A stretch of 64,000 nucleotides of DNA from a bacterium (lineage in GTDB: Bacteria; SAR324; NAC60-12). Under the pieces are notes generated by a model, which did no database searches, had not been told where the DNA came from, and was given only the letters and a program-made list of their open reading frames with translations. Both the position numbers and the translations under genes were made by a program. Below are positions 1 through 64,000 of this stretch, piece by piece; position 1 is the stretch's first letter, and every line of letters begins with the position of its first letter. The stretch spans positions 704,001 through 768,000 of the forward strand of contig CBDDTI010000746.1 in the NCBI GenBank assembly GCA_965233585.1, in the 5' to 3' direction.

Positions 1-11
1 TCCTTTGTAGC

Positions 12-668
12 ATGCTTCAACGTACCTCTAAAAACCTGATTCCAATTCGTCAATATCTTTCAGCAGGTATTTCTGACGAAGTGGCTCTTTTCCTACAACT
101 TTGCCACTACTTATTTCAATCTGGCTTTTTATTTGATGATGCCACACCTGATGAAATCAAGGCAGGTGAGGAAATCATCACCTCCTTCATTGACCAAGAA
201 TCAAGTTTGTTAGAAGGAATAGTTGACCATCAAGTTTGCCAGCACTTCATGGCTTATATTCAAAGCCACGCTTGGGATAGTGAGAAACAAAAAAAGAAGG
301 TGAGGCTGAAAGTCAGCCGTGAATTTGAAAAACTGCTTGGGGGAGGTCGTTCGGCAGGAAGTATTGAACGCAATGTGCATCTTGGGTTAACGTCAGGGTT
401 GCAAACTTTTTCAGACTTTAGCAACTATCTTTACTCTTACTACCAATTCTTTTTGGAAGAGGGGCTACCAACAGGAGAAGAACGTTATAGTCCTGAAGAT
501 TTATTGCAAATGCGTTCGCAACTTTTGGAACGTTTGGAAGGAAAAAAGTTTGTAGATTGGTTATTGGGAGCGATTGAGTCTAAACATGATGGCAAGTTGC
601 CAACAGACTTGAGCGATGTGAGAGGAACTCATCAAAAAATCCAATTTGTCAGACCTTCACAACATTAG
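12..668 (+). CDS. hypothetical protein (true start may lie upstream of the window)
   Basis: 218-aa ORF converging on hldE; no motif recognised. Confidence 0.6.
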   Translation: MLQRTSKNLIPIRQYLSAGISDEVALFLQLCHYLFQSGFLFDDATPDEIKAGEEIITSFIDQESSLLEGIVDHQVCQHFMAYIQSHAWDSEKQKKKVRLKVSREFEKLLGGGRSAGSIERNVHLGLTSGLQTFSDFSNYLYSYYQFFLEEGLPTGEERYSPEDLLQMRSQLLERLEGKKFVDWLLGAIESKHDGKLPTDLSDVRGTHQKIQFVRPSQH

Positions 669-672
669 TCTT

Positions 673-2070
673 TTAGTATTCAGGAAGATATTCTAATCTT
701 GCACCCACAGCTTGAATTTCAGAGAGTTCCGCAATGGGTTGATGGCGGTAACCAGCACCTTTGACAACAACTGATGGCTTCAATTCCAAAATCAGTTTGG
801 CAGGGCTGGGTTCATCAAACATGACGACCCAATCCACACTTTCCAAAGCCGCAACTAAAGCCGCACGTTCTCTTTCGTTGACAGTAGGAGGAGTGTTTTT
901 TTGGGAAGCCACAGAAAAATCACTATTGAGTGCTACGACATGTTCCCCTTCAAATGCTGCTAAACCTTGTAAAAACTTTAACTGTCCTGAAGAAAGACGG
1001 TCAAAATAACCACTTGCAAAAATGATGGGCTTGCTGGTTTGGTCAAGATGCTGTTGAAGTGTCTCCAATGAAACTACTTTGTCAGAGACCGTTCCACGTT
1101 CCAGCTTTTGTAATAACTGACTTTTAGACAACGGCACAACTCCAACATGCTCAATTTCCATACCTGCCGCAAAATTTGCCCAAAATGCCGCTTGTTCTAT
1201 TTTAGCACCTCCTCCCAACATGAAAGCCAAAACGCTGGTTGCCATGTCTCCTGCACCCACCACATCAAAAACTGCTTTGGCTTCTGATTCAAAAAGCTGT
1301 GAAGAATCTTTGCCAGAAAGAAGCATTCCATCTTGGTCTAAACTCAAAACGACATATTGAAAGCCATACTTATCTCTCAACATTTTTGCCGCTTTTTCCG
1401 CATCGCCAAGACTTTCAATGGTTATACCTGTTGCAAGCTGTGCTTCATAGCGATTGGGTTTCACGAGGTAAAAACCTTTGTATGCTGAATAGTCCGAAGT
1501 CAAAGGTGGATCCAGTAAGACCAGACTACCTTGCTCTGACGCTTTTTGTAATTCTTGAAGAATGGCATTTTGAAAAAATCCTTTCGCATAGTCTGAAGCC
1601 ACAACAGCAGAACAACGAGGTATGTTCTGCCTAAGAAAGTCAAGGATTTTAGAGATTTGTGTCAAGTTCCAATGGCTTTTGGGGTCAAAGTCCATACGCA
1701 ACAAATGATGATGCCCTGACAGCATACGATGCTTGCAAATGGTGCGGAGTTCTGGCTCAATGACAATCCCCTCAGCTGATGCTCCACAAGTTTTGACCAG
1801 TGAGACCAGCTCTTGACCTGCTTCATCAAGACCGACTGCCCCACATGCAATAGATTGACTGCCCAGTTTGGACAAATTAGCAACCACATTTGCGGCACCT
1901 CCAAGACGTGAGTCTTCCTTTTTGATTTTGAGAATCGGAATAGGGGCTTCTGGTGAAATACGTTCAACATCTCCCCATGAATAACGATCTAGCATCAAAT
2001 CTCCTATGGTTAAAATGCAAGGCGAGGCAATACGACGCAACGCCCCTGCTAAACCTAGTGACTCTTGCAT
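673..2070 (-). CDS. hldE: bifunctional heptose-7-phosphate kinase / heptose-1-phosphate adenylyltransferase (C-terminal domain degenerate)
   Basis: GDLMLDRY..G.VERISPEAPIP, GGAANVA, SDYAKG, DVVGAGD PfkB-type kinase motifs; C-terminal cytidylyltransferase-like domain (ALNSD, ERERA, VVKGA). Confidence 0.92.
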   Translation of the reverse strand: MQESLGLAGALRRIASPCILTIGDLMLDRYSWGDVERISPEAPIPILKIKKEDSRLGGAANVVANLSKLGSQSIACGAVGLDEAGQELVSLVKTCGASAEGIVIEPELRTICKHRMLSGHHHLLRMDFDPKSHWNLTQISKILDFLRQNIPRCSAVVASDYAKGFFQNAILQELQKASEQGSLVLLDPPLTSDYSAYKGFYLVKPNRYEAQLATGITIESLGDAEKAAKMLRDKYGFQYVVLSLDQDGMLLSGKDSSQLFESEAKAVFDVVGAGDMATSVLAFMLGGGAKIEQAAFWANFAAGMEIEHVGVVPLSKSQLLQKLERGTVSDKVVSLETLQQHLDQTSKPIIFASGYFDRLSSGQLKFLQGLAAFEGEHVVALNSDFSVASQKNTPPTVNERERAALVAALESVDWVVMFDEPSPAKLILELKPSVVVKGAGYRHQPIAELSEIQAVGARLEYLPEY

Positions 2071-2078
2071 AAAGCAGT

Positions 2079-3095
2079 TTATTGACTTTGGGTGAGGTAT
2101 TTTAGAATTAAATCTTCAAAGACATGAAAAGGTTGCGCACCTGAAAGGGTTTCGCCTTGCACCGTCTGGCTTTCAGTGTCATACAGACCAATGACAAAAC
2201 CCGGAGTTCCTCTGAAACCTGCTGAAACTGCTGCCTGAATGTCATCATTGACACGTTGGCGATATTTTTGGGAGGTTAAGCACGCATCAAATGTCTTGAG
2301 ATTGGGAATTTTGACAGCACGTGCATAGTTTTTGAGGTCTGGAATGAATTGGGCTTTTTGATTTTGGTAAAGGATTTGATGGTAGTCTTCAAACTTGCCT
2401 TGGTCTCTTGCACATTCTGCTGCCAGTGCCGCCTCATCGGCTTCTTTGTGAAACTCCAACGGGAAATGCCGATAAGCAAACAACACATCTTTTTGGTATT
2501 TTTCAAACAAGGTTTGAACAGTTTGCTGGACACGACTACAAAATGGGCATTGATAGTCAGAAAATTCCAGCACCAGCACTTTGGCTTTTCTATTCCCTCT
2601 CTGATACGCATTGCTCATTTTCACTGTTGGAAGGAATGGGTCTGGCTTGGACAGATGGACGGTCACCATTCCTTTTTGAATTGCCTGCTCAAGTTTTTGC
2701 ATCTCAAACATGAGTTTCCCTTGTTCCTGCAAATAAGAGCGAATTTTGGGGGCAAAATCTTCATAAGTGCCACGATTCCTAAAATTAGCTTGATAGATGG
2801 CTCGCACCTGCGATTCATCAGTTTCAAGGTTGGGAAACTCTCTGATGTCAGGGTGTTGCTCATAGAGCTTAGACAATCCTTTCCTGTTCATCTTCTTCAA
2901 AATCAACGAATGCAGTTCTTTTCTCAATTCATAGATTTGTTGGTCCTGAATGTCATTGAGCCTCAACTCTTCTTCTCCAATACTCATCAAAACAGGGTTG
3001 TTTGAATACACTTGAGCCGTTAATGTAGAAGGCAACAAAAGACTTGACAAAACCAAGAAACAAGTTAAAAACTTTTGAGTTGTTTTCAATCCCAT
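2079..3095 (-). CDS. DsbA/thioredoxin-fold periplasmic oxidoreductase
   Basis: signal peptide; EFSDYQCPFC active site, RHFPL, GFRGTPGF cis-Pro motif. Confidence 0.9.
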   Translation of the reverse strand: MGLKTTQKFLTCFLVLSSLLLPSTLTAQVYSNNPVLMSIGEEELRLNDIQDQQIYELRKELHSLILKKMNRKGLSKLYEQHPDIREFPNLETDESQVRAIYQANFRNRGTYEDFAPKIRSYLQEQGKLMFEMQKLEQAIQKGMVTVHLSKPDPFLPTVKMSNAYQRGNRKAKVLVLEFSDYQCPFCSRVQQTVQTLFEKYQKDVLFAYRHFPLEFHKEADEAALAAECARDQGKFEDYHQILYQNQKAQFIPDLKNYARAVKIPNLKTFDACLTSQKYRQRVNDDIQAAVSAGFRGTPGFVIGLYDTESQTVQGETLSGAQPFHVFEDLILKYLTQSQ

Positions 3096-3296
3096 ACTCC
3101 TTTTGAATCAAATTAAATAAAAACGGACTATCCTACATTTGAATTGCAAAAATAGGCAAGTGTATTCCCATTTGAGACAAAAATTGACAATTTTTAAAAA
3201 TTTTTTTACTCTCCTCAAAACTCCAACAAATGAAAGACTTCCAATACAGAGAGTCGTTGAGATATTTAAAAAGTTTACAAACATGAAAAAAATATC

Positions 3297-3325
3297 TTGA
3301 CTTGAAAAAGATTGCAATTTACAAT
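3297..3325 (+). promoter_or_regulatory. sigma70-type promoter of the polyol operon
   Basis: TTGACT (3297)-17 bp-TACAAT (3320), 40 bp upstream of the eryD start. Confidence 0.7.
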
Positions 3326-3365
3326 GCTGGGTTTCGCTTTAAATGTGAGGTGACGCAGAATTTAG

Positions 3366-4304
3366 ATGAGTAAAAGAGACGAAACGTCCCTAGCTTTAAG
3401 AGCAGTGTGGCTTCACTTAATCGGGGGCTTAACACAGCTAGAAGTTTCTGCACGGCTGGGGATTTCAAAGTTGAAGGCACACCGCTTGATTAGTCATGCC
3501 ATGAGTGCAGGCATTGTCAAAGTTTTTATAGAGGGAGAAGTCGCAGAGTGTGTGCGTTTGGAAAATCAGCTCATGGACAAATACAGTTTGAGTTATTGCA
3601 GTGTGAACCCTTGCATAGACACAGAACCCTTACCGGTCAAAACTTTAGGATATGCTGGGGCAAAGTACCTGAACTCACTTTTGGAAAAACCTGATGAATG
3701 TCTCATCGGTATAGGGCATGGGCGCACCTTAGCCTCTGTCTCAGAATATTTGCCCAAGAAAAAGATTACTCATAAAAAATTTGTATCATTGCTTGGTGGT
3801 TTGAGTAGAAAATTTATTGCAACACCCTACGATGTCATTCATCAGCTGGCAAGTAAAACAGAGGCAGATGCGTTTGTCATGCCCCTGCCTATCGTTGCAA
3901 ATTCCACTGAAGACAAATCGGTTTTGATGTCTCAACGAGGAGTCAGCGAAATTTTTCAAATCATGCAAAAGTCAGATGTGATGCTTGCTGGGATTGGAAG
4001 CACAGCCCCCACCGCTTATCTGATTCAAAGTTCTATTTTTACAGAAACAGAATTTGAAGAGATTCGCTCAGCAGGTGGAGAAGGCGAGTTGCTTGGCAGT
4101 TTTTTTTCAAGTGAAGGACAGATCGTTAGAACTGCCTTGACAGATCGCATCATTTCTCTGGATTTTGAATCCATGAAAAACCAAAGAATTATTGGCATTG
4201 CAGGTGGAGTGAGAAAAGCACATGGCATCAAGGCTGTGTTAAAAAGCTCTATCTTGCAAGGTCTTATCACTGACGAGCAAACTGCCAATCTGCTTGTGAG
4301 TTAA
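3366..4304 (+). CDS. eryD: SorC/DeoR-family sugar-binding transcriptional regulator (EryD-like)
   Basis: N-terminal HTH (LALRAVWLH..GLTQ.EVS.RLGIS..KAHRLI), GIGHGRTL and LITDE motifs; resembles recalled alphaproteobacterial EryD. Confidence 0.85.
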   Translation: MSKRDETSLALRAVWLHLIGGLTQLEVSARLGISKLKAHRLISHAMSAGIVKVFIEGEVAECVRLENQLMDKYSLSYCSVNPCIDTEPLPVKTLGYAGAKYLNSLLEKPDECLIGIGHGRTLASVSEYLPKKKITHKKFVSLLGGLSRKFIATPYDVIHQLASKTEADAFVMPLPIVANSTEDKSVLMSQRGVSEIFQIMQKSDVMLAGIGSTAPTAYLIQSSIFTETEFEEIRSAGGEGELLGSFFSSEGQIVRTALTDRIISLDFESMKNQRIIGIAGGVRKAHGIKAVLKSSILQGLITDEQTANLLVS

Positions 4305-4332
4305 TTTTTAATCTCAATTTTAGGAGTTCATT

Positions 4333-5772
4333 ATGAGCCAAAAAGAAGACGATGTCTTTGAAAAATATGTGAAAGGTCAAATGCCCAGAAGGGAGTTTTT
4401 GCACAAAACAGCAAAGTTGGGTCTGACAGCAGGTGCTGCCCATTTGATGATGACACAAGCGGCAACTAGCTTATTTGCAGGGAATTTTGATTGGATGAAG
4501 TTTAAAGGGAAGACCTTAAAGCTTTTACTCAACAAGCACCCCTACACTGATGCAATGATTGCCAATCTCAACACTTTCAAAAAGTTGACAGGCATGGACG
4601 TCAAATATGATGTCTTCCCTGAAGATGTTTATTTTGACAAAGTGACCGCCGCGCTCTCTTCTAGGTCAAAAGAATATGATGCTTTTATGACGGGAGCATA
4701 CCAAACATGGACTTACGGACCAGCAGGCTGGATTGAAGATTTGAGTGAATGGATTGAAGACTCTGACAAAACCGCCCCTGATTATAACTGGAAGGATATG
4801 CTACCCGGGTTGCGTGCCTCTACTGCTTGGAACGGTGTGCCGGGTTCTGAACTTGGAACAGCAGGTTCAAAGCAATGGTGTATCCCTTGGGGCTATGAGC
4901 TGAACAGCATTTCTTACAACCGAAGGCTTCTGGACAAAGCAGGTGTTGAACCCCCCAGAGATTTGGACGATTTAATAGACGTCGCTCAAAAATTAAAAAA
5001 AGATTTAGGAGGTCCTTATGGCATTGGTGTTCGTGGTTCTCGTTCTTGGGCAACCATTCACCCGGGCTTTTTATCAGCTTATGCCAACTATGGACAAAAG
5101 GATTTCACCATTGACAATGGCATGTTGAAAGCGGCAATGAATACGAGAGGCTCAAAAAACTTTCATAGGAAATGGGTCAAAATGATTCAAGATTCTGGTC
5201 CTAAAAACTGGTCAACTTACACTTGGTATCAGGTGGGAACAGACCTAGGAGCAGGTGCTTCTGCCATGATTTATGATGCTGACATTCTAGGATATTTTAT
5301 GAATGGAGAAGACAATAAAGAGTCTGGCAATTTGGGATACATGCCGTTTACTCCCAATCCTAATGCTGAGGCTCCCACCCCTAACGTGTGGATTTGGTCT
5401 CTTGCCATGTCTCGTTTTTCTCGTCAAAAAGATGCCGCTTGGTATTTTATGCAATGGGCATCAGGGCTAGAACATGGGTTATTTGGTGCAAGAAAAATGG
5501 ACTTTGTGAACCCTGTGCGTCAGACAGTTTGGGACGACAGAATGTTCCGAAATCGCATTGCTGATTCTTACCCCGGGTACTTGAAACAGCACGATCAATC
5601 AGCACCAGGGGCTAAAATTCACTTCACTCCACAACCTCTCTTCTTTGACCTCACAACACAATGGGCAGAGACGCTACAAAAAATGGTAGCCAATTCTGTT
5701 TCTGTTGATGAAGGATTGGATCAACTTGCAGAAAGTGTGGACAAACAACTCAAAGATGCTGGTTTGGCATAA
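4333..5772 (+). CDS. CUT1 sugar/polyol ABC transporter substrate-binding protein, Tat-exported
   Basis: RREFL twin-arginine signal; SBP_bac_1-like composition; precedes permeases. Confidence 0.9.
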   Translation: MSQKEDDVFEKYVKGQMPRREFLHKTAKLGLTAGAAHLMMTQAATSLFAGNFDWMKFKGKTLKLLLNKHPYTDAMIANLNTFKKLTGMDVKYDVFPEDVYFDKVTAALSSRSKEYDAFMTGAYQTWTYGPAGWIEDLSEWIEDSDKTAPDYNWKDMLPGLRASTAWNGVPGSELGTAGSKQWCIPWGYELNSISYNRRLLDKAGVEPPRDLDDLIDVAQKLKKDLGGPYGIGVRGSRSWATIHPGFLSAYANYGQKDFTIDNGMLKAAMNTRGSKNFHRKWVKMIQDSGPKNWSTYTWYQVGTDLGAGASAMIYDADILGYFMNGEDNKESGNLGYMPFTPNPNAEAPTPNVWIWSLAMSRFSRQKDAAWYFMQWASGLEHGLFGARKMDFVNPVRQTVWDDRMFRNRIADSYPGYLKQHDQSAPGAKIHFTPQPLFFDLTTQWAETLQKMVANSVSVDEGLDQLAESVDKQLKDAGLA

Positions 5773-5779
5773 TTCAAAA

Positions 5780-5812
5780 GTCATGGAAGAGATTTTGAAT
5801 TTCCTCCATGAC
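5780..5812 (+). terminator. stem-loop downstream of the binding-protein gene (terminator or mRNA-stabilising hairpin)
   Basis: GTCATGGA...TCCATGAC inverted repeat just after the stop codon; no strong U-tract. Confidence 0.55.
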
Positions 5813-6048
5813 ACAGCATCATTTGAAAAATAGACTTGTCGTTGTTGCGTTTGGTGAGGAATCTGTCACCAGTCAGATGATGGGTTCATGCCTTTGTAAA
5901 AAAGGCAAGTCAAGCCACGTTTTTCACTGATATTTGTCCGTTTGTTCAATCAGATAACTTTGAAGACGTGTAAAAGCGTGGAGTGAAATTTAACGAAAAC
6001 GAGTCTTCTTTTTCAGATGTCAGAACCCCGAAGGATTGTTGAAATTCA

Positions 6049-6507
6049 GTGCTGATTTTTCGCCGTGCCACCAAAGAGGATTTACCTGTTTTGGTGCAAA
6101 TGCTTGCAGACGATGAGCTTGGTTCAAAAAGAGAAGACTCTTCTCAACCTTTGAATCCAAGGTATTCTTCTGCATTTGACCAGATTGATTCTGACAGCCA
6201 TAACGAACTCATTGTTGCTGAAAATGAAAAACAATCTATTGTTGGCATGTTGCAATTAACTTTTATTCCATACTTAACTCATCAAGGTTCTTGGCGCTGC
6301 TTGATTGAGGGGGTCAGAGTGCATCACCATTTTAGAGGAAAACAGATAGGCTCAAAACTGATTCAGCATGCCATTCAGTGCGCCAAACAGAGGAAGTGCC
6401 AAATCGTTCAGCTGACCACAGACAAGCAAAGACCTGATGCGATTCGTTTTTATCAGCAATTAGGCTTCCAAGCCACACATGAAGGGTTTAAATTGAAACT
6501 ACTATGA
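6049..6507 (+). CDS. GNAT-family N-acetyltransferase
   Basis: IEGVRV...RGKQIG acetyl-CoA motif A; VQLTTDKQRPDAIRFYQQLGF motif B. Confidence 0.9.
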   Translation: MLIFRRATKEDLPVLVQMLADDELGSKREDSSQPLNPRYSSAFDQIDSDSHNELIVAENEKQSIVGMLQLTFIPYLTHQGSWRCLIEGVRVHHHFRGKQIGSKLIQHAIQCAKQRKCQIVQLTTDKQRPDAIRFYQQLGFQATHEGFKLKLL

Positions 6508-7379
6508 CGAAACAAAGATTTTTACCTTACCTTCTCAGTCTGCCTGCATTGTTAGTCTGCATTGGAATTTTGATTCCGTTTGCCACAGCAGCTTATTATT
6601 CTACTTTGCGATTCCGACTGAACCTTCCCTTTCTAAAAGGCTTCATCTGGTTTGACAACTACATCAATTTGTTCACAGATAGTGCTTTTTGGAACACCTT
6701 GCAAATTTCTTTGGTCTATGCAGGATTGACAGTGGTCATTGAGCTGTTGCTGGGGCTTGGGATTGCCTTGCTTCTCCAAGAATCTAATCGCTTGAACAAT
6801 ACCATTTCTATTCTGTTGATGCTTCCTTTGATGACTGCACCAGCTTTGGCATCGTTGATGTGGAAGTTGATGACAAACCCCAATTTTGGGATTTTAAGTT
6901 ATTTGATTGGTCAACTGGGTTTCACTGATTTTCGTTGGGCATCTGACCCTTCTACTGCTCTTTTGACTGTCGTTTTGGTAGATGTTTGGGTGTACACACC
7001 ATTTATGATGATTTTGTTACTGGCAGGTTTGCGTTCTTTGCCTCAACAACCTTTTGAAGCGGCTGCATTAGATGGAGTCCCTTATTCTTTCATCTTCTTC
7101 AAAATTACTTTGCCAATGCTCATGCCCTATATCTTAACGGCAGTTCTTTTTCGGTTACTTGAGTCTATTCAACAATTTGACATCATTTATTCCATGACAC
7201 AAGGTGGTCCGGGAGACAAGCTGTTGGTGTTCCAAGTGCAAGCCTATTTGGAATTTTTCCAATACACCAATGTTGGAAAATCTGCGGCATTGATGATGAT
7301 TTTATGGGCAATGACGTTCTTTTTGTCTAACCTTTTTATTAAGCAATGGCTTCGTTTAAGGACAGCAACACATAGTTAA
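6504..7379 (+). CDS. carbohydrate ABC transporter permease
   Basis: multiple TM helices; EAAALDG EAA loop. Confidence 0.93.
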   Translation: MTKQRFLPYLLSLPALLVCIGILIPFATAAYYSTLRFRLNLPFLKGFIWFDNYINLFTDSAFWNTLQISLVYAGLTVVIELLLGLGIALLLQESNRLNNTISILLMLPLMTAPALASLMWKLMTNPNFGILSYLIGQLGFTDFRWASDPSTALLTVVLVDVWVYTPFMMILLLAGLRSLPQQPFEAAALDGVPYSFIFFKITLPMLMPYILTAVLFRLLESIQQFDIIYSMTQGGPGDKLLVFQVQAYLEFFQYTNVGKSAALMMILWAMTFFLSNLFIKQWLRLRTATHS

Positions 7380-7391
7380 CTTAAAATTCAA

Positions 7392-8237
7392 ATGACAGGC
7401 TTAAAATTAGCAAGAGGTCTTGCATTGACACTGATTTTGTTATTTTTTCTTTTTCCTATTTTTTGGATCTTTCTCATGTCTTTTCAGACCAATGAACAGA
7501 TTTTAAGAATCCCTCCAAGCCTTTTTTTTGAGCCAACTTTAATCAACTACAAAGGTCTCATCACAGGACAGCTAGAAACATCAGCAGGCACGTTAGAAAT
7601 TGATTTTTTACAAAATTTATTCAACAGCGTGATTTTGTCAGTTTTGGCAGTGGGACTTTCATTAATTTTAGGCGTGCCAGCTGCCTATGCTTTTGCAAGG
7701 TTCAAATTTAAAATGAAAGAGGATATTGCTTTTACGATCTTGTCATTCAAATTTGCACCACCTTTGTTGGTTTTGCTTCCGCTCAGTCTGTATTTTCAAG
7801 AGTTAGAAATTGCAGACACTTATTTTGGGCTAATCTGGGTTTATCAGCTGATTTCTTTGCCCTTCATTTTATGGATTACCAGAGGCTACTTTGAAGACAT
7901 TAATCCTGACATTGAACATGCGTTCCGTTTGGCAGGAAATTCATGGATTCAATCCTTTTTCAAAATTGCTATTCCATTGGCACGTCCGGGAATTGCAGCA
8001 GCAGGGTTGCTTTCCTTCATTTTTACTTGGAATAACTTTGTTTTTGCTTTGGTGCTGGCTTCTGCTGACAAACAACCTGTCACGGTAGGTGCTTTGGCAT
8101 TTGTGACGGCATCAGGGATTCAATATGGTCAAGTTGCGGCAGGGATTATTTTGTCTATCGCTCCTACTTTGATGATTGCTCTCTACGCACAAAAGTATCT
8201 TGTAGAAGGCTTATCACTTGGGGCAGTGAAGGGGTAA
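7392..8237 (+). CDS. carbohydrate ABC transporter permease
   Basis: TM helices; PAAYAFARF; EHAFRLAG variant EAA loop; GAVKG end. Confidence 0.93.
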   Translation: MTGLKLARGLALTLILLFFLFPIFWIFLMSFQTNEQILRIPPSLFFEPTLINYKGLITGQLETSAGTLEIDFLQNLFNSVILSVLAVGLSLILGVPAAYAFARFKFKMKEDIAFTILSFKFAPPLLVLLPLSLYFQELEIADTYFGLIWVYQLISLPFILWITRGYFEDINPDIEHAFRLAGNSWIQSFFKIAIPLARPGIAAAGLLSFIFTWNNFVFALVLASADKQPVTVGALAFVTASGIQYGQVAAGIILSIAPTLMIALYAQKYLVEGLSLGAVKG

Positions 8238-8238
8238 C

Positions 8239-9315
8239 ATGTCGCATCTTAAACTCAATCAGCTCAGTTTGTCATTCAAAGACCATCAAATTTTCAAAGA
8301 GATTTGTCTTGAGGTGAATCAAGGCGAGTTTGTTGTAGTCTTTGGTCATTCTGGTTGTGGCAAGACTGTGCTACTTCGTGCGATTGCAGGATTGCAAGAA
8401 CTGGACAGCGGAACCATTCACTTTGACAACCAAGACGTCACTCATGTTGCCCCTGAAAAACGTCAGATTGGCATGGCATTCCAGAACTTTGCGCTCTATC
8501 CTCATTTTTCTGCATTTCAAAACATTGCAAGTCCCTTAGTGGCTCAAAAGCTAAGCACTTCACAGATTGAAGAAAAAGTCTTTCAAATTGCTGAACATTT
8601 AAAAGTCCAACACGTTCTGAAACACATGCCCAAAGCATTATCTAACGGACAAAAGCAAAGAGTGGCATTGGCACGTGCTTTAATTGTTGAACCTAAATTG
8701 CTTTTGCTTGATGACCCATTAAGAAATGTTGATGCAAAACTTCGTTTTGAAATGAGGTTAAGCCTGCCTGAATTGTTGCAAAAGTTTCAAGCTACAACCA
8801 TTCATGTCACTCAAGATTACAAGGAGGCAATGGCATTGGCTGACAGGATTGCCATTTTGCATGAAGGGGAGGTGATTCAGTTTGACACCCCTGAGACCAT
8901 CTACATTAAACCTGCTTCTTTGACTGTTGCTAAACTTTTTGGAGACCCACCTATCAATCTGCTCCATGTTTCTATGCAACAAATGCAATCTCTTATTGTG
9001 GACACAGAGCGAGTGTTTCAGCAAAAAGAAGTGGGATTAGATTCTTACATTTTAGGCATACGTCCTGAACATCTTCAGTTTTGCCAACCTCACGAGCAAG
9101 GGGTTTTTGAGGCTGATATTCTCACAATCACCCCTTTAAATGAAAGAAATATTGTCTTTTTGAAAACGGAACATGGACATGAATTGCTTTCATCACACCC
9201 TTTTGATGAATCCCTGCCTAACGTAGGACAGAAGATCAGTATGAATTTTGACCTTGAAAATGTTTTTTTGTTTCACCCTCAAAATCAAAAAACTCTCAAT
9301 CTGAAAGAAGGCTAA
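8239..9315 (+). CDS. MalK-type ABC ATP-binding protein (degenerate catalytic motifs)
   Basis: GHSGCGKT Walker A; LSNGQ signature; LLLDDP Walker B; TOBE tail. Confidence 0.92.
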   Translation: MSHLKLNQLSLSFKDHQIFKEICLEVNQGEFVVVFGHSGCGKTVLLRAIAGLQELDSGTIHFDNQDVTHVAPEKRQIGMAFQNFALYPHFSAFQNIASPLVAQKLSTSQIEEKVFQIAEHLKVQHVLKHMPKALSNGQKQRVALARALIVEPKLLLLDDPLRNVDAKLRFEMRLSLPELLQKFQATTIHVTQDYKEAMALADRIAILHEGEVIQFDTPETIYIKPASLTVAKLFGDPPINLLHVSMQQMQSLIVDTERVFQQKEVGLDSYILGIRPEHLQFCQPHEQGVFEADILTITPLNERNIVFLKTEHGHELLSSHPFDESLPNVGQKISMNFDLENVFLFHPQNQKTLNLKEG

Positions 9316-9321
9316 AGCCGT

Positions 9322-10428
9322 ATGTCTCACTTACTTTTAAAGCAAGTCAACAAAATTTATGAGTTACAAGGGTCTTCAGGTGTTCATGCTGTCAAAGACC
9401 TTTCGTTGGAAGTCAAACATGGGGAAATCATTGCATTGCTTGGGTCTTCAGGTTGTGGCAAAACTTCTACTTTAAGAATGGTTGCAGGTTTTGAGTCTGT
9501 CAGTAGTGGAGTGATTGAGTTGAACAGTCGGCAGATTCATACCTTGCTACCTGCCCAAAGAAAAGTCGCTATGGCGTTTGAAGGGTATTCTCTCTATCCT
9601 CCTCTTTCTGTTAAAGAAAATATTGTTTTTGCTTTAAAATCAAGCCAGTTTTCCAAAAAAGAAATTGAAAAGACAGTCGGACACGTCACAGAGCTTTTGG
9701 AGATTCAGGATTTGTTAGATTCACGCCCAGCTTCTCTTTCAGGAGGTCAGCAACAAAGAGTCAGCCTAGCCCGAGCATTGGTCAAGCCAGCAGACGTGTA
9801 CTTGCTTGATGAACCGATGGGACAGTTAGAACCTCAACTTAGGTCACTTCTGCGTGTGCGAATCAAACAATACCTTAAAGAAGAACACAAAACTGCCATC
9901 ATGGTGACCCACAATCAGACAGAAGCCAATGCACTGGCAGACAGAATTGCTGTCATGGAAGGTGGCATTTTACAAGATTACAACACATCAAAACACCTTC
10001 AAGATACTCCTGCCAATCTTTTTGTGGGGACATTTTTGGGAGAACCTCCTATGAATGTGATTGAGGCAAAATTGAGTATAGAAAACAATGAGCTGAAACT
10101 TTTTCTTCAAGGAAGTCAAGACGTTTTAAAATATGACCTCTCCAATTTCTCATCAGAGCAACTGAAACAAATTGAGAAAAACACCGAAGTCATTTTGGGA
10201 GTGCGCCCTCATTTTCTTCAGTTAGGAAGTGGTGATTTAAAGGCAAAGCTGATTTCTAATCAATGGTTGGGAGACCAAGTCCATTTAGCTACAAAATTTT
10301 GCCAAAATTCATTAGTGATTGTGTCTCACACCAGACAACCTTATCAGTATGGTGAGATGGTCCCTTTTTCTATTCCTCATCATGCACTCCATTTTTTTGA
10401 CACAGAAACCCAAAATCTCATTTTTTAG
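9322..10428 (+). CDS. MalK-type ABC ATP-binding protein
   Basis: GSSGCGKT, LSGGQQQR, LLDEP, VTHNQ. Confidence 0.93.
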   Translation: MSHLLLKQVNKIYELQGSSGVHAVKDLSLEVKHGEIIALLGSSGCGKTSTLRMVAGFESVSSGVIELNSRQIHTLLPAQRKVAMAFEGYSLYPPLSVKENIVFALKSSQFSKKEIEKTVGHVTELLEIQDLLDSRPASLSGGQQQRVSLARALVKPADVYLLDEPMGQLEPQLRSLLRVRIKQYLKEEHKTAIMVTHNQTEANALADRIAVMEGGILQDYNTSKHLQDTPANLFVGTFLGEPPMNVIEAKLSIENNELKLFLQGSQDVLKYDLSNFSSEQLKQIEKNTEVILGVRPHFLQLGSGDLKAKLISNQWLGDQVHLATKFCQNSLVIVSHTRQPYQYGEMVPFSIPHHALHFFDTETQNLIF

Positions 10429-10430
10429 AG

Positions 10431-12002
10431 ATGGACAAAGACATTTTAATTGGAATTGATGCAGGAACGTCTGTGATTAAATCCGTTGCATTTGACCTAG
10501 CAGGTCAGCAACTGGCTTATACTTCAAAAAAAAATCAATACATCAGCCTCCCTGATGGAAAAGTAGAGCAAGATATGGAGCAAACGTGGCTTGATACTTT
10601 TGCAACACTTCAGGAATTGGTGCGACAAATCCCTCATGCTGAAACTCGCATCAAAGGGATTGCAATTACGGGTCAAGGTAGCGGAAATTGGTTGATTGAC
10701 AAGCAGGGAAATTCTGTTGCCCCTGCTTCTCTTTGGCTTGATGCACGCGCTGCTAGCTTGGTTGATGACTTCCGCAAATCACCAAAAGAAGCCAAACGTT
10801 TTCAAATCGTGGGGACAGGTTTTGCAGCTTGCGACCAAGCCCCCCAATGGTTGTGGTTGAAACAACACCAAGCTGAACAATTACAACAAGCCACCACTGC
10901 CTTTCATTGTAAAGACTGGCTTTACTTCAAAATGACAGGGCAACGTGCGACTGACCCCTCAGAAGCTGTTTTTAGTTTTGGAGACTTTAGAACGGGACAG
11001 TACAGCGAGGAAGTTTTTGAGCTACTAGGCTTGCAGAACGAAAAACACCTACTTCCCCCTATTGTTAACGGAGTGAAGACGCATCACCCTCTCAAACCAA
11101 ACATTGCCAATGAACTTGGGATTCCATCGGGCGTGCCTGTGGTTTTGGGATATGTAGATGTCGTTTGTAGTTTGTTAGGGTCTGGATTTTATGATGAAGC
11201 TGTCAATGTGGGTTGTTCTATTGTTGGGTCAACTGGAATGCACGCTGTCCTCAAACGTCATGCAAGCCAAGTGTTGCTCAATCCAGAACAAACAGGCTAT
11301 ACGATGTTGTTGCCAATTCCTCAGCATTTTGCACAAGCTCAATCCAATCTTTCAGGCACTATCAATTTTGACTGGATTCTCAATGCCATGATGCCATTGA
11401 TGAAAAATCAAGGTGTAGAATTTTCTGCATCAAAGTTTTATGAAACGTTAGATGAAAATATGATGCAAGCCGTCTCTGGCGAGATTTTATTTTTCCCTTA
11501 TATTTCAGAAGCAGGCGAACGAGGTCCTTTTATAGAATCATCGGCACGTGCAGGATTTATTGGCTTGAATACACGTCATGATTATTACGACATGGTACGA
11601 AGCATTTTTGAAGGACTGTGTTTAGCCACTAAAGACTGTTATCAGACCATTGGTGAACTTCCTGCTGAAATCCGTCTGACTGGGGGGGCATCTAAAAGCC
11701 GTGTCTTGAGGCTTTTGTTATCCTCCATGCTCAACACTCCCGTTCGTGTTGCCAACCGAGAAGAAGCTGGTGCAACAGGGGCTGCCATGATTGCCGCAGT
11801 GTCATTGGGAATTTTCCCCAGCATGCAAGAATGCGTGAAACAATGGATTGCACCATGTTTAGGTGAGTTAGAGCAACCTGACTCTGAATTGGCTAAGACT
11901 TATCAACAGCTTTATCCCATCTATCAAGAAGCACGTCAAAATCAAAGATCTGTATGGCGTGCTTTGCAAAAACAGTCGCACGATAGACAATTCAATGAAT
12001 GA
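10431..12002 (+). CDS. eryA: erythritol/polyol kinase, FGGY family
   Basis: IGIDAGTSVIK, ITGQG, WLDARA, GERGPF, LTGG motifs; resembles recalled Brucella/Rhizobium EryA. Confidence 0.85.
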   Translation: MDKDILIGIDAGTSVIKSVAFDLAGQQLAYTSKKNQYISLPDGKVEQDMEQTWLDTFATLQELVRQIPHAETRIKGIAITGQGSGNWLIDKQGNSVAPASLWLDARAASLVDDFRKSPKEAKRFQIVGTGFAACDQAPQWLWLKQHQAEQLQQATTAFHCKDWLYFKMTGQRATDPSEAVFSFGDFRTGQYSEEVFELLGLQNEKHLLPPIVNGVKTHHPLKPNIANELGIPSGVPVVLGYVDVVCSLLGSGFYDEAVNVGCSIVGSTGMHAVLKRHASQVLLNPEQTGYTMLLPIPQHFAQAQSNLSGTINFDWILNAMMPLMKNQGVEFSASKFYETLDENMMQAVSGEILFFPYISEAGERGPFIESSARAGFIGLNTRHDYYDMVRSIFEGLCLATKDCYQTIGELPAEIRLTGGASKSRVLRLLLSSMLNTPVRVANREEAGATGAAMIAAVSLGIFPSMQECVKQWIAPCLGELEQPDSELAKTYQQLYPIYQEARQNQRSVWRALQKQSHDRQFNE

Positions 12003-12173
12003 AATACCGAATCGCACAGACAACAAACCGATGTTTCTTTTGAAAGGGACAAAGGCATTGGTCTCCACTTTGGAGAGAGGGATAAACGAAATCACTGAAA
12101 CAAATTTGTCAAAATATCTTAAAATGTCATCAAGCAATGTTTTGATGGTCTCACACTTTAATCAAGCAAAAAA

Positions 12174-13229
12174 ATGTCAAAAAAAATAGCCGTCATTGGA
12201 GACCGCTTTATGCTCCCTGATGTGTTTGTCAACGCCATTAAAAAGGCTTGTGAGCCTGCATTCACCATAGAGTTTGCCACGTTACAACTACCTTGGCCTG
12301 ATGAACCAATGGAACATGGCTACTTGCAAGCAGGTTTAGCAGGACTGAAAGAGTATCAAGGAGACCCTGAACAGATTGTTAAATTTTTACAAGGGGCAGA
12401 AATTTGGGTGAACCACTTAGCGCCTCTTTCTAAAGACATGATGGCGCAGTTGCCTGATTTGAAATTCATTGCAGTCGGACGAGGTGGACCTGTCAATATT
12501 GAGTCTGATGCACTTGAGTCTTTTGGAATCCAAATGGTCAATGTGCCGGGCAGGAACTCTACTGCTGTTGCAGAGTTTACGATTGGGGCAATCCTTGCTG
12601 AAACAAGGTTAATTCGTGCAGGACATGAGGCATTGCGTCAAGGCAACTGGAGGGGAGATTTGTACCGTGCAGATTTGACCGGAAGTGAGCTTTCAGAATT
12701 GACTGTCGGTCTGGTTGGCTATGGTGAAGTGGGAACAAAAGTTGTCAAACTCCTCAAAGTTTTTGGCTGTCAAATCTTGGTTTGTGACCCTTATGTAAAA
12801 CTTTCAGAAGATGATGCTCAATCAGGAGTGAAGCAAGTCCAGTTAGATGACTTGTTGCAACAATCTGATGTGGTCAGTCTGCATGCTAGGGTTTCCCAAG
12901 AAACAACTCATTTGATGAATGCCAGCACCCTGTCTAAAATGAAGCAAGGTAGTTTTTTGATCAACACTGCCAGAGGTCCAATCGTCAACTATGATGACCT
13001 CTACCAAACGTTAAAATCGGGACACTTACGGGGTGCAATGTTAGAGACATTTGCTGTTGAACCTCCCCCCGAAGATTGGGATTTATTGAAATTACCAAAC
13101 GTCACCTTGACTCCTCATATTGCAGGGGCATCTACTAAAACTGTGAGTTACACTGCTGAATGTCTTGCAAAGGAGATTCAGCATTATTTGCATGGGAAAC
13201 CTCCCATCAATCCTTTTCCTCTTTCTTAA
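12174..13229 (+). CDS. D-isomer-specific 2-hydroxyacid dehydrogenase family (SerA-like; probable polyol-phosphate dehydrogenase)
   Basis: GLVGYGEVG Rossmann motif, INTARG, TPHIAG. Confidence 0.88.
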   Translation: MSKKIAVIGDRFMLPDVFVNAIKKACEPAFTIEFATLQLPWPDEPMEHGYLQAGLAGLKEYQGDPEQIVKFLQGAEIWVNHLAPLSKDMMAQLPDLKFIAVGRGGPVNIESDALESFGIQMVNVPGRNSTAVAEFTIGAILAETRLIRAGHEALRQGNWRGDLYRADLTGSELSELTVGLVGYGEVGTKVVKLLKVFGCQILVCDPYVKLSEDDAQSGVKQVQLDDLLQQSDVVSLHARVSQETTHLMNASTLSKMKQGSFLINTARGPIVNYDDLYQTLKSGHLRGAMLETFAVEPPPEDWDLLKLPNVTLTPHIAGASTKTVSYTAECLAKEIQHYLHGKPPINPFPLS

Positions 13230-13252
13230 CGAACACTTAACCTAAAAACCTA

Positions 13253-13927
13253 ATGAATGTAGAAGAATACCAAATTCGTGAAAATATTGTTAAAAAATGC
13301 CGTTTGATGAATGACAGTGGCTTGAATCAAGGGACATCAGGCAATATTTCTGTTTTGTATGAAGACAGAATGTTGATCACTCCAAGTGGCACTCCGTATG
13401 ACACCATGACCCCCGAAATGATTGCTTCGGTAGAGATGAACTCAGAAGTAGGAACATTTACAGGTCCGCTCAAACCTTCTAGCGAATGGAGGTTTCACCG
13501 CTATCTTTTAAGGGACAACGACAACGTATCTGCCATTGTTCATGCTCATTCTACTTACTGTACAACTTTGGCGATTGCTAGAAAGTCTATTCCTGCATGC
13601 CATTACATGATTGCCGCTTTTGGTGGCAGTGATGTAAGATGTTCTGAATATGCACGTTACGGGACAGAAGAATTGGCTCAACATGCCATCAAAGCACTGG
13701 AAGGTCGCATGGGCTGTTTGCTTGCCAACCATGGCATGATTGCTCTTGGCGAAAATTTGGACAAAGCGATGTGGCGTGCTGTAGAATTAGAGACCATTGC
13801 CAAACAATACTATCTTTCTCTTCAGATTGAAGGAGGTCCTTTGATTCTCAACGAAGCACAAATTCAAGAGACACTGGACAGTTTTGCAACTTATGGTCTT
13901 CAAGATGGAAATCCTTCTTGTTGCTGA
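13253..13927 (+). CDS. class II aldolase/epimerase (FucA-like)
   Basis: GTSGNIS, ITPSG, KPSSEWRFH, HAHS, LANHG. Confidence 0.9.
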   Translation: MNVEEYQIRENIVKKCRLMNDSGLNQGTSGNISVLYEDRMLITPSGTPYDTMTPEMIASVEMNSEVGTFTGPLKPSSEWRFHRYLLRDNDNVSAIVHAHSTYCTTLAIARKSIPACHYMIAAFGGSDVRCSEYARYGTEELAQHAIKALEGRMGCLLANHGMIALGENLDKAMWRAVELETIAKQYYLSLQIEGGPLILNEAQIQETLDSFATYGLQDGNPSCC

Positions 13928-13962
13928 ATTTTATTTTATTTGAATCACTATTTTGAAAAGTT

Positions 13963-15468
13963 ATGAAATCAATCAGAACAGTTGATCTGTTGGTCGTTGG
14001 CGGTGGAGTCAATGGGGCAGGAATTGCCCGAGATGCCTCAGGTCGTGGGTTAAGTGTGCTTTTGTGTGAAAAAGATGACCTTGCTCAAGGGACAAGCTCA
14101 AGGTCTGGCAAGCTGATTCATGGGGGCTTGCGTTATTTGGAATATTATGAGTTCCGTCTGGTCAGAGAAGCCTTGAAGGAAAGGGAGGTGCTTTTAGAAG
14201 TTGCTCCGCATTTGGTCTTTCCCATGCGATTCGTCTTGCCCCACTCTCCAGAACAACGTCCTGTGTGGCTCATTCGTCTGGGGCTTTTTCTTTATGACAA
14301 TCTTGGAGGTAGAAAAAGGCTACCTGCTACTAGACATCTCAATTTACAAAATGTGCCAGAAGGCAAGGGAATTGAAGCACAATTCACACAAGCCTTTGAA
14401 TATTCTGATTGTGGAGTAGATGATGCCAAACTGGTCTCGTTGAATGCGCTTGATGCGAAGGAACATGGTGCAGAGGTTTTGACTCATACCAAATTTGAAA
14501 GTGCAGAACAAGAGCAAGGTGTTTGGAAAGTGACGTTGCGAAACCAAAAATCTCAAGAAAGTCTTCAAGTCCATGCCAAAGCCATCATCAATACAGCAGG
14601 ACCTTGGGTGGATCAAGTCATTCCATCTATCAAAGGTGCTTCTTCTAAATATAAAATTCGTCTGGTCAAGGGGAGTCATCTTGTTGTCAAGAAGTTCTGG
14701 GAAGGGTCTCATGCTTACCTTTTACAAAACACGGACAAGCGAGTGATTTTTGTCATTCCTTACCAAGAAGACCTTTGTGTCATTGGGACAACAGACATTC
14801 CATTTGAAGGCAATGCTGATGATGTGGTCATAGACCAAGCAGAAATTGACTATCTGTTTGGAGTGACAAATCGCTATTTTCAGCAAAAACTCACAGACCA
14901 AGACATTGTTGACACTTATTCTGGCGTCAGACCTTTGTTTGATGACGATTCAGGGAATCCAAGTGCTGTCACACGAGATTATCAAATTGAACTCAATCAA
15001 CAAGGGGGAGCGATTTTGCTTTCATTGTTTGGTGGCAAAATCACTGCTTACCGTGAAATTGCAGAAGCAGTCGTTGAAAGACTTCAACCTTTTTTCCCAA
15101 AGATGAAACCCGCTTGGACGTCAAAGCAACCCTTGCCCGGTGGGAATATTCCAGATGCTGACTTTGATGTCTTCCTTCAAACGTTGAGGCAAAGACACCC
15201 ATGGTTAGGAGACAGACTTTCTTATCACCTTGTCAGATTTTATGGGACACGCACATTCATTCTGCTTGATGATGCAGAATCTCTTGAAGACTTGGGAGAA
15301 CATTTTGGCGGAGAGTTTTATGAAAAAGAAGCACGTTACCTCATCAAATACGAATGGGCAACTTCAGTCGCAGACATTTTAGAAAGACGCACCAAACATG
15401 GACTCTTTCTTGATGCTAAACAAAAAGAACATTTTGCAAAATGGCTAGAACAAATTAATCAACAATAA
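13963..15468 (+). CDS. eryB: FAD-dependent erythritol-phosphate / glycerol-3-phosphate dehydrogenase
   Basis: GGGVNGAG, TSSRSGKLIHGGLRYLE, YSGVRPL, GGKIT; operonic with eryA. Confidence 0.85.
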   Translation: MKSIRTVDLLVVGGGVNGAGIARDASGRGLSVLLCEKDDLAQGTSSRSGKLIHGGLRYLEYYEFRLVREALKEREVLLEVAPHLVFPMRFVLPHSPEQRPVWLIRLGLFLYDNLGGRKRLPATRHLNLQNVPEGKGIEAQFTQAFEYSDCGVDDAKLVSLNALDAKEHGAEVLTHTKFESAEQEQGVWKVTLRNQKSQESLQVHAKAIINTAGPWVDQVIPSIKGASSKYKIRLVKGSHLVVKKFWEGSHAYLLQNTDKRVIFVIPYQEDLCVIGTTDIPFEGNADDVVIDQAEIDYLFGVTNRYFQQKLTDQDIVDTYSGVRPLFDDDSGNPSAVTRDYQIELNQQGGAILLSLFGGKITAYREIAEAVVERLQPFFPKMKPAWTSKQPLPGGNIPDADFDVFLQTLRQRHPWLGDRLSYHLVRFYGTRTFILLDDAESLEDLGEHFGGEFYEKEARYLIKYEWATSVADILERRTKHGLFLDAKQKEHFAKWLEQINQQ

Positions 15469-15498
15469 AGGCATCTCAAACTCCTCAAAAATACCCAA

Positions 15499-16392
15499 AT
15501 GTCAAACCCAACTTCATTGAAGAGTAAGTTTCTTTTATCAGACCACCCTTTGCCTTGGCTTTTACCAATGGTGTCAATGTTGTTGGTTTTCACAGTCTAT
15601 CCTTTCTTTTACAACATTTGGTTGAGCTTCCATGAATATTCTGTGTTCAAAAGGCGTTTAGTCTATGTTGGGGGAGAAAACTGGCAAAAGCTGTTGAGCG
15701 ATGAAAGGCTTTGGGAGGCAATGAGCATTACCATGACCTACTTTCTGGTGGTTTTGGTGGTGCAGTTGGTTTTGGGAATGTTGATTGCTTTGCTGCTGGA
15801 TTCTGATGAAAAAACTTTTGGCTTCCTGAGGAGTCTTTTGACGTTGACATTGGTCATTCCCCCTGCAATTACAGGAATGATGTTTTTGTTGATGCAAGAC
15901 CCGGAGTTTGGAATCTTAACCTACCTCTTGGAAACACTTGGTCTTTTAAGCAAAGAAAATCCGATCCTTTCTACTCCCTCTACTGCTTTGATAGGGGTGA
16001 TGATTGCTGACATATGGCAATGGACGCCATTTGTAGTGTTAATTTTCATAGCAGGTCTACGTTCTTTACCAACAGAACCTTATGAAGCGGCAATTTTAGA
16101 TGGGGCTTCTGGAGTTCAAATTTTCTTTCGCATCACATTGCCATTGATGGGACGCGTGATTGCTGTTGTGGTCTTGATTCGGGGAATTGACATTTTTCGT
16201 ATGTTTGACTACGTCTTTGTGATGACGTCAGGAGGTCCAGGGACTTCCACTTATACGCTCAGTCTTTACATTTGGCAGCAAACGTTTAGTTTCATCAAAT
16301 GGGGTTATGGGGCAACCATTAGCCTTGTCTCTCTTCTGGTTGTTCTGTTTGTCTGCAACTTGTTCATTAAAGTGACCAAAGTCAAATGGTAA
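15499..16392 (+). CDS. carbohydrate ABC transporter permease
   Basis: WQWTPF, EAAILDGA. Confidence 0.93.
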   Translation: MSNPTSLKSKFLLSDHPLPWLLPMVSMLLVFTVYPFFYNIWLSFHEYSVFKRRLVYVGGENWQKLLSDERLWEAMSITMTYFLVVLVVQLVLGMLIALLLDSDEKTFGFLRSLLTLTLVIPPAITGMMFLLMQDPEFGILTYLLETLGLLSKENPILSTPSTALIGVMIADIWQWTPFVVLIFIAGLRSLPTEPYEAAILDGASGVQIFFRITLPLMGRVIAVVVLIRGIDIFRMFDYVFVMTSGGPGTSTYTLSLYIWQQTFSFIKWGYGATISLVSLLVVLFVCNLFIKVTKVKW

Positions 16393-16434
16393 AAAATTGA
16401 TCACACAAATCCAACAAATAAAAATAGGCAAAAA

Positions 16435-17304
16435 ATGATTGTTCAATCGTATTCCAAAAGAATGATGAGAGTGGTCTTGGCATGGTTTGTTGTGCTGATT
16501 TCTGCATTTCCAATTTTTTATTGGGTTTCAGTCGCTTTTAAACATGCCAAAGATATTTTTCACATTCCTCCCAAATTGCTAGATTTTGATCCAACTTTGA
16601 AAAACTTTTATGAAGTCTTCGGTTTTTCATTTGGAGGGCAGGTAGATTTTGGAGGGGGTGCAGATTGGTTCATGCTGCCAAGATTGTGGGACTCAATTAT
16701 CATTGCACTAGGTTCTACTGCGTTGGCAGTGGTGGTGTCTGTTCTGGCAGCTTATGCTTTGAGCCGTATGAACTTTACAGGACGTCATCATTTTGTCAAC
16801 TGGGTGCTTTCAACTCGTATGCTTCCACCTGTTGCTGTGGCATTGCCAATGTTTTTGATGTTTCGTGATTTTGGTTTGATGGACACACACATTGGCATCA
16901 TTTTAATTCATGCCTTGATGAATCTGCCGCTTGGTGTGCTGTTGCTGAAAAGTTTTTTTGATGACATTCCCCAAGAAATTGACGAAAGCGCTCTCATAGA
17001 TGGGGCGTCACGGTGGGTAATTTTTCGCCGCGTTGTCTTCCCAATGGCAAAAGGAGGTGTTGCCGCAACTGCTGTGCTGTGCTTCATTTTTTCTTGGACA
17101 GAATTTTTATTTGTTCTCACACTCACCCAGACAGGATTAAAAACTGTTCCTGTTGTCTCTTCTACCTTTGTCACTTCCACAGGCACGGCATGGGGGAATA
17201 TGGCAGCACTTGGAGCAGCCGCCATCATTCCTGCTTTTCTATTCATTTTGATTGTTCAAAAACAGCTAGTCAGAGGTTTAACGTTAGGTTCACTGAAACA
17301 ATAG
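16435..17304 (+). CDS. carbohydrate ABC transporter permease
   Basis: AAYALSR, ESALIDGA, GLTLGSLK end. Confidence 0.93.
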   Translation: MIVQSYSKRMMRVVLAWFVVLISAFPIFYWVSVAFKHAKDIFHIPPKLLDFDPTLKNFYEVFGFSFGGQVDFGGGADWFMLPRLWDSIIIALGSTALAVVVSVLAAYALSRMNFTGRHHFVNWVLSTRMLPPVAVALPMFLMFRDFGLMDTHIGIILIHALMNLPLGVLLLKSFFDDIPQEIDESALIDGASRWVIFRRVVFPMAKGGVAATAVLCFIFSWTEFLFVLTLTQTGLKTVPVVSSTFVTSTGTAWGNMAALGAAAIIPAFLFILIVQKQLVRGLTLGSLKQ

Positions 17305-17537
17305 TCATTTTTTTAAAAAAATGACGTTTCTCATTTCACTAAGTCCGTAAAACTCATGTCATTGAAAAAAGTGACAAATGATGGTAATGTGAAGAAACTG
17401 ACAATAGGTCTAAAAAATTTGATACAAAAAGGCAGTCAAAGCAAATAGACTATCAAAATTGACTAAATCAACAGTTTTCAGAAAGTTGAATTTTTGAAAA
17501 CTATGAGCTTGTCAAACGTTTTGAAACCACCTCAGGC

Positions 17538-19397
17538 ATGCCCCTTTCTTTTAAAGCACTTCAAGCGATTCTTTCCACGAATCCTGATTATCTCAATCAA
17601 GATGGCAGCTTAGACAGCAGTAAACTACACAAGTTGGTTCAAAGCAGTGATGCCTCATTGATTGCTTTGTTATTAAGTCATCAAGAAACCAAAGCTACGT
17701 TCTTCATTCAACAAGGCAATCATAGTGTCTTCCTAAGGGACAAGCTGATTGATTACATATCGCACAAGGATTTTTTAGCCAATTCTTATACGCGTTATAA
17801 AAATAAAATCGGCTTGCATGATGGAACAAACTATCTGAAAAAAACCAATGATGTTGTTCTAAACTTTCCTTTTAAAGATTGCATCTTAGAAGGTGGACAA
17901 ATCAAAGATGATGACAAACAAGGAGAAGTTTATTTGAATGAAGTGTTAGCTTACATAGAAATAGACAGGCTATTTGATAAAAAAGTCTTCACTTCTGCCA
18001 AAAAATACACTTCAAAAGGACAACAAAGCATCGCAACGTTCAACAGAGATGAAAACGGAGTTATCAAAGATAATCTTATCATCAAAGGGAACAATTTAAT
18101 CGCTTTACATAGCATCAAACATCAGTTTAGAGGCAAAGTTAAACTGATTTACATTGACCCACCTTACAACACAGGCAATGACAGCTTTAACTATAATGAC
18201 CATTTTAACCATTCTACTTGGTTAGTTTTTATGAAAAATCGTTTGGAAGTTGCCAAAGAATTGCTAAGAGATGATGGCGTCATTTTTGTCAGCTGTGACC
18301 ACCATGAACAAGCCTATTTAAAAGTTTTGATGGACGAAGTTTTTGGAAGGGAGAATTTTATTGTCAATTTTGTTTGGGAGACTAAAAAGGGAGCGCAAGG
18401 GATTGTGACTAAAAATATGGTTGTTAACAACCATGAAAATTTAATTGTCTTTTCAAAAACAGAAAATGCTTTTTCTTTTAGGGGATTAGAAAGAGAGGAG
18501 GCTGATTTTGCAAATCCTGACCATGACCCAAGGGGAAAATGGAAAAGGCAATACCTTCAAAGGTTTGGACAAAACTTTAGTCAAAAAACTATTGTCAATC
18601 CCCAAAATAAAATGACCTTTACTTTTGAAACACCCTATTCACAAGAAAAATTAGACCAATGGATCACAGAAGGTTACATCATCTTTCCTGACTCACCAGA
18701 CCAATACCCTGCAAGAAAAGAGTTTTTGAAAGATTATAAAAATAAAAAGCAATGTGTGTCTTCATTAGGTTTGTATTCTACAAAAGCAGGTACTGAAGAA
18801 TTGTATAAACTTTTTGACAATCAAAAAGTTTTTAAGAATCCAAAGCCAGAAAAACTTATTTCTTTTATTATTGAGCAATCTACTCTACCCAATGACATTG
18901 TTTTGGATTTTCATTTAGGAAGTGGTACAACTGCTGCTGTGGCTCATAAGATGGGGAGGCAATACATTGGAATTGAGCAGATGGATTACATAGAACAAGT
19001 TGCAGTGGAGCGACTTAGAAAAGTGATTGATGGTGAACAAGGAGCAGTTTCTAAAAGTGTAGAATGGCAAGGAGGAGGTGAGTTTATTTATTTAGAGTTA
19101 AAAAAATACAATCAACATTTTGTAGAGCAAATTCAACAGGCACAAACGACAAAAGAATTGTTAGAGATTAGAAAAGTTCTTTTAGAAAAAGGTTTTATAG
19201 ACTATCGTTTGAATGTTGAGGCAATCAAAGCAAATGACCAAGAATTTAAAAAGATCACATTAGAACAACAAAAACAAATCTTATTTGAGTTTTTAGATAA
19301 AAATCAGTTGTATGTCAATTATTCTGAAAGAAAAGATGAAACGCACAGTTGCACTGACGAAGAAAAAGAACTTTCAAAAAAATTTTATGAGGAGTAA
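17538..19397 (+). CDS. mod: Type III R-M DNA methyltransferase (Mod), copy 1
   Basis: KVKLIYIDPPYNTG (motif IV), variable TRD, VLDFHLGSGTT (motif I), upstream of res. Confidence 0.93.
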   Translation: MPLSFKALQAILSTNPDYLNQDGSLDSSKLHKLVQSSDASLIALLLSHQETKATFFIQQGNHSVFLRDKLIDYISHKDFLANSYTRYKNKIGLHDGTNYLKKTNDVVLNFPFKDCILEGGQIKDDDKQGEVYLNEVLAYIEIDRLFDKKVFTSAKKYTSKGQQSIATFNRDENGVIKDNLIIKGNNLIALHSIKHQFRGKVKLIYIDPPYNTGNDSFNYNDHFNHSTWLVFMKNRLEVAKELLRDDGVIFVSCDHHEQAYLKVLMDEVFGRENFIVNFVWETKKGAQGIVTKNMVVNNHENLIVFSKTENAFSFRGLEREEADFANPDHDPRGKWKRQYLQRFGQNFSQKTIVNPQNKMTFTFETPYSQEKLDQWITEGYIIFPDSPDQYPARKEFLKDYKNKKQCVSSLGLYSTKAGTEELYKLFDNQKVFKNPKPEKLISFIIEQSTLPNDIVLDFHLGSGTTAAVAHKMGRQYIGIEQMDYIEQVAVERLRKVIDGEQGAVSKSVEWQGGGEFIYLELKKYNQHFVEQIQQAQTTKELLEIRKVLLEKGFIDYRLNVEAIKANDQEFKKITLEQQKQILFEFLDKNQLYVNYSERKDETHSCTDEEKELSKKFYEE

Positions 19398-19400
19398 AAA

Positions 19401-19837
19401 ATGATTATTTATCTTGATAATTGTTGTTTTAACAGACCTTTTGATGATCAAAGGTATTTATCTATTAAAATAGAAACTGAATGTAAATTGTTTATACAAC
19501 AAGCCATTAAAGAAGGAAAATTGATTTTATGTTGGTCATACATTCTTGATTTTGAAAATCATCAAAACCCTTTTTTAGAAAGAAAAATACAAATCCAAGA
19601 ATGGAAAAATATAGCTCTTAAAGACACTGAAGAAACAACAGAAATTTTAAAAATAGTGAAGACTTTCACTGCACTTGGATTCAAACCTTTAGATGCTTTA
19701 CATTTAGCTTGTGCCGTAGAAATGAAATCAGATTATTTTATCACGGTTGATAAAGGTATTTTAAAAGTATCTGAAAAATATTATCTCTTAAAATTATATC
19801 TCCTGTTGATTTTGTAAAATTATTAGAAAAAACATGA
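19401..19837 (+). CDS. PIN-domain (VapC-like) toxin; C-terminus appears frameshifted near 19774-19778
   Basis: IYLDNCCFNRPFDDQ, DALHLACA, FITVD PIN motifs; ORF as read ends at 19817, shifted frame ends at 19837. Confidence 0.85.
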
Positions 19838-20046
19838 TGACTGATACCGAATTGAAAATCCATGCTTTTGAAGTGTTGAATCAACATCTTGGTCTTGTAG
19901 AAATGGAAAGGTTTATTGCTTTGATTCAGCAAGAACAGTTTGATTATACGCATTGGAGAACAACTTTATTCCAAGGGCTTGATGGTCAAACAATTAGCCA
20001 ATTAGCAATGGATTATAAGAAAAATCAAAATACACAAATTGAATAA
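19834..20046 (+). CDS. small protein, putative antitoxin partner of the PIN toxin
   Basis: 70 aa, LGLVEMERFI..I....FDYT.WR pattern recalled from small genes adjoining this PIN type; start overlaps the corrected PIN stop. Confidence 0.65.
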   Translation: MMTDTELKIHAFEVLNQHLGLVEMERFIALIQQEQFDYTHWRTTLFQGLDGQTISQLAMDYKKNQNTQIE

Positions 20047-20108
20047 TTTTTTATTCCTATTTAGCTCTATCCGTATTTTCAACAAACAAGTTTTAAAACT
20101 ATTGCAAC

Positions 20109-22016
20109 ATGTCTCTTTCTTTTAAAGAATTAAAAACTATTCTTTCTCAAAATTCGGAATATCTCAATCAAGATGGCAGTTTGAACATTATCAAACTGCA
20201 CAAACTGGCTCAACAATGCGATACCAATTTGATCGCTTTATTGGTGAAGCATCAAAACACTAGATCCAGCTTTTTCATGCAACATGAAGGTTATCATGTT
20301 TTTATGAGAGATAAATTTATAGATTATATTTCACATAAAGAGTTTTTAGCCAATTCTTACACCAGATATAAGAATAAAATCGGCTTGCATGATGGAACAA
20401 ACTATCTGAAAAAAACCAATGATGTTGTTCTAAACTTTCCGTTTAAAGATTGCATCTTAGAAGGTGGACAAACCAAAGATGATGACAAACGGGGAGAAGT
20501 TTACTTGAATGAAGTACTGGCAGGGTTTGAAATAGACAGGCTTCTTGATAAAAAAGTTTTAACTAATTTCAAACGCTTTGGAAGCAATCCCCCTTTATCT
20601 CCCTTTGAAAAGGGGGAAGCAATGGAATTGCAGGGGGATTTCCAACGAGATGAAAACGGAGTTATCAAAGATAATCTCATCATCAAAGGGAACAATCTAA
20701 TCGCTTTACATAGCATCAAACATCAGTTTAGAGGCAAAGTTAAACTGATTTACATTGACCCGCCTTACAACACAGGCAATGACAGCTTTAACTATAATGA
20801 CCACTTTAACCATTCTACTTGGTTAGTTTTTATGAAAAATCGTTTGGAAGTTGCCAAAGAATTGCTAAGAGATGATGGCGTCATTTTTGTACAATGTGAT
20901 GATAACGAACAAGCCTATTTAAAAGTTTTAATGGATGAAGTTTTTGGAAGAGAGAATTTTGTTGCCAATTTTATATGGAATCATAGAAAATCTAGCCAGA
21001 ATGACATTGATGTTTCTCTTTCACATAACTATACATTTACATTTTCTAAAAATAGAGATTTTTTTAAATTAAACTCTTTAAAAATTGATCATAGTAAATT
21101 TTCTAACATAGACAATGATCCTAGAGGAGATTGGATAGCTGACCCTTTTGATGCACCAAACATTCGTCCTAATTTGACATATAAAATAGTCAACCCGAAT
21201 ACAGGTCAAGAGTTTCTACCTCCACAGGGAAGATGCTGGAGAATGACAGAAGAAAAATTTGAAGAAGCTCTAAAAGATAATCGTATTGTTTTTGGTAAGG
21301 CTGGAAAATCCAAACCGCAATTAAAAAGATTGAAATTTGAGGCAGAATTAAAAGGGACAAATCCCTTTACAATATGGGATGGAAATGAAGTAGGGACTTC
21401 CACTGAAGGAACAAAAGAGATTATAAAACTCATGGGAAGGAAAGGAGTCTTTGCCACTCCAAAGCCAGAAAGACTTTTGGAAAGAATTATAAAACTAGCA
21501 ACTCAACCAAATGACATTGTTTTAGATTTTCATTTAGGAAGTGGAACGACGGCAGCCGTTGCTCATAAGATGGGGAGGCAATACATTGGAATTGAGCAAA
21601 TGGATTACATAGAACAAATTGCAGTAGAACGCTTAAAAAAAGTGATTGATGGTGAACAAGGAGGAGTTTCTGAAAGTGTAGAATGGCGAGGAGGAGGTGA
21701 GTTTATTTATTTAGAGTTAAAGAAATACAATCAACATTTTGTAGAACAAATTCAACAGGCACAAACGACAAAAGAATTGTTAGAGATTAGAAAAGTTCTT
21801 TTAGAAAAAGGTTTTATAGATTATCGTTTGAATGTTGAGGCAATCAAAGCAAATGACCAAGAATTTAAAAAGCTAACATTAGAACAACAAAAACAAATCT
21901 TATTTGAGTTTTTAGATAAAAATCAGTTGTATGTCAATTATTCTGAAAGAAAAGATGAAACGCACAGTTGTACTGACGAAGAAAAAGAACTTTCAAAAAA
22001 ATTTTATGAGGAGTAA
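20109..22016 (+). CDS. mod: Type III R-M DNA methyltransferase (Mod), copy 2, different TRD
   Basis: DPPY and FHLGSG motifs; N- and C-terminal blocks near-identical to copy 1, central TRD different. Confidence 0.93.
   Translation: MSLSFKELKTILSQNSEYLNQDGSLNIIKLHKLAQQCDTNLIALLVKHQNTRSSFFMQHEGYHVFMRDKFIDYISHKEFLANSYTRYKNKIGLHDGTNYLKKTNDVVLNFPFKDCILEGGQTKDDDKRGEVYLNEVLAGFEIDRLLDKKVLTNFKRFGSNPPLSPFEKGEAMELQGDFQRDENGVIKDNLIIKGNNLIALHSIKHQFRGKVKLIYIDPPYNTGNDSFNYNDHFNHSTWLVFMKNRLEVAKELLRDDGVIFVQCDDNEQAYLKVLMDEVFGRENFVANFIWNHRKSSQNDIDVSLSHNYTFTFSKNRDFFKLNSLKIDHSKFSNIDNDPRGDWIADPFDAPNIRPNLTYKIVNPNTGQEFLPPQGRCWRMTEEKFEEALKDNRIVFGKAGKSKPQLKRLKFEAELKGTNPFTIWDGNEVGTSTEGTKEIIKLMGRKGVFATPKPERLLERIIKLATQPNDIVLDFHLGSGTTAAVAHKMGRQYIGIEQMDYIEQIAVERLKKVIDGEQGGVSESVEWRGGGEFIYLELKKYNQHFVEQIQQAQTTKELLEIRKVLLEKGFIDYRLNVEAIKANDQEFKKLTLEQQKQILFEFLDKNQLYVNYSERKDETHSCTDEEKELSKKFYEE
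20586..20640. repeat. palindromic element inserted in frame in mod2
   Basis: AATCCCCCT...AGGGGGATT terminal inverted repeat enclosing two small hairpins; absent from mod1. Confidence 0.75.
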
Positions 22017-22019
22017 AAA

Positions 22020-22241
22020 ATGAGACAAATTGTAATTTACCCAGACATTTGTAATGGTAAGCCTGTTATTGAAGGAACACGAATCACCGTCCAAACGATT
22101 TTAGAATTTTTAGGAGCAGGAGATTCAGTAGAAGAAGTATTAGAGGCTTATCCTAGTTTAACTAGGGAAGACATCTATGTTTGTATTCAATATGCTTCAA
22201 AAATCATGGCAAATTGTTATCAAAATAAAATAACGATATGA
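22020..22241 (+). CDS. DUF433-family putative antitoxin
   Basis: PDICNGKPVIEGTRITV..ILE.L..G.S.EE.L..YPSLTREDI. Confidence 0.9.
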   Translation: MRQIVIYPDICNGKPVIEGTRITVQTILEFLGAGDSVEEVLEAYPSLTREDIYVCIQYASKIMANCYQNKITI

Positions 22242-22579
22242 AAGGCTTTCTTTTTGATGAAAACCTTCCTATCAATTTAGATTTAGAATCACCTTTTTCC
22301 ATCATTCATGCTTCTCATTTAGGAGAAAGCCTATCAGATACTCAAATATGGGAATATGCAAAACAAAATGATTTAGTGATTGTTACAAAAGATACAGATT
22401 TTTCATATAGAATTTTGGAAATTTCACCACCACCAAGAGTCATTCATTTACGTATTGGAAATTTAAAAAGAAAAGAGTTTAATACTTTGCTTTGTCAAAT
22501 TTGGAGACAATTAGAAAATTTATGCTCTTGTCATAAATTAATCAATGTCTATATTAACCAAATTGACACCCTTGCCTAA
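22238..22579 (+). CDS. DUF5615 (VapC45-like) PIN-like toxin
   Basis: FLFDENLP, SDTQIWEYA, IVTKDTDF, HLRIGN; coupled to the DUF433 gene. Confidence 0.88.
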   Translation: MKGFLFDENLPINLDLESPFSIIHASHLGESLSDTQIWEYAKQNDLVIVTKDTDFSYRILEISPPPRVIHLRIGNLKRKEFNTLLCQIWRQLENLCSCHKLINVYINQIDTLA

Positions 22580-22649
22580 TCAAAAAATTTAAAATAACTC
22601 TCTCTTTTGAAAAATTGATGATTCTTTTATTTATAATGAAATTCCTCAT

Positions 22650-22703
22650 TGCACTGATGAAGAAAAAGAACTTTCAGAAAACTTTTATGAGGAATAAAAA
22701 ATG
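22650..22703 (+). repeat. third, stand-alone copy of the 54-bp mod 3' end/RBS unit
   Basis: TGCACTGATGAAGAAAAAGAACTTTCAGAAAACTTTTATGAGGAATAAAAAATG; 50/54 identical to 19350-19403; also matches 21969-22022. Confidence 0.9.
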
Positions 22704-23123
22704 ATAGAAACAACTTATTTAAAGCATTGTCTTTTGGTTTTGGAAGCGGCATACATCAAGCTAAAAAATTGTAACCCTCAAGAAATAGAATATGACATCT
22801 ATCGTTTAGCAGTAGTCAAAGAGTTTGAAATTGTTTTAGAGCAAGCAGGGAAGTTATTAAAAAAATGTATGAAACCATACTTTCACAGTCCTAAAGCAGT
22901 CAATCAACTGACTTTCAAAGATATTTTTAGAGAAGCAGGAAAGTTTGGCATACTAGAAATTGACGAACTACAACGTTGGCTAGATTACAGAGATAGTCGC
23001 AATGAAACTTCGCATGAATACGGAGAAAGTTTAGCCAATCAAACATTAGAATTAATAGAACAATTTCTTATAGATTCAAAAAATTTGGTGGATAAACTAG
23101 AACGGTTTAACAAACATCATTGA
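22701..23123 (+). CDS. HEPN / nucleotidyltransferase substrate-binding (HI0074-like) toxin
   Basis: VKEFEIVLEQ, KDIFREA, RNETSHEY (RX4H HEPN motif). Confidence 0.88.
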   Translation: MIETTYLKHCLLVLEAAYIKLKNCNPQEIEYDIYRLAVVKEFEIVLEQAGKLLKKCMKPYFHSPKAVNQLTFKDIFREAGKFGILEIDELQRWLDYRDSRNETSHEYGESLANQTLELIEQFLIDSKNLVDKLERFNKHH

Positions 23124-23434
23124 ACATGCTTATCATTAGAGAACAAGACAAACAGGCAATCGTTCAAATTGCAAAAAAAGTCTTACAAACAAAGCTAGAG
23201 ATTTGGGCTTTTGGTAGTCGTGTCAATGGAAATTGTCATAGCACAAGTGATTTGGATTTAGTCTTAAAAACAACAGATCAAACACCATTGCCAATGAACG
23301 AACTTAATCAATTTAAAGAAGCATTAAGGGATTCTAACATTCCAATTATTGTACAAGTGTTAGATTGGAATAGAATCCCAAAATCTTTTTGCCAAAATAT
23401 TATGAAAAAATATGAAGTATTGACCCAAATTTAA
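23120..23434 (+). CDS. minimal nucleotidyltransferase (MNT) antitoxin
   Basis: WAFGSRVNG...SDLDL motif; overlaps the HEPN stop. Confidence 0.9.
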   Translation: MNMLIIREQDKQAIVQIAKKVLQTKLEIWAFGSRVNGNCHSTSDLDLVLKTTDQTPLPMNELNQFKEALRDSNIPIIVQVLDWNRIPKSFCQNIMKKYEVLTQI

Positions 23435-23451
23435 CAAAAGACCAAGCACCA

Positions 23452-26004
23452 ATGAACAAACAATTTTTATTTGAGAAGTATCAAGCATTAGAAGACATGG
23501 GTTGTTTGCAAACAGAAGTACCTGACTTAATCACTAAAAATCTTAAACATACGTTAAGACCTTATCAAGAAAAAGCAATCAAACGTTTTGTACATTATCA
23601 CGAAAATTATCCCAATAAAAATGGTAATCAACATTTGCTTTTTGAGATGGCAACAGGTACAGGCAAGACTTTAATGATGGCGGCTTTGATGCTCTATTTA
23701 TACTCAAAGAATCACCGAAATTTTATCTTCTTTGTCAATTCTACAAACGTTTTAGAAAAGACCAAACAGAACTTTATTGCACAAGGAACAAGCAAATATC
23801 TTTTTACAGATTCTATTGAAATCACAGGAGACAAAGTAGAAATTAAAGCCATTGATTCAATAGAAGACTCTAATCCTCATTGCATTAATATTTTATTTAC
23901 CACCATACAAGGCTTACATTCACAACTCAATACACCCAAAGAAAATGGTTTAACTTTGTCAGATTTTACAGAATACCAAGTCGTTTTGCTCGCAGATGAA
24001 GCACATCACAACAACACACAAACTAAAGTACAAAAAGAGTTATTTGATTCTTGGGAAAACAGTGTTTTAGCAATTTTTCAACAACATTCAGATAATCATT
24101 TATTAGAATTTACAGCCACTGCAGAATTAGACAAGCCTGCATTAAAAGATAAATACTTAGAGAAAGCAATCATTCAATATGGTCTAAGAGAGTTTAGAAG
24201 TGATGGATATTCTAAAAATATTTTCTTAGCACAAACTCAAACAGATGAGATAAAAAATCGCTTTTTGTTAGCATTGATAGTGAGTCAATACCGTATGGAA
24301 GTTGCCGCAAAATATAAAATCCCTTTAAAACCTGTCATTCTCTTTAAATCTAAAACAATTAAAGAAAGCAGAGACAATCAAAAATCTTTTGAAGAGATGA
24401 TAGAACATTTGACAAAAGAAGAAATCCATGAACTTTTTGATTTAATAGGCAGATATAGAAATCAAACCCCAATCTATCACAAAATTTATTATTTTTTTAG
24501 AGAAGATGAGTTTTTTGCTCAACATCTTGTAGAACGACTAAAAATTGAATTTTTACCAGAAAAAATCATCAATGCCAATGATGACCAAGACGTCAAAACG
24601 ATGCAAATTAAACTCAATACACTGGAGGACGTCAACAACCGATATAGAGTGATTTTTGCAGTGGATAAGCTCAATGAAGGTTGGGACGTCTTGAATTTGT
24701 ATGACATTGTCAAATTGTATGAAACACCTAGCACTAAATATCACCCACCAACTACCAAAGAAATCCAGTTGATTGGCAGAGGAGCAAGGCTTTATCCCTA
24801 CAAAAGAGATGACAACCAAGATTTATACAAACGAAAATGTGATGACGATTTAGACCATGAATCTATCGTTTTGGAACAACTTCATTTCCATACTTCTGAT
24901 GGCTCAAAATTCATTGAACAATTAGATAAAGATTTAGCAGAAATAGGCTTAAAAGATTCTGACTTAACTGAGGTAGAAATCAAATTGAAAGATGATTTTA
25001 CAAAATCAAACATTTATAAATATGGTGTCATTTACCTCAACCAAAGAAAGCTCAGAGAATCTAGTCATATGACTTTAAACAAAAACTTATTTGGCAATTA
25101 TGTTTTAGATGATGTTTTTAAAAAAGAATTTGAATCCGTAACAGGACACTATCAAATCAAAGTGGATCTTGATGAGTATGAATTAGGAGAAGAACAACAT
25201 TCAAAAAATCATTTATATACCCAAAAAAAGACTTTGAAAATTCAAGATATTCCTAAACAGATTTTCTTAAAAGCATGTTCCAGAAATAAATATTTTTTCT
25301 TTGATAACCTAGAATATAAACTTGGCTTAAATTGTATCACTGATTTACAAAAAATCTTTCAAGACAATCTTCTCACCATTGAACACCCAAAAACACACTC
25401 CGAAGCAGAAGTACAAAAACCTGAACACTTACTTAAAGTCTGTGATAGTTTTTTAGCAAATCTGTCTCATCAAATGACTAAAATCTGCACAAACTATGAG
25501 GGAACAAAAGAGCTTATTCCCAAGCCGATTCAAGATGTTTTTAGGAATAAAAGAATTATTTTAACTAAAGAACAAGAAAGAAATTTGTTAGACGGCTTTC
25601 AATTTCAATATCTTGCACAAGAAAAGTTAAAAATTAATTCTTATGAACAGCAGTTAATTGCTGACATTTGTGATTTTTTTCAAGGGAAGGGGTTAGAACC
25701 TGTTTGGTTGATGAGGAATGAACGTTTTTTTCAGATTTATAATTTTTCTAATGGAGAAGGCTTTGAACCCGATTTTTTATTGATGCTTCATCAAAAAGAT
25801 GAAAATGAAAATCATCTTTGTTACCAAATTTTTGTTGAACCCAAAGGGGAACATTTACAACAATTTGACCAGTGGAAAGAAGATTTAATGCACAATTTTG
25901 AGAAAATTGAACTCAAGGACACTCAACAAAAAATCATTGCTTTGCCTTTCTATACTCCAGACTCACAGCAATCTTTTTTGAGTGACTTAAACAAAAAATT
26001 GTGA
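23452..26004 (+). CDS. res: Type III R-M restriction subunit (Res; helicase plus PD-(D/E)XK nuclease)
   Basis: EMATGTGKT, LADEAHH, FTAT, LNEGWDV, QLIGRGAR, FEPDF...VEPK. Confidence 0.92.
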   Translation: MNKQFLFEKYQALEDMGCLQTEVPDLITKNLKHTLRPYQEKAIKRFVHYHENYPNKNGNQHLLFEMATGTGKTLMMAALMLYLYSKNHRNFIFFVNSTNVLEKTKQNFIAQGTSKYLFTDSIEITGDKVEIKAIDSIEDSNPHCINILFTTIQGLHSQLNTPKENGLTLSDFTEYQVVLLADEAHHNNTQTKVQKELFDSWENSVLAIFQQHSDNHLLEFTATAELDKPALKDKYLEKAIIQYGLREFRSDGYSKNIFLAQTQTDEIKNRFLLALIVSQYRMEVAAKYKIPLKPVILFKSKTIKESRDNQKSFEEMIEHLTKEEIHELFDLIGRYRNQTPIYHKIYYFFREDEFFAQHLVERLKIEFLPEKIINANDDQDVKTMQIKLNTLEDVNNRYRVIFAVDKLNEGWDVLNLYDIVKLYETPSTKYHPPTTKEIQLIGRGARLYPYKRDDNQDLYKRKCDDDLDHESIVLEQLHFHTSDGSKFIEQLDKDLAEIGLKDSDLTEVEIKLKDDFTKSNIYKYGVIYLNQRKLRESSHMTLNKNLFGNYVLDDVFKKEFESVTGHYQIKVDLDEYELGEEQHSKNHLYTQKKTLKIQDIPKQIFLKACSRNKYFFFDNLEYKLGLNCITDLQKIFQDNLLTIEHPKTHSEAEVQKPEHLLKVCDSFLANLSHQMTKICTNYEGTKELIPKPIQDVFRNKRIILTKEQERNLLDGFQFQYLAQEKLKINSYEQQLIADICDFFQGKGLEPVWLMRNERFFQIYNFSNGEGFEPDFLLMLHQKDENENHLCYQIFVEPKGEHLQQFDQWKEDLMHNFEKIELKDTQQKIIALPFYTPDSQQSFLSDLNKKL

Positions 26005-26042
26005 GACGATTGCGTTGTCTTAAACTGATGAAAAGGATACCT

Positions 26043-26666
26043 ATGCCAACATCTACCGCACCAGAACATTCTTTTTTGCATGATGTGTATGCCTTGTTGA
26101 TTGGTAGCAGCTTGATTGCAGTTGGGTTGGCTATGTTCAAATCTGCTGGGATTGTGACATCAGGTTTGAGCGGCTGGGCATTTTTGTTGTCTGAAGTCAC
26201 AGGATATTCGTTTGGCGTCTTGTTGTTTATTATCAGTTTACCATTTTATATTTTCGCTTATCGTTTGTTGGGTTTTTGGTTTACATTACGGACAGTTGTT
26301 TTGGTGACGGTGGTTTCTGTTTCTGTGGACATGATAGGTGTGATGATGACAATCAACGTGCATCATTCCTTGATGGGCAGTCTCACTGGTGGTGTTCTTT
26401 GTGGCATGGGGTTACTGTCAATCATGCGTCATGGCATGAGTATGGGAGGATTTGGCGTGCTAGGCGCCTTTTTACAACATAAAAACATCATACGTGCAGG
26501 TATTGTGATGATGAGTGCTGATGGAATTTTGGTGGTGTTATCCGCATTTGTCTTTCCATGGGAAAGCATTTTGTTTTCTTTGGCATCTATGGTCAGCGTG
26601 AATCTCATACTTATCGTCAATCATAAATCTGAATGGTATGTCTCCACTAGCTACGGCATGGGATAA
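26043..26666 (+). CDS. YitT-family membrane protein
   Basis: hydrophobic; HS..HDVYALLIG, GIVTSG.SG, GG.LCG.GLL..RHG.SMGG; start moved to the ATG at 26043. Confidence 0.8.
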   Translation: MPTSTAPEHSFLHDVYALLIGSSLIAVGLAMFKSAGIVTSGLSGWAFLLSEVTGYSFGVLLFIISLPFYIFAYRLLGFWFTLRTVVLVTVVSVSVDMIGVMMTINVHHSLMGSLTGGVLCGMGLLSIMRHGMSMGGFGVLGAFLQHKNIIRAGIVMMSADGILVVLSAFVFPWESILFSLASMVSVNLILIVNHKSEWYVSTSYGMG

Positions 26667-26749
26667 ACCGCATTAATCTTTACAAAAAATTTGAATAGGC
26701 TTGGTAAAAGTCAAAAGAAAACTTATCGTTTTTGTCGTGAAACATTTGT

Positions 26750-26935
26750 AAAAACATCAAAAGATAAAATGTTTATAACATTTTATGAATATGCTTAAAA
26801 AAGACATCGTCATCGGTCTTGATAGTTTCACGCAATCCACAAAAGCGATTGCATGGACTTGTGAAGGAGAAAATGTGAAGGGCGTGCAGATATTCCCATG
26901 CAAACACCCCAAGCAGGTTGTGTTAAGCAAACTAT
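26750..26935 (+). pseudogene. frameshifted 5' fragment duplicating the upstream region and first ~52 codons of the FGGY kinase at 32812
   Basis: KKDIVIGLDSFTQSTKAIAWTCEGEN vs KKDIVIGLDSSTQSTKAIAWTREGEN; after a 4-nt deletion continues IPMQTPQAGCVKQ vs IPMQTPQAGYVEQ. Confidence 0.9.
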
Positions 26936-27000
26936 CTTCAAAATATATCTTCTTGCTAATGGGTGTTTATGACTTTGTCTTGTTTGAAGTCCTACATTCT

Positions 27001-27190
27001 ATGAAAAATGTCTTGACTTCAAATAAATCAGAAATGTAGAATGCCAACGGTCTTTAGTAATGGTGTTGAATTTTGAACAATTCAGTCCACAAATTGTCTG
27101 AGATTCGCTTTTGTTTTTTAACCTCGTTCGTGAGTTGCCTATGAACTATTTTTGAAACTGAATTTGTTGATACAACTCTTGTGAGTCAAG
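27001..27190 (+). promoter_or_regulatory. promoter/leader copy A (TTGACT-18-TAGAAT, then hairpin plus U-tract)
   Basis: homologous to 37931-38121; lies upstream of a binding-protein gene. Confidence 0.7.
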
Positions 27191-27307
27191 ATGGCTTTGT
27201 TTCTATCATCTAGTAATAGGTATATTTGAAATTTTGTGTGAACTGTTCGCCTTTCAAAGTCTTGGCTTCTTTTTATTTAACTTAAACTCCCAATTCAAAA
27301 AATAATT

Positions 27308-28624
27308 ATGAAAAAATATCTTAAAAAATGTTTAGCTTCTGCTGGATTTTTGGTGTTATCAAACATCGCTTTGGCTGATTTACCCTATCAACTCAAGGAA
27401 GGCAAGCCTTATGACGGTGCAACCGTTAAGGTGATGGTGGTTGTCACTCCTCAATTCAAAGGAATTGAACTTCGTGATGAAGAATTTACTGCTCTGACAG
27501 GTATCAATGTAGAATGGACAGAAGTCCCTTTTACTTCTTTACAAGAAAAAGTAGCAAGTGTAGGTGTGGCAGGCAATGGAAACTTTGATGTAGTGAACTA
27601 TTTGGACAGCTGGGGTCCTTCTTATGCACATTGGTTAGTGCCGATTGACGATTGGCTCAAACGCGATGGAATTTCTATGGAACGTTATCCTGCCGCTTTT
27701 GCTAAAAGTGCATCTTATCAAGGAAAAACTTTGGGCTTTCCTTTGAGGGCACATCCACAACTCATGTTTTACAGAAAAGACATTTTTCAGGAGCTAGGCT
27801 TACCTGTTCCTCAAACTTGGGACGATGTGGTGCGTGCAGGAAAAAAGATCAAAGCTGAAAAAAATATGGGTGGGTTAGCCTGTTATTATGGGGCTGATGG
27901 CAATAAGCAAAACCTTTTCATCTGGTTGAACTTCCTATGGGCTAATGATGTTGATGTCTTTACAGACGATATGAAACCTGCATGGGATTCACCAAAAGCG
28001 ATTCAAGCTACTAAGGATTATGTGGCTTTAAACACTGAACATGACATTTGTGGGTCAGGAGCCATTTCTAATGTAGAACAAGATGCAAGGTTGCAGTTTC
28101 AACAAGGTAAAGCTGCGATGATTCCAGTCTGGTGGTGGGCATATGCTCCAATGACTGACCCCAAAGCCTCTGTTTTGAAAAAATCACAGATTGGGTTTGT
28201 TGGAATGCCATCATATCAAGGGAAAGTCGTGACTTACGCAATCTCAATGCCCTTTGCAATTTCTAAATACTCCAAAAATAAAGAGGCTTCTTGGGAATTT
28301 ATGAAGTGGTTATCTAATCCTGCAATGGACAAAAGAAATGCCATTGAACGAGAGGTGGACGGAAAACGAATTGTCAATAATGTTGTGACACACAAAACCA
28401 GTTTAGTTGATGAAGAAGTCAATGCTGCGAATGATAATATTCAAAAAGCTGCTGCTGAAAGTCTGGTAGATTCTAACATCATGCCCCAAATCCCAGAATG
28501 GCCTGAAGTTGGGGATCTGGTGGCTAATGCCATTCAAAAAGCGGCAAATGGTGGTGATGTTGAACAACTGATGAAAGATTCTGCCAAAAAAGCTAAAAGA
28601 ATTTTGCGCAGAGCAGGTTATTAA
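27308..28624 (+). CDS. CUT1 sugar ABC transporter substrate-binding protein
   Basis: Sec signal; MFYRKDIF, PQTWDDV, WEFMKWL. Confidence 0.92.
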   Translation: MKKYLKKCLASAGFLVLSNIALADLPYQLKEGKPYDGATVKVMVVVTPQFKGIELRDEEFTALTGINVEWTEVPFTSLQEKVASVGVAGNGNFDVVNYLDSWGPSYAHWLVPIDDWLKRDGISMERYPAAFAKSASYQGKTLGFPLRAHPQLMFYRKDIFQELGLPVPQTWDDVVRAGKKIKAEKNMGGLACYYGADGNKQNLFIWLNFLWANDVDVFTDDMKPAWDSPKAIQATKDYVALNTEHDICGSGAISNVEQDARLQFQQGKAAMIPVWWWAYAPMTDPKASVLKKSQIGFVGMPSYQGKVVTYAISMPFAISKYSKNKEASWEFMKWLSNPAMDKRNAIEREVDGKRIVNNVVTHKTSLVDEEVNAANDNIQKAAAESLVDSNIMPQIPEWPEVGDLVANAIQKAANGGDVEQLMKDSAKKAKRILRRAGY

Positions 28625-28728
28625 ATTGTTTTCAACAAAGTGTTTTTTCAAAGTGTTGCAGTCTCTTTTGATGTTCCAGAGTCCAGTCAAAGTGTCTTAA
28701 AAGAGTGAGTTCAAAAAGTTGATGATGA

Positions 28729-29643
28729 GTGATGCAAGATAAATATCTTAGATATATTTTTTTATTGCCGGGTATTTCTGTTGTGTTTTTGGTCACAATT
28801 TGGCCAATCAGTGAAGCGTTTCAAATCAGTTTCATGGAATGGAAGCTGAGCCGTTCCAATGAACCTGTCCCTTTGTGGAGCTTGGAAGATGATGGCTTTG
28901 CAGAAATCACATACTTATTTGATAACTTCATCAACTCTGTTGAAGACTCTCTAGCCTTAAACTCTATCCAAGTGACTGCTGTGTTCACTTTCTTTTCTGT
29001 GCTGTTCACCATTGTTTTTTCAATGGGATTGGCATTGATTTTATTTAAAGGAGGTTGGTTTAGAAGTTTCACACGGTCTATTCTGTTACTTCCTTTTGCC
29101 ATGAGTCCAGCATTAGTTGGGGTGTCTTGGCGGTTCATGTTTAATGCAGATTTTGGAATCTTTCATGCGTTTTTAGGTTTGTTCAGTTCAGACCTTGCAA
29201 CAGTAGATTGGCTTGGGCATGAAACCTTAGCCATGGTGGTTCTTGTCGCTTGTGATGTCTGGCACTGGACACCCTACATGACGTTGCTTTTAATCGGTGC
29301 GCTGACCTCTGTCCCAAAAGAAGTTTTAGAAGCATCGTTTATTGATGGAGCGGGAAGTGTGAGAACTTTTTTTGACGTTACTTTGCCAATCATTTTGCCT
29401 TCACTGGGGGTGGCAGTCATTTTAAAAACCATCTTTTCTCTGAAAATGTTTGACCAAGTCTATATGCTTACGGACGGAGGACCAAGCCATGCGACACAGA
29501 CTCTAGCTCATTATATCTATGTACAAGGATTTAAGTATTACGACATGGGCTATGCGTCTGCTCTTTCTTATTGGTTAATTATTCCCCTTTTGTTTTTGGC
29601 ATTTGCGTACATTAAAATCCTTTTTCCAAAAAAAGAATCTTGA
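28729..29643 (+). CDS. carbohydrate ABC transporter permease
   Basis: WHWTPY, EASFIDGA, TDGGP. Confidence 0.93.
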   Translation: MMQDKYLRYIFLLPGISVVFLVTIWPISEAFQISFMEWKLSRSNEPVPLWSLEDDGFAEITYLFDNFINSVEDSLALNSIQVTAVFTFFSVLFTIVFSMGLALILFKGGWFRSFTRSILLLPFAMSPALVGVSWRFMFNADFGIFHAFLGLFSSDLATVDWLGHETLAMVVLVACDVWHWTPYMTLLLIGALTSVPKEVLEASFIDGAGSVRTFFDVTLPIILPSLGVAVILKTIFSLKMFDQVYMLTDGGPSHATQTLAHYIYVQGFKYYDMGYASALSYWLIIPLLFLAFAYIKILFPKKES

Positions 29644-30458
29644 GTAAGAAGCAAGCACTAGAAATTTTTGAAAAGAGCATCATTGTCATTGTAACGGTCA
29701 TCATTTTAAGCCCAATCTTTTGGATTGTTTCAGGTGCATTTAAAGATCAAGTGGATTTATTTGCCATTAAAGTTTTTTTTACTCCAACACTGGACAACTT
29801 CAAAACTATTTTTGAAGACCCGTATGAGATTCAAAATAAACTGTCTAACTCTGTTACTGTTTCTGTCTTAACTGTTCTCCTGACAATTCCATTAGCTACT
29901 TTATCAGCTTATAGTTTTTCACGATTCAAGTTATTTGCAGGTCAGCCTCTTTTTCTTTTAGTCTTAGCGACTCAATTTGTACCAGCAGTTGCGATTGTCT
30001 TGCCCTTCTTTGTTTTGTTTAGAGACTTACAGCTTCTTGACACCAAAATTGCCCTCATTGTCATCAATTTTACTTTAACCATGCCATTTGCAATCTGGAT
30101 GCTGAAAAGTTTCATTGATGCCATTCCATTAGAAACAGAAGAAGCTGCTATGATTGATGGTTCTACACGTTTTCAAGTTGTCAAAAATATTGTGCTACCA
30201 ATGGCTTTGCCCGGTATCATTACTACATCTATTTTCTGCTTTATTTTAAGTTGGAATGAATTTTTGTTTGCTTTGATTCTTACTTCCAGAGACACGGTCA
30301 CCTTGCCTGTTGGTTTGGCTTTATTTAAAGGAGAACAAGGAACATTATGGCATCTTGTCAGTGCTGCAGGTATTTTGATTATGATCCCAATGTTCATTCT
30401 AGCTGTCATCATTCAAAAGCATCTTGTCAGAGGGGTCAGTGCAGGAGCCATTAAATAA
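29640..30458 (+). CDS. carbohydrate ABC transporter permease
   Basis: AYSFSRF, EEAAMIDG, WNEFLFA. Confidence 0.93.
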   Translation: MSKKQALEIFEKSIIVIVTVIILSPIFWIVSGAFKDQVDLFAIKVFFTPTLDNFKTIFEDPYEIQNKLSNSVTVSVLTVLLTIPLATLSAYSFSRFKLFAGQPLFLLVLATQFVPAVAIVLPFFVLFRDLQLLDTKIALIVINFTLTMPFAIWMLKSFIDAIPLETEEAAMIDGSTRFQVVKNIVLPMALPGIITTSIFCFILSWNEFLFALILTSRDTVTLPVGLALFKGEQGTLWHLVSAAGILIMIPMFILAVIIQKHLVRGVSAGAIK

Positions 30459-30543
30459 TTGAAACTTGTGATGCCTCCAAATCACTTATGTTGAAAACAA
30501 TTTGACTCTAATCCATTAAAAATAGCTCGTTCAAATCAAGATT

Positions 30544-31608
30544 ATGGCGAAAGTAGTTCTCAAAAACCTTGTGAAACGTTGGACGAATTTCACAGCAGTT
30601 GACTCTATCTCACTAGAAATTGAAGACAGTGAGTTTTTTGTCTTTTTAGGTCCATCAGGTTGTGGCAAAACAACGACGATGCGAATGATTGCGGGATTGG
30701 AAGACATCACCTCTGGAGAAATTTACATCGGTGATAGACTCGTCAATCAGCTGCTTCCTAAAGACAGAGATATTGCAATGGTGTTTCAAAATTATGGGCT
30801 TTATCCTCATATGAACATCAGAAATAACATTGCTTATCCTCTCAAAATCAGGAAAATTCCTAAAGATCAGCATGATGCACTCATTCAAAAAGCAGCATCA
30901 AAAGTCAAGATGGAGCATCTTCTGCACAAAAAACCGCAAGAACTTTCAGGAGGACAGAGACAACGTGTCGCATTAGCAAGAGCCATTGTCAGAGAACCAA
31001 ACTGCTTTTTGATGGACGAACCTCTGTCTAATTTAGATGCAAAACTTCGTGCCTCTACGCGTGTAGAAATTAAAAGATTACAAAGGGAGCTTCAAGTAAC
31101 AACCATTTATGTGACACATGATCAAGTAGAAGCAATGACGATGGCAGACCGTGTTGCTGTGATGAAAGATGGCAAAATTGCACAGCTTGGTCAGCCCCAA
31201 GACATTTATAACGCACCTTCTAACATCTTTGTTGCAGGATTCATTGGCTCACCACCTATGAACATTGTCAAAGGCAATGTCGGTGCTGCAGGCATCTTTG
31301 AGTCAGAAGGCATCACGATTGCTGGAGCAACTCAATACTGCAATCGTGAATTGTATATCGGCTTTAGAGCTGAAGATGTAGATGTCAGTCGTGTGTTGAC
31401 TCAGCCGCAAATCTGCTCAAACATCTACAACGTAGAACTGCTTGGAGATTGCAAAATGATTGAATTAAAAATCAATGAAAGCATGATCACTATTAAAACA
31501 TCTAAAGACTTTGAGGCATCAATAGGAGACGCCTTTCAGGCAGGTCTAAAAATAGAACACTGTCATTTTTTTGATGTCAAAACTGGTGAACGTCTCTCTC
31601 AAATCTAA
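30544..31608 (+). CDS. MalK-type ABC ATP-binding protein
   Basis: [30 protein letters not shown]. Confidence 0.95.
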
Positions 31609-31615
31609 AATCTGT

Positions 31616-32767
31616 ATGACTCAAAAAATAGCTCGCCCTCTCACCAGATCACACATGCCTAATCACTATGCCATTTCTTTGGATCAATATATTGGCAGAC
31701 AAGGGATAGGAGGAGGTTATCAAGACGGAGAACCTCGCATTCCTCAAGACTTTGGGCTCAAACAATCCATGAAAGGTTTTGAAGAAACTTATCAAAATAT
31801 CATTGACTACATCGTCAGAATTACCTACACCATCTGGGAAGATCGTCATGTGGAATACATTGGTCAAACTTATAGCCACGATTCACAAGTTTTTGATGAC
31901 TATGGCTTACAGATTGGAAGTCAAAAGATCATTTCAGACACCTACCATACGACGAAGGCATTTACAAACATTCAATTACTTGCTGATGAGGTCATTTGGG
32001 CAGGAGATGATGAAATTGGCTACCGTTCCTCGCACCGCACCTTGATTCGTGGAAAAAATGATGGGCATAGCAAATACGGGAAAGCCACTTACAACAATAT
32101 TGATGTTTTGGTCATTGCAAATTGTGTCAGTTTGGGAAATGAGATTTTTTTGGAACATGTTCTGTATAACAATTCTGCCATGCTGAGACAATTAGGATTT
32201 GACTTGAATGAAAAGGTGCAAGATTTAGTCAATCACGCTCCTGCAGGTTTTCCTCGCAGTGACCAAACTTGGCAACTTCTAAAAACGTCTAATCAACAGA
32301 ATCCACCACTGTACATCAGTGAACCTATTGAAGGTTTTGATATAGACCGCTTTTGCCGTGAAACGATTCAATCGCTCTGGAACGACAGGACGTATGACGT
32401 TTTAGAAGCCAATTATAGCAAGCAGTTCATCTTTCAAGGAGCAACAGATAGAACAGGTCACGGCACTAAAAATTATCAAAAAATGTTAGATGAACTTTTG
32501 TCACCTTTTGCAGATTTGTCCTTGCAAGTTGATGAGGTTTATTGGATGGGAAACTCTCAAGAGGGATACCTTGTTAGTATCCGTTGGAGTGTAGAATGTT
32601 CACATCATCAGAATGGAATTTATGGGAGTCCAACCCATGTTCCTTTGCAAATGTGGGGAATCACTCAACAAAAAATCGTTCATCAGAAAATTGTTCAAGA
32701 ATGGATGCTTTGGAATGAACTTGATGTGATGATGCAAATTCAACACGCTAGAAATTTTAAAACATAA
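31616..32767 (+). CDS. SnoaL/ester-cyclase-like (NTF2-fold) two-domain protein, function unknown
   Basis: two halves each of the form IWE/LWN-R...Y...P/T-D/N-L...DEV.W.G; C-terminal MWGIT...IVQEWMLWNE; start uncertain (31616 or 31655). Confidence 0.65.
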   Translation: MTQKIARPLTRSHMPNHYAISLDQYIGRQGIGGGYQDGEPRIPQDFGLKQSMKGFEETYQNIIDYIVRITYTIWEDRHVEYIGQTYSHDSQVFDDYGLQIGSQKIISDTYHTTKAFTNIQLLADEVIWAGDDEIGYRSSHRTLIRGKNDGHSKYGKATYNNIDVLVIANCVSLGNEIFLEHVLYNNSAMLRQLGFDLNEKVQDLVNHAPAGFPRSDQTWQLLKTSNQQNPPLYISEPIEGFDIDRFCRETIQSLWNDRTYDVLEANYSKQFIFQGATDRTGHGTKNYQKMLDELLSPFADLSLQVDEVYWMGNSQEGYLVSIRWSVECSHHQNGIYGSPTHVPLQMWGITQQKIVHQKIVQEWMLWNELDVMMQIQHARNFKT

Positions 32768-32811
32768 AAATATCAAAAAAACATCAAATGACAAAGTATT
32801 TATAATATTTT

Positions 32812-34296
32812 ATGGACACGTTTAAAAAAGACATCGTCATCGGTCTTGACAGTTCCACGCAATCCACAAAAGCGATTGCATGGACTCGTGAAGGAGAAAA
32901 CCTTGCAGAAGGGAGGGCTGACATTCCCATGCAAACGCCCCAAGCAGGTTATGTTGAGCAATCTATACATGACTGCTGGAGTGCAACAGTCTCGGCTTTG
33001 AAGCAAGTCACAGAACAAATTGACGCCACACGTGTTGCAGGTGTTGCCATTTCTAATCAACGGGAAACTGCTGTTTTTATAGATGATGAGGGCAATGAAA
33101 CGCACCCTATGATTGTTTGGCTAGATGAACGTGCCAAATCAGAAATCAAACTTGTTGTTGAAGGACTTGAGCAAGACTTCATTCATCACACAACGGGTAA
33201 GCCTGTGGATTTGACCCCTGTGCTTTACCGCCTCCATTGGCTACGCCGTCATCAACCTCAAATCTTACAGCAAACCTCAAAAATCCTTGATGTTCACGGC
33301 TATTTGACTTACCGCTTGACTGGAAAAGCAGTAGCCAGCTGGACAAGTGCAGACCCTTTTGGCATCTATGATTTGCATCAACAATGCTGGTCTGCAGCCA
33401 TTTTAGATTTTTTGCAACTCTCTCCTCACAAATTTGGCACGTTGCAAAAACCCGGCAGTTTAGTCGGCAACGTGACGCAAAAAACCTGTCAACAAACAGG
33501 TCTTGCAGAAGACACGAAAGTTTTTGCCGCAGGAGGTGATGGACATTGTGCAGGGCTTGGAGCTAATGCCATTACAGAAGGAAACATCTATCTGAATCTT
33601 GGGACTGCTTTGATCACTGGGGCGTGGGCAAAAGAGGCATTGATGAGTCCATTTTGGAGGACTCTCAACTCTCCTACTGGTGAAGGCTATTTTTTGGAAG
33701 GTGTGCAACGAACAGGAACATTCTTTGTGAACTGGTTTTTTGAAACATTCTTGTCAGGACATCAACAAGAGGCAAAGATTTTTCAAGATTTAGAATCAGG
33801 AGCAAGCCAGATTCCTATTGGCTCACAAGGCTTACTAGTTTGCCCCTATTTGTCAGGTTGCATGGATCCGCATTGGGATTCAGAAGCAAGAGCTACCTTT
33901 ACAGGTATTTCTCCCCAACATGGTTTATATCACTTTTACCGAGCCATTTTAGAGGCTCAAACTCTGGAAAGTGTTCGCTGTCTTCAAGCAATGCAAAAGC
34001 ATCAAGTTCAAGCCAAAAGACTGCTTGCCGTGGGTGGAGGTGGAAATAATCATCTCTGGTGTCAAATGTTTGCAGACGCAACGGGGCTTCCTTTGGTTAA
34101 AAGCAAATCCCTTGAAGCCTCTGCTTTAGGTGCTGGAATGACTGCCGCTTTGGGTGCAGGCTGGGCGTCTTCCTTCCAAGATATTTCAAAAATGATGAGT
34201 TCAGAAGGTGAAACAATCCCTCCTAATTCTCATACAAAAGACCAATGGGAGACGTTGTTAAGCAAACAAGGTCAGGTTTACTTGCAAAATAAATAA
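32812..34296 (+). CDS. FGGY-family pentulose/xylulose-type kinase
   Basis: IGLDSSTQSTK, ISNQRET, WLDER, GGGDG, VGGG. Confidence 0.92.
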   Translation: MDTFKKDIVIGLDSSTQSTKAIAWTREGENLAEGRADIPMQTPQAGYVEQSIHDCWSATVSALKQVTEQIDATRVAGVAISNQRETAVFIDDEGNETHPMIVWLDERAKSEIKLVVEGLEQDFIHHTTGKPVDLTPVLYRLHWLRRHQPQILQQTSKILDVHGYLTYRLTGKAVASWTSADPFGIYDLHQQCWSAAILDFLQLSPHKFGTLQKPGSLVGNVTQKTCQQTGLAEDTKVFAAGGDGHCAGLGANAITEGNIYLNLGTALITGAWAKEALMSPFWRTLNSPTGEGYFLEGVQRTGTFFVNWFFETFLSGHQQEAKIFQDLESGASQIPIGSQGLLVCPYLSGCMDPHWDSEARATFTGISPQHGLYHFYRAILEAQTLESVRCLQAMQKHQVQAKRLLAVGGGGNNHLWCQMFADATGLPLVKSKSLEASALGAGMTAALGAGWASSFQDISKMMSSEGETIPPNSHTKDQWETLLSKQGQVYLQNK

Positions 34297-34404
34297 ACGT
34301 CGCTCATCTTTTTCTATAAAAAGACGATTGGATTTTCTGGTTAAACTTTTTGTTTTTTCGGGAAGTCAGTTTGGGTCAAAGTGTTCTATTGACTAAAAGT
34401 TTTT

Positions 34405-35349
34405 TTGAAAATGCCACAAATTCTTGTTTCTGGAGAAGCATTGATTGATTTGACCGCTTCTTCTCATCAAAACAATGCTTATGTTCCTGTTCCTGGAGGG
34501 TCTCCCTTCAATGTGGCAACGGGGCTAGGCAATCTCAATATTCCAGTTCATTTTTTGGGGTCAATTTCAAATGATTTTCATGGTCAGTTGCAAAGGCAAT
34601 GTTTGGAACAAGCAAAGGTATCCCTTCGTTTTGTGCAAGATTGCAACCGACCTTCTGCCCTAGCTTTTGCAATCATGCCTCTTGATGGAAGTCAAGAAGT
34701 AGATTACCAGTTTTATTTAGAAGGGACTTCAGAAAGTCTTTTGGACAGCCAAGCGATTCCCAAAAAATTTCCTGAATCTATTCAAATTTTACATTTTGGT
34801 TCGTTCTCTGCCTATCGTGAACCTCAAAGTCTCATTTTTGAGCAAATTCGTCTTCAACATGCTGAACGCTTGATTTCCTTTGACCCTAATATCAGATCTG
34901 CCATGCTTCCCAATCATTTACAAACGGTTGAGCAAACTGAAAAAATTCTGAGGCAAAGTGATCTTGTCAAAGTCAGTCTTTCTGATTTGGAGTGGCTTTA
35001 TCCAAAGTCTGATGCTGGTCAAATTGCTCGTTTGTGGCAGGAGAGTTTTGGGGTTCAATTACTGGTTATCACAAAAGGAGAGCAAGGAGCTTGTGCCTTT
35101 TACAAGAATCAAGTCATTCATGTCCCAGCAGAACCTTTGCAAAATGTGGTGGACACGATTGGTGCAGGAGACAGCTTTATGTCAGCATTTTTGGCGTCTT
35201 TGGTTCGTCATCAAATCACTGACAAAAATGTGCTAAAGCAGTTAAATTTGGAACAAATCCAAAAGATGTTGGAATATGCTCAAAAGGCGGCTCGTTGGAC
35301 TTGTCAACAGCAAGGGGCATTGATGCCCTCTGCTTTTCACTTGCTTTAA
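34405..35349 (+). CDS. PfkB-family carbohydrate kinase (fructokinase-like)
   Basis: GEALID, GGSPFNVA, FDPNIR, VDTIGAGDSF. Confidence 0.92.
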   Translation: MKMPQILVSGEALIDLTASSHQNNAYVPVPGGSPFNVATGLGNLNIPVHFLGSISNDFHGQLQRQCLEQAKVSLRFVQDCNRPSALAFAIMPLDGSQEVDYQFYLEGTSESLLDSQAIPKKFPESIQILHFGSFSAYREPQSLIFEQIRLQHAERLISFDPNIRSAMLPNHLQTVEQTEKILRQSDLVKVSLSDLEWLYPKSDAGQIARLWQESFGVQLLVITKGEQGACAFYKNQVIHVPAEPLQNVVDTIGAGDSFMSAFLASLVRHQITDKNVLKQLNLEQIQKMLEYAQKAARWTCQQQGALMPSAFHLL

Positions 35350-35739
35350 CCAGCTTTCCAAACTTGTTTATCAAAAAACACTTGACAAAAAATCTTGAGT
35401 CCTTTAACTTGTCAAAGTTTATCATTTTGTCATTTAAAAAAATGATTAGTCATGTGATGAAGTATCGGCAGCTACACGGGAATTTAAGCCTACAAGAATT
35501 TTTGACAGCTTTTGATAGAGTGGTCAAAAGAGAACACTCAAAACCTTATTATAGGAATTGGATGACTGATGGCAGGATTTGTAATACAAGCCGCAAGAAT
35601 AGAAAATCAAAAAATCAAAAATAATTCAAAAAATCCCTAATAAAGTAACCCCCAATAAGTAATAAAAACTAAACATTTAAAAAATATAAAAAAAATATAA
35701 CAAACTTTTATAAAACTCTAAACTAATAACTAAAATACT

Positions 35740-36252
35740 ATGAACTTACAAAAAAAAATATTAGAAATGACAACAGCAGGAGTAATAGGTTTAAGCAGTA
35801 TTACAGGTTGTGGAAGTGGAGATTCAAGTTCTCCTGGAAGTAATAAAAATGATGAAAAAGTAGAAGAAAGTACTAAAAATGAACAGGAAAAGTATGGAAA
35901 AGTAGATACTTGGGCAGAAAAAGCTTATGAAAATAATAGAAAAAATGGATCTGTAGGTTATCTTTCACAGAATCTTCAAGGAAAATGGTGTGATGACTCT
36001 GAGTTTGAAGGAGTAAAGATTCCTAACACTCATCATCTTTATTCTTCTTCAAGTTTTAAACTTGAAGAGACTAGAAATCTAAAACTTTTTATTGAAATGG
36101 AAAATATTCTTGATGGAAATCCCATGTATTCTAAGTTTAAAGTAGCAAAAGCAAATACTCTTACGGATGAAAAAGGAGATTATTATTATAAAATTCCAGA
36201 AAGTAAGAAAGAAGAAGATGTAATCTACAAAGTTACTATTAAAGATTGTTAG
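35740..36252 (+). CDS. AT-rich hypothetical lipoprotein-like protein
   Basis: hydrophobic N-terminus ending ITGC (lipobox-like) then Ser/Gly linker; strongly AT-biased codons. Confidence 0.7.
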   Translation: MNLQKKILEMTTAGVIGLSSITGCGSGDSSSPGSNKNDEKVEESTKNEQEKYGKVDTWAEKAYENNRKNGSVGYLSQNLQGKWCDDSEFEGVKIPNTHHLYSSSSFKLEETRNLKLFIEMENILDGNPMYSKFKVAKANTLTDEKGDYYYKIPESKKEEDVIYKVTIKDC

Positions 36253-36322
36253 GTTAATTATTATAATAACAAATTCCCAAAATAATTAAATTTATAAAAG
36301 TAATTTTTCTATAATTAATTAT

Positions 36323-36976
36323 ATGAAAAAATTACTAATACTAATTCTAGTATTCAATTTCTTTTTAAGCACTTCTTATTCATATTGTTTATTTAAAAAA
36401 TATGGGCCATCTTGTCCCAGTGGTTCCCCAGATTCAGCTCAAACAATATATTCGTCTCCATACAGACATTTAGGATTTATTCAAGGAACTTATACAGATT
36501 TATTAGTAGGATTTAATAAATATGATAGAATCTCAACTTGTACTCCGGGGGGGGAAGTAAAACCAGAAGGATTATATATTTGTAAAAATAATATAGCAGG
36601 TGGAGAAGAACATGACCAAGTATTTGAAATTTTTTTTGTTAAAAGCACAGGAAAAAAAGATCAAAAAGATGCTAAATTATACAATAATGAATTCTCACAT
36701 AAAATAGATATAAACTTACAGCACTTAGAAGAAAACAAAGGATTTTTAGAAGAAATAGAAGAAAAGGCAGAATTAAGAAGTAGAAATTTTAATAAAGATG
36801 AACATAGTTATCGAAAGGGTGGAGGAATAAGAAAGAATAAATATCGGGGTAATAATTTTTATAGGGTTTCTTATTATGAACTAAATATAAATTCAAATTT
36901 TATTATAGATAAACAATATATAACGAATCTTAAAATTAATCCTATTCCTTACAAAATAAAAAGCCCATATAGTTAA
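36323..36976 (+). CDS. AT-rich hypothetical exported protein
   Basis: MKKLLILILVF signal peptide; no motif recognised. Confidence 0.65.
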   Translation: MKKLLILILVFNFFLSTSYSYCLFKKYGPSCPSGSPDSAQTIYSSPYRHLGFIQGTYTDLLVGFNKYDRISTCTPGGEVKPEGLYICKNNIAGGEEHDQVFEIFFVKSTGKKDQKDAKLYNNEFSHKIDINLQHLEENKGFLEEIEEKAELRSRNFNKDEHSYRKGGGIRKNKYRGNNFYRVSYYELNINSNFIIDKQYITNLKINPIPYKIKSPYS

Positions 36977-37752
36977 TGTATTGGAATAAACTGAAATTAG
37001 ATGGACAGCTTGCTGTGATTACAGGGGGTGGTCAAGGCATTGGTTATGCTTGTTCTCATGCTTTAGGCGAGGCAGGTGCAAAAGTGGTGATTGCAGAAAT
37101 CAATCAAGAAGGGTTGGCACAAGGAGTTGCCTCTTTAAAGAAATTGGGTCTTGAAGCCGATGGTGTTTTGCTGGACGTTGGTCAATCTGAACAAGTGGAC
37201 GAAGTGGCAGATGTGATTGCAAAGAGGCATGGCATTCCTACGATTCTAGTGAACAATGCAGGAGTTGTCTCAAGCGACATTCCTGCAGAAGAAACGACTG
37301 ACGAACATTGGCGTTTTCACATGCAAGTCAATCTTGATGGTTTGTTTTGGTGCTGCCGTGCTTTTGGTAGGTTGATGTTGAAGAATCAACAAGGTTCTAT
37401 CATCAATATCGGTTCCATGTCTGGTTTGATTGTCAACAAACCGCAGCCGCAAAGTTTCTATAATGCCTCCAAAGCTGGTGTGCATCAGCTGACAAAGTCA
37501 TTAGCAGCAGAATGGACGCCACGCGGGATTAGAGTCAATGCTGTTGCCCCAACCTATATTGATACCCCCCTACTTAAATTTGCAAAAGAAGACAATCCTG
37601 AAATGTACCAAAAATGGATGGAGATGACCCCTCTCGGACGTGCGGGAAAGCCTGAAGAAGTGGCGTCTGTGGTGCATTTTTTGGCAAGTGAAGCATCCAG
37701 TTTAATCACGGGAAGCATCATTAACGTTGATGGAGGCTACACGTGCTGGTAG
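36976..37752 (+). CDS. SDR oxidoreductase (polyol dehydrogenase-like)
   Basis: TGGGQGIG, NNAG, IGSMSG, YNASK, VDGGYT. Confidence 0.92.
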   Translation: MYWNKLKLDGQLAVITGGGQGIGYACSHALGEAGAKVVIAEINQEGLAQGVASLKKLGLEADGVLLDVGQSEQVDEVADVIAKRHGIPTILVNNAGVVSSDIPAEETTDEHWRFHMQVNLDGLFWCCRAFGRLMLKNQQGSIINIGSMSGLIVNKPQPQSFYNASKAGVHQLTKSLAAEWTPRGIRVNAVAPTYIDTPLLKFAKEDNPEMYQKWMEMTPLGRAGKPEEVASVVHFLASEASSLITGSIINVDGGYTCW

Positions 37753-37761
37753 AGTCTCTTG

Positions 37762-37793
37762 CTAAAACTGCCTAACAAGTTTGGGTGTTTTAG
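37762..37793 (+). terminator. hairpin after the SDR gene
   Basis: CTAAAAC...GTTTTAG inverted repeat about 10 bp after the stop. Confidence 0.45.
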
Positions 37794-37930
37794 ATTTCAA
37801 ATTCCCCCCCAAATATTCTCCAACCACATCGTTATCAAAAACGTTATAAATGACTCTGAGATGTTCAGGTTTAAAATCACTGCTAAGAAAGTTTTTGCCA
37901 GTTCCTTGTTGTTTATAAGATTTCCAGTTT

Positions 37931-38121
37931 TGAAAAAAATATCTTGACTTGAAATAAATTAAGGGTAACATGTATTTCGTTGGTTTTGTAGTTGGTCATG
38001 GATTCTGAACAATTCGGTTCATGGGTTGTTCGGGGTGTCCTTTTGTTTTTTAACCTCTTTTGTGAGTTGCCTATGAAGTGTTTTTAAAACTGAATTTGTT
38101 GACACAATCCTTATTAGTTAA
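37931..38121 (+). promoter_or_regulatory. promoter/leader copy B (TTGACT-16-TAACAT, then hairpin plus U-tract)
   Basis: homologous to 27001-27190; first 24 bp TGAAAAAAATATCTTGACTTGAAA identical to the eryD promoter region. Confidence 0.7.
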
Positions 38122-38163
38122 ATTGGAACTAATAAGATTTTTTAAAATTTATTAAATCAAAAA

Positions 38164-39663
38164 TTGAATATGAAGAATCAATTAAAAAAAGAACATTTAG
38201 CAAGTTTGACTGATAAGTATGTCAAACGTCAAATTGGTCGGAGAGAGTTTTTGCGGGGTTCTGCAAAGCTGGGTTTGGGTGTTGCCGCTGTCAGTATGGT
38301 GAGACCTTTTGGGATACTTTCTGATGCGTACGCAGATGGTCATCAATTCAAACCTGATTCTGATGTGCTTTCGTGGGTGAAAGATGTCTCAAAGCCATTT
38401 CGTGGCAAGACAATTAAATTGGCAACAGAAGCGACCCCTCCTTCTATTGCCATCAATTCTCACCTGAAGAAACATTTTGAAAAGGCATCGGGGATTCGTG
38501 TGGAAATTGAGGTCTTGCCTTTGGAACAAGTGCTACAAAAAATGACCCTAGACATTGCCTCTCAACTTGGAACGTATGACCTGTATTACATTGACCAAAG
38601 TTGGGCGGCTTCTGTGAGTGAAGATGTCTTTGACCCACGTGAACATGCTGAAGACAAGCCCAGTTTGTCTATGCCTAACTATAACATTGATGACTTCCTG
38701 CCTGCTTTGGTTGATGGGATTGCCAAGTACAAAGACCGTTGGGTGGGTGTGCCGTATGACATTCCTATTTTCATCATGCAGTATCGCAAAGATATTTATG
38801 ACAAGATGGGATTTTCTGCACCTGAAACATTAGAAGAGTACTATGCTCAAGCTCTTGCCATTACTAATGAGTATGGTCCAAAACTCTATGGCGCCACAGG
38901 TCAAATGAAGTCTGGGCATTATAGTTTGGAATGTGATTGGACAGCATGGCTTTGGGGACATGGAGGGTCTATTTTTGACCGTAACGGACGTTTTTCAGGG
39001 AATGATGAAGAAGGTGTCGCCGCAATGGAATACTGGTCAAGGCTTTGGAAAACCATGCCTCCGGGTGTCACAGGCTGGACGTGGGACGGACAAGGGCAAT
39101 CCGTAGCTCAAGGAGTTGCTGCCAGTATGATGAGTTGGGGTGAGTTTTTCCCTGTGTTTGATGACCCTAAATCAAGCAAGGTTTCAGGAAAAATGGCAGC
39201 AGCACGTTGTCCTAGACCCAAAAAAGCCCTGCGGACTGTGAGGCAAACAGGTTATGGCGAAATTCCAGGAGTTGGACATCAAGGAGGCTCGTCTTTGGCA
39301 GTTTCTAAAAACTCTAAAAATCCTGATGCCGCATGGGTGTTCATGCAATGGGCAACTTGTCAAGACACTCAAGAGCTGATTACAGTACTTGGTGGTGGAA
39401 CAGGACCAACACGACACTCTGTCTATGATGCCCCACGTGTCAAAGCCAATCGCCGTGTTGGTGCAGGGACAACGCGACACTTAGACGTGGTGCGGGAAAC
39501 CATTGCTAAAGACATGGGGTCAGAACCTGATTTGCCAGAATGGGCAGAGCTTTCTAATGACACAATTCCTGTGCGTTTAGGAAAATACTTTGCTGGCGAT
39601 TATAGCTCGTCCAAAGAAGCCATGAACGATATTGCTCAAGCTGTGGATAAAATCGTAGGCTAG
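38164..39663 (+). CDS. CUT1 sugar ABC transporter substrate-binding protein, Tat-exported (no adjacent permeases)
   Basis: GRREFL twin-arginine signal; YRKDIY, AWVFMQWA. Confidence 0.9.
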   Translation: MNMKNQLKKEHLASLTDKYVKRQIGRREFLRGSAKLGLGVAAVSMVRPFGILSDAYADGHQFKPDSDVLSWVKDVSKPFRGKTIKLATEATPPSIAINSHLKKHFEKASGIRVEIEVLPLEQVLQKMTLDIASQLGTYDLYYIDQSWAASVSEDVFDPREHAEDKPSLSMPNYNIDDFLPALVDGIAKYKDRWVGVPYDIPIFIMQYRKDIYDKMGFSAPETLEEYYAQALAITNEYGPKLYGATGQMKSGHYSLECDWTAWLWGHGGSIFDRNGRFSGNDEEGVAAMEYWSRLWKTMPPGVTGWTWDGQGQSVAQGVAASMMSWGEFFPVFDDPKSSKVSGKMAAARCPRPKKALRTVRQTGYGEIPGVGHQGGSSLAVSKNSKNPDAAWVFMQWATCQDTQELITVLGGGTGPTRHSVYDAPRVKANRRVGAGTTRHLDVVRETIAKDMGSEPDLPEWAELSNDTIPVRLGKYFAGDYSSSKEAMNDIAQAVDKIVG

Positions 39664-39676
39664 ACGTTTCTCAATT

Positions 39677-39715
39677 TTTGCAGGGAAGCAACTTTTGTTT
39701 TTGTTTCTCTGCAAA
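39677..39715 (+). terminator. stem-loop after the binding-protein gene
   Basis: TTTGCAGGGAAGCAA...TTGTTTCTCTGCAAA imperfect inverted repeat. Confidence 0.6.
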
Positions 39716-39748
39716 TCAAGACACTCACAATGAAAAAGTTTTGAATTT

Positions 39749-42079
39749 ATGCTAAACGAGAGAAAAACAGAGCAAATTGTCCGAACACATTTTGAGCAAT
39801 ACCTAGAAATTTTAGAAATAGAAGAACAGCAATCAGATGATAAAAAAATTGATAAATTACTGAAATCCGCTTCAAAGCAAGGATTAGGAAAAGGCTATCC
39901 TGACTTTATTATTAGCTATCCAAATCAATCTGATTTTTTGATTGTCATTGAATGTAAGGCTGACTTGAACAAACATGAAAGCGAAAGCCATCTTCAATAT
40001 GCAGATTATGCGGTTGATGGAGTTTTACTTTATGCCTCTTATCTTTCAAAAGAATTTGATGTTTTAGCGATTGCTGTGAGTGGAGAAAGTCAAGAGACGT
40101 TAAAAGTTTCACATTTCTTACATCTGAAAACAGAAAAGGATGCTACCAATATCTTTGGAGAACAGCTTTTAACTGCAAATGACTATTTGAACGGGTACCT
40201 CAAAAGTCCAGAAAAATTTAGACAAGATTATGATGCACTTTTAGAATTTGCCAAAGAACTGAACATAAAACTCCATACCTATAAAATTAGAGAGAGTGAT
40301 AGAGCATTGTTGATTAGTGCCATTTTAATTGCCTTAGAAAGTGATGCTTTTAAAAAATCATATGCTTCACATTCTACGCCATCAAGTTTAGCTAGTATTT
40401 TGCTTGAAACTGTACTGCATGAATTGGCAGAAGCAGGAATGGATCATAAAAACTTGGAAAATTTGAAAATTCAATTCGGCTTTATTAAAACAGACACTTC
40501 TCTTTCCAAAGAAAGAAAAATATTAAAAGAATTAATTGATGAGATAGATCAAAACATCAATCAGTTCATTAAGACTCATGAATATTTTGATGTACTAGGA
40601 CAGCTGTACATAGAGTTTTTGCAATATGCTAATAGTGATAAAGGGCTAGGAATCGTTTTAACTCCTCCACATATCACAGAATTATTTGCAGATTTAGCCC
40701 AAGTCAACAAAAATTCCATAGTCTATGATAATTGCACGGGAACGGGGGGATTTTTAATATCAGCAATGAAAAAAATGATATTAGATGCGAAAGGTGATGA
40801 GGCAAAAATAAAACAAATCAAATCAAAACAATTATTAGGAACAGAATATCAAGCTCACATCTTTGCTTTGTCAGTTTCCAATATGTACATTCATCAAGAT
40901 GGGAAAACAAATATCACTAATGGAAGTTGTTTTGAAGCAGAAACAATAGATCATGCTAAAAAACAACAACCTACGATTGGTTTCTTAAACCCCCCTTACA
41001 AAGCAGATAAAAAAGCAGATGTTGATGAGTTAAACTTTATTTTCAATAACTTAGAATGTTTATGTGAAGGAGGAACTTGTATAGCTATTGTTCCTATGCA
41101 ATGTGCTTTAGCTCAAAAAGGAAAAATCTTTGAATTGAAAAAGAAACTTTTAGAGCAACATACTTTAGAAGCTGTGTTGTCTATGCCTGATGAATTATTT
41201 TTTAATTCAAAAGTCAATGTGGTTTCTTGCATCATGATTTTTACAGCACACAAGCCACATTCTCAACATAAAAAAACTTACTTTGGCTATTACAAAAATG
41301 ATGGTTTTGTCAAAAGAAAAACCAAAGGAAGAATTGACGTACTAGGAAACTGGCAAAGCATTCAAAAAAAATGGGTCAAGCACTTCATAAATCGTGAAAC
41401 AGAGGAAGGTTTGAGTGTCAATCAAATAGTTTCTAATCAAGACGAATGGTGTGCCGAAGCGTACATGCAAACTGATTATTCTCATTTAAATCCCCAAAAC
41501 TTTGAAGATACTATTTTAAAATACGTCACTTTTTTATTGGGGAATAGACTACTAGGTCAAGTGCATAAAAAACCACTCTTAGAAAACAAGATGCTATTAA
41601 ATCCAGAGGAATGGTTAATGTTTAAACTTGATACTCTTTTTGAAACAAAAGGAAGTCAAACTACATCGCTATTAGAACTAGAAGAATATGGAAAAGGAAA
41701 ATATCCTTACGTCACAACACAAGCCACTGATAATGGAACAGCAGGATTTTATGATTTTTTTTCAGAAGATGGAAATGTTTTAACAGTAGATAGCGCAGTT
41801 TTAGGATATTGTGCTTATCAAAAATTTGCATTTTCTGCAAGTGATCATGTGGAAAAACTCATACCCAAATTTGAGATGAATGAATATACTGCTATGTTTT
41901 TAGTCACTATTTTGAATTTGGAACAATATCGTTACAATTACGGCAGAAAATGCAGTCAAGCTAGAATGAAGAAGATGAGTATCAAGTTACCCGCAAAGGA
42001 CGGGAAAGCTGATTTTAGTTTTATGGAATCTTATGTCAAAACACTTCCATTTTCTTCATCTGTTCTCATAACAAACTGA
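39749..42079 (+). CDS. BcgI-like / Type IIG restriction-modification fusion (nuclease, N6-methyltransferase, C-terminal TRD)
   Basis: YPDFII...IECK nuclease motif; VLTPPHI, DNCTGTGGFL, LNPPY methyltransferase motifs; C-terminal HsdS-like domain (YPYVTT..NG, YNYGRK, IKLP). Confidence 0.85.
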   Translation: MLNERKTEQIVRTHFEQYLEILEIEEQQSDDKKIDKLLKSASKQGLGKGYPDFIISYPNQSDFLIVIECKADLNKHESESHLQYADYAVDGVLLYASYLSKEFDVLAIAVSGESQETLKVSHFLHLKTEKDATNIFGEQLLTANDYLNGYLKSPEKFRQDYDALLEFAKELNIKLHTYKIRESDRALLISAILIALESDAFKKSYASHSTPSSLASILLETVLHELAEAGMDHKNLENLKIQFGFIKTDTSLSKERKILKELIDEIDQNINQFIKTHEYFDVLGQLYIEFLQYANSDKGLGIVLTPPHITELFADLAQVNKNSIVYDNCTGTGGFLISAMKKMILDAKGDEAKIKQIKSKQLLGTEYQAHIFALSVSNMYIHQDGKTNITNGSCFEAETIDHAKKQQPTIGFLNPPYKADKKADVDELNFIFNNLECLCEGGTCIAIVPMQCALAQKGKIFELKKKLLEQHTLEAVLSMPDELFFNSKVNVVSCIMIFTAHKPHSQHKKTYFGYYKNDGFVKRKTKGRIDVLGNWQSIQKKWVKHFINRETEEGLSVNQIVSNQDEWCAEAYMQTDYSHLNPQNFEDTILKYVTFLLGNRLLGQVHKKPLLENKMLLNPEEWLMFKLDTLFETKGSQTTSLLELEEYGKGKYPYVTTQATDNGTAGFYDFFSEDGNVLTVDSAVLGYCAYQKFAFSASDHVEKLIPKFEMNEYTAMFLVTILNLEQYRYNYGRKCSQARMKKMSIKLPAKDGKADFSFMESYVKTLPFSSSVLITN

Positions 42080-42128
42080 ATCAATTCATTTTATTAAAGG
42101 CTCAATTTTAAATTATTTGTAGGAAAAA

Positions 42129-43208
42129 ATGACGACTCAAAAACTATTTGTTTTAATCATTTTGACATTGACTTCCTTGTCTTCATGGGTCAATGCAGAG
42201 GGATGGGAAAATCCTGCTGAAAAATATATAAATGCCTACAAAAAATATCTCAATGCAACTTGTCCAATTCCCAAAAATGACATCAAGCATTTTGTTTATT
42301 TTGCAAGGGATAGGGAATTGATAAAAAATCACCTTTTGCTTTCTCATTCAAGATTTAAAGGAGCGCAAATTATGTATCCTTGGAAGCATTTAGAACCCAA
42401 AAAAGATGAATACGATTTTTCAACTATAAAAGAAGATTTAGAATATCTGAAAAAGTACAATAAAAAACTTTTTGTCGTGCTACAAGATGCTACATTCAGT
42501 CCAAAATGGAACGTCACTCCTCATTATTTAAGAACAGAGGAATATGATGGAGGTGCGATTTTACAACGTGAGGACAACGGCAGAGCTTTTGGTTGGGTGG
42601 CTAAACGATGGAACAAAAAAGTACAAGACAGATTTGCCTTGCTTCTCATCAATTTAGGAAAAGAATTTGACGGAAAAATAGAAGGAATCAATCTTCAAGA
42701 AACAGCCATTGGAGTCAACCAAAAAAGAGACCCTACCTTTACCGAATTGGGTTATATTCAAGGGTTAAAAAACAACATGTTAGCACTTAGAAAAGCATTT
42801 CCAACATCAACCACAATGATTTATGCTAACTTTACCCCCGGTGAATGGCTTCCATGGGAAGACAAAGGGTATCTTAAAGGAATTTATCAATACGGACAAG
42901 AAATTGGAGTCGGGCTTGGTGGACCAGATTTGATGGTGACTAGAAAAGGACAGCTCAATCATACACTGGCACAAATGCACGAGGGACAATTTACAGTCCC
43001 TCTTGGAATCGCGGTTCAAGATGGGAACTATGTTGGTAAAACAGGGGCAGATGCAGATTATAGTAAAAGTCACAAGAAAGGAGCGATTCAAAGAAACAAT
43101 ATTGTTCCGATGTTGCATGCTTTCGCAAAAGATTTTTTAAAAGTGAACTATATGTTCTGGGTGGATCAAAAACCATACTTTGAAAAAGACGTTGTCCCTT
43201 GTTTTTAA
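42129..43208 (+). CDS. exported hypothetical protein, possibly a TIM-barrel glycoside hydrolase
   Basis: signal peptide; W..LEPKKDEYDF and GKEFDG.IEGINLQET patterns reminiscent of clan GH-A enzymes. Confidence 0.55.
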   Translation: MTTQKLFVLIILTLTSLSSWVNAEGWENPAEKYINAYKKYLNATCPIPKNDIKHFVYFARDRELIKNHLLLSHSRFKGAQIMYPWKHLEPKKDEYDFSTIKEDLEYLKKYNKKLFVVLQDATFSPKWNVTPHYLRTEEYDGGAILQREDNGRAFGWVAKRWNKKVQDRFALLLINLGKEFDGKIEGINLQETAIGVNQKRDPTFTELGYIQGLKNNMLALRKAFPTSTTMIYANFTPGEWLPWEDKGYLKGIYQYGQEIGVGLGGPDLMVTRKGQLNHTLAQMHEGQFTVPLGIAVQDGNYVGKTGADADYSKSHKKGAIQRNNIVPMLHAFAKDFLKVNYMFWVDQKPYFEKDVVPCF

Positions 43209-43287
43209 GATGAATCATTGGGGCATCAAATGACCCCCTTTCACTTATTCCAAATTTTATTTTCAATTCTTTTAATTTAGAGGAAAA

Positions 43288-44016
43288 ATGACTACTCAAA
43301 AACCTTTAATTGCCATCACAGGTGCAAGTTCTGGGATTGGAGAAGCCACTGCCAAAGCCTTTTCAAAAGCAGGGCATCCTGTCTTACTCATGGCGAGACG
43401 TTTGGAACGTTTGCAAGCATTCAATTTGCCTCATGCTGTGTGCCATCAAGTAGATGTCAGAGACAGGCAAGCGATTCAAGAGGCAGTCCAAGATGCTGAA
43501 AATCAATATGGACCAGTGGACATGATGTTTGCAAATGCGGGCATTGCAAGGCTTGCAGACATTGGCAGGCAACCACCTGAGGAATGGGACGAGATGATTG
43601 ACATCAACACAAAAGGTGTTATGAATACTGTCCATGCCGTGCTGAATGGAATGATGCAACGCAAGTGTGGAACATTAGTGATGATGAGTTCCATTGCAGG
43701 ACGTAAAGTTTACCCCGAACATACCGTTTACTGCGGCACAAAGTTTTTTGTCCATGCTGTCTCTGAATCATTGAGAGAATACCTTTCTGATTACAATGTG
43801 AGAGTCTTAGTTATTTCACCCGGTGTCATTGAAACAGAAATTCTATCTGGCGTCAAAGACGAACAAACTCTAGCCAATTACAAAGCCAATAAAGTGAAAA
43901 TGGGAGGAGGCATTGAGTCTGGCATCGTTGCAGACTTAATTCTTAATGCCTATCAACTGCCCCAAAAAGCACTTGTTCAAGAAATTTGCATGACTCCAAC
44001 TTCTCAAAAATTTTAA
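43288..44016 (+). CDS. SDR oxidoreductase
   Basis: TGASSGIG, ANAG, SSIAG, YCGTK. Confidence 0.92.
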   Translation: MTTQKPLIAITGASSGIGEATAKAFSKAGHPVLLMARRLERLQAFNLPHAVCHQVDVRDRQAIQEAVQDAENQYGPVDMMFANAGIARLADIGRQPPEEWDEMIDINTKGVMNTVHAVLNGMMQRKCGTLVMMSSIAGRKVYPEHTVYCGTKFFVHAVSESLREYLSDYNVRVLVISPGVIETEILSGVKDEQTLANYKANKVKMGGGIESGIVADLILNAYQLPQKALVQEICMTPTSQKF

Positions 44017-44025
44017 AATCAAACT

Positions 44026-45093
44026 ATGGCAACAGTTACTCTGAAGAAAGTCAAGAAAAACTATGGTCACGTTGAGGTCATGGACAACATCAATTTGTCT
44101 ATTGAAGACCAAGAATTTGTCGTGTTGTTGGGGTCATCAGGCTGTGGCAAGACCACGTTGCTTCGTATGATTGCAGGTTTGGAAACGATTACAGGGGGTG
44201 AGATTTTTATTGATGACCTGTGTATCAATCAAATCCACCCACGCGACAGAGATATTGCTATGGTCTTTCAAAACTACGCCTTGTATCCCACCATGAAGGT
44301 TTTTGACAACATCGGATTTAGTTTACAAGTTGCCAAACTCCCCAAGCAGGAAATTGAGGCAAAAGTCAAGGAAGTTGCTGAAATCTTACACATCTCAGAC
44401 TATTTAGAACGTTATCCCAAAGAACTTTCTGGTGGTCAAAGACAACGTGTTGCGATGGGACGTGCGATGGTTCGTGATGCAAAAGTATTTTTATTTGACG
44501 AACCCCTTTCTAACTTAGATGCCAAATTGCGTATGCGTATGCGTGTTGAGATTCGGCAACTCCATGAACGCCTGAAAGCAACGACCATTTACGTGACACA
44601 TGATCAAGTAGAAGCGATGACGATGGCAGATAAAATTGTGTTGATGCGTGGGGGTGAAATCATTCAAATTGGAACCCCTGATGACTTTTATGATAGCCCT
44701 AATTGTGTGTATGTAGCTGATTTTATTGGCACACCTCCTATGAATTTTGTGGAAGGAGTGATACAAAAATCCAATGAAAATTATATTTTTGCAGCCAAAG
44801 GAGTCAATATTCCTTTAGGAGTGGAAGTCCATGAAGATTTAACAAACCGACCTTTGATCTGTGGCATTCGTCCTTCTGACCTTAAAATCAGCGAACAAGG
44901 CAATATTCGTGGACAAGTGAAGTTGAAAGAAATGACAGGTTCAGAGATTCAAATTTATTTTGACATTGAGGGGCAAGACTTGATCGCCACTGCACCAAGA
45001 AAAACAGAACTCAACCAACAAGCAATCCATTTTGAAGTAGATCCCAAAAAATTACACTTTTTTGATAAACAAACAGAACAACGATTAAATTGA
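44026..45093 (+). CDS. MalK-type ABC ATP-binding protein (no adjacent permeases)
   Basis: [30 protein letters not shown]. Confidence 0.95.
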   Translation: MATVTLKKVKKNYGHVEVMDNINLSIEDQEFVVLLGSSGCGKTTLLRMIAGLETITGGEIFIDDLCINQIHPRDRDIAMVFQNYALYPTMKVFDNIGFSLQVAKLPKQEIEAKVKEVAEILHISDYLERYPKELSGGQRQRVAMGRAMVRDAKVFLFDEPLSNLDAKLRMRMRVEIRQLHERLKATTIYVTHDQVEAMTMADKIVLMRGGEIIQIGTPDDFYDSPNCVYVADFIGTPPMNFVEGVIQKSNENYIFAAKGVNIPLGVEVHEDLTNRPLICGIRPSDLKISEQGNIRGQVKLKEMTGSEIQIYFDIEGQDLIATAPRKTELNQQAIHFEVDPKKLHFFDKQTEQRLN

Positions 45094-45286
45094 ACTGAAC
45101 TGAATCGTTCAGTTTTTGACAAAAATCAAACTTTGTCTTAAAACATCTATGACATTAGCAGAATTTGAGAAGGCATTTTTAGAGTTGAAAAATAAGGGAT
45201 TTGTTCAAGCTAAAAAAAATCAATTTTTCTACAAAAGAATGTAAAATTTATCTTTAAAAGTATATTTTTTAGGTCAAATCACACTC

Positions 45287-46636
45287 TTGACGATTCATTT
45301 AATAAAACAAGCTATGACAACAAAAAACTGGACAGAATTGATTGACGACATTTATCAAGGCAAGTGGGTCAATCCTGTGACCCAAGAAGTCGCCCCACCT
45401 GCACCTTATGAGAAAATTGTGATTGAAGAAAGCCTTGCAGGTTTAGAGTTACAACTGGTTGCAGACTTAGGATTGCATGCTCCCTACTTGATTGTTGCAG
45501 ATTCACAAACGTGGCAGGCTATGGGGAAACGTCTCAGTGACGCACTCAAACAAGCAGGAGATGTGGAACATTTAATTTTAGAAAAACCTCATGCAGACTT
45601 AGCAACGGTGGAAAAACTCCGTCCATCATTCAAAAAATTTGCATCAATTATCGCAGTGGGTTCTGGAACAATCAATGACTTGTGCAAGCATGCAAGCATG
45701 CTCAATCAGCAGAGTTATTGTGTTTTTGCAACTGCTGGGTCTATGAACGGTTACACTTCAACAACAGCTTCCATGACCCTAGATTCAGGACTCAAGGTGT
45801 CTTTGCCCTCTCATGCTCCTTTGGGGTTTTTCGTGGATTTATCCGTCAGTGCCAATGCTCCAAGTTTTTTGTCAGCCGCCGGTTTTGGAGACTGCCTTTG
45901 TCGTTCTGTGGCTCAGGTAGATTGGTGGATGTCGCATCGCTTGCTTGATACAACCTATTACGAAGAACCTTTTTTGATGCAAATTGATGATGAAAAAATT
46001 CTGAATGCAAAAGCAAAATTGTTGCCCAACAATGACGTGGAAGCTGTCGCTTATCTGTACAGAGTTCTCACTTTATGCGGACTTGGTGTTTCTCTCACAG
46101 GCACTTCTCATCATGGCTCTATGGGAGAACATCAAATTTCTCATTACATTGATTGCTTTGCAAAAGACAAGCACCCGGGTTCTTTGCATGGACAACAAGT
46201 AGGAGTTGCCAGCTTGACGATGGCACGCATTCAACAACATTTCTTATCCAGTGAAAAACCTCCTGTTGTGAAGCCAACAAAGCTCAACTTTGATGACATG
46301 GCAAAAAGAATGGGCAATGACATTGCAAAACAATGCTATGCAGAATATCAGAAAAAAGCACTTGATGAGCAAAAGGCAGATGCTCTGAACAAGAAAATGC
46401 AAGACATTTGGAAGGATTTGCGTAAGGAATGCTTGGAGTTTTCTATCCCCATTGAAGAGATGGAGGATTTACTCCGTTCTACAAAAGGTCCTACCACAGC
46501 AAAAGAATTAAAATTGGACATTGATTTTTACCGTGAGGCAGTTCGTCATGCACACGAGATGAGGAACCGTTTTTCTTTTGCAGACCTTGCTTGTGACGCT
46601 GGGTTGCTTGACGACTTTGCCTCTGCTGAATCATAA
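45287..46636 (+). CDS. AraM/EgsA-like glycerol-1-phosphate dehydrogenase family (sugar-phosphate dehydrogenase)
   Basis: AVGSGTINDLCK, TAGSMNGYTS, GSMGEHQISH, LHGQQVG; likely start ATG near 45314. Confidence 0.88.
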   Translation: MTIHLIKQAMTTKNWTELIDDIYQGKWVNPVTQEVAPPAPYEKIVIEESLAGLELQLVADLGLHAPYLIVADSQTWQAMGKRLSDALKQAGDVEHLILEKPHADLATVEKLRPSFKKFASIIAVGSGTINDLCKHASMLNQQSYCVFATAGSMNGYTSTTASMTLDSGLKVSLPSHAPLGFFVDLSVSANAPSFLSAAGFGDCLCRSVAQVDWWMSHRLLDTTYYEEPFLMQIDDEKILNAKAKLLPNNDVEAVAYLYRVLTLCGLGVSLTGTSHHGSMGEHQISHYIDCFAKDKHPGSLHGQQVGVASLTMARIQQHFLSSEKPPVVKPTKLNFDDMAKRMGNDIAKQCYAEYQKKALDEQKADALNKKMQDIWKDLRKECLEFSIPIEEMEDLLRSTKGPTTAKELKLDIDFYREAVRHAHEMRNRFSFADLACDAGLLDDFASAES

Positions 46637-46639
46637 AGT

Positions 46640-47443
46640 TTGAGAAATATGCAATCTATTCAGAACATGCCAAATTCTGTTGTCAAAAACATTTGTTGTG
46701 TGATGACAGACATTGATGACACTTTAACAACTGATGGTCTTTTGCCAGCAGAAGCCTATCAAGGACTAGAAGATTTGCATCAAGCTGGTTTTTGGGTTGT
46801 CCCCATCACAGGACGCCCTGCGGGGTGGTGCGATATGGTTGCCAGATTCTGGCCCGTGTGTGGTGTTGTTGGTGAAAACGGGGCATTTTATTTTGCATAC
46901 GACCACCATCAACGCAAAATGCTCAGACGTTATCATCATTCTGACAAAGAAAGACAAGCCAACGCTCAAAAATTAAAAGAGATTGAAAACCAAATTTTAG
47001 CACAAGTCAAGGGTTGTGCGGTTTCTGCTGACCAAGCCTATCGTGAGTCAGATTTAGCGATTGATTTTTGCGAAGATGTTCCCCCGCTTAATAAACAAGA
47101 TGTACAAAGAATTAAACAGATTTTTGAAGAAAATGGAGCAGTTGCTAAGGTTTCATCAATCCACGTCAACGGCTGGTTTGGAGATTATGACAAGCTAACT
47201 ATGAGCCATCAATTCGCTAAGGAACGTCTGAATCTGGACTTGCATCAATTTAAAGAAAAAATTGTATTTTGCGGAGATAGTCCAAATGATGCACCCATGT
47301 TTGAATTTTTTCCAAATTCTTGTGGAGTTGCCAATGTGCTGGATTTTCAAGACCAAATTCAAACTATGCCAACTTGGGTCACGAAGCAAAAGGGAGGACA
47401 AGGATTTTTTGAGATGACACGGGTTCTCATTGGCAGAAAATAA
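46640..47443 (+). CDS. HAD-IIB family hydrolase (sugar phosphatase)
   Basis: TDIDDTLT, ITGRP, GDSPND. Confidence 0.92.
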   Translation: MRNMQSIQNMPNSVVKNICCVMTDIDDTLTTDGLLPAEAYQGLEDLHQAGFWVVPITGRPAGWCDMVARFWPVCGVVGENGAFYFAYDHHQRKMLRRYHHSDKERQANAQKLKEIENQILAQVKGCAVSADQAYRESDLAIDFCEDVPPLNKQDVQRIKQIFEENGAVAKVSSIHVNGWFGDYDKLTMSHQFAKERLNLDLHQFKEKIVFCGDSPNDAPMFEFFPNSCGVANVLDFQDQIQTMPTWVTKQKGGQGFFEMTRVLIGRK

Positions 47444-47555
47444 TGTCTTGAGTCAGTCATCATCTTGAGCAAATAGTCATTCAAAGAACGAACGACGTAG
47501 AAAGCTCAATAAATTATGTGATGATGATTGATTTGTTTAATGATTTACTGAATCA

Positions 47556-47772
47556 ATGGAAATCTTGAATATTGCAAATATAAGTGAAATACCTATTGAA
47601 TGGAACAAAGAAAAAAATGAGATATTAAAGAAAAAAAGAGGTATAACTTTTGAAAAAATTAAAAGAATTATTAAAAATAAAGAATATATTGCTATTGTTA
47701 ATAATGAAAGATATAAAAATCAAAACAATTTATGCAAGTAGGAAATTAAATAAAATTTATAACTTAAAATAG
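47556..47772 (+). pseudogene. BrnT-like (DUF497-type) toxin with internal deletion and frameshift
   Basis: IEWNKEKNEILKKKRGITFEKI N-terminal motif; C-terminal KTIYASRKLNKIY present in another frame. Confidence 0.7.
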
Positions 47773-47778
47773 GTCATT

Positions 47779-48096
47779 ATGAGTATAGAACAACATGAAA
47801 AATATTTGAGGGGTGAAATTGATGAATACCCGTATATTGATGAGGAAGAAAGAGAATTGATTGAGGGTATTGAAAATGATATTGAAAATGGAAACTATAC
47901 CATTATGCCTAAAGAAGAAATGGAATTACTTATGGATAAAGTAAGAAAAGGTATATTAGAAGAAGAAAGGCAATATAAGATGAAAGTCAAGGATTTTGAG
48001 GTTTTAAAAGAAGATTTAGAACACAAGGGAGCAAATGAAGAGGTTATAAAGGCTTTGGAAGATTTTATGAGTGATAAAATGGTAGTAAATGCTTAA
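47779..48096 (+). CDS. AT-rich acidic small protein, possible antitoxin
   Basis: IDEEERELIEGIE pattern; directly follows the BrnT-like remnant. Confidence 0.5.
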   Translation: MSIEQHEKYLRGEIDEYPYIDEEERELIEGIENDIENGNYTIMPKEEMELLMDKVRKGILEEERQYKMKVKDFEVLKEDLEHKGANEEVIKALEDFMSDKMVVNA

Positions 48097-48259
48097 ATAC
48101 AACAAGCCAAGCAAATCCAAATAAAAAACGTGCTTTCAAAATTAGGCTATGCACCAGCAAGAGAAAGGGGAAGCATGCTTTTTTAGTTTTCATTGTTCCA
48201 TGATGAAAAAACGCCATCGTTTAAACAAAATACAGAGATAAACCACTTAAAGAAAAGTT

Positions 48260-50314
48260 ATGAAAAATAATTGGAATGCTGAAGAAGCAAAAGAATACAT
48301 CAAAAAGTATGAACAACAGGGTTGCAACACAGACCTTGCCATCAGAGTTTATACTTCAAGACTTTTGGGAAGAGAACACAAGATGATTTTGCATGGAGGA
48401 GGCAACACCTCCGTTAAGACCAATGTTAAAGACATTCTAGGTCGTGATGTGAAAGTGCTGTGTGTCAAAGGAAGTGGTTGGGACATGGGTGTCATTGAAC
48501 CCGAAGGACTGCCTGCCGTCAGGTTAGAGCCTCTTTTGGAATTTCGTGTGCTAGACGCACTTTCTGATGAGGACATGGTGAATTGTCTCCGCACTAACTT
48601 AATGAATAGTGCCTCTCCTAATCCTTCAGTTGAGACTCTACTCCATGCCTTCCTTCCCCACAAATTTATTGACCACACCCATTCATCAGCAATCAATAGC
48701 ATCAGCAACATGCCCAATTATGTTGAGGTTTGCCAAGAAATCTATGGTCAAGACATGGGAACTGTGGACTATATCATGCCGGGTTTTGCCCTTGCCAAGT
48801 CTGCAATGAATGCTTTTGAGTCAAGCCCTCACGTCAAAGGGTTGTTGCTTCAGAATCATGGCATTTTTACTTTTGCTGAAGATGGAAAAGAAGCCTATGA
48901 TTTGATGATAGAATACGTAAGTCGTGCAGAAGAGTTTTTGCAGAAAAATCGTCGGTCTGTGGTCTTTGAACAAAGGGCAATTCCTCAAGAGTTAGCTGAT
49001 GTTGCAGAAGTCGCTCCTGTCATTCGTGGGGCATTGGCTCAAAGTTTAGGTGAGGGCAGTTTTCAAAAATGGATTCTACACTTTAGAACCAATGAAACGA
49101 TTTTGCATTTTGTGAATGGCGAGGACGTCAAAGACTACGCAAGACGTGGACCTGCCACCCCAGAACAAGTCATTCGGATTAAGCCAAAGCCACTCATTGC
49201 ACCCGTTCCCCAAAAAAATCAACTCCAAGCCTTTGAAACAGAACTCAGGCAAGAAGTCGCAAGTTTCATTCAAGATTACCAAGACTATTTTCACAAACAC
49301 AATGCAAGATTTGATGGAATCAAAAAAATCTTAGACACCGCCCCGCGTGTGATTTTAGTGCCAGGAATGGGACTATTTGGAGTTGGAGAAACAGCTAAAG
49401 ATGCAAGGATTTCAGCAGACATGATAGAAAGTTTAATTGAGTCTATCACCGATGCAGAAGCTATTGGAGAATTTAGAGCGTTGTCAGAAGCAGACTTGTT
49501 TGACATGGAATACTGGTCGCTTGAACAGGCAAAACTTCACAAAAAAGCAGAAAAAGCATTGTCAAGACAGATTGTTGCCATCACAGGCGGTGCGGGAGTT
49601 TTGGGTCTGGCGATTGGTCAAGAATATGCCAAACATGGTGCAGAAGTTGCCTTGTTAGATGTCAGTGAATCTTCTCTAAGCAAAGCTCTTGAAAAGCTCC
49701 CTAGTGCCAGAAAATTCGTGTGCGATGTGACAAATCCTCAAAGCGTGAAAGACACCATGAATGAGGTGGTTTGCGAATTTGGAGGATTGGATATTTTGGT
49801 CTCTAACGCAGGTTCTGCATGGACGGGTTCTATTGCAGAAGTCAGCGAATCCGTTTTGAAAGAGAGTTTTGAGCTGAATTTTTTTGGACATCAAAGAGCC
49901 TCGCAAGCCGCTGTTGCCATTTTCAAGAAACAAAAAACGGGAGGACTCCTTTCATACAATATCTCTAAACAAGCAATCAATCCGGGTCAAGATTTTGGTC
50001 CTTACGGTCTGGCTAAAGCCTCTTTGATGTTTTTGATGAGACAATACGCCTTAGAATGCGCTGCTGATGGCATCAGAGCCAATGGAGTCAATCCAGACCG
50101 CATTCGGAGTGGTCTTTTGACTGATGCCATGATTCAAGAAAGAGCCAAAGCCAGACAAATGACAGAACAAGATTACATGAAAGGCAATCTTTTAAAGCTG
50201 GAAGTGCTAGCCAAACATGTTGCCAAAGCATTTGTGGATCATGCCTTAGCCCCAAGAACTACGGCTGACATTACGACTGTTGACGGTGGTAACATTGTGG
50301 CAACCTTGCGTTGA
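48260..50314 (+). CDS. bifunctional class II aldolase / SDR dehydrogenase (rhamnulose-1-phosphate aldolase-SDR fusion type)
   Basis: GGGNTSVK, PSVETLLH, DHTH, QNHGI; EYWSLEQAKL linker; TGGAGVLG, SNAG, YGLAK. Confidence 0.9.
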   Translation: MKNNWNAEEAKEYIKKYEQQGCNTDLAIRVYTSRLLGREHKMILHGGGNTSVKTNVKDILGRDVKVLCVKGSGWDMGVIEPEGLPAVRLEPLLEFRVLDALSDEDMVNCLRTNLMNSASPNPSVETLLHAFLPHKFIDHTHSSAINSISNMPNYVEVCQEIYGQDMGTVDYIMPGFALAKSAMNAFESSPHVKGLLLQNHGIFTFAEDGKEAYDLMIEYVSRAEEFLQKNRRSVVFEQRAIPQELADVAEVAPVIRGALAQSLGEGSFQKWILHFRTNETILHFVNGEDVKDYARRGPATPEQVIRIKPKPLIAPVPQKNQLQAFETELRQEVASFIQDYQDYFHKHNARFDGIKKILDTAPRVILVPGMGLFGVGETAKDARISADMIESLIESITDAEAIGEFRALSEADLFDMEYWSLEQAKLHKKAEKALSRQIVAITGGAGVLGLAIGQEYAKHGAEVALLDVSESSLSKALEKLPSARKFVCDVTNPQSVKDTMNEVVCEFGGLDILVSNAGSAWTGSIAEVSESVLKESFELNFFGHQRASQAAVAIFKKQKTGGLLSYNISKQAINPGQDFGPYGLAKASLMFLMRQYALECAADGIRANGVNPDRIRSGLLTDAMIQERAKARQMTEQDYMKGNLLKLEVLAKHVAKAFVDHALAPRTTADITTVDGGNIVATLR

Positions 50315-50331
50315 TCATATCAAAATAACGA

Positions 50332-51429
50332 TTGCATCAAAATCACTTTTACAAACATCAAAAACACTCTATGACTGACGCATCTACAAGGCTGCCTCAA
50401 AGCTACGAAAAGTTTCTTGGGCTTTCTGCAAAAGTCGGAAGCAATCCTGATTTAGTTCAAGCTGCAGGAGGCAATACCTCTATCAAAACTGATGATGACG
50501 TGAATCCAATCCTTTGGATTAAAGCATCTGGCACTTGGCTTCAAGATGCCGAACGCAAAAATATCATGGTGCCTTTACACTTCAAACCACTGCTTCATGC
50601 CATTGAACACGAACTTCCTGAAGCAGAGCAAGCAAAGAATTTTGTTGCCTCACCTCAAACCAGCTTAAAGCCATCTATTGAAACGGTCGTTCATACGCTC
50701 ATGCCCCAAAAAGTTGTTTTGCATGTGCATTGTATCCAAACGATTGCATGGTCTGTTTTAAAAAATTGCAAAGAGCTTTTGACTCCGATTCTCAATGACT
50801 TCAAATGGGCGTATGTTCCTTATGTTCGTCCGGGAATGAACCTTGCTCGTGCCATTCAAAAACATAAAAACTCTGACACCAATGTTTTGATTTTAGGAAA
50901 TCATGGTTTAGTCGTTGCTGCAGAGTCTGTTGACGAAGCGGAAAATCTGCTGAACCAAGTGGTTTCAAAATTAAAAAAACCTCATCGCAATCTCTCTGCA
51001 ACATACAATTTAGAGAAATTGAATGCCATCATTCAAAAGACAGATTATCGCTTGCCAACTGATGAAGTTGCTCATCACACTGCTTTGAGTCAGGAGTCTT
51101 TAGACATTGCAACTCAAGGCTCGCTTTACCCAGACCATCTTGTTTTTTTGGGAAGAAACTTAAAAATTGCTCACTCTCAAAAAGAACTTCAAGAGCTGGC
51201 ATCTCATCACGACCAAGCACCTCCAAAGTTAGTGGTAATTCCTCAGGTGGGGGTAGTGTTACACCAATCTGTGATCCAAGGTGCTGACCAAATGGCACGT
51301 TGTCTTGCCGATGTTGTTTCTAGGTTGCAAGCCCATGAACAAATTCGTTACCTGAGCGAAGAAGAGGAACACCAAATTTTGAATTGGGACGAAGAGAAAT
51401 ACCGTCAATCTCTTGCGGCAAAAGTTTGA
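50332..51429 (+). CDS. class II aldolase/adducin family protein
   Basis: QAAGGNTSIK, KPSIET..H, HVH, GNHGL, YPDH; likely start ATG 50371. Confidence 0.88.
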   Translation: MHQNHFYKHQKHSMTDASTRLPQSYEKFLGLSAKVGSNPDLVQAAGGNTSIKTDDDVNPILWIKASGTWLQDAERKNIMVPLHFKPLLHAIEHELPEAEQAKNFVASPQTSLKPSIETVVHTLMPQKVVLHVHCIQTIAWSVLKNCKELLTPILNDFKWAYVPYVRPGMNLARAIQKHKNSDTNVLILGNHGLVVAAESVDEAENLLNQVVSKLKKPHRNLSATYNLEKLNAIIQKTDYRLPTDEVAHHTALSQESLDIATQGSLYPDHLVFLGRNLKIAHSQKELQELASHHDQAPPKLVVIPQVGVVLHQSVIQGADQMARCLADVVSRLQAHEQIRYLSEEEEHQILNWDEEKYRQSLAAKV

Positions 51430-51451
51430 ATAAAGTTTAAACATTGAGAAT

Positions 51452-52750
51452 TTGATGAGCTTAGCTGTTGGCATAGACATAGGCACTTCTGGCGTCCGTT
51501 TGGTTGCATTAGACCCTCAACACCAAATTTATGGCAAAGGAGAGTGTTTGATGAGCGAGATTGGAGAGAATCATCGTTGTCCTCATCTTTGGTGGCAAGC
51601 TGTGCAAAGAGCATGGGAGCGATTATTAAAAACAGCGATTGAGCCAAGTGCTATCCAATCCATTGCAGTTGATGGCACATCAGGGACAATGCTTGCCATT
51701 GATGAGGAGGGAAATCCGTTGTGTGATGCACTGATGTATCACGATGCCATTGATGATGAAGACATCATGTCTGCCATTGCTCATTTTGCACCTCGGGAAA
51801 GTGCTGTCCATAGTCAAACTTCAGGGTTAGCCAAAGCCTTGTTTTTTTTGAAGAAGTTTAAAAATCATCATGGGCAACCTCGTTTGAAAAAAGTTTTGCA
51901 TCAAGCCGACTGGATTGCAGGAAAATTCATGGACAAATACTGCTGGAGTGATGCAAATAATGCCCTCAAAACAGGCTACTCTCCTGAAAAAGAGTGTTGG
52001 TCTCATTGGATTGAAAAAATTCAGATAGAAGGCAGCGATTTGTTTTCAATGCAGTTACTGCCTGAAGTGGTGAGACCGAGCGTTCCCTTAAGGAACGTTT
52101 CAAGGCAAATAGCAGATTCTTTCCAACTGAATCAAGAAGTGATGATGGTTGCAGGAACAACTGACGGTTGTGCATCGTTTTTAGCAACAGGTGCTAATCA
52201 AATTGGGGAAGCGGTTACAGCGTTAGGCTCAACACTTGTTCTCAAACAGCTTGTCCCAACGCCTATTTTCAACCCAGATTTTGGAATTTACAGTCATAGA
52301 ATTGGTGAAATGTGGCTTGCTGGTGGTGCGTCAAACACAGGTGGGCAGGTTCTTCAAAAATTCTTTGACACCCCTACAATTCAAAAACTTTCTCAGTCTC
52401 TCAATCCTCAAGAGTCAACAGGGTTGAATTATTACCCTCTTTGCAAGGCTGGTGAACGTTTCCCTATCAATAATCCGCAATTATCTCCACGCCTTGAACC
52501 TCGCCCCGCAAGTCATGCCAAATTTCTCCAAGCCATGCTGGAAGGGATTGCCCAAATAGAACAATTAGGATACGAACGTTTACAAGAATTGGGTGCGCCT
52601 GCATTGAAATCTGTCCGAACAGTTGGAGGAGGTTCAGCAAACGAGGCATGGACTCTCATTCGTCAAAAAATGCTCAACGTTCCTTTTGAAAACGCATTTT
52701 CTGAAGACGCCGCTGTCGGCACTGCTTTCCTCGCTTTAAAAGCGATTTAA
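51452..52750 (+). CDS. FGGY-family carbohydrate kinase
   Basis: GIDIGTSGVR, VDGTSGT, GTTDG, GERFP, VGGG. Confidence 0.92.
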   Translation: MMSLAVGIDIGTSGVRLVALDPQHQIYGKGECLMSEIGENHRCPHLWWQAVQRAWERLLKTAIEPSAIQSIAVDGTSGTMLAIDEEGNPLCDALMYHDAIDDEDIMSAIAHFAPRESAVHSQTSGLAKALFFLKKFKNHHGQPRLKKVLHQADWIAGKFMDKYCWSDANNALKTGYSPEKECWSHWIEKIQIEGSDLFSMQLLPEVVRPSVPLRNVSRQIADSFQLNQEVMMVAGTTDGCASFLATGANQIGEAVTALGSTLVLKQLVPTPIFNPDFGIYSHRIGEMWLAGGASNTGGQVLQKFFDTPTIQKLSQSLNPQESTGLNYYPLCKAGERFPINNPQLSPRLEPRPASHAKFLQAMLEGIAQIEQLGYERLQELGAPALKSVRTVGGGSANEAWTLIRQKMLNVPFENAFSEDAAVGTAFLALKAI

Positions 52751-52780
52751 TTTTCTTTGGAAATGGTCTTCCAAAGGCAA

Positions 52781-53034
52781 CGTAGGAACAAACACTTGGG
52801 TTTGTGCTGTTTCTGAAAGAACGAGATTGCGGGTCAAGCCCGCAATGACCAAAGGCAAGCATGGATTCCTGCCTTCGCAGGAATGACCAAAGACACGTCT
52901 ACAAAATTCCTCTGTCATTCCGCACTTGATGCGGAATCTATCACCAAACTAAGCATGGGTTCCTGCTTTCTCAGGAATGAACAAACCCAGCATGGACTCC
53001 TAAACTTGACTGGATTCCTACCCCTGTTTTCACA
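52781..53034. repeat. cluster of REP-like palindromes (GTCATTCC/GGAATGAC family, plus one GTAG-type)
   Basis: GAGATTGCGGGTCAAGCCCGCAATGAC (52823), GGATTCCTGCCTTCGCAGGAATGAC (52863), GTCATTCCGCACTTGATGCGGAATCT (52914). Confidence 0.85.
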
Positions 53035-53808
53035 GGCAGTGTTTACTTGGTATTGTTGTGATATTTTTCAAATCTTTTGTAGTCAAAGAAGAGTTTGAGA
53101 GAGTGATGGAACATGTGAAAAGTTTTAGAATGTCGTTTAGATTTTCTCATAAAGCGAGCAAGGTTATCCCTAATAGAAGAGTTTGAAGATTCAATGAGAT
53201 GAGTCTTGTCTTTGCCTATTTCATGCTTCTCTGGAATTTGAAGTTGTGCAAATGCCACTTGATAGCAAGAATTCGCATCGGTGTAAATCGTCTCTATCCT
53301 AGGTCGCTGTTCTTTGACGAGTGCATACAGCTTCTTGGCAGCTTCTAATCCTTTGCCTATCACAAAAGCAATCACGCATTGCTCTTGACGAGAATAAGCT
53401 GTCCAAACTGCTACTCTTTGGCTTTTTTTTGAACAAAAGTATAGATCTCATCCATCTCTATACGATCTACTTGCTCTTTGAAACTTGCTGCTTCTTTTGG
53501 GAGTTGAGACACTCTAGCTTTTTTGATCCAGTTGAGAACTGAAGCTGGAGACACCTTGAGAAAACGAGCAATTTTTCTGATGCCTACGCTATTGACATAC
53601 ATCTCTAAGGCTTGACGCTTCGTCTCTAGTGGGATTCTCAACCCATTTGAAGTGAATGCTCTCTGACATGACTTGCAACGAGACCTTTGAACTCCTTTGT
53701 AACTTCCATTCTTCGTATAATTCTGACTCCCACAATGATGACAACTTCTCATAATTCATTCCTTAAATTCACTCCCACATGCAATGACAATACCAAGTAA
53801 ACACTGCC
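53035..53808 (-). mobile_element. IS1-family element, copy 1 (apparently intact insA/insB with -1 frameshift site)
   Basis: 22-bp perfect terminal IR GGCAGTGTTTACTTGGTATTGT; 774 bp; zinc-ribbon/HTH InsA (53411-53752) ending in an A-run; InsB-like DDE ORF (YTD, IESSNSSIR) 53043-53375. Confidence 0.92.
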
Positions 53809-53940
53809 GAGGCAAAAGACCAGAAAAAAGGCATCAGCAAACAGTACTCCCGATGTCCCAACACCTTGCGTGAGGTTGAGCGTGTTCGCACCTAATTTTT
53901 CAATCCATCTGAAAGGAGAAAGCCATCGCAAAAATTTCAT
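53809..53940 (-). pseudogene. 5' fragment of a membrane-protein gene (possibly MlaE-like permease) cut by IS1
   Basis: MKFLRWLSPFRWIEKLGANTLNLTQGVGTSGVLFADAFFLVF runs straight into the IS terminal IR. Confidence 0.4.
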
Positions 53941-54150
53941 GTTGCACAAAAGAGGTCAGCGTCATGTTGTCTCATTTCGTTTCATTATAGCTTAAATGAC
54001 CTGTAATAAAAACAACTAAGACCTTTGTAAAAGGTTCTTGTGGAGAAAGCCTGCAATAACAAAAGATAACAAAAAGATGACAAAATAACTCTCTTCGTTT
54101 CACTAGCAACAACGAAGGGACTAAATAAAGAATGGGAGAAAGGTCAAATC

Positions 54151-54178
54151 AAGAGTGCCAAATTTAGGCACTCTTTTC
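54151..54178 (+). terminator. hairpin with T-tract
   Basis: AAGAGTGCC-AAATTTA-GGCACTCTT followed by TT. Confidence 0.45.
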
Positions 54179-54331
54179 AAAGAGTTTTAAAGATGAGGAA
54201 AAGAACAATGAAGGGAATCAGTCTTGGAACTTTAACAGATTTGACGTTAACAAGCCTCTGGTCTCTTGAAATTTAGTGAAAAAGAAGAGATTACAGGCGA
54301 GCGGTGACGAAAGTCCCTTCAAAATCCTTTA

Positions 54332-54620
54332 GTCATTCCATGCTTGACCCGCAATCTTTCTTAAACCAAGCACAGATTCCGACTGGATTCCTGCTTGCGC
54401 AGGAATGACAGTAGGAGTCATTCCGCACTTGATGCGGAATCTCAAAAAAAGTGAACGAAGAAGAAAAAACAAAGAAGATTGCGGGTCAAGCCCACAGGTG
54501 ACAGTGTTTTAAGAAGAATGAGATTGCGGGTCAAGCCCACAGATAACAGCGTAGGGACAAACCCGAGTGTTTGTTCCGTGTTTTAAGAAGAATGAGATTG
54601 CGGGTCAAGCCCGCAATGAC
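54332..54620. repeat. cluster of REP-like palindromes
   Basis: GTCATTCC...GGAATGAC units, three AGATTGCGGGTCAAGCCC copies (about 54476, 54520, 54594), one CGTAGGGACAAAC unit. Confidence 0.85.
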
Positions 54621-55393
54621 GGCAGTGTTCACTTAGTGTTGACATGATATTTTTCAAGTCTTTTATAGTGAGAGAAGAGTTTGAGAGAGTGTTCCAGCAT
54701 GTCCAAAGTTTTAGAATGTCGTTTAGATTTTCTCATCAAGCGAGCTAGGTTATCTCTGATGGAAGAATTAGAAGATTCAATGAGATGAGTATTTTTTTTG
54801 CCTATTTCATGGTTCTCTGGAATTTGTCATTGAGCAAATGCCACTTGATAGCATGAGTTCGCATCGGTATAGATTGTCTTCATTCTAGGGCACTGTTCTT
54901 TGACTAGTGCATACAGCTTTCGCACAGCTACTAATCCTTTGCCTATCACAAAGGCAATCACACATTGTTCTCTACGAGAGTATGCTGTCCAAACAGCTAC
55001 TCTTTGACTTTTTTTTGAACAAAAGTATAGATTTCATCCATCTCTATACTATCTACTTGTCCATGGAAACTTGGTGCGTCTTTTGGGAGTTGAGACACTC
55101 TGGCTTTTTTGATCCAGTTGAGAACAGAAGTTGGAGATACCTGCACAAAACGAGCTATCTTTCTGATACCTACACTATTGACAGACATCTCTAAGGCTTG
55201 ACGCTTCATCTCTAGTGGGATTCTCAACCCATTTGAACTGAATGACCTCCCACATGATTTGCAAACATATCTCTGCACTCCTTTGTCACTTCCATTCTTG
55301 ATGTCATTCTGACTTCCACAATGATGACAACTTTTCATATCCATTCCTCAAATTCACTCTCACATGCAATAACAACAACAAGTGAACACTGCC
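54621..55393 (-). mobile_element. IS1-family element, copy 2 (relative of copy 1; insB has a premature stop)
   Basis: IRs GGCAGTGTTCACTT / AAGTGAACACTGCC; 773 bp; 9-bp target duplication CGCAATGAC (54612-54620 and 55394-55402); in-frame TGA at 54827-54829. Confidence 0.93.
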
Positions 55394-55603
55394 CGCAATG
55401 ACGGGGTAGTTGTCAAAAGTGAAGGAAAGCCAGCAAACCTCTCAGTCATTCCGTGCTTGACACGGAATCTATCTTAAACCAAGCATGGATTCCTGCCTTC
55501 GCAGGAATGACAGTAGGAGTCATTCCGTGCTTGACACGGAATCTCAAAAAAAGAAGTTGTTAGGAAGAAGACAAGGGAGATTGCGGAACAAGCTCGCAAT
55601 GAC
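55394..55603. repeat. cluster of REP-like palindromes
   Basis: two GTCATTCCGTGCTTGACACGGAATCT units flanking GGATTCCTGCCTTCGCAGGAATGAC; near copy of 54332-54450. Confidence 0.85.
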
Positions 55604-55608
55604 AGTAT

Positions 55609-56274
55609 TCAGGATTCCATTGCCTCCAGTTCTAGTGGTAGCGAAGAAGGAGTGATGACCTGTAATTCTCCCGCTTGTTCTTGAAAAAGATAAATACCTT
55701 CTTCTTCTGCCTCACTGATGAGTTCGTCATAAAAGACTTCTCCCGCTAACCCGCAATGAATTGTATAGTCTTGATACCTTGGAAACAATTTGGGGAAGGT
55801 CTCTTTCTGCCGAAGCACCTGTTGGAAATCTTTGACATGAGGCTTACGTTTGACCTCTATCAAAAGCAAATGTTTTGTTTTGCTGAACAGTACAAGGTCA
55901 TATTGAGCCGTGATGCCATTATCTTTCCCTTTGAGATTTTGTTCCACTTCGTCGTAGCGAATGCCTCCAATTTCAATGAAGCCATATTTTTCTATAACCT
56001 GTTCCACAGAACGGCACAGACGACTTTCTAAAATCTCCGAAGTATTGCTGATGAAGTTTTCCATCCTCTGAATGCCCCGCACCATGCTAGCAACTGCTGG
56101 TCTGAGTTCCTGAAGTTGCAAAGTCAGTTCTGCCAACTGCTTGCTGTTTTCTTCTTGGCGTTTTTTCAGCTCCTGCATGCCTTTGGCATTTTCAGAAAGT
56201 TGTGCATCAGTCTTTTCTTGTCGTTCAGCAATGCCCTCTAAAATTGCCTCAACCCTATCTAAACGTTCTGACAT
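55609..56274 (-). CDS. coiled-coil plus PD-(D/E)XK nuclease-like protein (DUF3782-like)
   Basis: heptad-rich N-terminus; QYDLVL...LLIEVK motif; AEEEGIY tail. Confidence 0.7.
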   Translation of the reverse strand: MSERLDRVEAILEGIAERQEKTDAQLSENAKGMQELKKRQEENSKQLAELTLQLQELRPAVASMVRGIQRMENFISNTSEILESRLCRSVEQVIEKYGFIEIGGIRYDEVEQNLKGKDNGITAQYDLVLFSKTKHLLLIEVKRKPHVKDFQQVLRQKETFPKLFPRYQDYTIHCGLAGEVFYDELISEAEEEGIYLFQEQAGELQVITPSSLPLELEAMES

Positions 56275-56365
56275 CTTGACTCCTTAAATTGAAGATTATT
56301 GAGTTTAAGCACCTAGCCTAGCAGATTTTTGAGAAAAAGGGAGAACAAAGCAGAGAAAAAATAAA

Positions 56366-57135
56366 GGCATTGTTAATTTAATATAGTTAATTGATGATTG
56401 AGCTTCAAGAACAAGAGTTTAAGAGAAAGTATCATCATGTCTTGAGATTTAGAATAGCATTTAGTTTTTCTTTTGAATCTAGCGAGGTAGTGTCTGATTC
56501 AGCTGTGATATCCTTCTATTGTATAGGTTTGCCTTTTGTCTTGAATATGTAGATGAGGAGGTAAGAACTCGCAGTAGCTTTTCCAATGGTCAGTATAAAA
56601 AGTCTCAACACGACTAGTCTTCAGAGCATCCCAGATCTTCAGACCTGTTTGAGTAGACCTGTCTCCACAGACAAAAGTGATAAATCGCTTTGCAAATCTA
56701 TCAACAGCAATCCATATCCATCTGTAGTTTTTTTTGAACCCACATAAGTATGAAGCTCATCCAATTCTACCACCTTGAGACCTGACCCTGATTCTTCTGG
56801 CACTAAATCTCCAACAGCTTGTGCATACTGCTTAATCCAGTTATAGACCGCAACATGAGAGAAATTCAATATCCGACCAATAGACCGATATCCTAAACCT
56901 TCAAGATACATTTGCAATGCCTTCTTCTTGATTGACTTAGAAGCCTCCTTTGAATTTCTTCTTTGCACTGTGAACCTATAAACACAGCGCTTACACTGGT
57001 ATCTTTGCTTGCCTTTGATCAAACCATCTTTGATTATACGATCATGGGAACACTTGGGACAACTGCTTAACATGTTTTTTGCCTTATTTCTGAAATAACA
57101 AAATGATACAATATCTATTTTAAATTAACAATACC
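56366..57135 (-). mobile_element. IS1-family element, copy 3 (distinct lineage; insB has a premature stop)
   Basis: IRs GGCATTGTTAATTTAATATAG / reverse complement GGTATTGTTAATTTAAAATAG (19/21); 770 bp; InsA CPKC..CKRC, ELDELHTY, A8C slippery site; -1 frame reads WIWIAVDR...YTDHW...IEGYHS* (TGA at 56499-56501). Confidence 0.9.
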
Positions 57136-57185
57136 TTCATCAAAAATGTTACTTTCAAACAGGATTGGTCTGAGTTCAAATCAAG

Positions 57186-59858
57186 TCAGCTTTGCATGAA
57201 GCTGCGTAGGACAGTGTGGAGGATTCCACCATTTTTGTAATAATGAATTTCCACAGGCGTATCAAGCCGACACAAGACTGGAATTTCGCGTTCATTGACT
57301 TTGAGAGTCAGTTGCTGTTGTGGTTGAATGTTGTCATCAATTCCTAGCACTGAAAAAGATTCTGTTCCTGTCAAGCCAAGTGATTCTGCTGAATCACCCT
57401 GTAAAAATTGCAAAGGTAAAACGCCCATGCCAATTAAATTAGAACGATGAATCCGCTCGTAACTGATGGCAAGCACTGCCTTGACTCCCAGTAAAAACGT
57501 CCCTTTTGCCGCCCAGTCTCTTGAGGAACCCGTCCCATATTCAGCACCTGCTAAAACAATGAGAGGAACGCCTTCATCGTGGTAACGCATGGCAGCATCG
57601 TAAATAGACATTTGTTGGTCGCTGGTCAAGTGCTTGGTGAAGCCTCCCTCTTTTTCAGGAGTGAGCTGATTCCTGATTCTCACATTGGCAAAAGTCCCCC
57701 GTGTCATCACACGATCATTGCCACGTCTTGAACCATAAGAGTTAAAATCTTTTTGTTCTACTCCTTGTTCCAAAAGATACCTTCCTGCTGGGGTATCAGG
57801 GGCAAAAGAACCTGCTGGCGAAATATGGTCAGTTGTGACAGAGTCCCCTAATTTTGCCAAAACTAGGGCATCTTTGATCTCTTGCAATGGCTTGACTTCA
57901 GAGCTTAAACCTGTAAAGAATGGAGGGTTTTGAATGTAGGTTGATTGTTCGTCCCATTGATAAAGTTCACCCGATTTGGTCTCAATTTGATTCCAGAGTT
58001 TTGAACTGTTGCCCACGTCTTCGTAACGTTTTTGGTAAAGGTCAGGAGAGATGAGAGCAACAGCCTCTTGAATTTCTTGATTGGAAGGCCAGATGTCTTT
58101 GAGATAGACAGGGTTGCCATGAGAATCATCGCCCAATGGTTCTGTCTCTAAATCTAGGTCAACAGTTCCCGCAATGCTATATGCAACAACTAAAGGAGGG
58201 CTAGCAAGGTAGTTTGCTTTGACGTGGGGGCTGATTCTGCCTTCAAAGTTACGATTACCTGACAGCACTGCAGCCACGGTCAAGTTTTTCTCCTTGATGG
58301 CATCAACGATGGGGGCATCTAATGGACCAGAATTTCCAATACAAGTCGTGCAGCCGTATCCCACAGTATGAAACCGCAATGTTTCAAGGAAGGGAGCAAG
58401 TCCTGCTCTTTCAAGATAATCTGTCACCACGCGTGACCCCGGTGCAAGTGATGTCTTCACCCACCACTTAGTAGACAAACCCTTTTCTACTGCTTTTTTA
58501 GCCAGCAAGCCTGCGGCAATCATCACAGAAGGATTGCTTGTATTGGTGCATGAAGTAATAGAGGCAATCACCACCGAACCATGCTTTAAAGACCCCCCAT
58601 GTTGCCAGTGGATTGGGGACTCTTCTTGTTGTCTTTCTTCAGGAATGGCAAAGCCCCGTTCTTCAATGGGAGCAGAAAGCGATTGCTTCCATGCTTTTTT
58701 CATATCTACTAAAGTGATTCTATCTTGGGGGCGTTTAGGTCCTGCAAGTGCTGGTTGAATGGTGTTTAAATCCAGCGTGACGGTGTCAGAAAATTGAGCC
58801 TCTGGGGTTTCTTTAGTTCTGAACATACCTTGTTCTTTGGTGTAACGTTCTACTCGTTGCACCAGTTCATCAGGGCGTCCTGTCTCTTTCAAATACTGCA
58901 AACTTTTTTCATCAATAGGAAAGAATCCCATTGTCGCTCCATACTCGGGAGCCATGTTGGCAATGGTTGCACGGTCTGCAAGGTTTAGGGAGTCCAGACC
59001 ATTTCCATAAAACTCTACAAATTTCTCAACTACTCCTTTTTTTCTCAAAATTTCTACAATACGAAGCACAAGGTCAGTGGCAGTGACTCCAGTTGGCAAT
59101 GACCCTTCTAGCTGAAAGCCAACCACTTGAGGTGTCAGCATTCCCACAGGTTGCCCGAGCATCACCGATTCTGCTTCAATTCCACCAACTCCCCAGCCCA
59201 AAATGCCAAGACCGTTGATCATTGTCGTATGGGAATCAGTACCAACCACAGTATCAGGAAAACACACTCCATCTCTCAACTGCACTACTTCGGCAAGGTA
59301 TTCTAAATTCACCTGATGAATGATACCAATCCCTGGTGGAACAACTCGGAAGTTTTGAAACGCCTGCTGAGCCCATTTCAACAATTCATATCGCTCATGG
59401 TTTCTCATAAATTCTTTTTGCATGTTCTGGTCTAATGCTTTGGTATGACCAAAAAAATCAACTTGCACAGAATGGTCTATCACTAAATCTACTGGCACAC
59501 GTGGGTTGATGACAGCAGGATTCCCCCCGATTTTGTGCATACATTCCCGCAGCGATGCCAAATCCACTACGGCAGGGACACCTGTAAAATCTTGCAACAC
59601 CACACGGGTTGGCTTAAATGGCATCTCTTGACTTGGGCTTGAATCACCCCAGTTGGCGAGGCTTTCTACATCTTCAGGAAAGACTTGAAAATCGTCAACA
59701 TTACGCAATAACTGCTCCAGTAACACTTTGATAGAAAAAGGTAGGCGATTGACATGCCCTACTCCGCCTTTTTCAAGTTGGTCTAATCTGTAAATTTTGG
59801 CTTGTCCTGTTCCTGTTTCAAACTTTCTACACGACCCAAAAACGTTGTCTTGTCTCAT
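57186..59858 (-). CDS. acnA: aconitate hydratase A
   Basis: [60 protein letters not shown]. Confidence 0.97.
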
Positions 59859-60115
59859 AATATCTTCCTTAGAGTAAATGACTATATTGATTTGATAGGA
59901 GCTTGTTATTCTGACATGAATTGAGTTTTTTGAAAATTCCTAACACACAGAAAGGGTAGATTTGATTAAAAAATCACAAAATTGTGCATATTTGTATTGA
60001 CTCATTTGTGAGTTTGCTTAATCCTATTACGTCATTGCTGTGTTTTATGGCAATGAGGGGAAAAGAGCATGTTGCTTTTTTTCTAATCATTTAACTAATT
60101 TTTAACAGGAGTATT

Positions 60116-60565
60116 ATGAAAAAAATTATACTGGCGGCACTACTTCCATTTGGAATCTCTTTTGTCAACACTGCATTTGCAGCAGAATGTGAAGTCGTTG
60201 TTGAAGGCAATGACATCATGCAATTCAGCACGAAGCAAATTTCAGTTCCTTCCAGTTGCGAAAACTTCAAAGTGACTTTGAAGCATGTAGGACAACTACC
60301 CAAAGCGGCTATGGGACACAATATTGTAGTGAGCAAGAAAGCAGATGCGGCTGCTGTCGCAGGCGCCGCCATAGGAGCAGGGCTTGCCAAAGAGTATGTC
60401 CCCCAAGATGGTAAAGTGATTGCTGCAACCAAACTGGTTGGAGGTGGTGAAACTGCATCAACCACCATTGACGTCTCCAAATTACAAAAAGGAGAAAGCT
60501 ACTTGTTTTATTGCACTTTCCCAGGTCATTTTGCCATCATGCAAGGTGCTTTGACCCTAAATTAA
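60116..60565 (+). CDS. azu: azurin (blue copper protein)
   Basis: signal peptide then AECEV; MGHN; YCTFPGH...M copper ligands. Confidence 0.95.
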   Translation: MKKIILAALLPFGISFVNTAFAAECEVVVEGNDIMQFSTKQISVPSSCENFKVTLKHVGQLPKAAMGHNIVVSKKADAAAVAGAAIGAGLAKEYVPQDGKVIAATKLVGGGETASTTIDVSKLQKGESYLFYCTFPGHFAIMQGALTLN

Positions 60566-60574
60566 TTGGTGAAT

Positions 60575-60603
60575 TGGGGTTTTTTTGAAACAAAAAGCCC
60601 CAA
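60575..60603 (+). terminator. hairpin after azurin
   Basis: TTGGGGTTTTT...AAAAAGCCCCAA. Confidence 0.55.
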
Positions 60604-60646
60604 AGAATTTTCTTTTCATTTCTTATTTCTTCATTGTGAAAAAGCC

Positions 60647-61159
60647 ATGATTCAAAATATATTTTACAAACTTCTTTCAGCGGTTGACCGTTTGCAACCT
60701 TTTGAAAGGGCATCAGCCCATTGTGATGTCCCTTGTGGAATCTATGACCCTTCTACTGCACAAATTTCTGCACTGACTGTGATTCGTATGATTGACCTCA
60801 TCAAAAGTGCAGAAGCTGAAGGTGGAGAAAAAGATGCGTCTTACTTTCATACATTGTCCCGTAGAGTTGCAGAAAAAGAACGACATGCGGCTCAATGTAA
60901 AGAAGAGGTTCGCATCATTTGGGGTGATTATTTCAAAGCTCCACAAATTGAAGCACACCCTTCTATTCACGAAAAGGTGCATGCCATCATGCTGCTGGGG
61001 TCCAAAGCTAGGCAAACTCTTGACAAAGATGCTGCTCTTCAGTTGCTTGAAAAAGTCAATGAATTTGCAGAGATCTTTTGGCAAACCAAAGGAGTCAAAA
61101 CGAAAAGGGCGATTTGTCCTTATGAACCAAAACAAGAGGTTGTTTATCCTGATTTATAG
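60647..61159 (+). CDS. sodN: nickel superoxide dismutase precursor
   Basis: prosequence then HCDVPCGIYDP nickel hook; IIWGDYFK; start at ATG 60647. Confidence 0.95.
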   Translation: MIQNIFYKLLSAVDRLQPFERASAHCDVPCGIYDPSTAQISALTVIRMIDLIKSAEAEGGEKDASYFHTLSRRVAEKERHAAQCKEEVRIIWGDYFKAPQIEAHPSIHEKVHAIMLLGSKARQTLDKDAALQLLEKVNEFAEIFWQTKGVKTKRAICPYEPKQEVVYPDL

Positions 61160-61162
61160 CCG

Positions 61163-61450
61163 ATGCTTCGGATTGTTCGTGTGCAAGGTTCTAGCATGGA
61201 GCCTCATTATCACAATGGCGATTTTGTGATTGTGGGCAAAATGCGTTGGTTCCCAATACGGATAGGACAGGCTGTTGTGTTTTGGTCTCCAAGTCTTGGA
61301 TTCCTGATTAAGAAGTTAATTCAAGTGAGTGATGACGGCTTTTATGTAGAAGGCACGAATCCCCAAAGTTTGACTTCTCAACAAATAGGACTGATTCCGC
61401 ATCAAGACATGCTGGGAAGAGTCCTTTTTCAAATTTCTTTAAAAACTTAA
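61163..61450 (+). CDS. sodX: NiSOD maturation protease (S26-like)
   Basis: RVQGSSMEP..GD, LIKK, G.N..S..S...G; immediately after sodN. Confidence 0.88.
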   Translation: MLRIVRVQGSSMEPHYHNGDFVIVGKMRWFPIRIGQAVVFWSPSLGFLIKKLIQVSDDGFYVEGTNPQSLTSQQIGLIPHQDMLGRVLFQISLKT

Positions 61451-61475
61451 TCTTAAAATAAAATTGGAGTTCGTT

Positions 61476-61679
61476 ATGATTCGTTCGTTCGTCTTTGTAT
61501 CCCTTGCCCTTCTTCCTGTACAAGTCTTGGCTCACCCCGTTTCGGAGGCAGGTTTTCTACATTATCTACTAGAAGCAGATCACTTGCTGGTGGCTCTTTT
61601 AGTCAGTGCTTTAGTTGTGAAATGTGGTCAAGCGTTGATACCATCATTGATGAAGAAAAAAGACAAAGAAAATCGCTGA
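61476..61679 (+). CDS. small membrane protein resembling the N-terminus of HupE/UreJ nickel transporters
   Basis: signal peptide then AHP...AGFLH.L...DHLL; single TM helix; GGAG RBS before ATG 61476. Confidence 0.5.
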   Translation: MIRSFVFVSLALLPVQVLAHPVSEAGFLHYLLEADHLLVALLVSALVVKCGQALIPSLMKKKDKENR

Positions 61680-61710
61680 AAAGCTAAAAACTTGGTCATT
61701 GGTCTTTTGG

Positions 61711-61730
61711 GTGTGCCTCCGATGGCACAC
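61711..61730. terminator. hairpin between convergent genes
   Basis: GTGTGCC-TCCGAT-GGCACAC. Confidence 0.55.
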
Positions 61731-61764
61731 TTCAAAGGCAGTGTTTCTAAATCAATTCTCTGCT

Positions 61765-62358
61765 CTAAATGAGTTCTCTTCGTCCGCTAAATGCCTCAAT
61801 CAATGTGATGTCATCGGCATATTCCAGCTCTCCTCCAGACGGCAACCCTCTTGCCAACCTTGAAAGTGTGACGTCAAACTTTTCCAAATAGTCCTTTAAA
61901 AACAATGCTGTTGCCTCTCCTGACACTGTGGAATTTGTTGCCAGAATGACCTCTTTGACCGATTTGAGACGTGCATCTAGTTGGGAAATGGTCAACTGTT
62001 CTGCTCCAATGCCATCTAAAGGAGAAATAGCTCCCATCAGCACATGGTAGCGTCCGCGATAGGCATTGCTTTTTTCAATGGAAAAAATATTGTGAGGTTG
62101 TTCTACGATGCACAACAATTCATCTCGTCGCGAAGGGTCGTTGCAAATACCACAAAGGTCTTGTTCTGTGAAGGCATAGCATTGTGAACAAAAGCGGACT
62201 TTCTGTTTGACTGCAAGAATGGCATCAGCCAGACGTGCAGAGTCTTCTGGGGTGTCTCTCAAAACTTTCAATGCTAACCTTTGAGCCGTACGCCTTCCGA
62301 CACTTGGCAGTTTAGAAAATTCTTGTATGAGTCTTTCTAGCGAGGGTGGAAATTCCAT
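61765..62358 (-). CDS. recR: recombination mediator RecR
   Basis: LPSVGRRTAQRLA, C4 zinc finger, YHVLMGAISPLDG, EVILATN..GEATA, GGELEYAD; start at ATG 62358. Confidence 0.96.
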   Translation of the reverse strand: MEFPPSLERLIQEFSKLPSVGRRTAQRLALKVLRDTPEDSARLADAILAVKQKVRFCSQCYAFTEQDLCGICNDPSRRDELLCIVEQPHNIFSIEKSNAYRGRYHVLMGAISPLDGIGAEQLTISQLDARLKSVKEVILATNSTVSGEATALFLKDYLEKFDVTLSRLARGLPSGGELEYADDITLIEAFSGRRELI

Positions 62359-62466
62359 AATCAAAAAAATAGAAAATTTTAAAATAGACCTCCTAAAATT
62401 GAAAGGTCTTGGCAAGAGATTCAAAATCAACATATTCCAACCAACCATCACTAGATTGCAATAAGT

Positions 62467-64000
62467 TTAGAAATAATGATGCAATGCCAGCCCTATCTCT
62501 CCATCGGTAAGTTTTCCAGCCATAGATTCATTTTTCCATTCCAGACGCATTTCCCAAAGTCTTGTCAAACTCCATGAGTTGTTGAAAAAAACTTTCTGTC
62601 TGCGGATAGAATCACCAATCCATGAGTGATGCCATGTTGAGCCAAGCTCAAACTTCCAATTTTGCAAGGGATTAGCAAGAAGTCCTATTTGAGGGAATGC
62701 ACCTGCAATCAGCTGGTCTTGAAAAGATTGATGCTGCCATAAGAACGCACCTGCCATGAAATAAACCTCCATTCTTTGAGCCGTTTCAAAGGTCAATGTT
62801 TTACCAAAGCCTCCTTCAAATTTTTTTACGTGGTTCAAAGTTTGGTCGGTCTCTAATCCCAAACGAAAACCCCATGCCCACTTGGCAAAAAAGGGAAGTG
62901 CCAGCGACGCACCATTCAATGCCCTCACTCTAATCAAATCTAACTGGTGCAGTTTGACTTCGTCATCAGCTGTTCTCAACCTCAAGTCCAAAGTCACCAA
63001 ATCTGCATCAAACACACGTCCAATGTCTAAGCCTAAAACATCATGGTAAGACGTCCAAATGCCTAATTCTGTGAAAGATTCCTTTGAGTTGTTTTGGAAT
63101 TGGGCAAGACGTAGGCGATGAGGAGGAGAGCCTTGCGTGGGAGGGCGAAGACGGAACGGAGCAAGTGGTTTTTCAGCAGGAAGCTGGCTTCTCATTTGAA
63201 GCAGTTGAATCCTTTGCTGTTTGGAAAGTAAAGGAGAATCATTTGCTTTTCTGTATTGATGGTAATCAAGGAGCAGGTCAAGAGATTCTGCTTGTTCTTC
63301 ATCGGTTGCTTTTTGAAAAAGTGGGTCATTCCAGCTGTCTGGGGATTCTGCGAGTGTTGAAAACAAAAGGCGTGCAGTAGGCGAGGCTTGCGAGAGACGT
63401 TGTAATAGTTTTCTTTCACGGGAGGGAATCAATCTAATGTTGGAGACAAGAGGTTTTGTTTGGTCTGATGTTTTCATTGTGGCAAGTGATTCAAACACTT
63501 CCAGAGGCATGAGCCAAAGCTGATGTTCCTGTGTCAAACTTGGTGTGTCCCATGCCATTTCCAAAAGTTCTGCCAGCCTGTATGCACAATTTTCTTTAAA
63601 AAAGAAGTAATCAAATTCTCCATTCAAAAGAAGTTCCCAAGCATGAGAGACGACACGCATCATTTCATACTTCGTCAAACGCAGCTCATATTCCCATAAA
63701 TCCCGCAACTCTGATTCACCATAAAGATTAGAAAAGTTATAAAACCGCTCATCTGCAAGGCGTCCTTTGTATGCACCAAAAACTCCCTTCAACGCATAAG
63801 ACAAGACACCATCATCTGGAGAAATCAATGCACCAAAATTCAGTGTTGGGGAAAGCAGAGGGTGTCCAAAGATTCCACTGGTGTAATTCAGTCTCATTAA
63901 AAGATGACCATAGATAGATGCAGGATTGCCCATGTAAGAAGAGGCAAAGATCATGCTGATTGAACCCAAACTTTCCAAATTTGCCCACTTTTCAAAGGCT
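62467..64000 (-). CDS. DUF4105 (Lnb N-terminal-like) domain protein with beta-barrel-like C-terminus; 5' end outside the window
   Basis: FAS.Y..NPASIYGHLLMR, E.RDLWEYEL, YFFFKENCAY. Confidence 0.75.
   Translation of the reverse strand, partial: AFEKWANLESLGSISMIFASSYMGNPASIYGHLLMRLNYTSGIFGHPLLSPTLNFGALISPDDGVLSYALKGVFGAYKGRLADERFYNFSNLYGESELRDLWEYELRLTKYEMMRVVSHAWELLLNGEFDYFFFKENCAYRLAELLEMAWDTPSLTQEHQLWLMPLEVFESLATMKTSDQTKPLVSNIRLIPSRERKLLQRLSQASPTARLLFSTLAESPDSWNDPLFQKATDEEQAESLDLLLDYHQYRKANDSPLLSKQQRIQLLQMRSQLPAEKPLAPFRLRPPTQGSPPHRLRLAQFQNNSKESFTELGIWTSYHDVLGLDIGRVFDADLVTLDLRLRTADDEVKLHQLDLIRVRALNGASLALPFFAKWAWGFRLGLETDQTLNHVKKFEGGFGKTLTFETAQRMEVYFMAGAFLWQHQSFQDQLIAGAFPQIGLLANPLQNWKFELGSTWHHSWIGDSIRRQKVFFNNSWSLTRLWEMRLEWKNESMAGKLTDGEIGLALHHYF

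Follow-up and report, generated by a model that had tools for sequence, protein, structure and literature searches.

How has a single restriction-modification (R-M) locus of Type III come to contain two different methyltransferase genes interspersed with small gene pairs of the toxin-antitoxin (TA) type, and what might such an arrangement be good for? The locus lies on the + strand of a 64-kb window (the whole stretch of DNA analysed here) and is ordered mod1, a PIN-like gene with a 70-aa partner, mod2, DUF433/DUF5615, an orphan mod 3' end, HEPN/MNT, and res. This gene order, given with its ORFs in an earlier note on the same DNA, was recovered in the ORF listing of the window, and the identities assigned to the Type III Mod and Res, DUF433, DUF5615, HEPN (HI0074 family), and MNT proteins hold against Pfam, NCBIfam, and PADLOC. 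It seems rather probable that the locus represents an acquired Type III island of stacked units, each made up of a mod allele plus cargo, which would provide two specificities together with a TA-type second layer and/or island stabilisation.

The island and its mod and res genes

The whole locus coincides with a low-GC island (17538-26004, + strand) with a GC content of 0.318 vs 0.418 on its left and 0.398 on its right, and as judged from this value against flanks of about 0.40, it is a horizontally acquired island of apparently foreign origin. Its neighbours are ABC permease genes on the left (15499-17304) and YitT plus a solute-binding protein gene on the right (26001-28624). No tRNA was found in the 64-kb window, no repeats of at least 10 nt at the island borders, and no recombinase or integrase gene among the island's ORFs. 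The whole locus would be transcribed from the + strand as one or a few transcripts; this operon structure is putative, since promoter and terminator scans performed no better than on shuffled sequences (31 vs 39 expected and 7 vs 4.8, respectively).

Two complete mod alleles and what looks like the 3' stump of a third are all located upstream of a single res gene. The first allele, mod1 (17538-19397, +), codes for a protein of 619 aa (Pfam N6_N4_Mtase 1.9e-48, TypeIII_RM_meth 5.5e-16; PADLOC MTase_III 1.3e-188), and mod2 (20109-22016, +) for one of 635 aa (N6_N4_Mtase 1.2e-50, TypeIII_RM_meth 2.5e-17; MTase_III 1.3e-184). The two proteins are 68% identical and differ in their central target-recognition regions. 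At the nucleotide level, the genes form a mosaic: identity amounts to 61-77% over the 5' 225 nt, where synonymous differences are numerous, to 43-64% in the central region, and to 97-100% over the last ~270 nt, where only 0-1 synonymous differences occur in every 25 codons. The sole restriction subunit gene, res (23452-26004, +), codes for 850 aa (Pfam ResIII 1.2e-30; PADLOC REase_III 7.3e-119, spanning residues 21-849), and the closest relatives of Res among the matches listed show 55-56% identity. The single Res would pair with either Mod, yielding two specificities.

The mosaic also invites a reading of the locus as a specificity reservoir, in which the direct repeats, made up of the orphan tail and the conserved 5', middle, and 3' parts of mod, would frequently cause deletion, duplication, or gene conversion, and cells in the population then differ in their mod allele or chimera and in their cargo. 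The variation would be recombinational, not based on repeat-tract phase variation, with the TA pairs acting as bystanders or penalising loss. This fits with the directly repeated mod segments being 88-99% identical, with the homogenised mod 3' ends, with the same mosaic in the tandem mod arrays of two related loci, L015 (five intact mods) and L002, and with the co-located mod alleles with conserved ends reported in Mycoplasma bovis PG45 (PMC5909438). However, neither mod1 nor mod2 was found to contain a simple-sequence repeat tract, the island carries no recombinase gene, deletions from direct repeats are irreversible, and a single assembly is silent on variation within the population. We therefore regard a specificity reservoir as doubtful.

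The embedded modules

Three two-gene modules are embedded in the locus, consisting of a VapC-like PIN protein with the 70-aa partner, DUF433 with DUF5615, and HEPN with MNT. In all three cases, 3 nt separate the mod stop codon from the ATG of the module, which thereby takes the position of res in simple loci. The PIN-like gene (19401-19817, +; 138 aa as read) was assigned to the PIN family in the earlier note. The Pfam PIN match (4.6e-4; 21.2 bits) falls below the cut-off of 23.6, whereas the protein scores 0.97 to PIN clusters in the Atlas and has 3089 homologues, some of which bear the names PIN or VapC; its structural model (pLDDT 86.6) finds VapC21 as top PDB match (E 1.9e-4). Its acidic residues D6, D98, and D117 correspond to invariant columns of the homologue alignment. 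The 3' end of the gene is frameshifted relative to all homologues inspected, which are 143-152 aa long and end in sequences resembling the +2 frame of the window; the TGA in that frame overlaps the ATG of the 70-aa partner. Owing to this frameshift, one toxin out of three may be inactive; alternatively, the base call may be wrong. The partner (19834-20046, +) is a putative antitoxin without a named family, as no Pfam, NCBIfam, or PADLOC family matched. With 346 representatives at E<=1e-3, the family to which it belongs is real and conserved, and a PIN-like piece ahead of the partner domain in 5 of the 150 partner homologues listed indicates that the PIN-then-partner order recurs elsewhere. The model of the partner consists of four helices (pLDDT 88), and no fold match was found for it in the PDB.

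The second module is composed of an antitoxin-type DUF433 (COG2442) gene (22020-22241, +; Pfam DUF433 3.5e-26) and a toxin-type, PIN-like DUF5615 gene (22238-22579, +; DUF5615 6.9e-22, PIN_10 5.9e-4), with 4 nt of overlap between its start and the DUF433 stop. According to PMC3834315, a COG2442-PIN pair is a working VapBC system in Synechocystis. The third module starts with a toxin-type HEPN gene of the HI0074/NTase substrate-binding family (22701-23123, +; Pfam NTase_sub_bind 5.4e-20, HepT-like 2.7e-4; NCBIfam HI0074 65.4 bits vs a cut-off of 55.8). Its product matches HI0074 (1JOG, 3.8e-14) and a 'HEPN toxin' (8XDJ, 3.3e-5) in the PDB and retains an intact RNETSH motif at residue 100. The stop of this gene is overlapped by the start of the antitoxin-type gene for a minimal nucleotidyltransferase (MNT; 23120-23434, +; Pfam Polbeta 8.9e-11, NTP_transf_2 1.3e-5), which has an intact GS..DLD motif at residue 32, matches PADLOC PDC-S09 (4e-7), and scores 35 bits with NCBIfam MntA, below the cut-off of 60.

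The repeated mod 3' end

The 54-nt units recorded previously at 19350-19403, 21969-22022, and 22650-22703 were recovered with 53/54, 50/54, and 49/54 agreeing positions, and each of the three copies indeed ends in the ATG of a different gene pair. A 45-nt degenerate pattern hits exactly these three sites in the 64-kb window, compared to none in 100 shuffles. Copy 1 (19336-19403, +; repeat family D4), which covers the mod1 3' end, its stop codon, and the stretch up to the ATG of the PIN-like gene, is identical in 67/68 positions to copy 2 (21955-22022, +), a pattern match which runs in the same way from mod2 to the DUF433 ATG. The homology of the orphan copy, the putative stump of a third mod allele, starts at ~22636 and extends to the HEPN ATG (22636-22703, +), making the unit ~68 nt long and thus longer than the 54 nt given before. 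It matches the intact tails at 58/68 and 57/68 positions, and over 75 nt it is 83% identical to the tail of mod2. Read in frame, it ends in CTDEEKELSENFYEE followed by a stop, is preceded by stop codons, and corresponds to 20 C-terminal residues of Mod (70% to Mod2 residues 616-635 by tblastn). Its larger divergence (83%) shows that it was not copied from either intact tail. The orphan tail further contains a perfect 9-nt inverted repeat (22641-22649/22687-22695) and folds as RNA with -11.9 kcal/mol (z -2.18), whereas the intact tails reach -3.8 and -3.4; among the three copies, an anti-GAGGA hairpin is possible only in this one. The tail motif is family-wide among the 120 Mods listed. The proposal that the mod tail serves as ribosome binding site appears weak, because the host seldom uses Shine-Dalgarno sites (among the window's 47 other ORF starts, just 10 are preceded by any SD-like 4-mer), and the GAGGAG in the tail merely represents Glu-Glu codons of Mod.

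Repeats of this kind raise the suspicion of an assembly artefact, in which strain variants with different mod alleles and cargo were joined in tandem via shared mod segments. Repeats of ~300 nt with 91-94% identity can mislead assemblers, and the source may be a metagenome bin. However, what comes before the orphan tail is unique sequence and the DUF5615 gene instead of a mod body, and the tail differs from both intact tails at 10-11/68 positions; it is thus not a collapsed or duplicated read path. Moreover, the joins between the partner gene and mod2 and between the DUF5615 gene and the tail are located in unique DNA, the contig comprises 830,719 bp, and similar arrays and orphan tails are seen in independent assemblies, which together render an artefact highly improbable. 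For a stacked island, units of different origin would instead have been combined via recombination in the conserved mod ends, with unequal crossover or homology-anchored illegitimate joining as candidate routes. The res-proximal mod body would have been lost later, leaving the last ~68 nt ahead of HEPN/MNT.

The mod-res junction in related loci

The relatives compared comprise at least 79 loci, and those listed do not include the window's own genome and its nearest kin; they are distant, with at most 62% (Mod) and 56% (Res) identity. Among the 63 listed loci with mod followed by res, the gap is <=47 bp in 35, while the other 28 hold 288-3462 bp taken up by extra same-strand ORFs, so the earlier statement that mod and res are usually adjacent was overstated for this family sample. 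The junction cargo is diverse and largely of the defence type: Pfam families were assigned to 20 of the 39 embedded ORFs (RhuM, Fic, Bro-N, TIR, SduA_C, PDDEXK_3, M78+DUF4411, and others), and PADLOC defence or candidate models, including Shedu, TIR, and RhuM candidates, match 16/39, in 14 of the 28 loci. The embedded or adjacent state is scattered on the Res tree, requiring at least 17 changes compared to a shuffle mean of 20.1 (61 rows). In alignable close pairs, the homology breaks at the mod stop or <=5 nt from the res start; when L031 is compared with L035, the mod stop and the res start bound the insert exactly, with an 8-nt stop/start overlap on both sides. The first embedded ORF begins between -25 and +15 nt from the mod stop in 17/28 loci. 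Exact breakpoints could come from selection against operon-breaking insertions, not from a targeted mechanism.

As indicated by the diverse cargo, the number of changes on the tree, and the positions of the breakpoints, a fixed gene order without turnover was not found in the relatives' loci examined. As far as can be judged from these sequences, the slot between mod stop and res start belongs to this Mod/Res family in general and is not peculiar to the window genome. The earlier view of the junction as a TA capture site thus stands with respect to a recurrent slot for foreign genes, but only in part for the mod tail as homology arm. The window, the extra mod tails in 4/79 listed loci (L002, L032, L054, and L056), and the nearly identical mod ends speak for such a role, and tandem mod arrays occur in 3 other listed loci; however, extra tails are rare in relatives with embedded genes. 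A second mod tail between cargo and res is present in only one of the 28 listed (L056), suggesting that tail duplication or tail-to-tail recombination is not the usual route of cargo entry.

No homologue of any of the window's six TA-type proteins occurs in the 79 related loci listed, which makes the TA flavour unique to the window locus within this sample. This feature would also be expected if the modules were selfish hitch-hikers, i.e., ordinary addiction-type TA pairs in a tolerant, strongly expressed junction, stabilising themselves or the island without any mechanistic tie to restriction. PIN, DUF433-PIN, and HEPN-MNT all count among the classic TA families that are mobile, the island is foreign by GC, and one toxin gene (PIN-like) already looks decayed. 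Yet the junction cargo in relatives is mostly of the defence type and not random, given the PADLOC matches in half of the loci with inserts, and tight same-strand coupling to mod is the rule there, so we consider mere hitch-hiking unlikely, though worth keeping in mind.

Comparison with known systems

In the favoured reading of a stacked island, the embedded RNase-type modules would act as a second, abortive-type layer and/or as island stabilisers, by analogy with PrrC or DarTG2 within Type I systems. The entire locus would serve in defence, and, as proposed earlier, the toxins may be co-translated with the R-M genes and the TA pairs may act through addiction. Genes embedded in Type I R-M, BREX, and DISARM systems have been published before, as have mod alleles lying side by side. 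According to the sources (PMC3710099, PMC12707154, PMC12255303, PMC12409362, 10.1101/2024.01.29.577857), genes embedded in Type I systems include PrrC (EcoprrI), DarTG2 between hsdS and hsdR, and TgvAB (Vibrio VPI-2), and embedding of TA or abortive-infection genes (PrrC, DarTG2, HEPN, RhuM) has been published for Type I, BREX, DISARM, and Hma. 'Guilt-by-embedding' is a published approach which yielded PADLOC candidate models (Payne et al. 2024 preprint), and the embedded site of Type I systems has been called a 'potential recombination hotspot' in print. The loci studied here share with the Type I cases, as far as these are described there, same-strand genes nested between restriction subunit genes, a diverse cargo that turns over, and RNase-type toxins (HEPN) plus RhuM/Fic as typical cargo; the junction cargo of the relatives even matches the PADLOC candidate models derived by embedding. 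In contrast, the host system in the window is of Type III, its slot is the mod-stop/res-start junction, and three modules are stacked, with a separate mod 3' end ahead of each, in one case a stump. Our literature searches retrieved no description of the Type III mod-res junction as such a slot or of a stacked array; the earlier claim that the architecture is undescribed thus applies to these two features, but not to embedding or co-located mods.

For the M1/M2/M3.Mbo45ORF167P genes of M. bovis PG45, PMC5909438 explains the adjoining mods by duplication and the acquisition of new recognition regions. As described there, the 5' and 3' ends of these mods and of the modA allele families are conserved, while their target-recognition regions are unrelated, a mosaic also present in the window, L015, and L002. 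GA[n] repeat tracts occur in the published genes, for which a role as phase-variable regulators is discussed, whereas the window mods are without a tract, are split by TA-type modules, and occur alongside an apparently intact res.

The modules themselves resemble VapBC (including the COG2442/DUF433-PIN system VapBC10) and HepT/MntA (HEPN-MNT) in their families, their small overlapping gene pairs, and their catalytic motifs. They differ in being toxin-first in two of three cases, whereas antitoxin-first is the usual TA gene order, in a 70-aa partner of the PIN-like protein that falls into no named antitoxin family and lacks a fold match in the PDB, and in an MNT protein below the MntA equivalog cut-off. 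Finally, the locus is reminiscent of integron cassette arrays in that unrelated small units follow each other in a row, each behind a repeated sequence and in one reading direction. Unlike these arrays, the island has no integrase and no attC-like inverted repeats at the unit ends; the element repeated in it consists of a coding 3' end, and a 1.9-kb mod gene forms part of two units.

The Type III island and its two mod alleles

All ORFs of note in the island (17538-26004) lie on the + strand. Two of them, mod1 (17538-19397, +) and mod2 (20109-22016, +), combine an N6/N4 methyltransferase domain (PF01555, 1.9e-48 and 1.2e-50, respectively) with the Type III N-terminal domain (PF12564, 5.5e-16 and 2.5e-17), the combination that marks a Type III Mod subunit, and both match the PADLOC model MTase_III at 1e-184 or better. 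Downstream of them on the same strand, res (23452-26004, +) codes for an SF2 helicase-type ATPase with a nuclease, as is typical of Type III Res subunits (ResIII, PF04851, 1.2e-30; PADLOC REase_III, 7.3e-119, covering residues 21-849). Type III enzymes are characterized by ATP-dependent cleavage at inversely oriented unmethylated sites and by hemimethylation of one strand. The res gene is not located directly beside a full-length mod, and six genes, all on the + strand, are embedded between mod1 and res. They form three unrelated pairs, each of which follows a mod 3' end: a PIN-like gene with a partner of 70 aa behind mod1, DUF433 with DUF5615 behind mod2, and HEPN with MNT behind an orphan mod tail.

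With a GC content of 31.8%, against 41.8% and 39.8% in the two flanks, the island is of foreign composition, and this low-GC insertion may split a transporter cluster. It is flanked by two ABC permease genes (15499-17304) on one side and by genes for YitT and a solute-binding protein (26001-28624) on the other, the stop codon of res overlapping the longest YitT ORF by 4 nt. The searches returned no tRNA genes in the window and no repeats of at least 10 nt at the island borders. An Rfam scan of 17000-27000 gave just two matches, both below threshold and at chance level, and the promoter and terminator scans performed no better than on shuffled sequences.

As judged from a codon-by-codon comparison, mod1 and mod2 are mosaics and not fresh duplicates of each other. 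Their first 225 nt are 61-77% identical and contain many synonymous differences, two inner blocks reach 87-99%, a central region of about 570 nt falls to 43-64%, and the last 270 nt or so are 97-100% identical, with 0-1 synonymous differences per 25 codons. Alleles from different sources therefore lie next to each other, with 3' ends that were recently recombined or homogenized. Upstream of the two start codons, similarity is limited to about 25 nt, and the region upstream of the orphan tail shows no similarity to those of mod1 and mod2. Relative to mod1, mod2 also carries a 10-codon insertion in the GSNPPLSPFEKGEAMELQG region (window 20559-20633) with short C5 and G5 runs, which adds a second variable patch to that of the main recognition region. 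Repeat-tract phase variation, as in phasevarions, was rejected because neither mod contains a simple-sequence tract with a unit of 1-5 nt (Tandem Repeats Finder on 17000-26500: nine rows, none with more than 2.9 copies and none with such a unit).

The repeated mod tail and its orphan copy

The earlier note had described three 54-nt units, each ending in the start codon of the next gene, and this observation is borne out: a degenerate 45-mer pattern finds exactly these three sites across the 64 kb and has no match in 100 shuffles. The units agree at 53/54, 50/54, and 49/54 positions, and each copy runs ...GAG GA(G/A) TAA AAA ATG, the ATG being the start of the following gene. Since the similarity of the orphan copy already starts near position 22636, the shared unit should be regarded as extending over about 68 nt, of which 67 are identical between the two intact tails, and 58 and 57 between the orphan copy and either of them. 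Read in frame, the orphan copy ends with ..CTDEEKELSENFYEE* behind stop codons, and the Mod C-terminal motif it encodes is common to the 120 Mod relatives listed; no further mod or res remnants were found in the window beyond this tail. The in-frame motif, the lower identity, and the lack of any other remnant in the window show that the orphan copy is the stump left by a third mod allele that has diverged further.

The orphan tail alone contains a perfect 9-nt inverted repeat (ATTCCTCAT / ATGAGGAAT, window 22641-22695), which pairs with the GAGGA immediately upstream of the HEPN start codon. A folding energy of -11.9 kcal/mol was calculated for its RNA (z -2.18, matched by 4 of 200 shuffles), whereas neither of the intact tails folds (z +1.3 and +1.4). 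Such a hairpin may reduce HEPN translation in the absence of ribosomes coming from a mod. The further proposal that the mod tail acts as a ribosome-binding site fared less well, because an SD-like 4-mer precedes only 10 of the 47 other ORF starts considered (window ORFs of at least 150 aa other than the three genes coupled to a mod tail); SD pairing seems to matter little in this host. Gene leaders in the window are A-rich.

The three embedded gene pairs

The third pair corresponds to a HEPN-MNT toxin-antitoxin system of the HepT/MntA-like kind (Type VII), in which a HEPN protein with an Rx4-6H motif adjoins a minimal nucleotidyltransferase with a GS..DxD motif. Its HEPN protein (22701-23123, +, 140 aa) belongs to the HI0074 family (NCBIfam 65.4 bits with a cut-off of 55.8; PDB 1JOG, 3.8e-14) and shows the motif RNETSH at residue 100, and the adjoining nucleotidyltransferase (23120-23434, +, 104 aa; Polbeta, 8.9e-11) has a GS..DLD motif, GSRVNGNCHSTSDLD, at residue 32. 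The latter is an MNT and is not filed as MntA proper, its score with the MntA equivalog NF047752 being 35 bits with a cut-off of 60.

The second pair shows the layout of COG2442(DUF433)-PIN VapBC systems: DUF433 (22020-22241, +, 73 aa; PF04255, 3.5e-26) lies beside the PIN-like DUF5615 (22238-22579, +, 113 aa; PF18480, 6.9e-22) with an overlap of 4 nt, both above the Pfam cut-off. A profile search of DUF5615 against PDB sequences gave only a weak match. A working COG2442-PIN system has been demonstrated only for Synechocystis VapBC10 (PMC3834315). A spacer of 121 nt separates the DUF5615 and HEPN ORFs.

In the first pair, the PIN-like protein (19401-19817, +, 138 aa) scores below the Pfam cut-off for PIN, and a profile search of its family against PDB sequences found nothing. 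It reaches 0.97 against PIN/VapC clusters in Atlas, has 3089 homologues at E<=1e-5, some of which are named PIN or VapC, and contains three acidic residues (D6, D98, and D117) that are invariant in a 40-sequence alignment. The top Foldseek matches of its structural model (pLDDT 86.6) are VapC toxins, the best being 5SV2 (E 1.9e-4), with TM values of 0.54-0.63 across many matches. Thus, it has the PIN domain with conserved acidic residues that is expected of a VapBC toxin. Among the homologues examined (P0392-P0424), protein length is 143-152 aa and the sequence ends with ..DKGILKK....I.I.(N/S)P(I/V).F.., whereas frame 0 of the PIN-like gene ends with ..KYYLLKLYLLLIL* (window 19760-19836). Because the usual ending of the family appears only in the +2 frame (..IISPVDFVKLLEKT*), where the stop codon TGA overlaps the ATG of the partner gene, the gene as sequenced is frameshifted in its last 20 codons or so; the cause is either a true defect or a miscalled base in a stretch rich in A. 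The partner (19834-20046, +, 70 aa), a putative antitoxin, belongs to no named family and has 346 relatives among cluster representatives. Since 5 of the 150 relatives listed carry a PIN-like piece ahead of the partner domain, the order of PIN followed by partner is not confined to this island. The partner is modeled with confidence as a four-helix protein, and a fold search against the PDB returned neither a match at E<=0.001 nor a known antitoxin fold.

The mod-res junction in relatives

The earlier note had taken the mod-res junction for a capture site at which the mod tail serves as homology arm. Apart from the neighboring Mod, no relative of Mod exceeds 62% identity, and none of Res exceeds 56%. 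A Mod-alignment scan of species-representative genomes, among which the genome of the window and the nearest Mod relatives are not represented, yielded at least 79 loci, in 63 of which res follows a full mod on the same strand. Among these loci listed, the distance from mod stop to res start ranges from -20 to +47 nt in 35 of 63 and from 288 to 3462 nt in the other 28, whose gaps contain 39 + strand ORFs of at least 60 aa. The exact tail pattern occurs in none of the 79 loci listed, and neither do homologues of the six toxin-antitoxin-type proteins of the island.

About half of the junction ORFs (20/39) belong to a Pfam family and 19 do not. The cargo includes RhuM in four loci (one with Fic), Bro-N and PDDEXK_3 in two each, DUF1883-TIR with transposases, Shedu SduA_C, HTH-M78 with DUF4411, Clp protease with DUF6602, DUF365, and PIN_3 with ASCH. 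PADLOC models match 16 of the 39 ORFs, in 14 loci, and none match the remaining 23; most of these matches are to 'PDC' candidates, which derive from a guilt-by-embedding approach. The first embedded ORF starts between -25 and +15 nt from the mod stop in 17 of the 28 loci. On a FastTree tree of the N-terminal halves of Res (61 rows; L004, L038, and L068, which have short Res hits, were left out), the embedded or adjacent state requires at least 17 changes, 12 of which are forced by well-supported branches; shuffled labels require 20.1 changes on average, and 39 of 500 shuffles require as few as the observed labels. Sister loci differ in state in four cases (L045/L060, L031/L035, L048/L046, and L022/L074), and the sisters L051 and L056 carry unlike cargo. 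In plasmid relatives from Streptococcus salivarius and Thioclava, mod and res are adjacent.

The breakpoints are found at the two codons that delimit the junction. In L035 (2715-2730), the mod stop and the res start overlap in the 8-nt sequence ATGGCTGA, which is present once there and on both sides of the RhuM gene in its sister L031 (3815-3830 and 4865-4880), so that this RhuM gene starts with the first codons of res itself. Homology between the two loci extends to 3 nt beyond the mod stop and returns 2 nt before the res ATG. Likewise, L045 and L060 diverge 6 nt after the mod stop, and in the pairs L063/L055 and L056/L051 homology returns 2-5 nt before res. The island modules show the same logic, each occupying the start position behind a mod stop. 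Within this Mod/Res family, the mod-res junction is shown by these loci to be a general, fast-turning-over, and operon-preserving slot.

Extra mod tails and tandem mod genes are also found in relatives. In L056, the mod is followed by an ORF of 421 aa and by an orphan mod tail that borders directly on res and is 77% identical over 73 nt to the mod tail of the sister locus. In L032 (15850-17415), two pieces of a mod tail, separated by about 400 nt, immediately precede an ORF of the phage integrase family, 4 kb downstream of an intact mod, with res located upstream of that mod. L002 (6367-11953) has two tandem mods, and 1.5 kb ahead of them the final 33 nt of a mod tail recur together with the start of the next gene, followed by overlapping ORFs of 85 and 104 aa without family and an AbiJ_NTD4/DUF7014 gene; no res was found within 10 kb. 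In L054 (11100-11250), the last 24 nt or so of mod and the sequence downstream are present three times in tandem, with a period of 58 nt, ahead of a PDDEXK_3 gene. Tandem mods are present in L015, L002, and L018, the first of these (962-14182, Poribacteria chromosome) consisting of res and then five intact tandem mods with no cargo between them. As in the island, the mods of L015 and L002 have conserved ends and a variable middle, which is less clear in L018. Five Mod paralogues with near-identical C-terminal tails (P0166, P0181, P0183, P0192, and P0202) are encoded on one contig of 2,033,073 bp, which probably represents another multi-mod genome.

Discussion

The array may have been built by stacking units of mod and cargo through recombination in the conserved mod ends, after which one mod body would have been lost. 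A single Res would serve both Mods, and Mod2Res1 complexes are described in PMC8259958. The embedded modules could act as a second layer of defense or as stabilizers, by analogy with PrrC/EcoprrI and DarTG2; a guardian of the PrrC kind, in which a toxin is latent in the R-M complex and freed on its inhibition, is proposed for the island toxins by that analogy. A wider reading, which we consider rather unlikely, would regard the mod-stop/res-start junction together with the conserved mod 3' end as a sequence-defined docking site, where defense cassettes, alone or as units of mod allele and effector, are exchanged between lineages and can be stacked without a dedicated recombinase, the RNase-type effectors being guardians that are translated in step with Mod and freed when phage anti-restriction disables the Type III complex.

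The main value of these data lies in the family-wide pattern at the junction, more than in the single locus. The stacked array may still serve as a compact natural test case for whether one Res can serve several Mod specificities, whether embedded RNase toxins are wired to restriction like PrrC or are mere stabilizers of the island, and how operon-preserving insertions arise.

Integrons rely on a tyrosine-recombinase integrase with attI and attC sites, and an integron-like mechanism was rejected for the island because no recombinase gene was found among its ORFs and the module ends lack conserved inverted repeats. The view that the architecture had not been described holds in part. Neither the Type III mod-res junction as a cargo slot nor a mod array with a different toxin-antitoxin-type pair behind every mod end, stump included, was found described in open-access text, whereas several publications already report toxin-antitoxin or abortive-infection genes embedded in R-M operons as well as the guardian idea (PMC3710099, PMC12707154, PMC12255303, PMC12409362, 10.1101/2024.01.29.577857), and another reports side-by-side mod alleles with swapped recognition regions (PMC5909438). 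If the junction is a general Type III slot, as 28 of the 63 loci listed suggest, it would offer a further hunting ground for unknown defense genes beside those of Type I, BREX, DISARM, and Hma systems.
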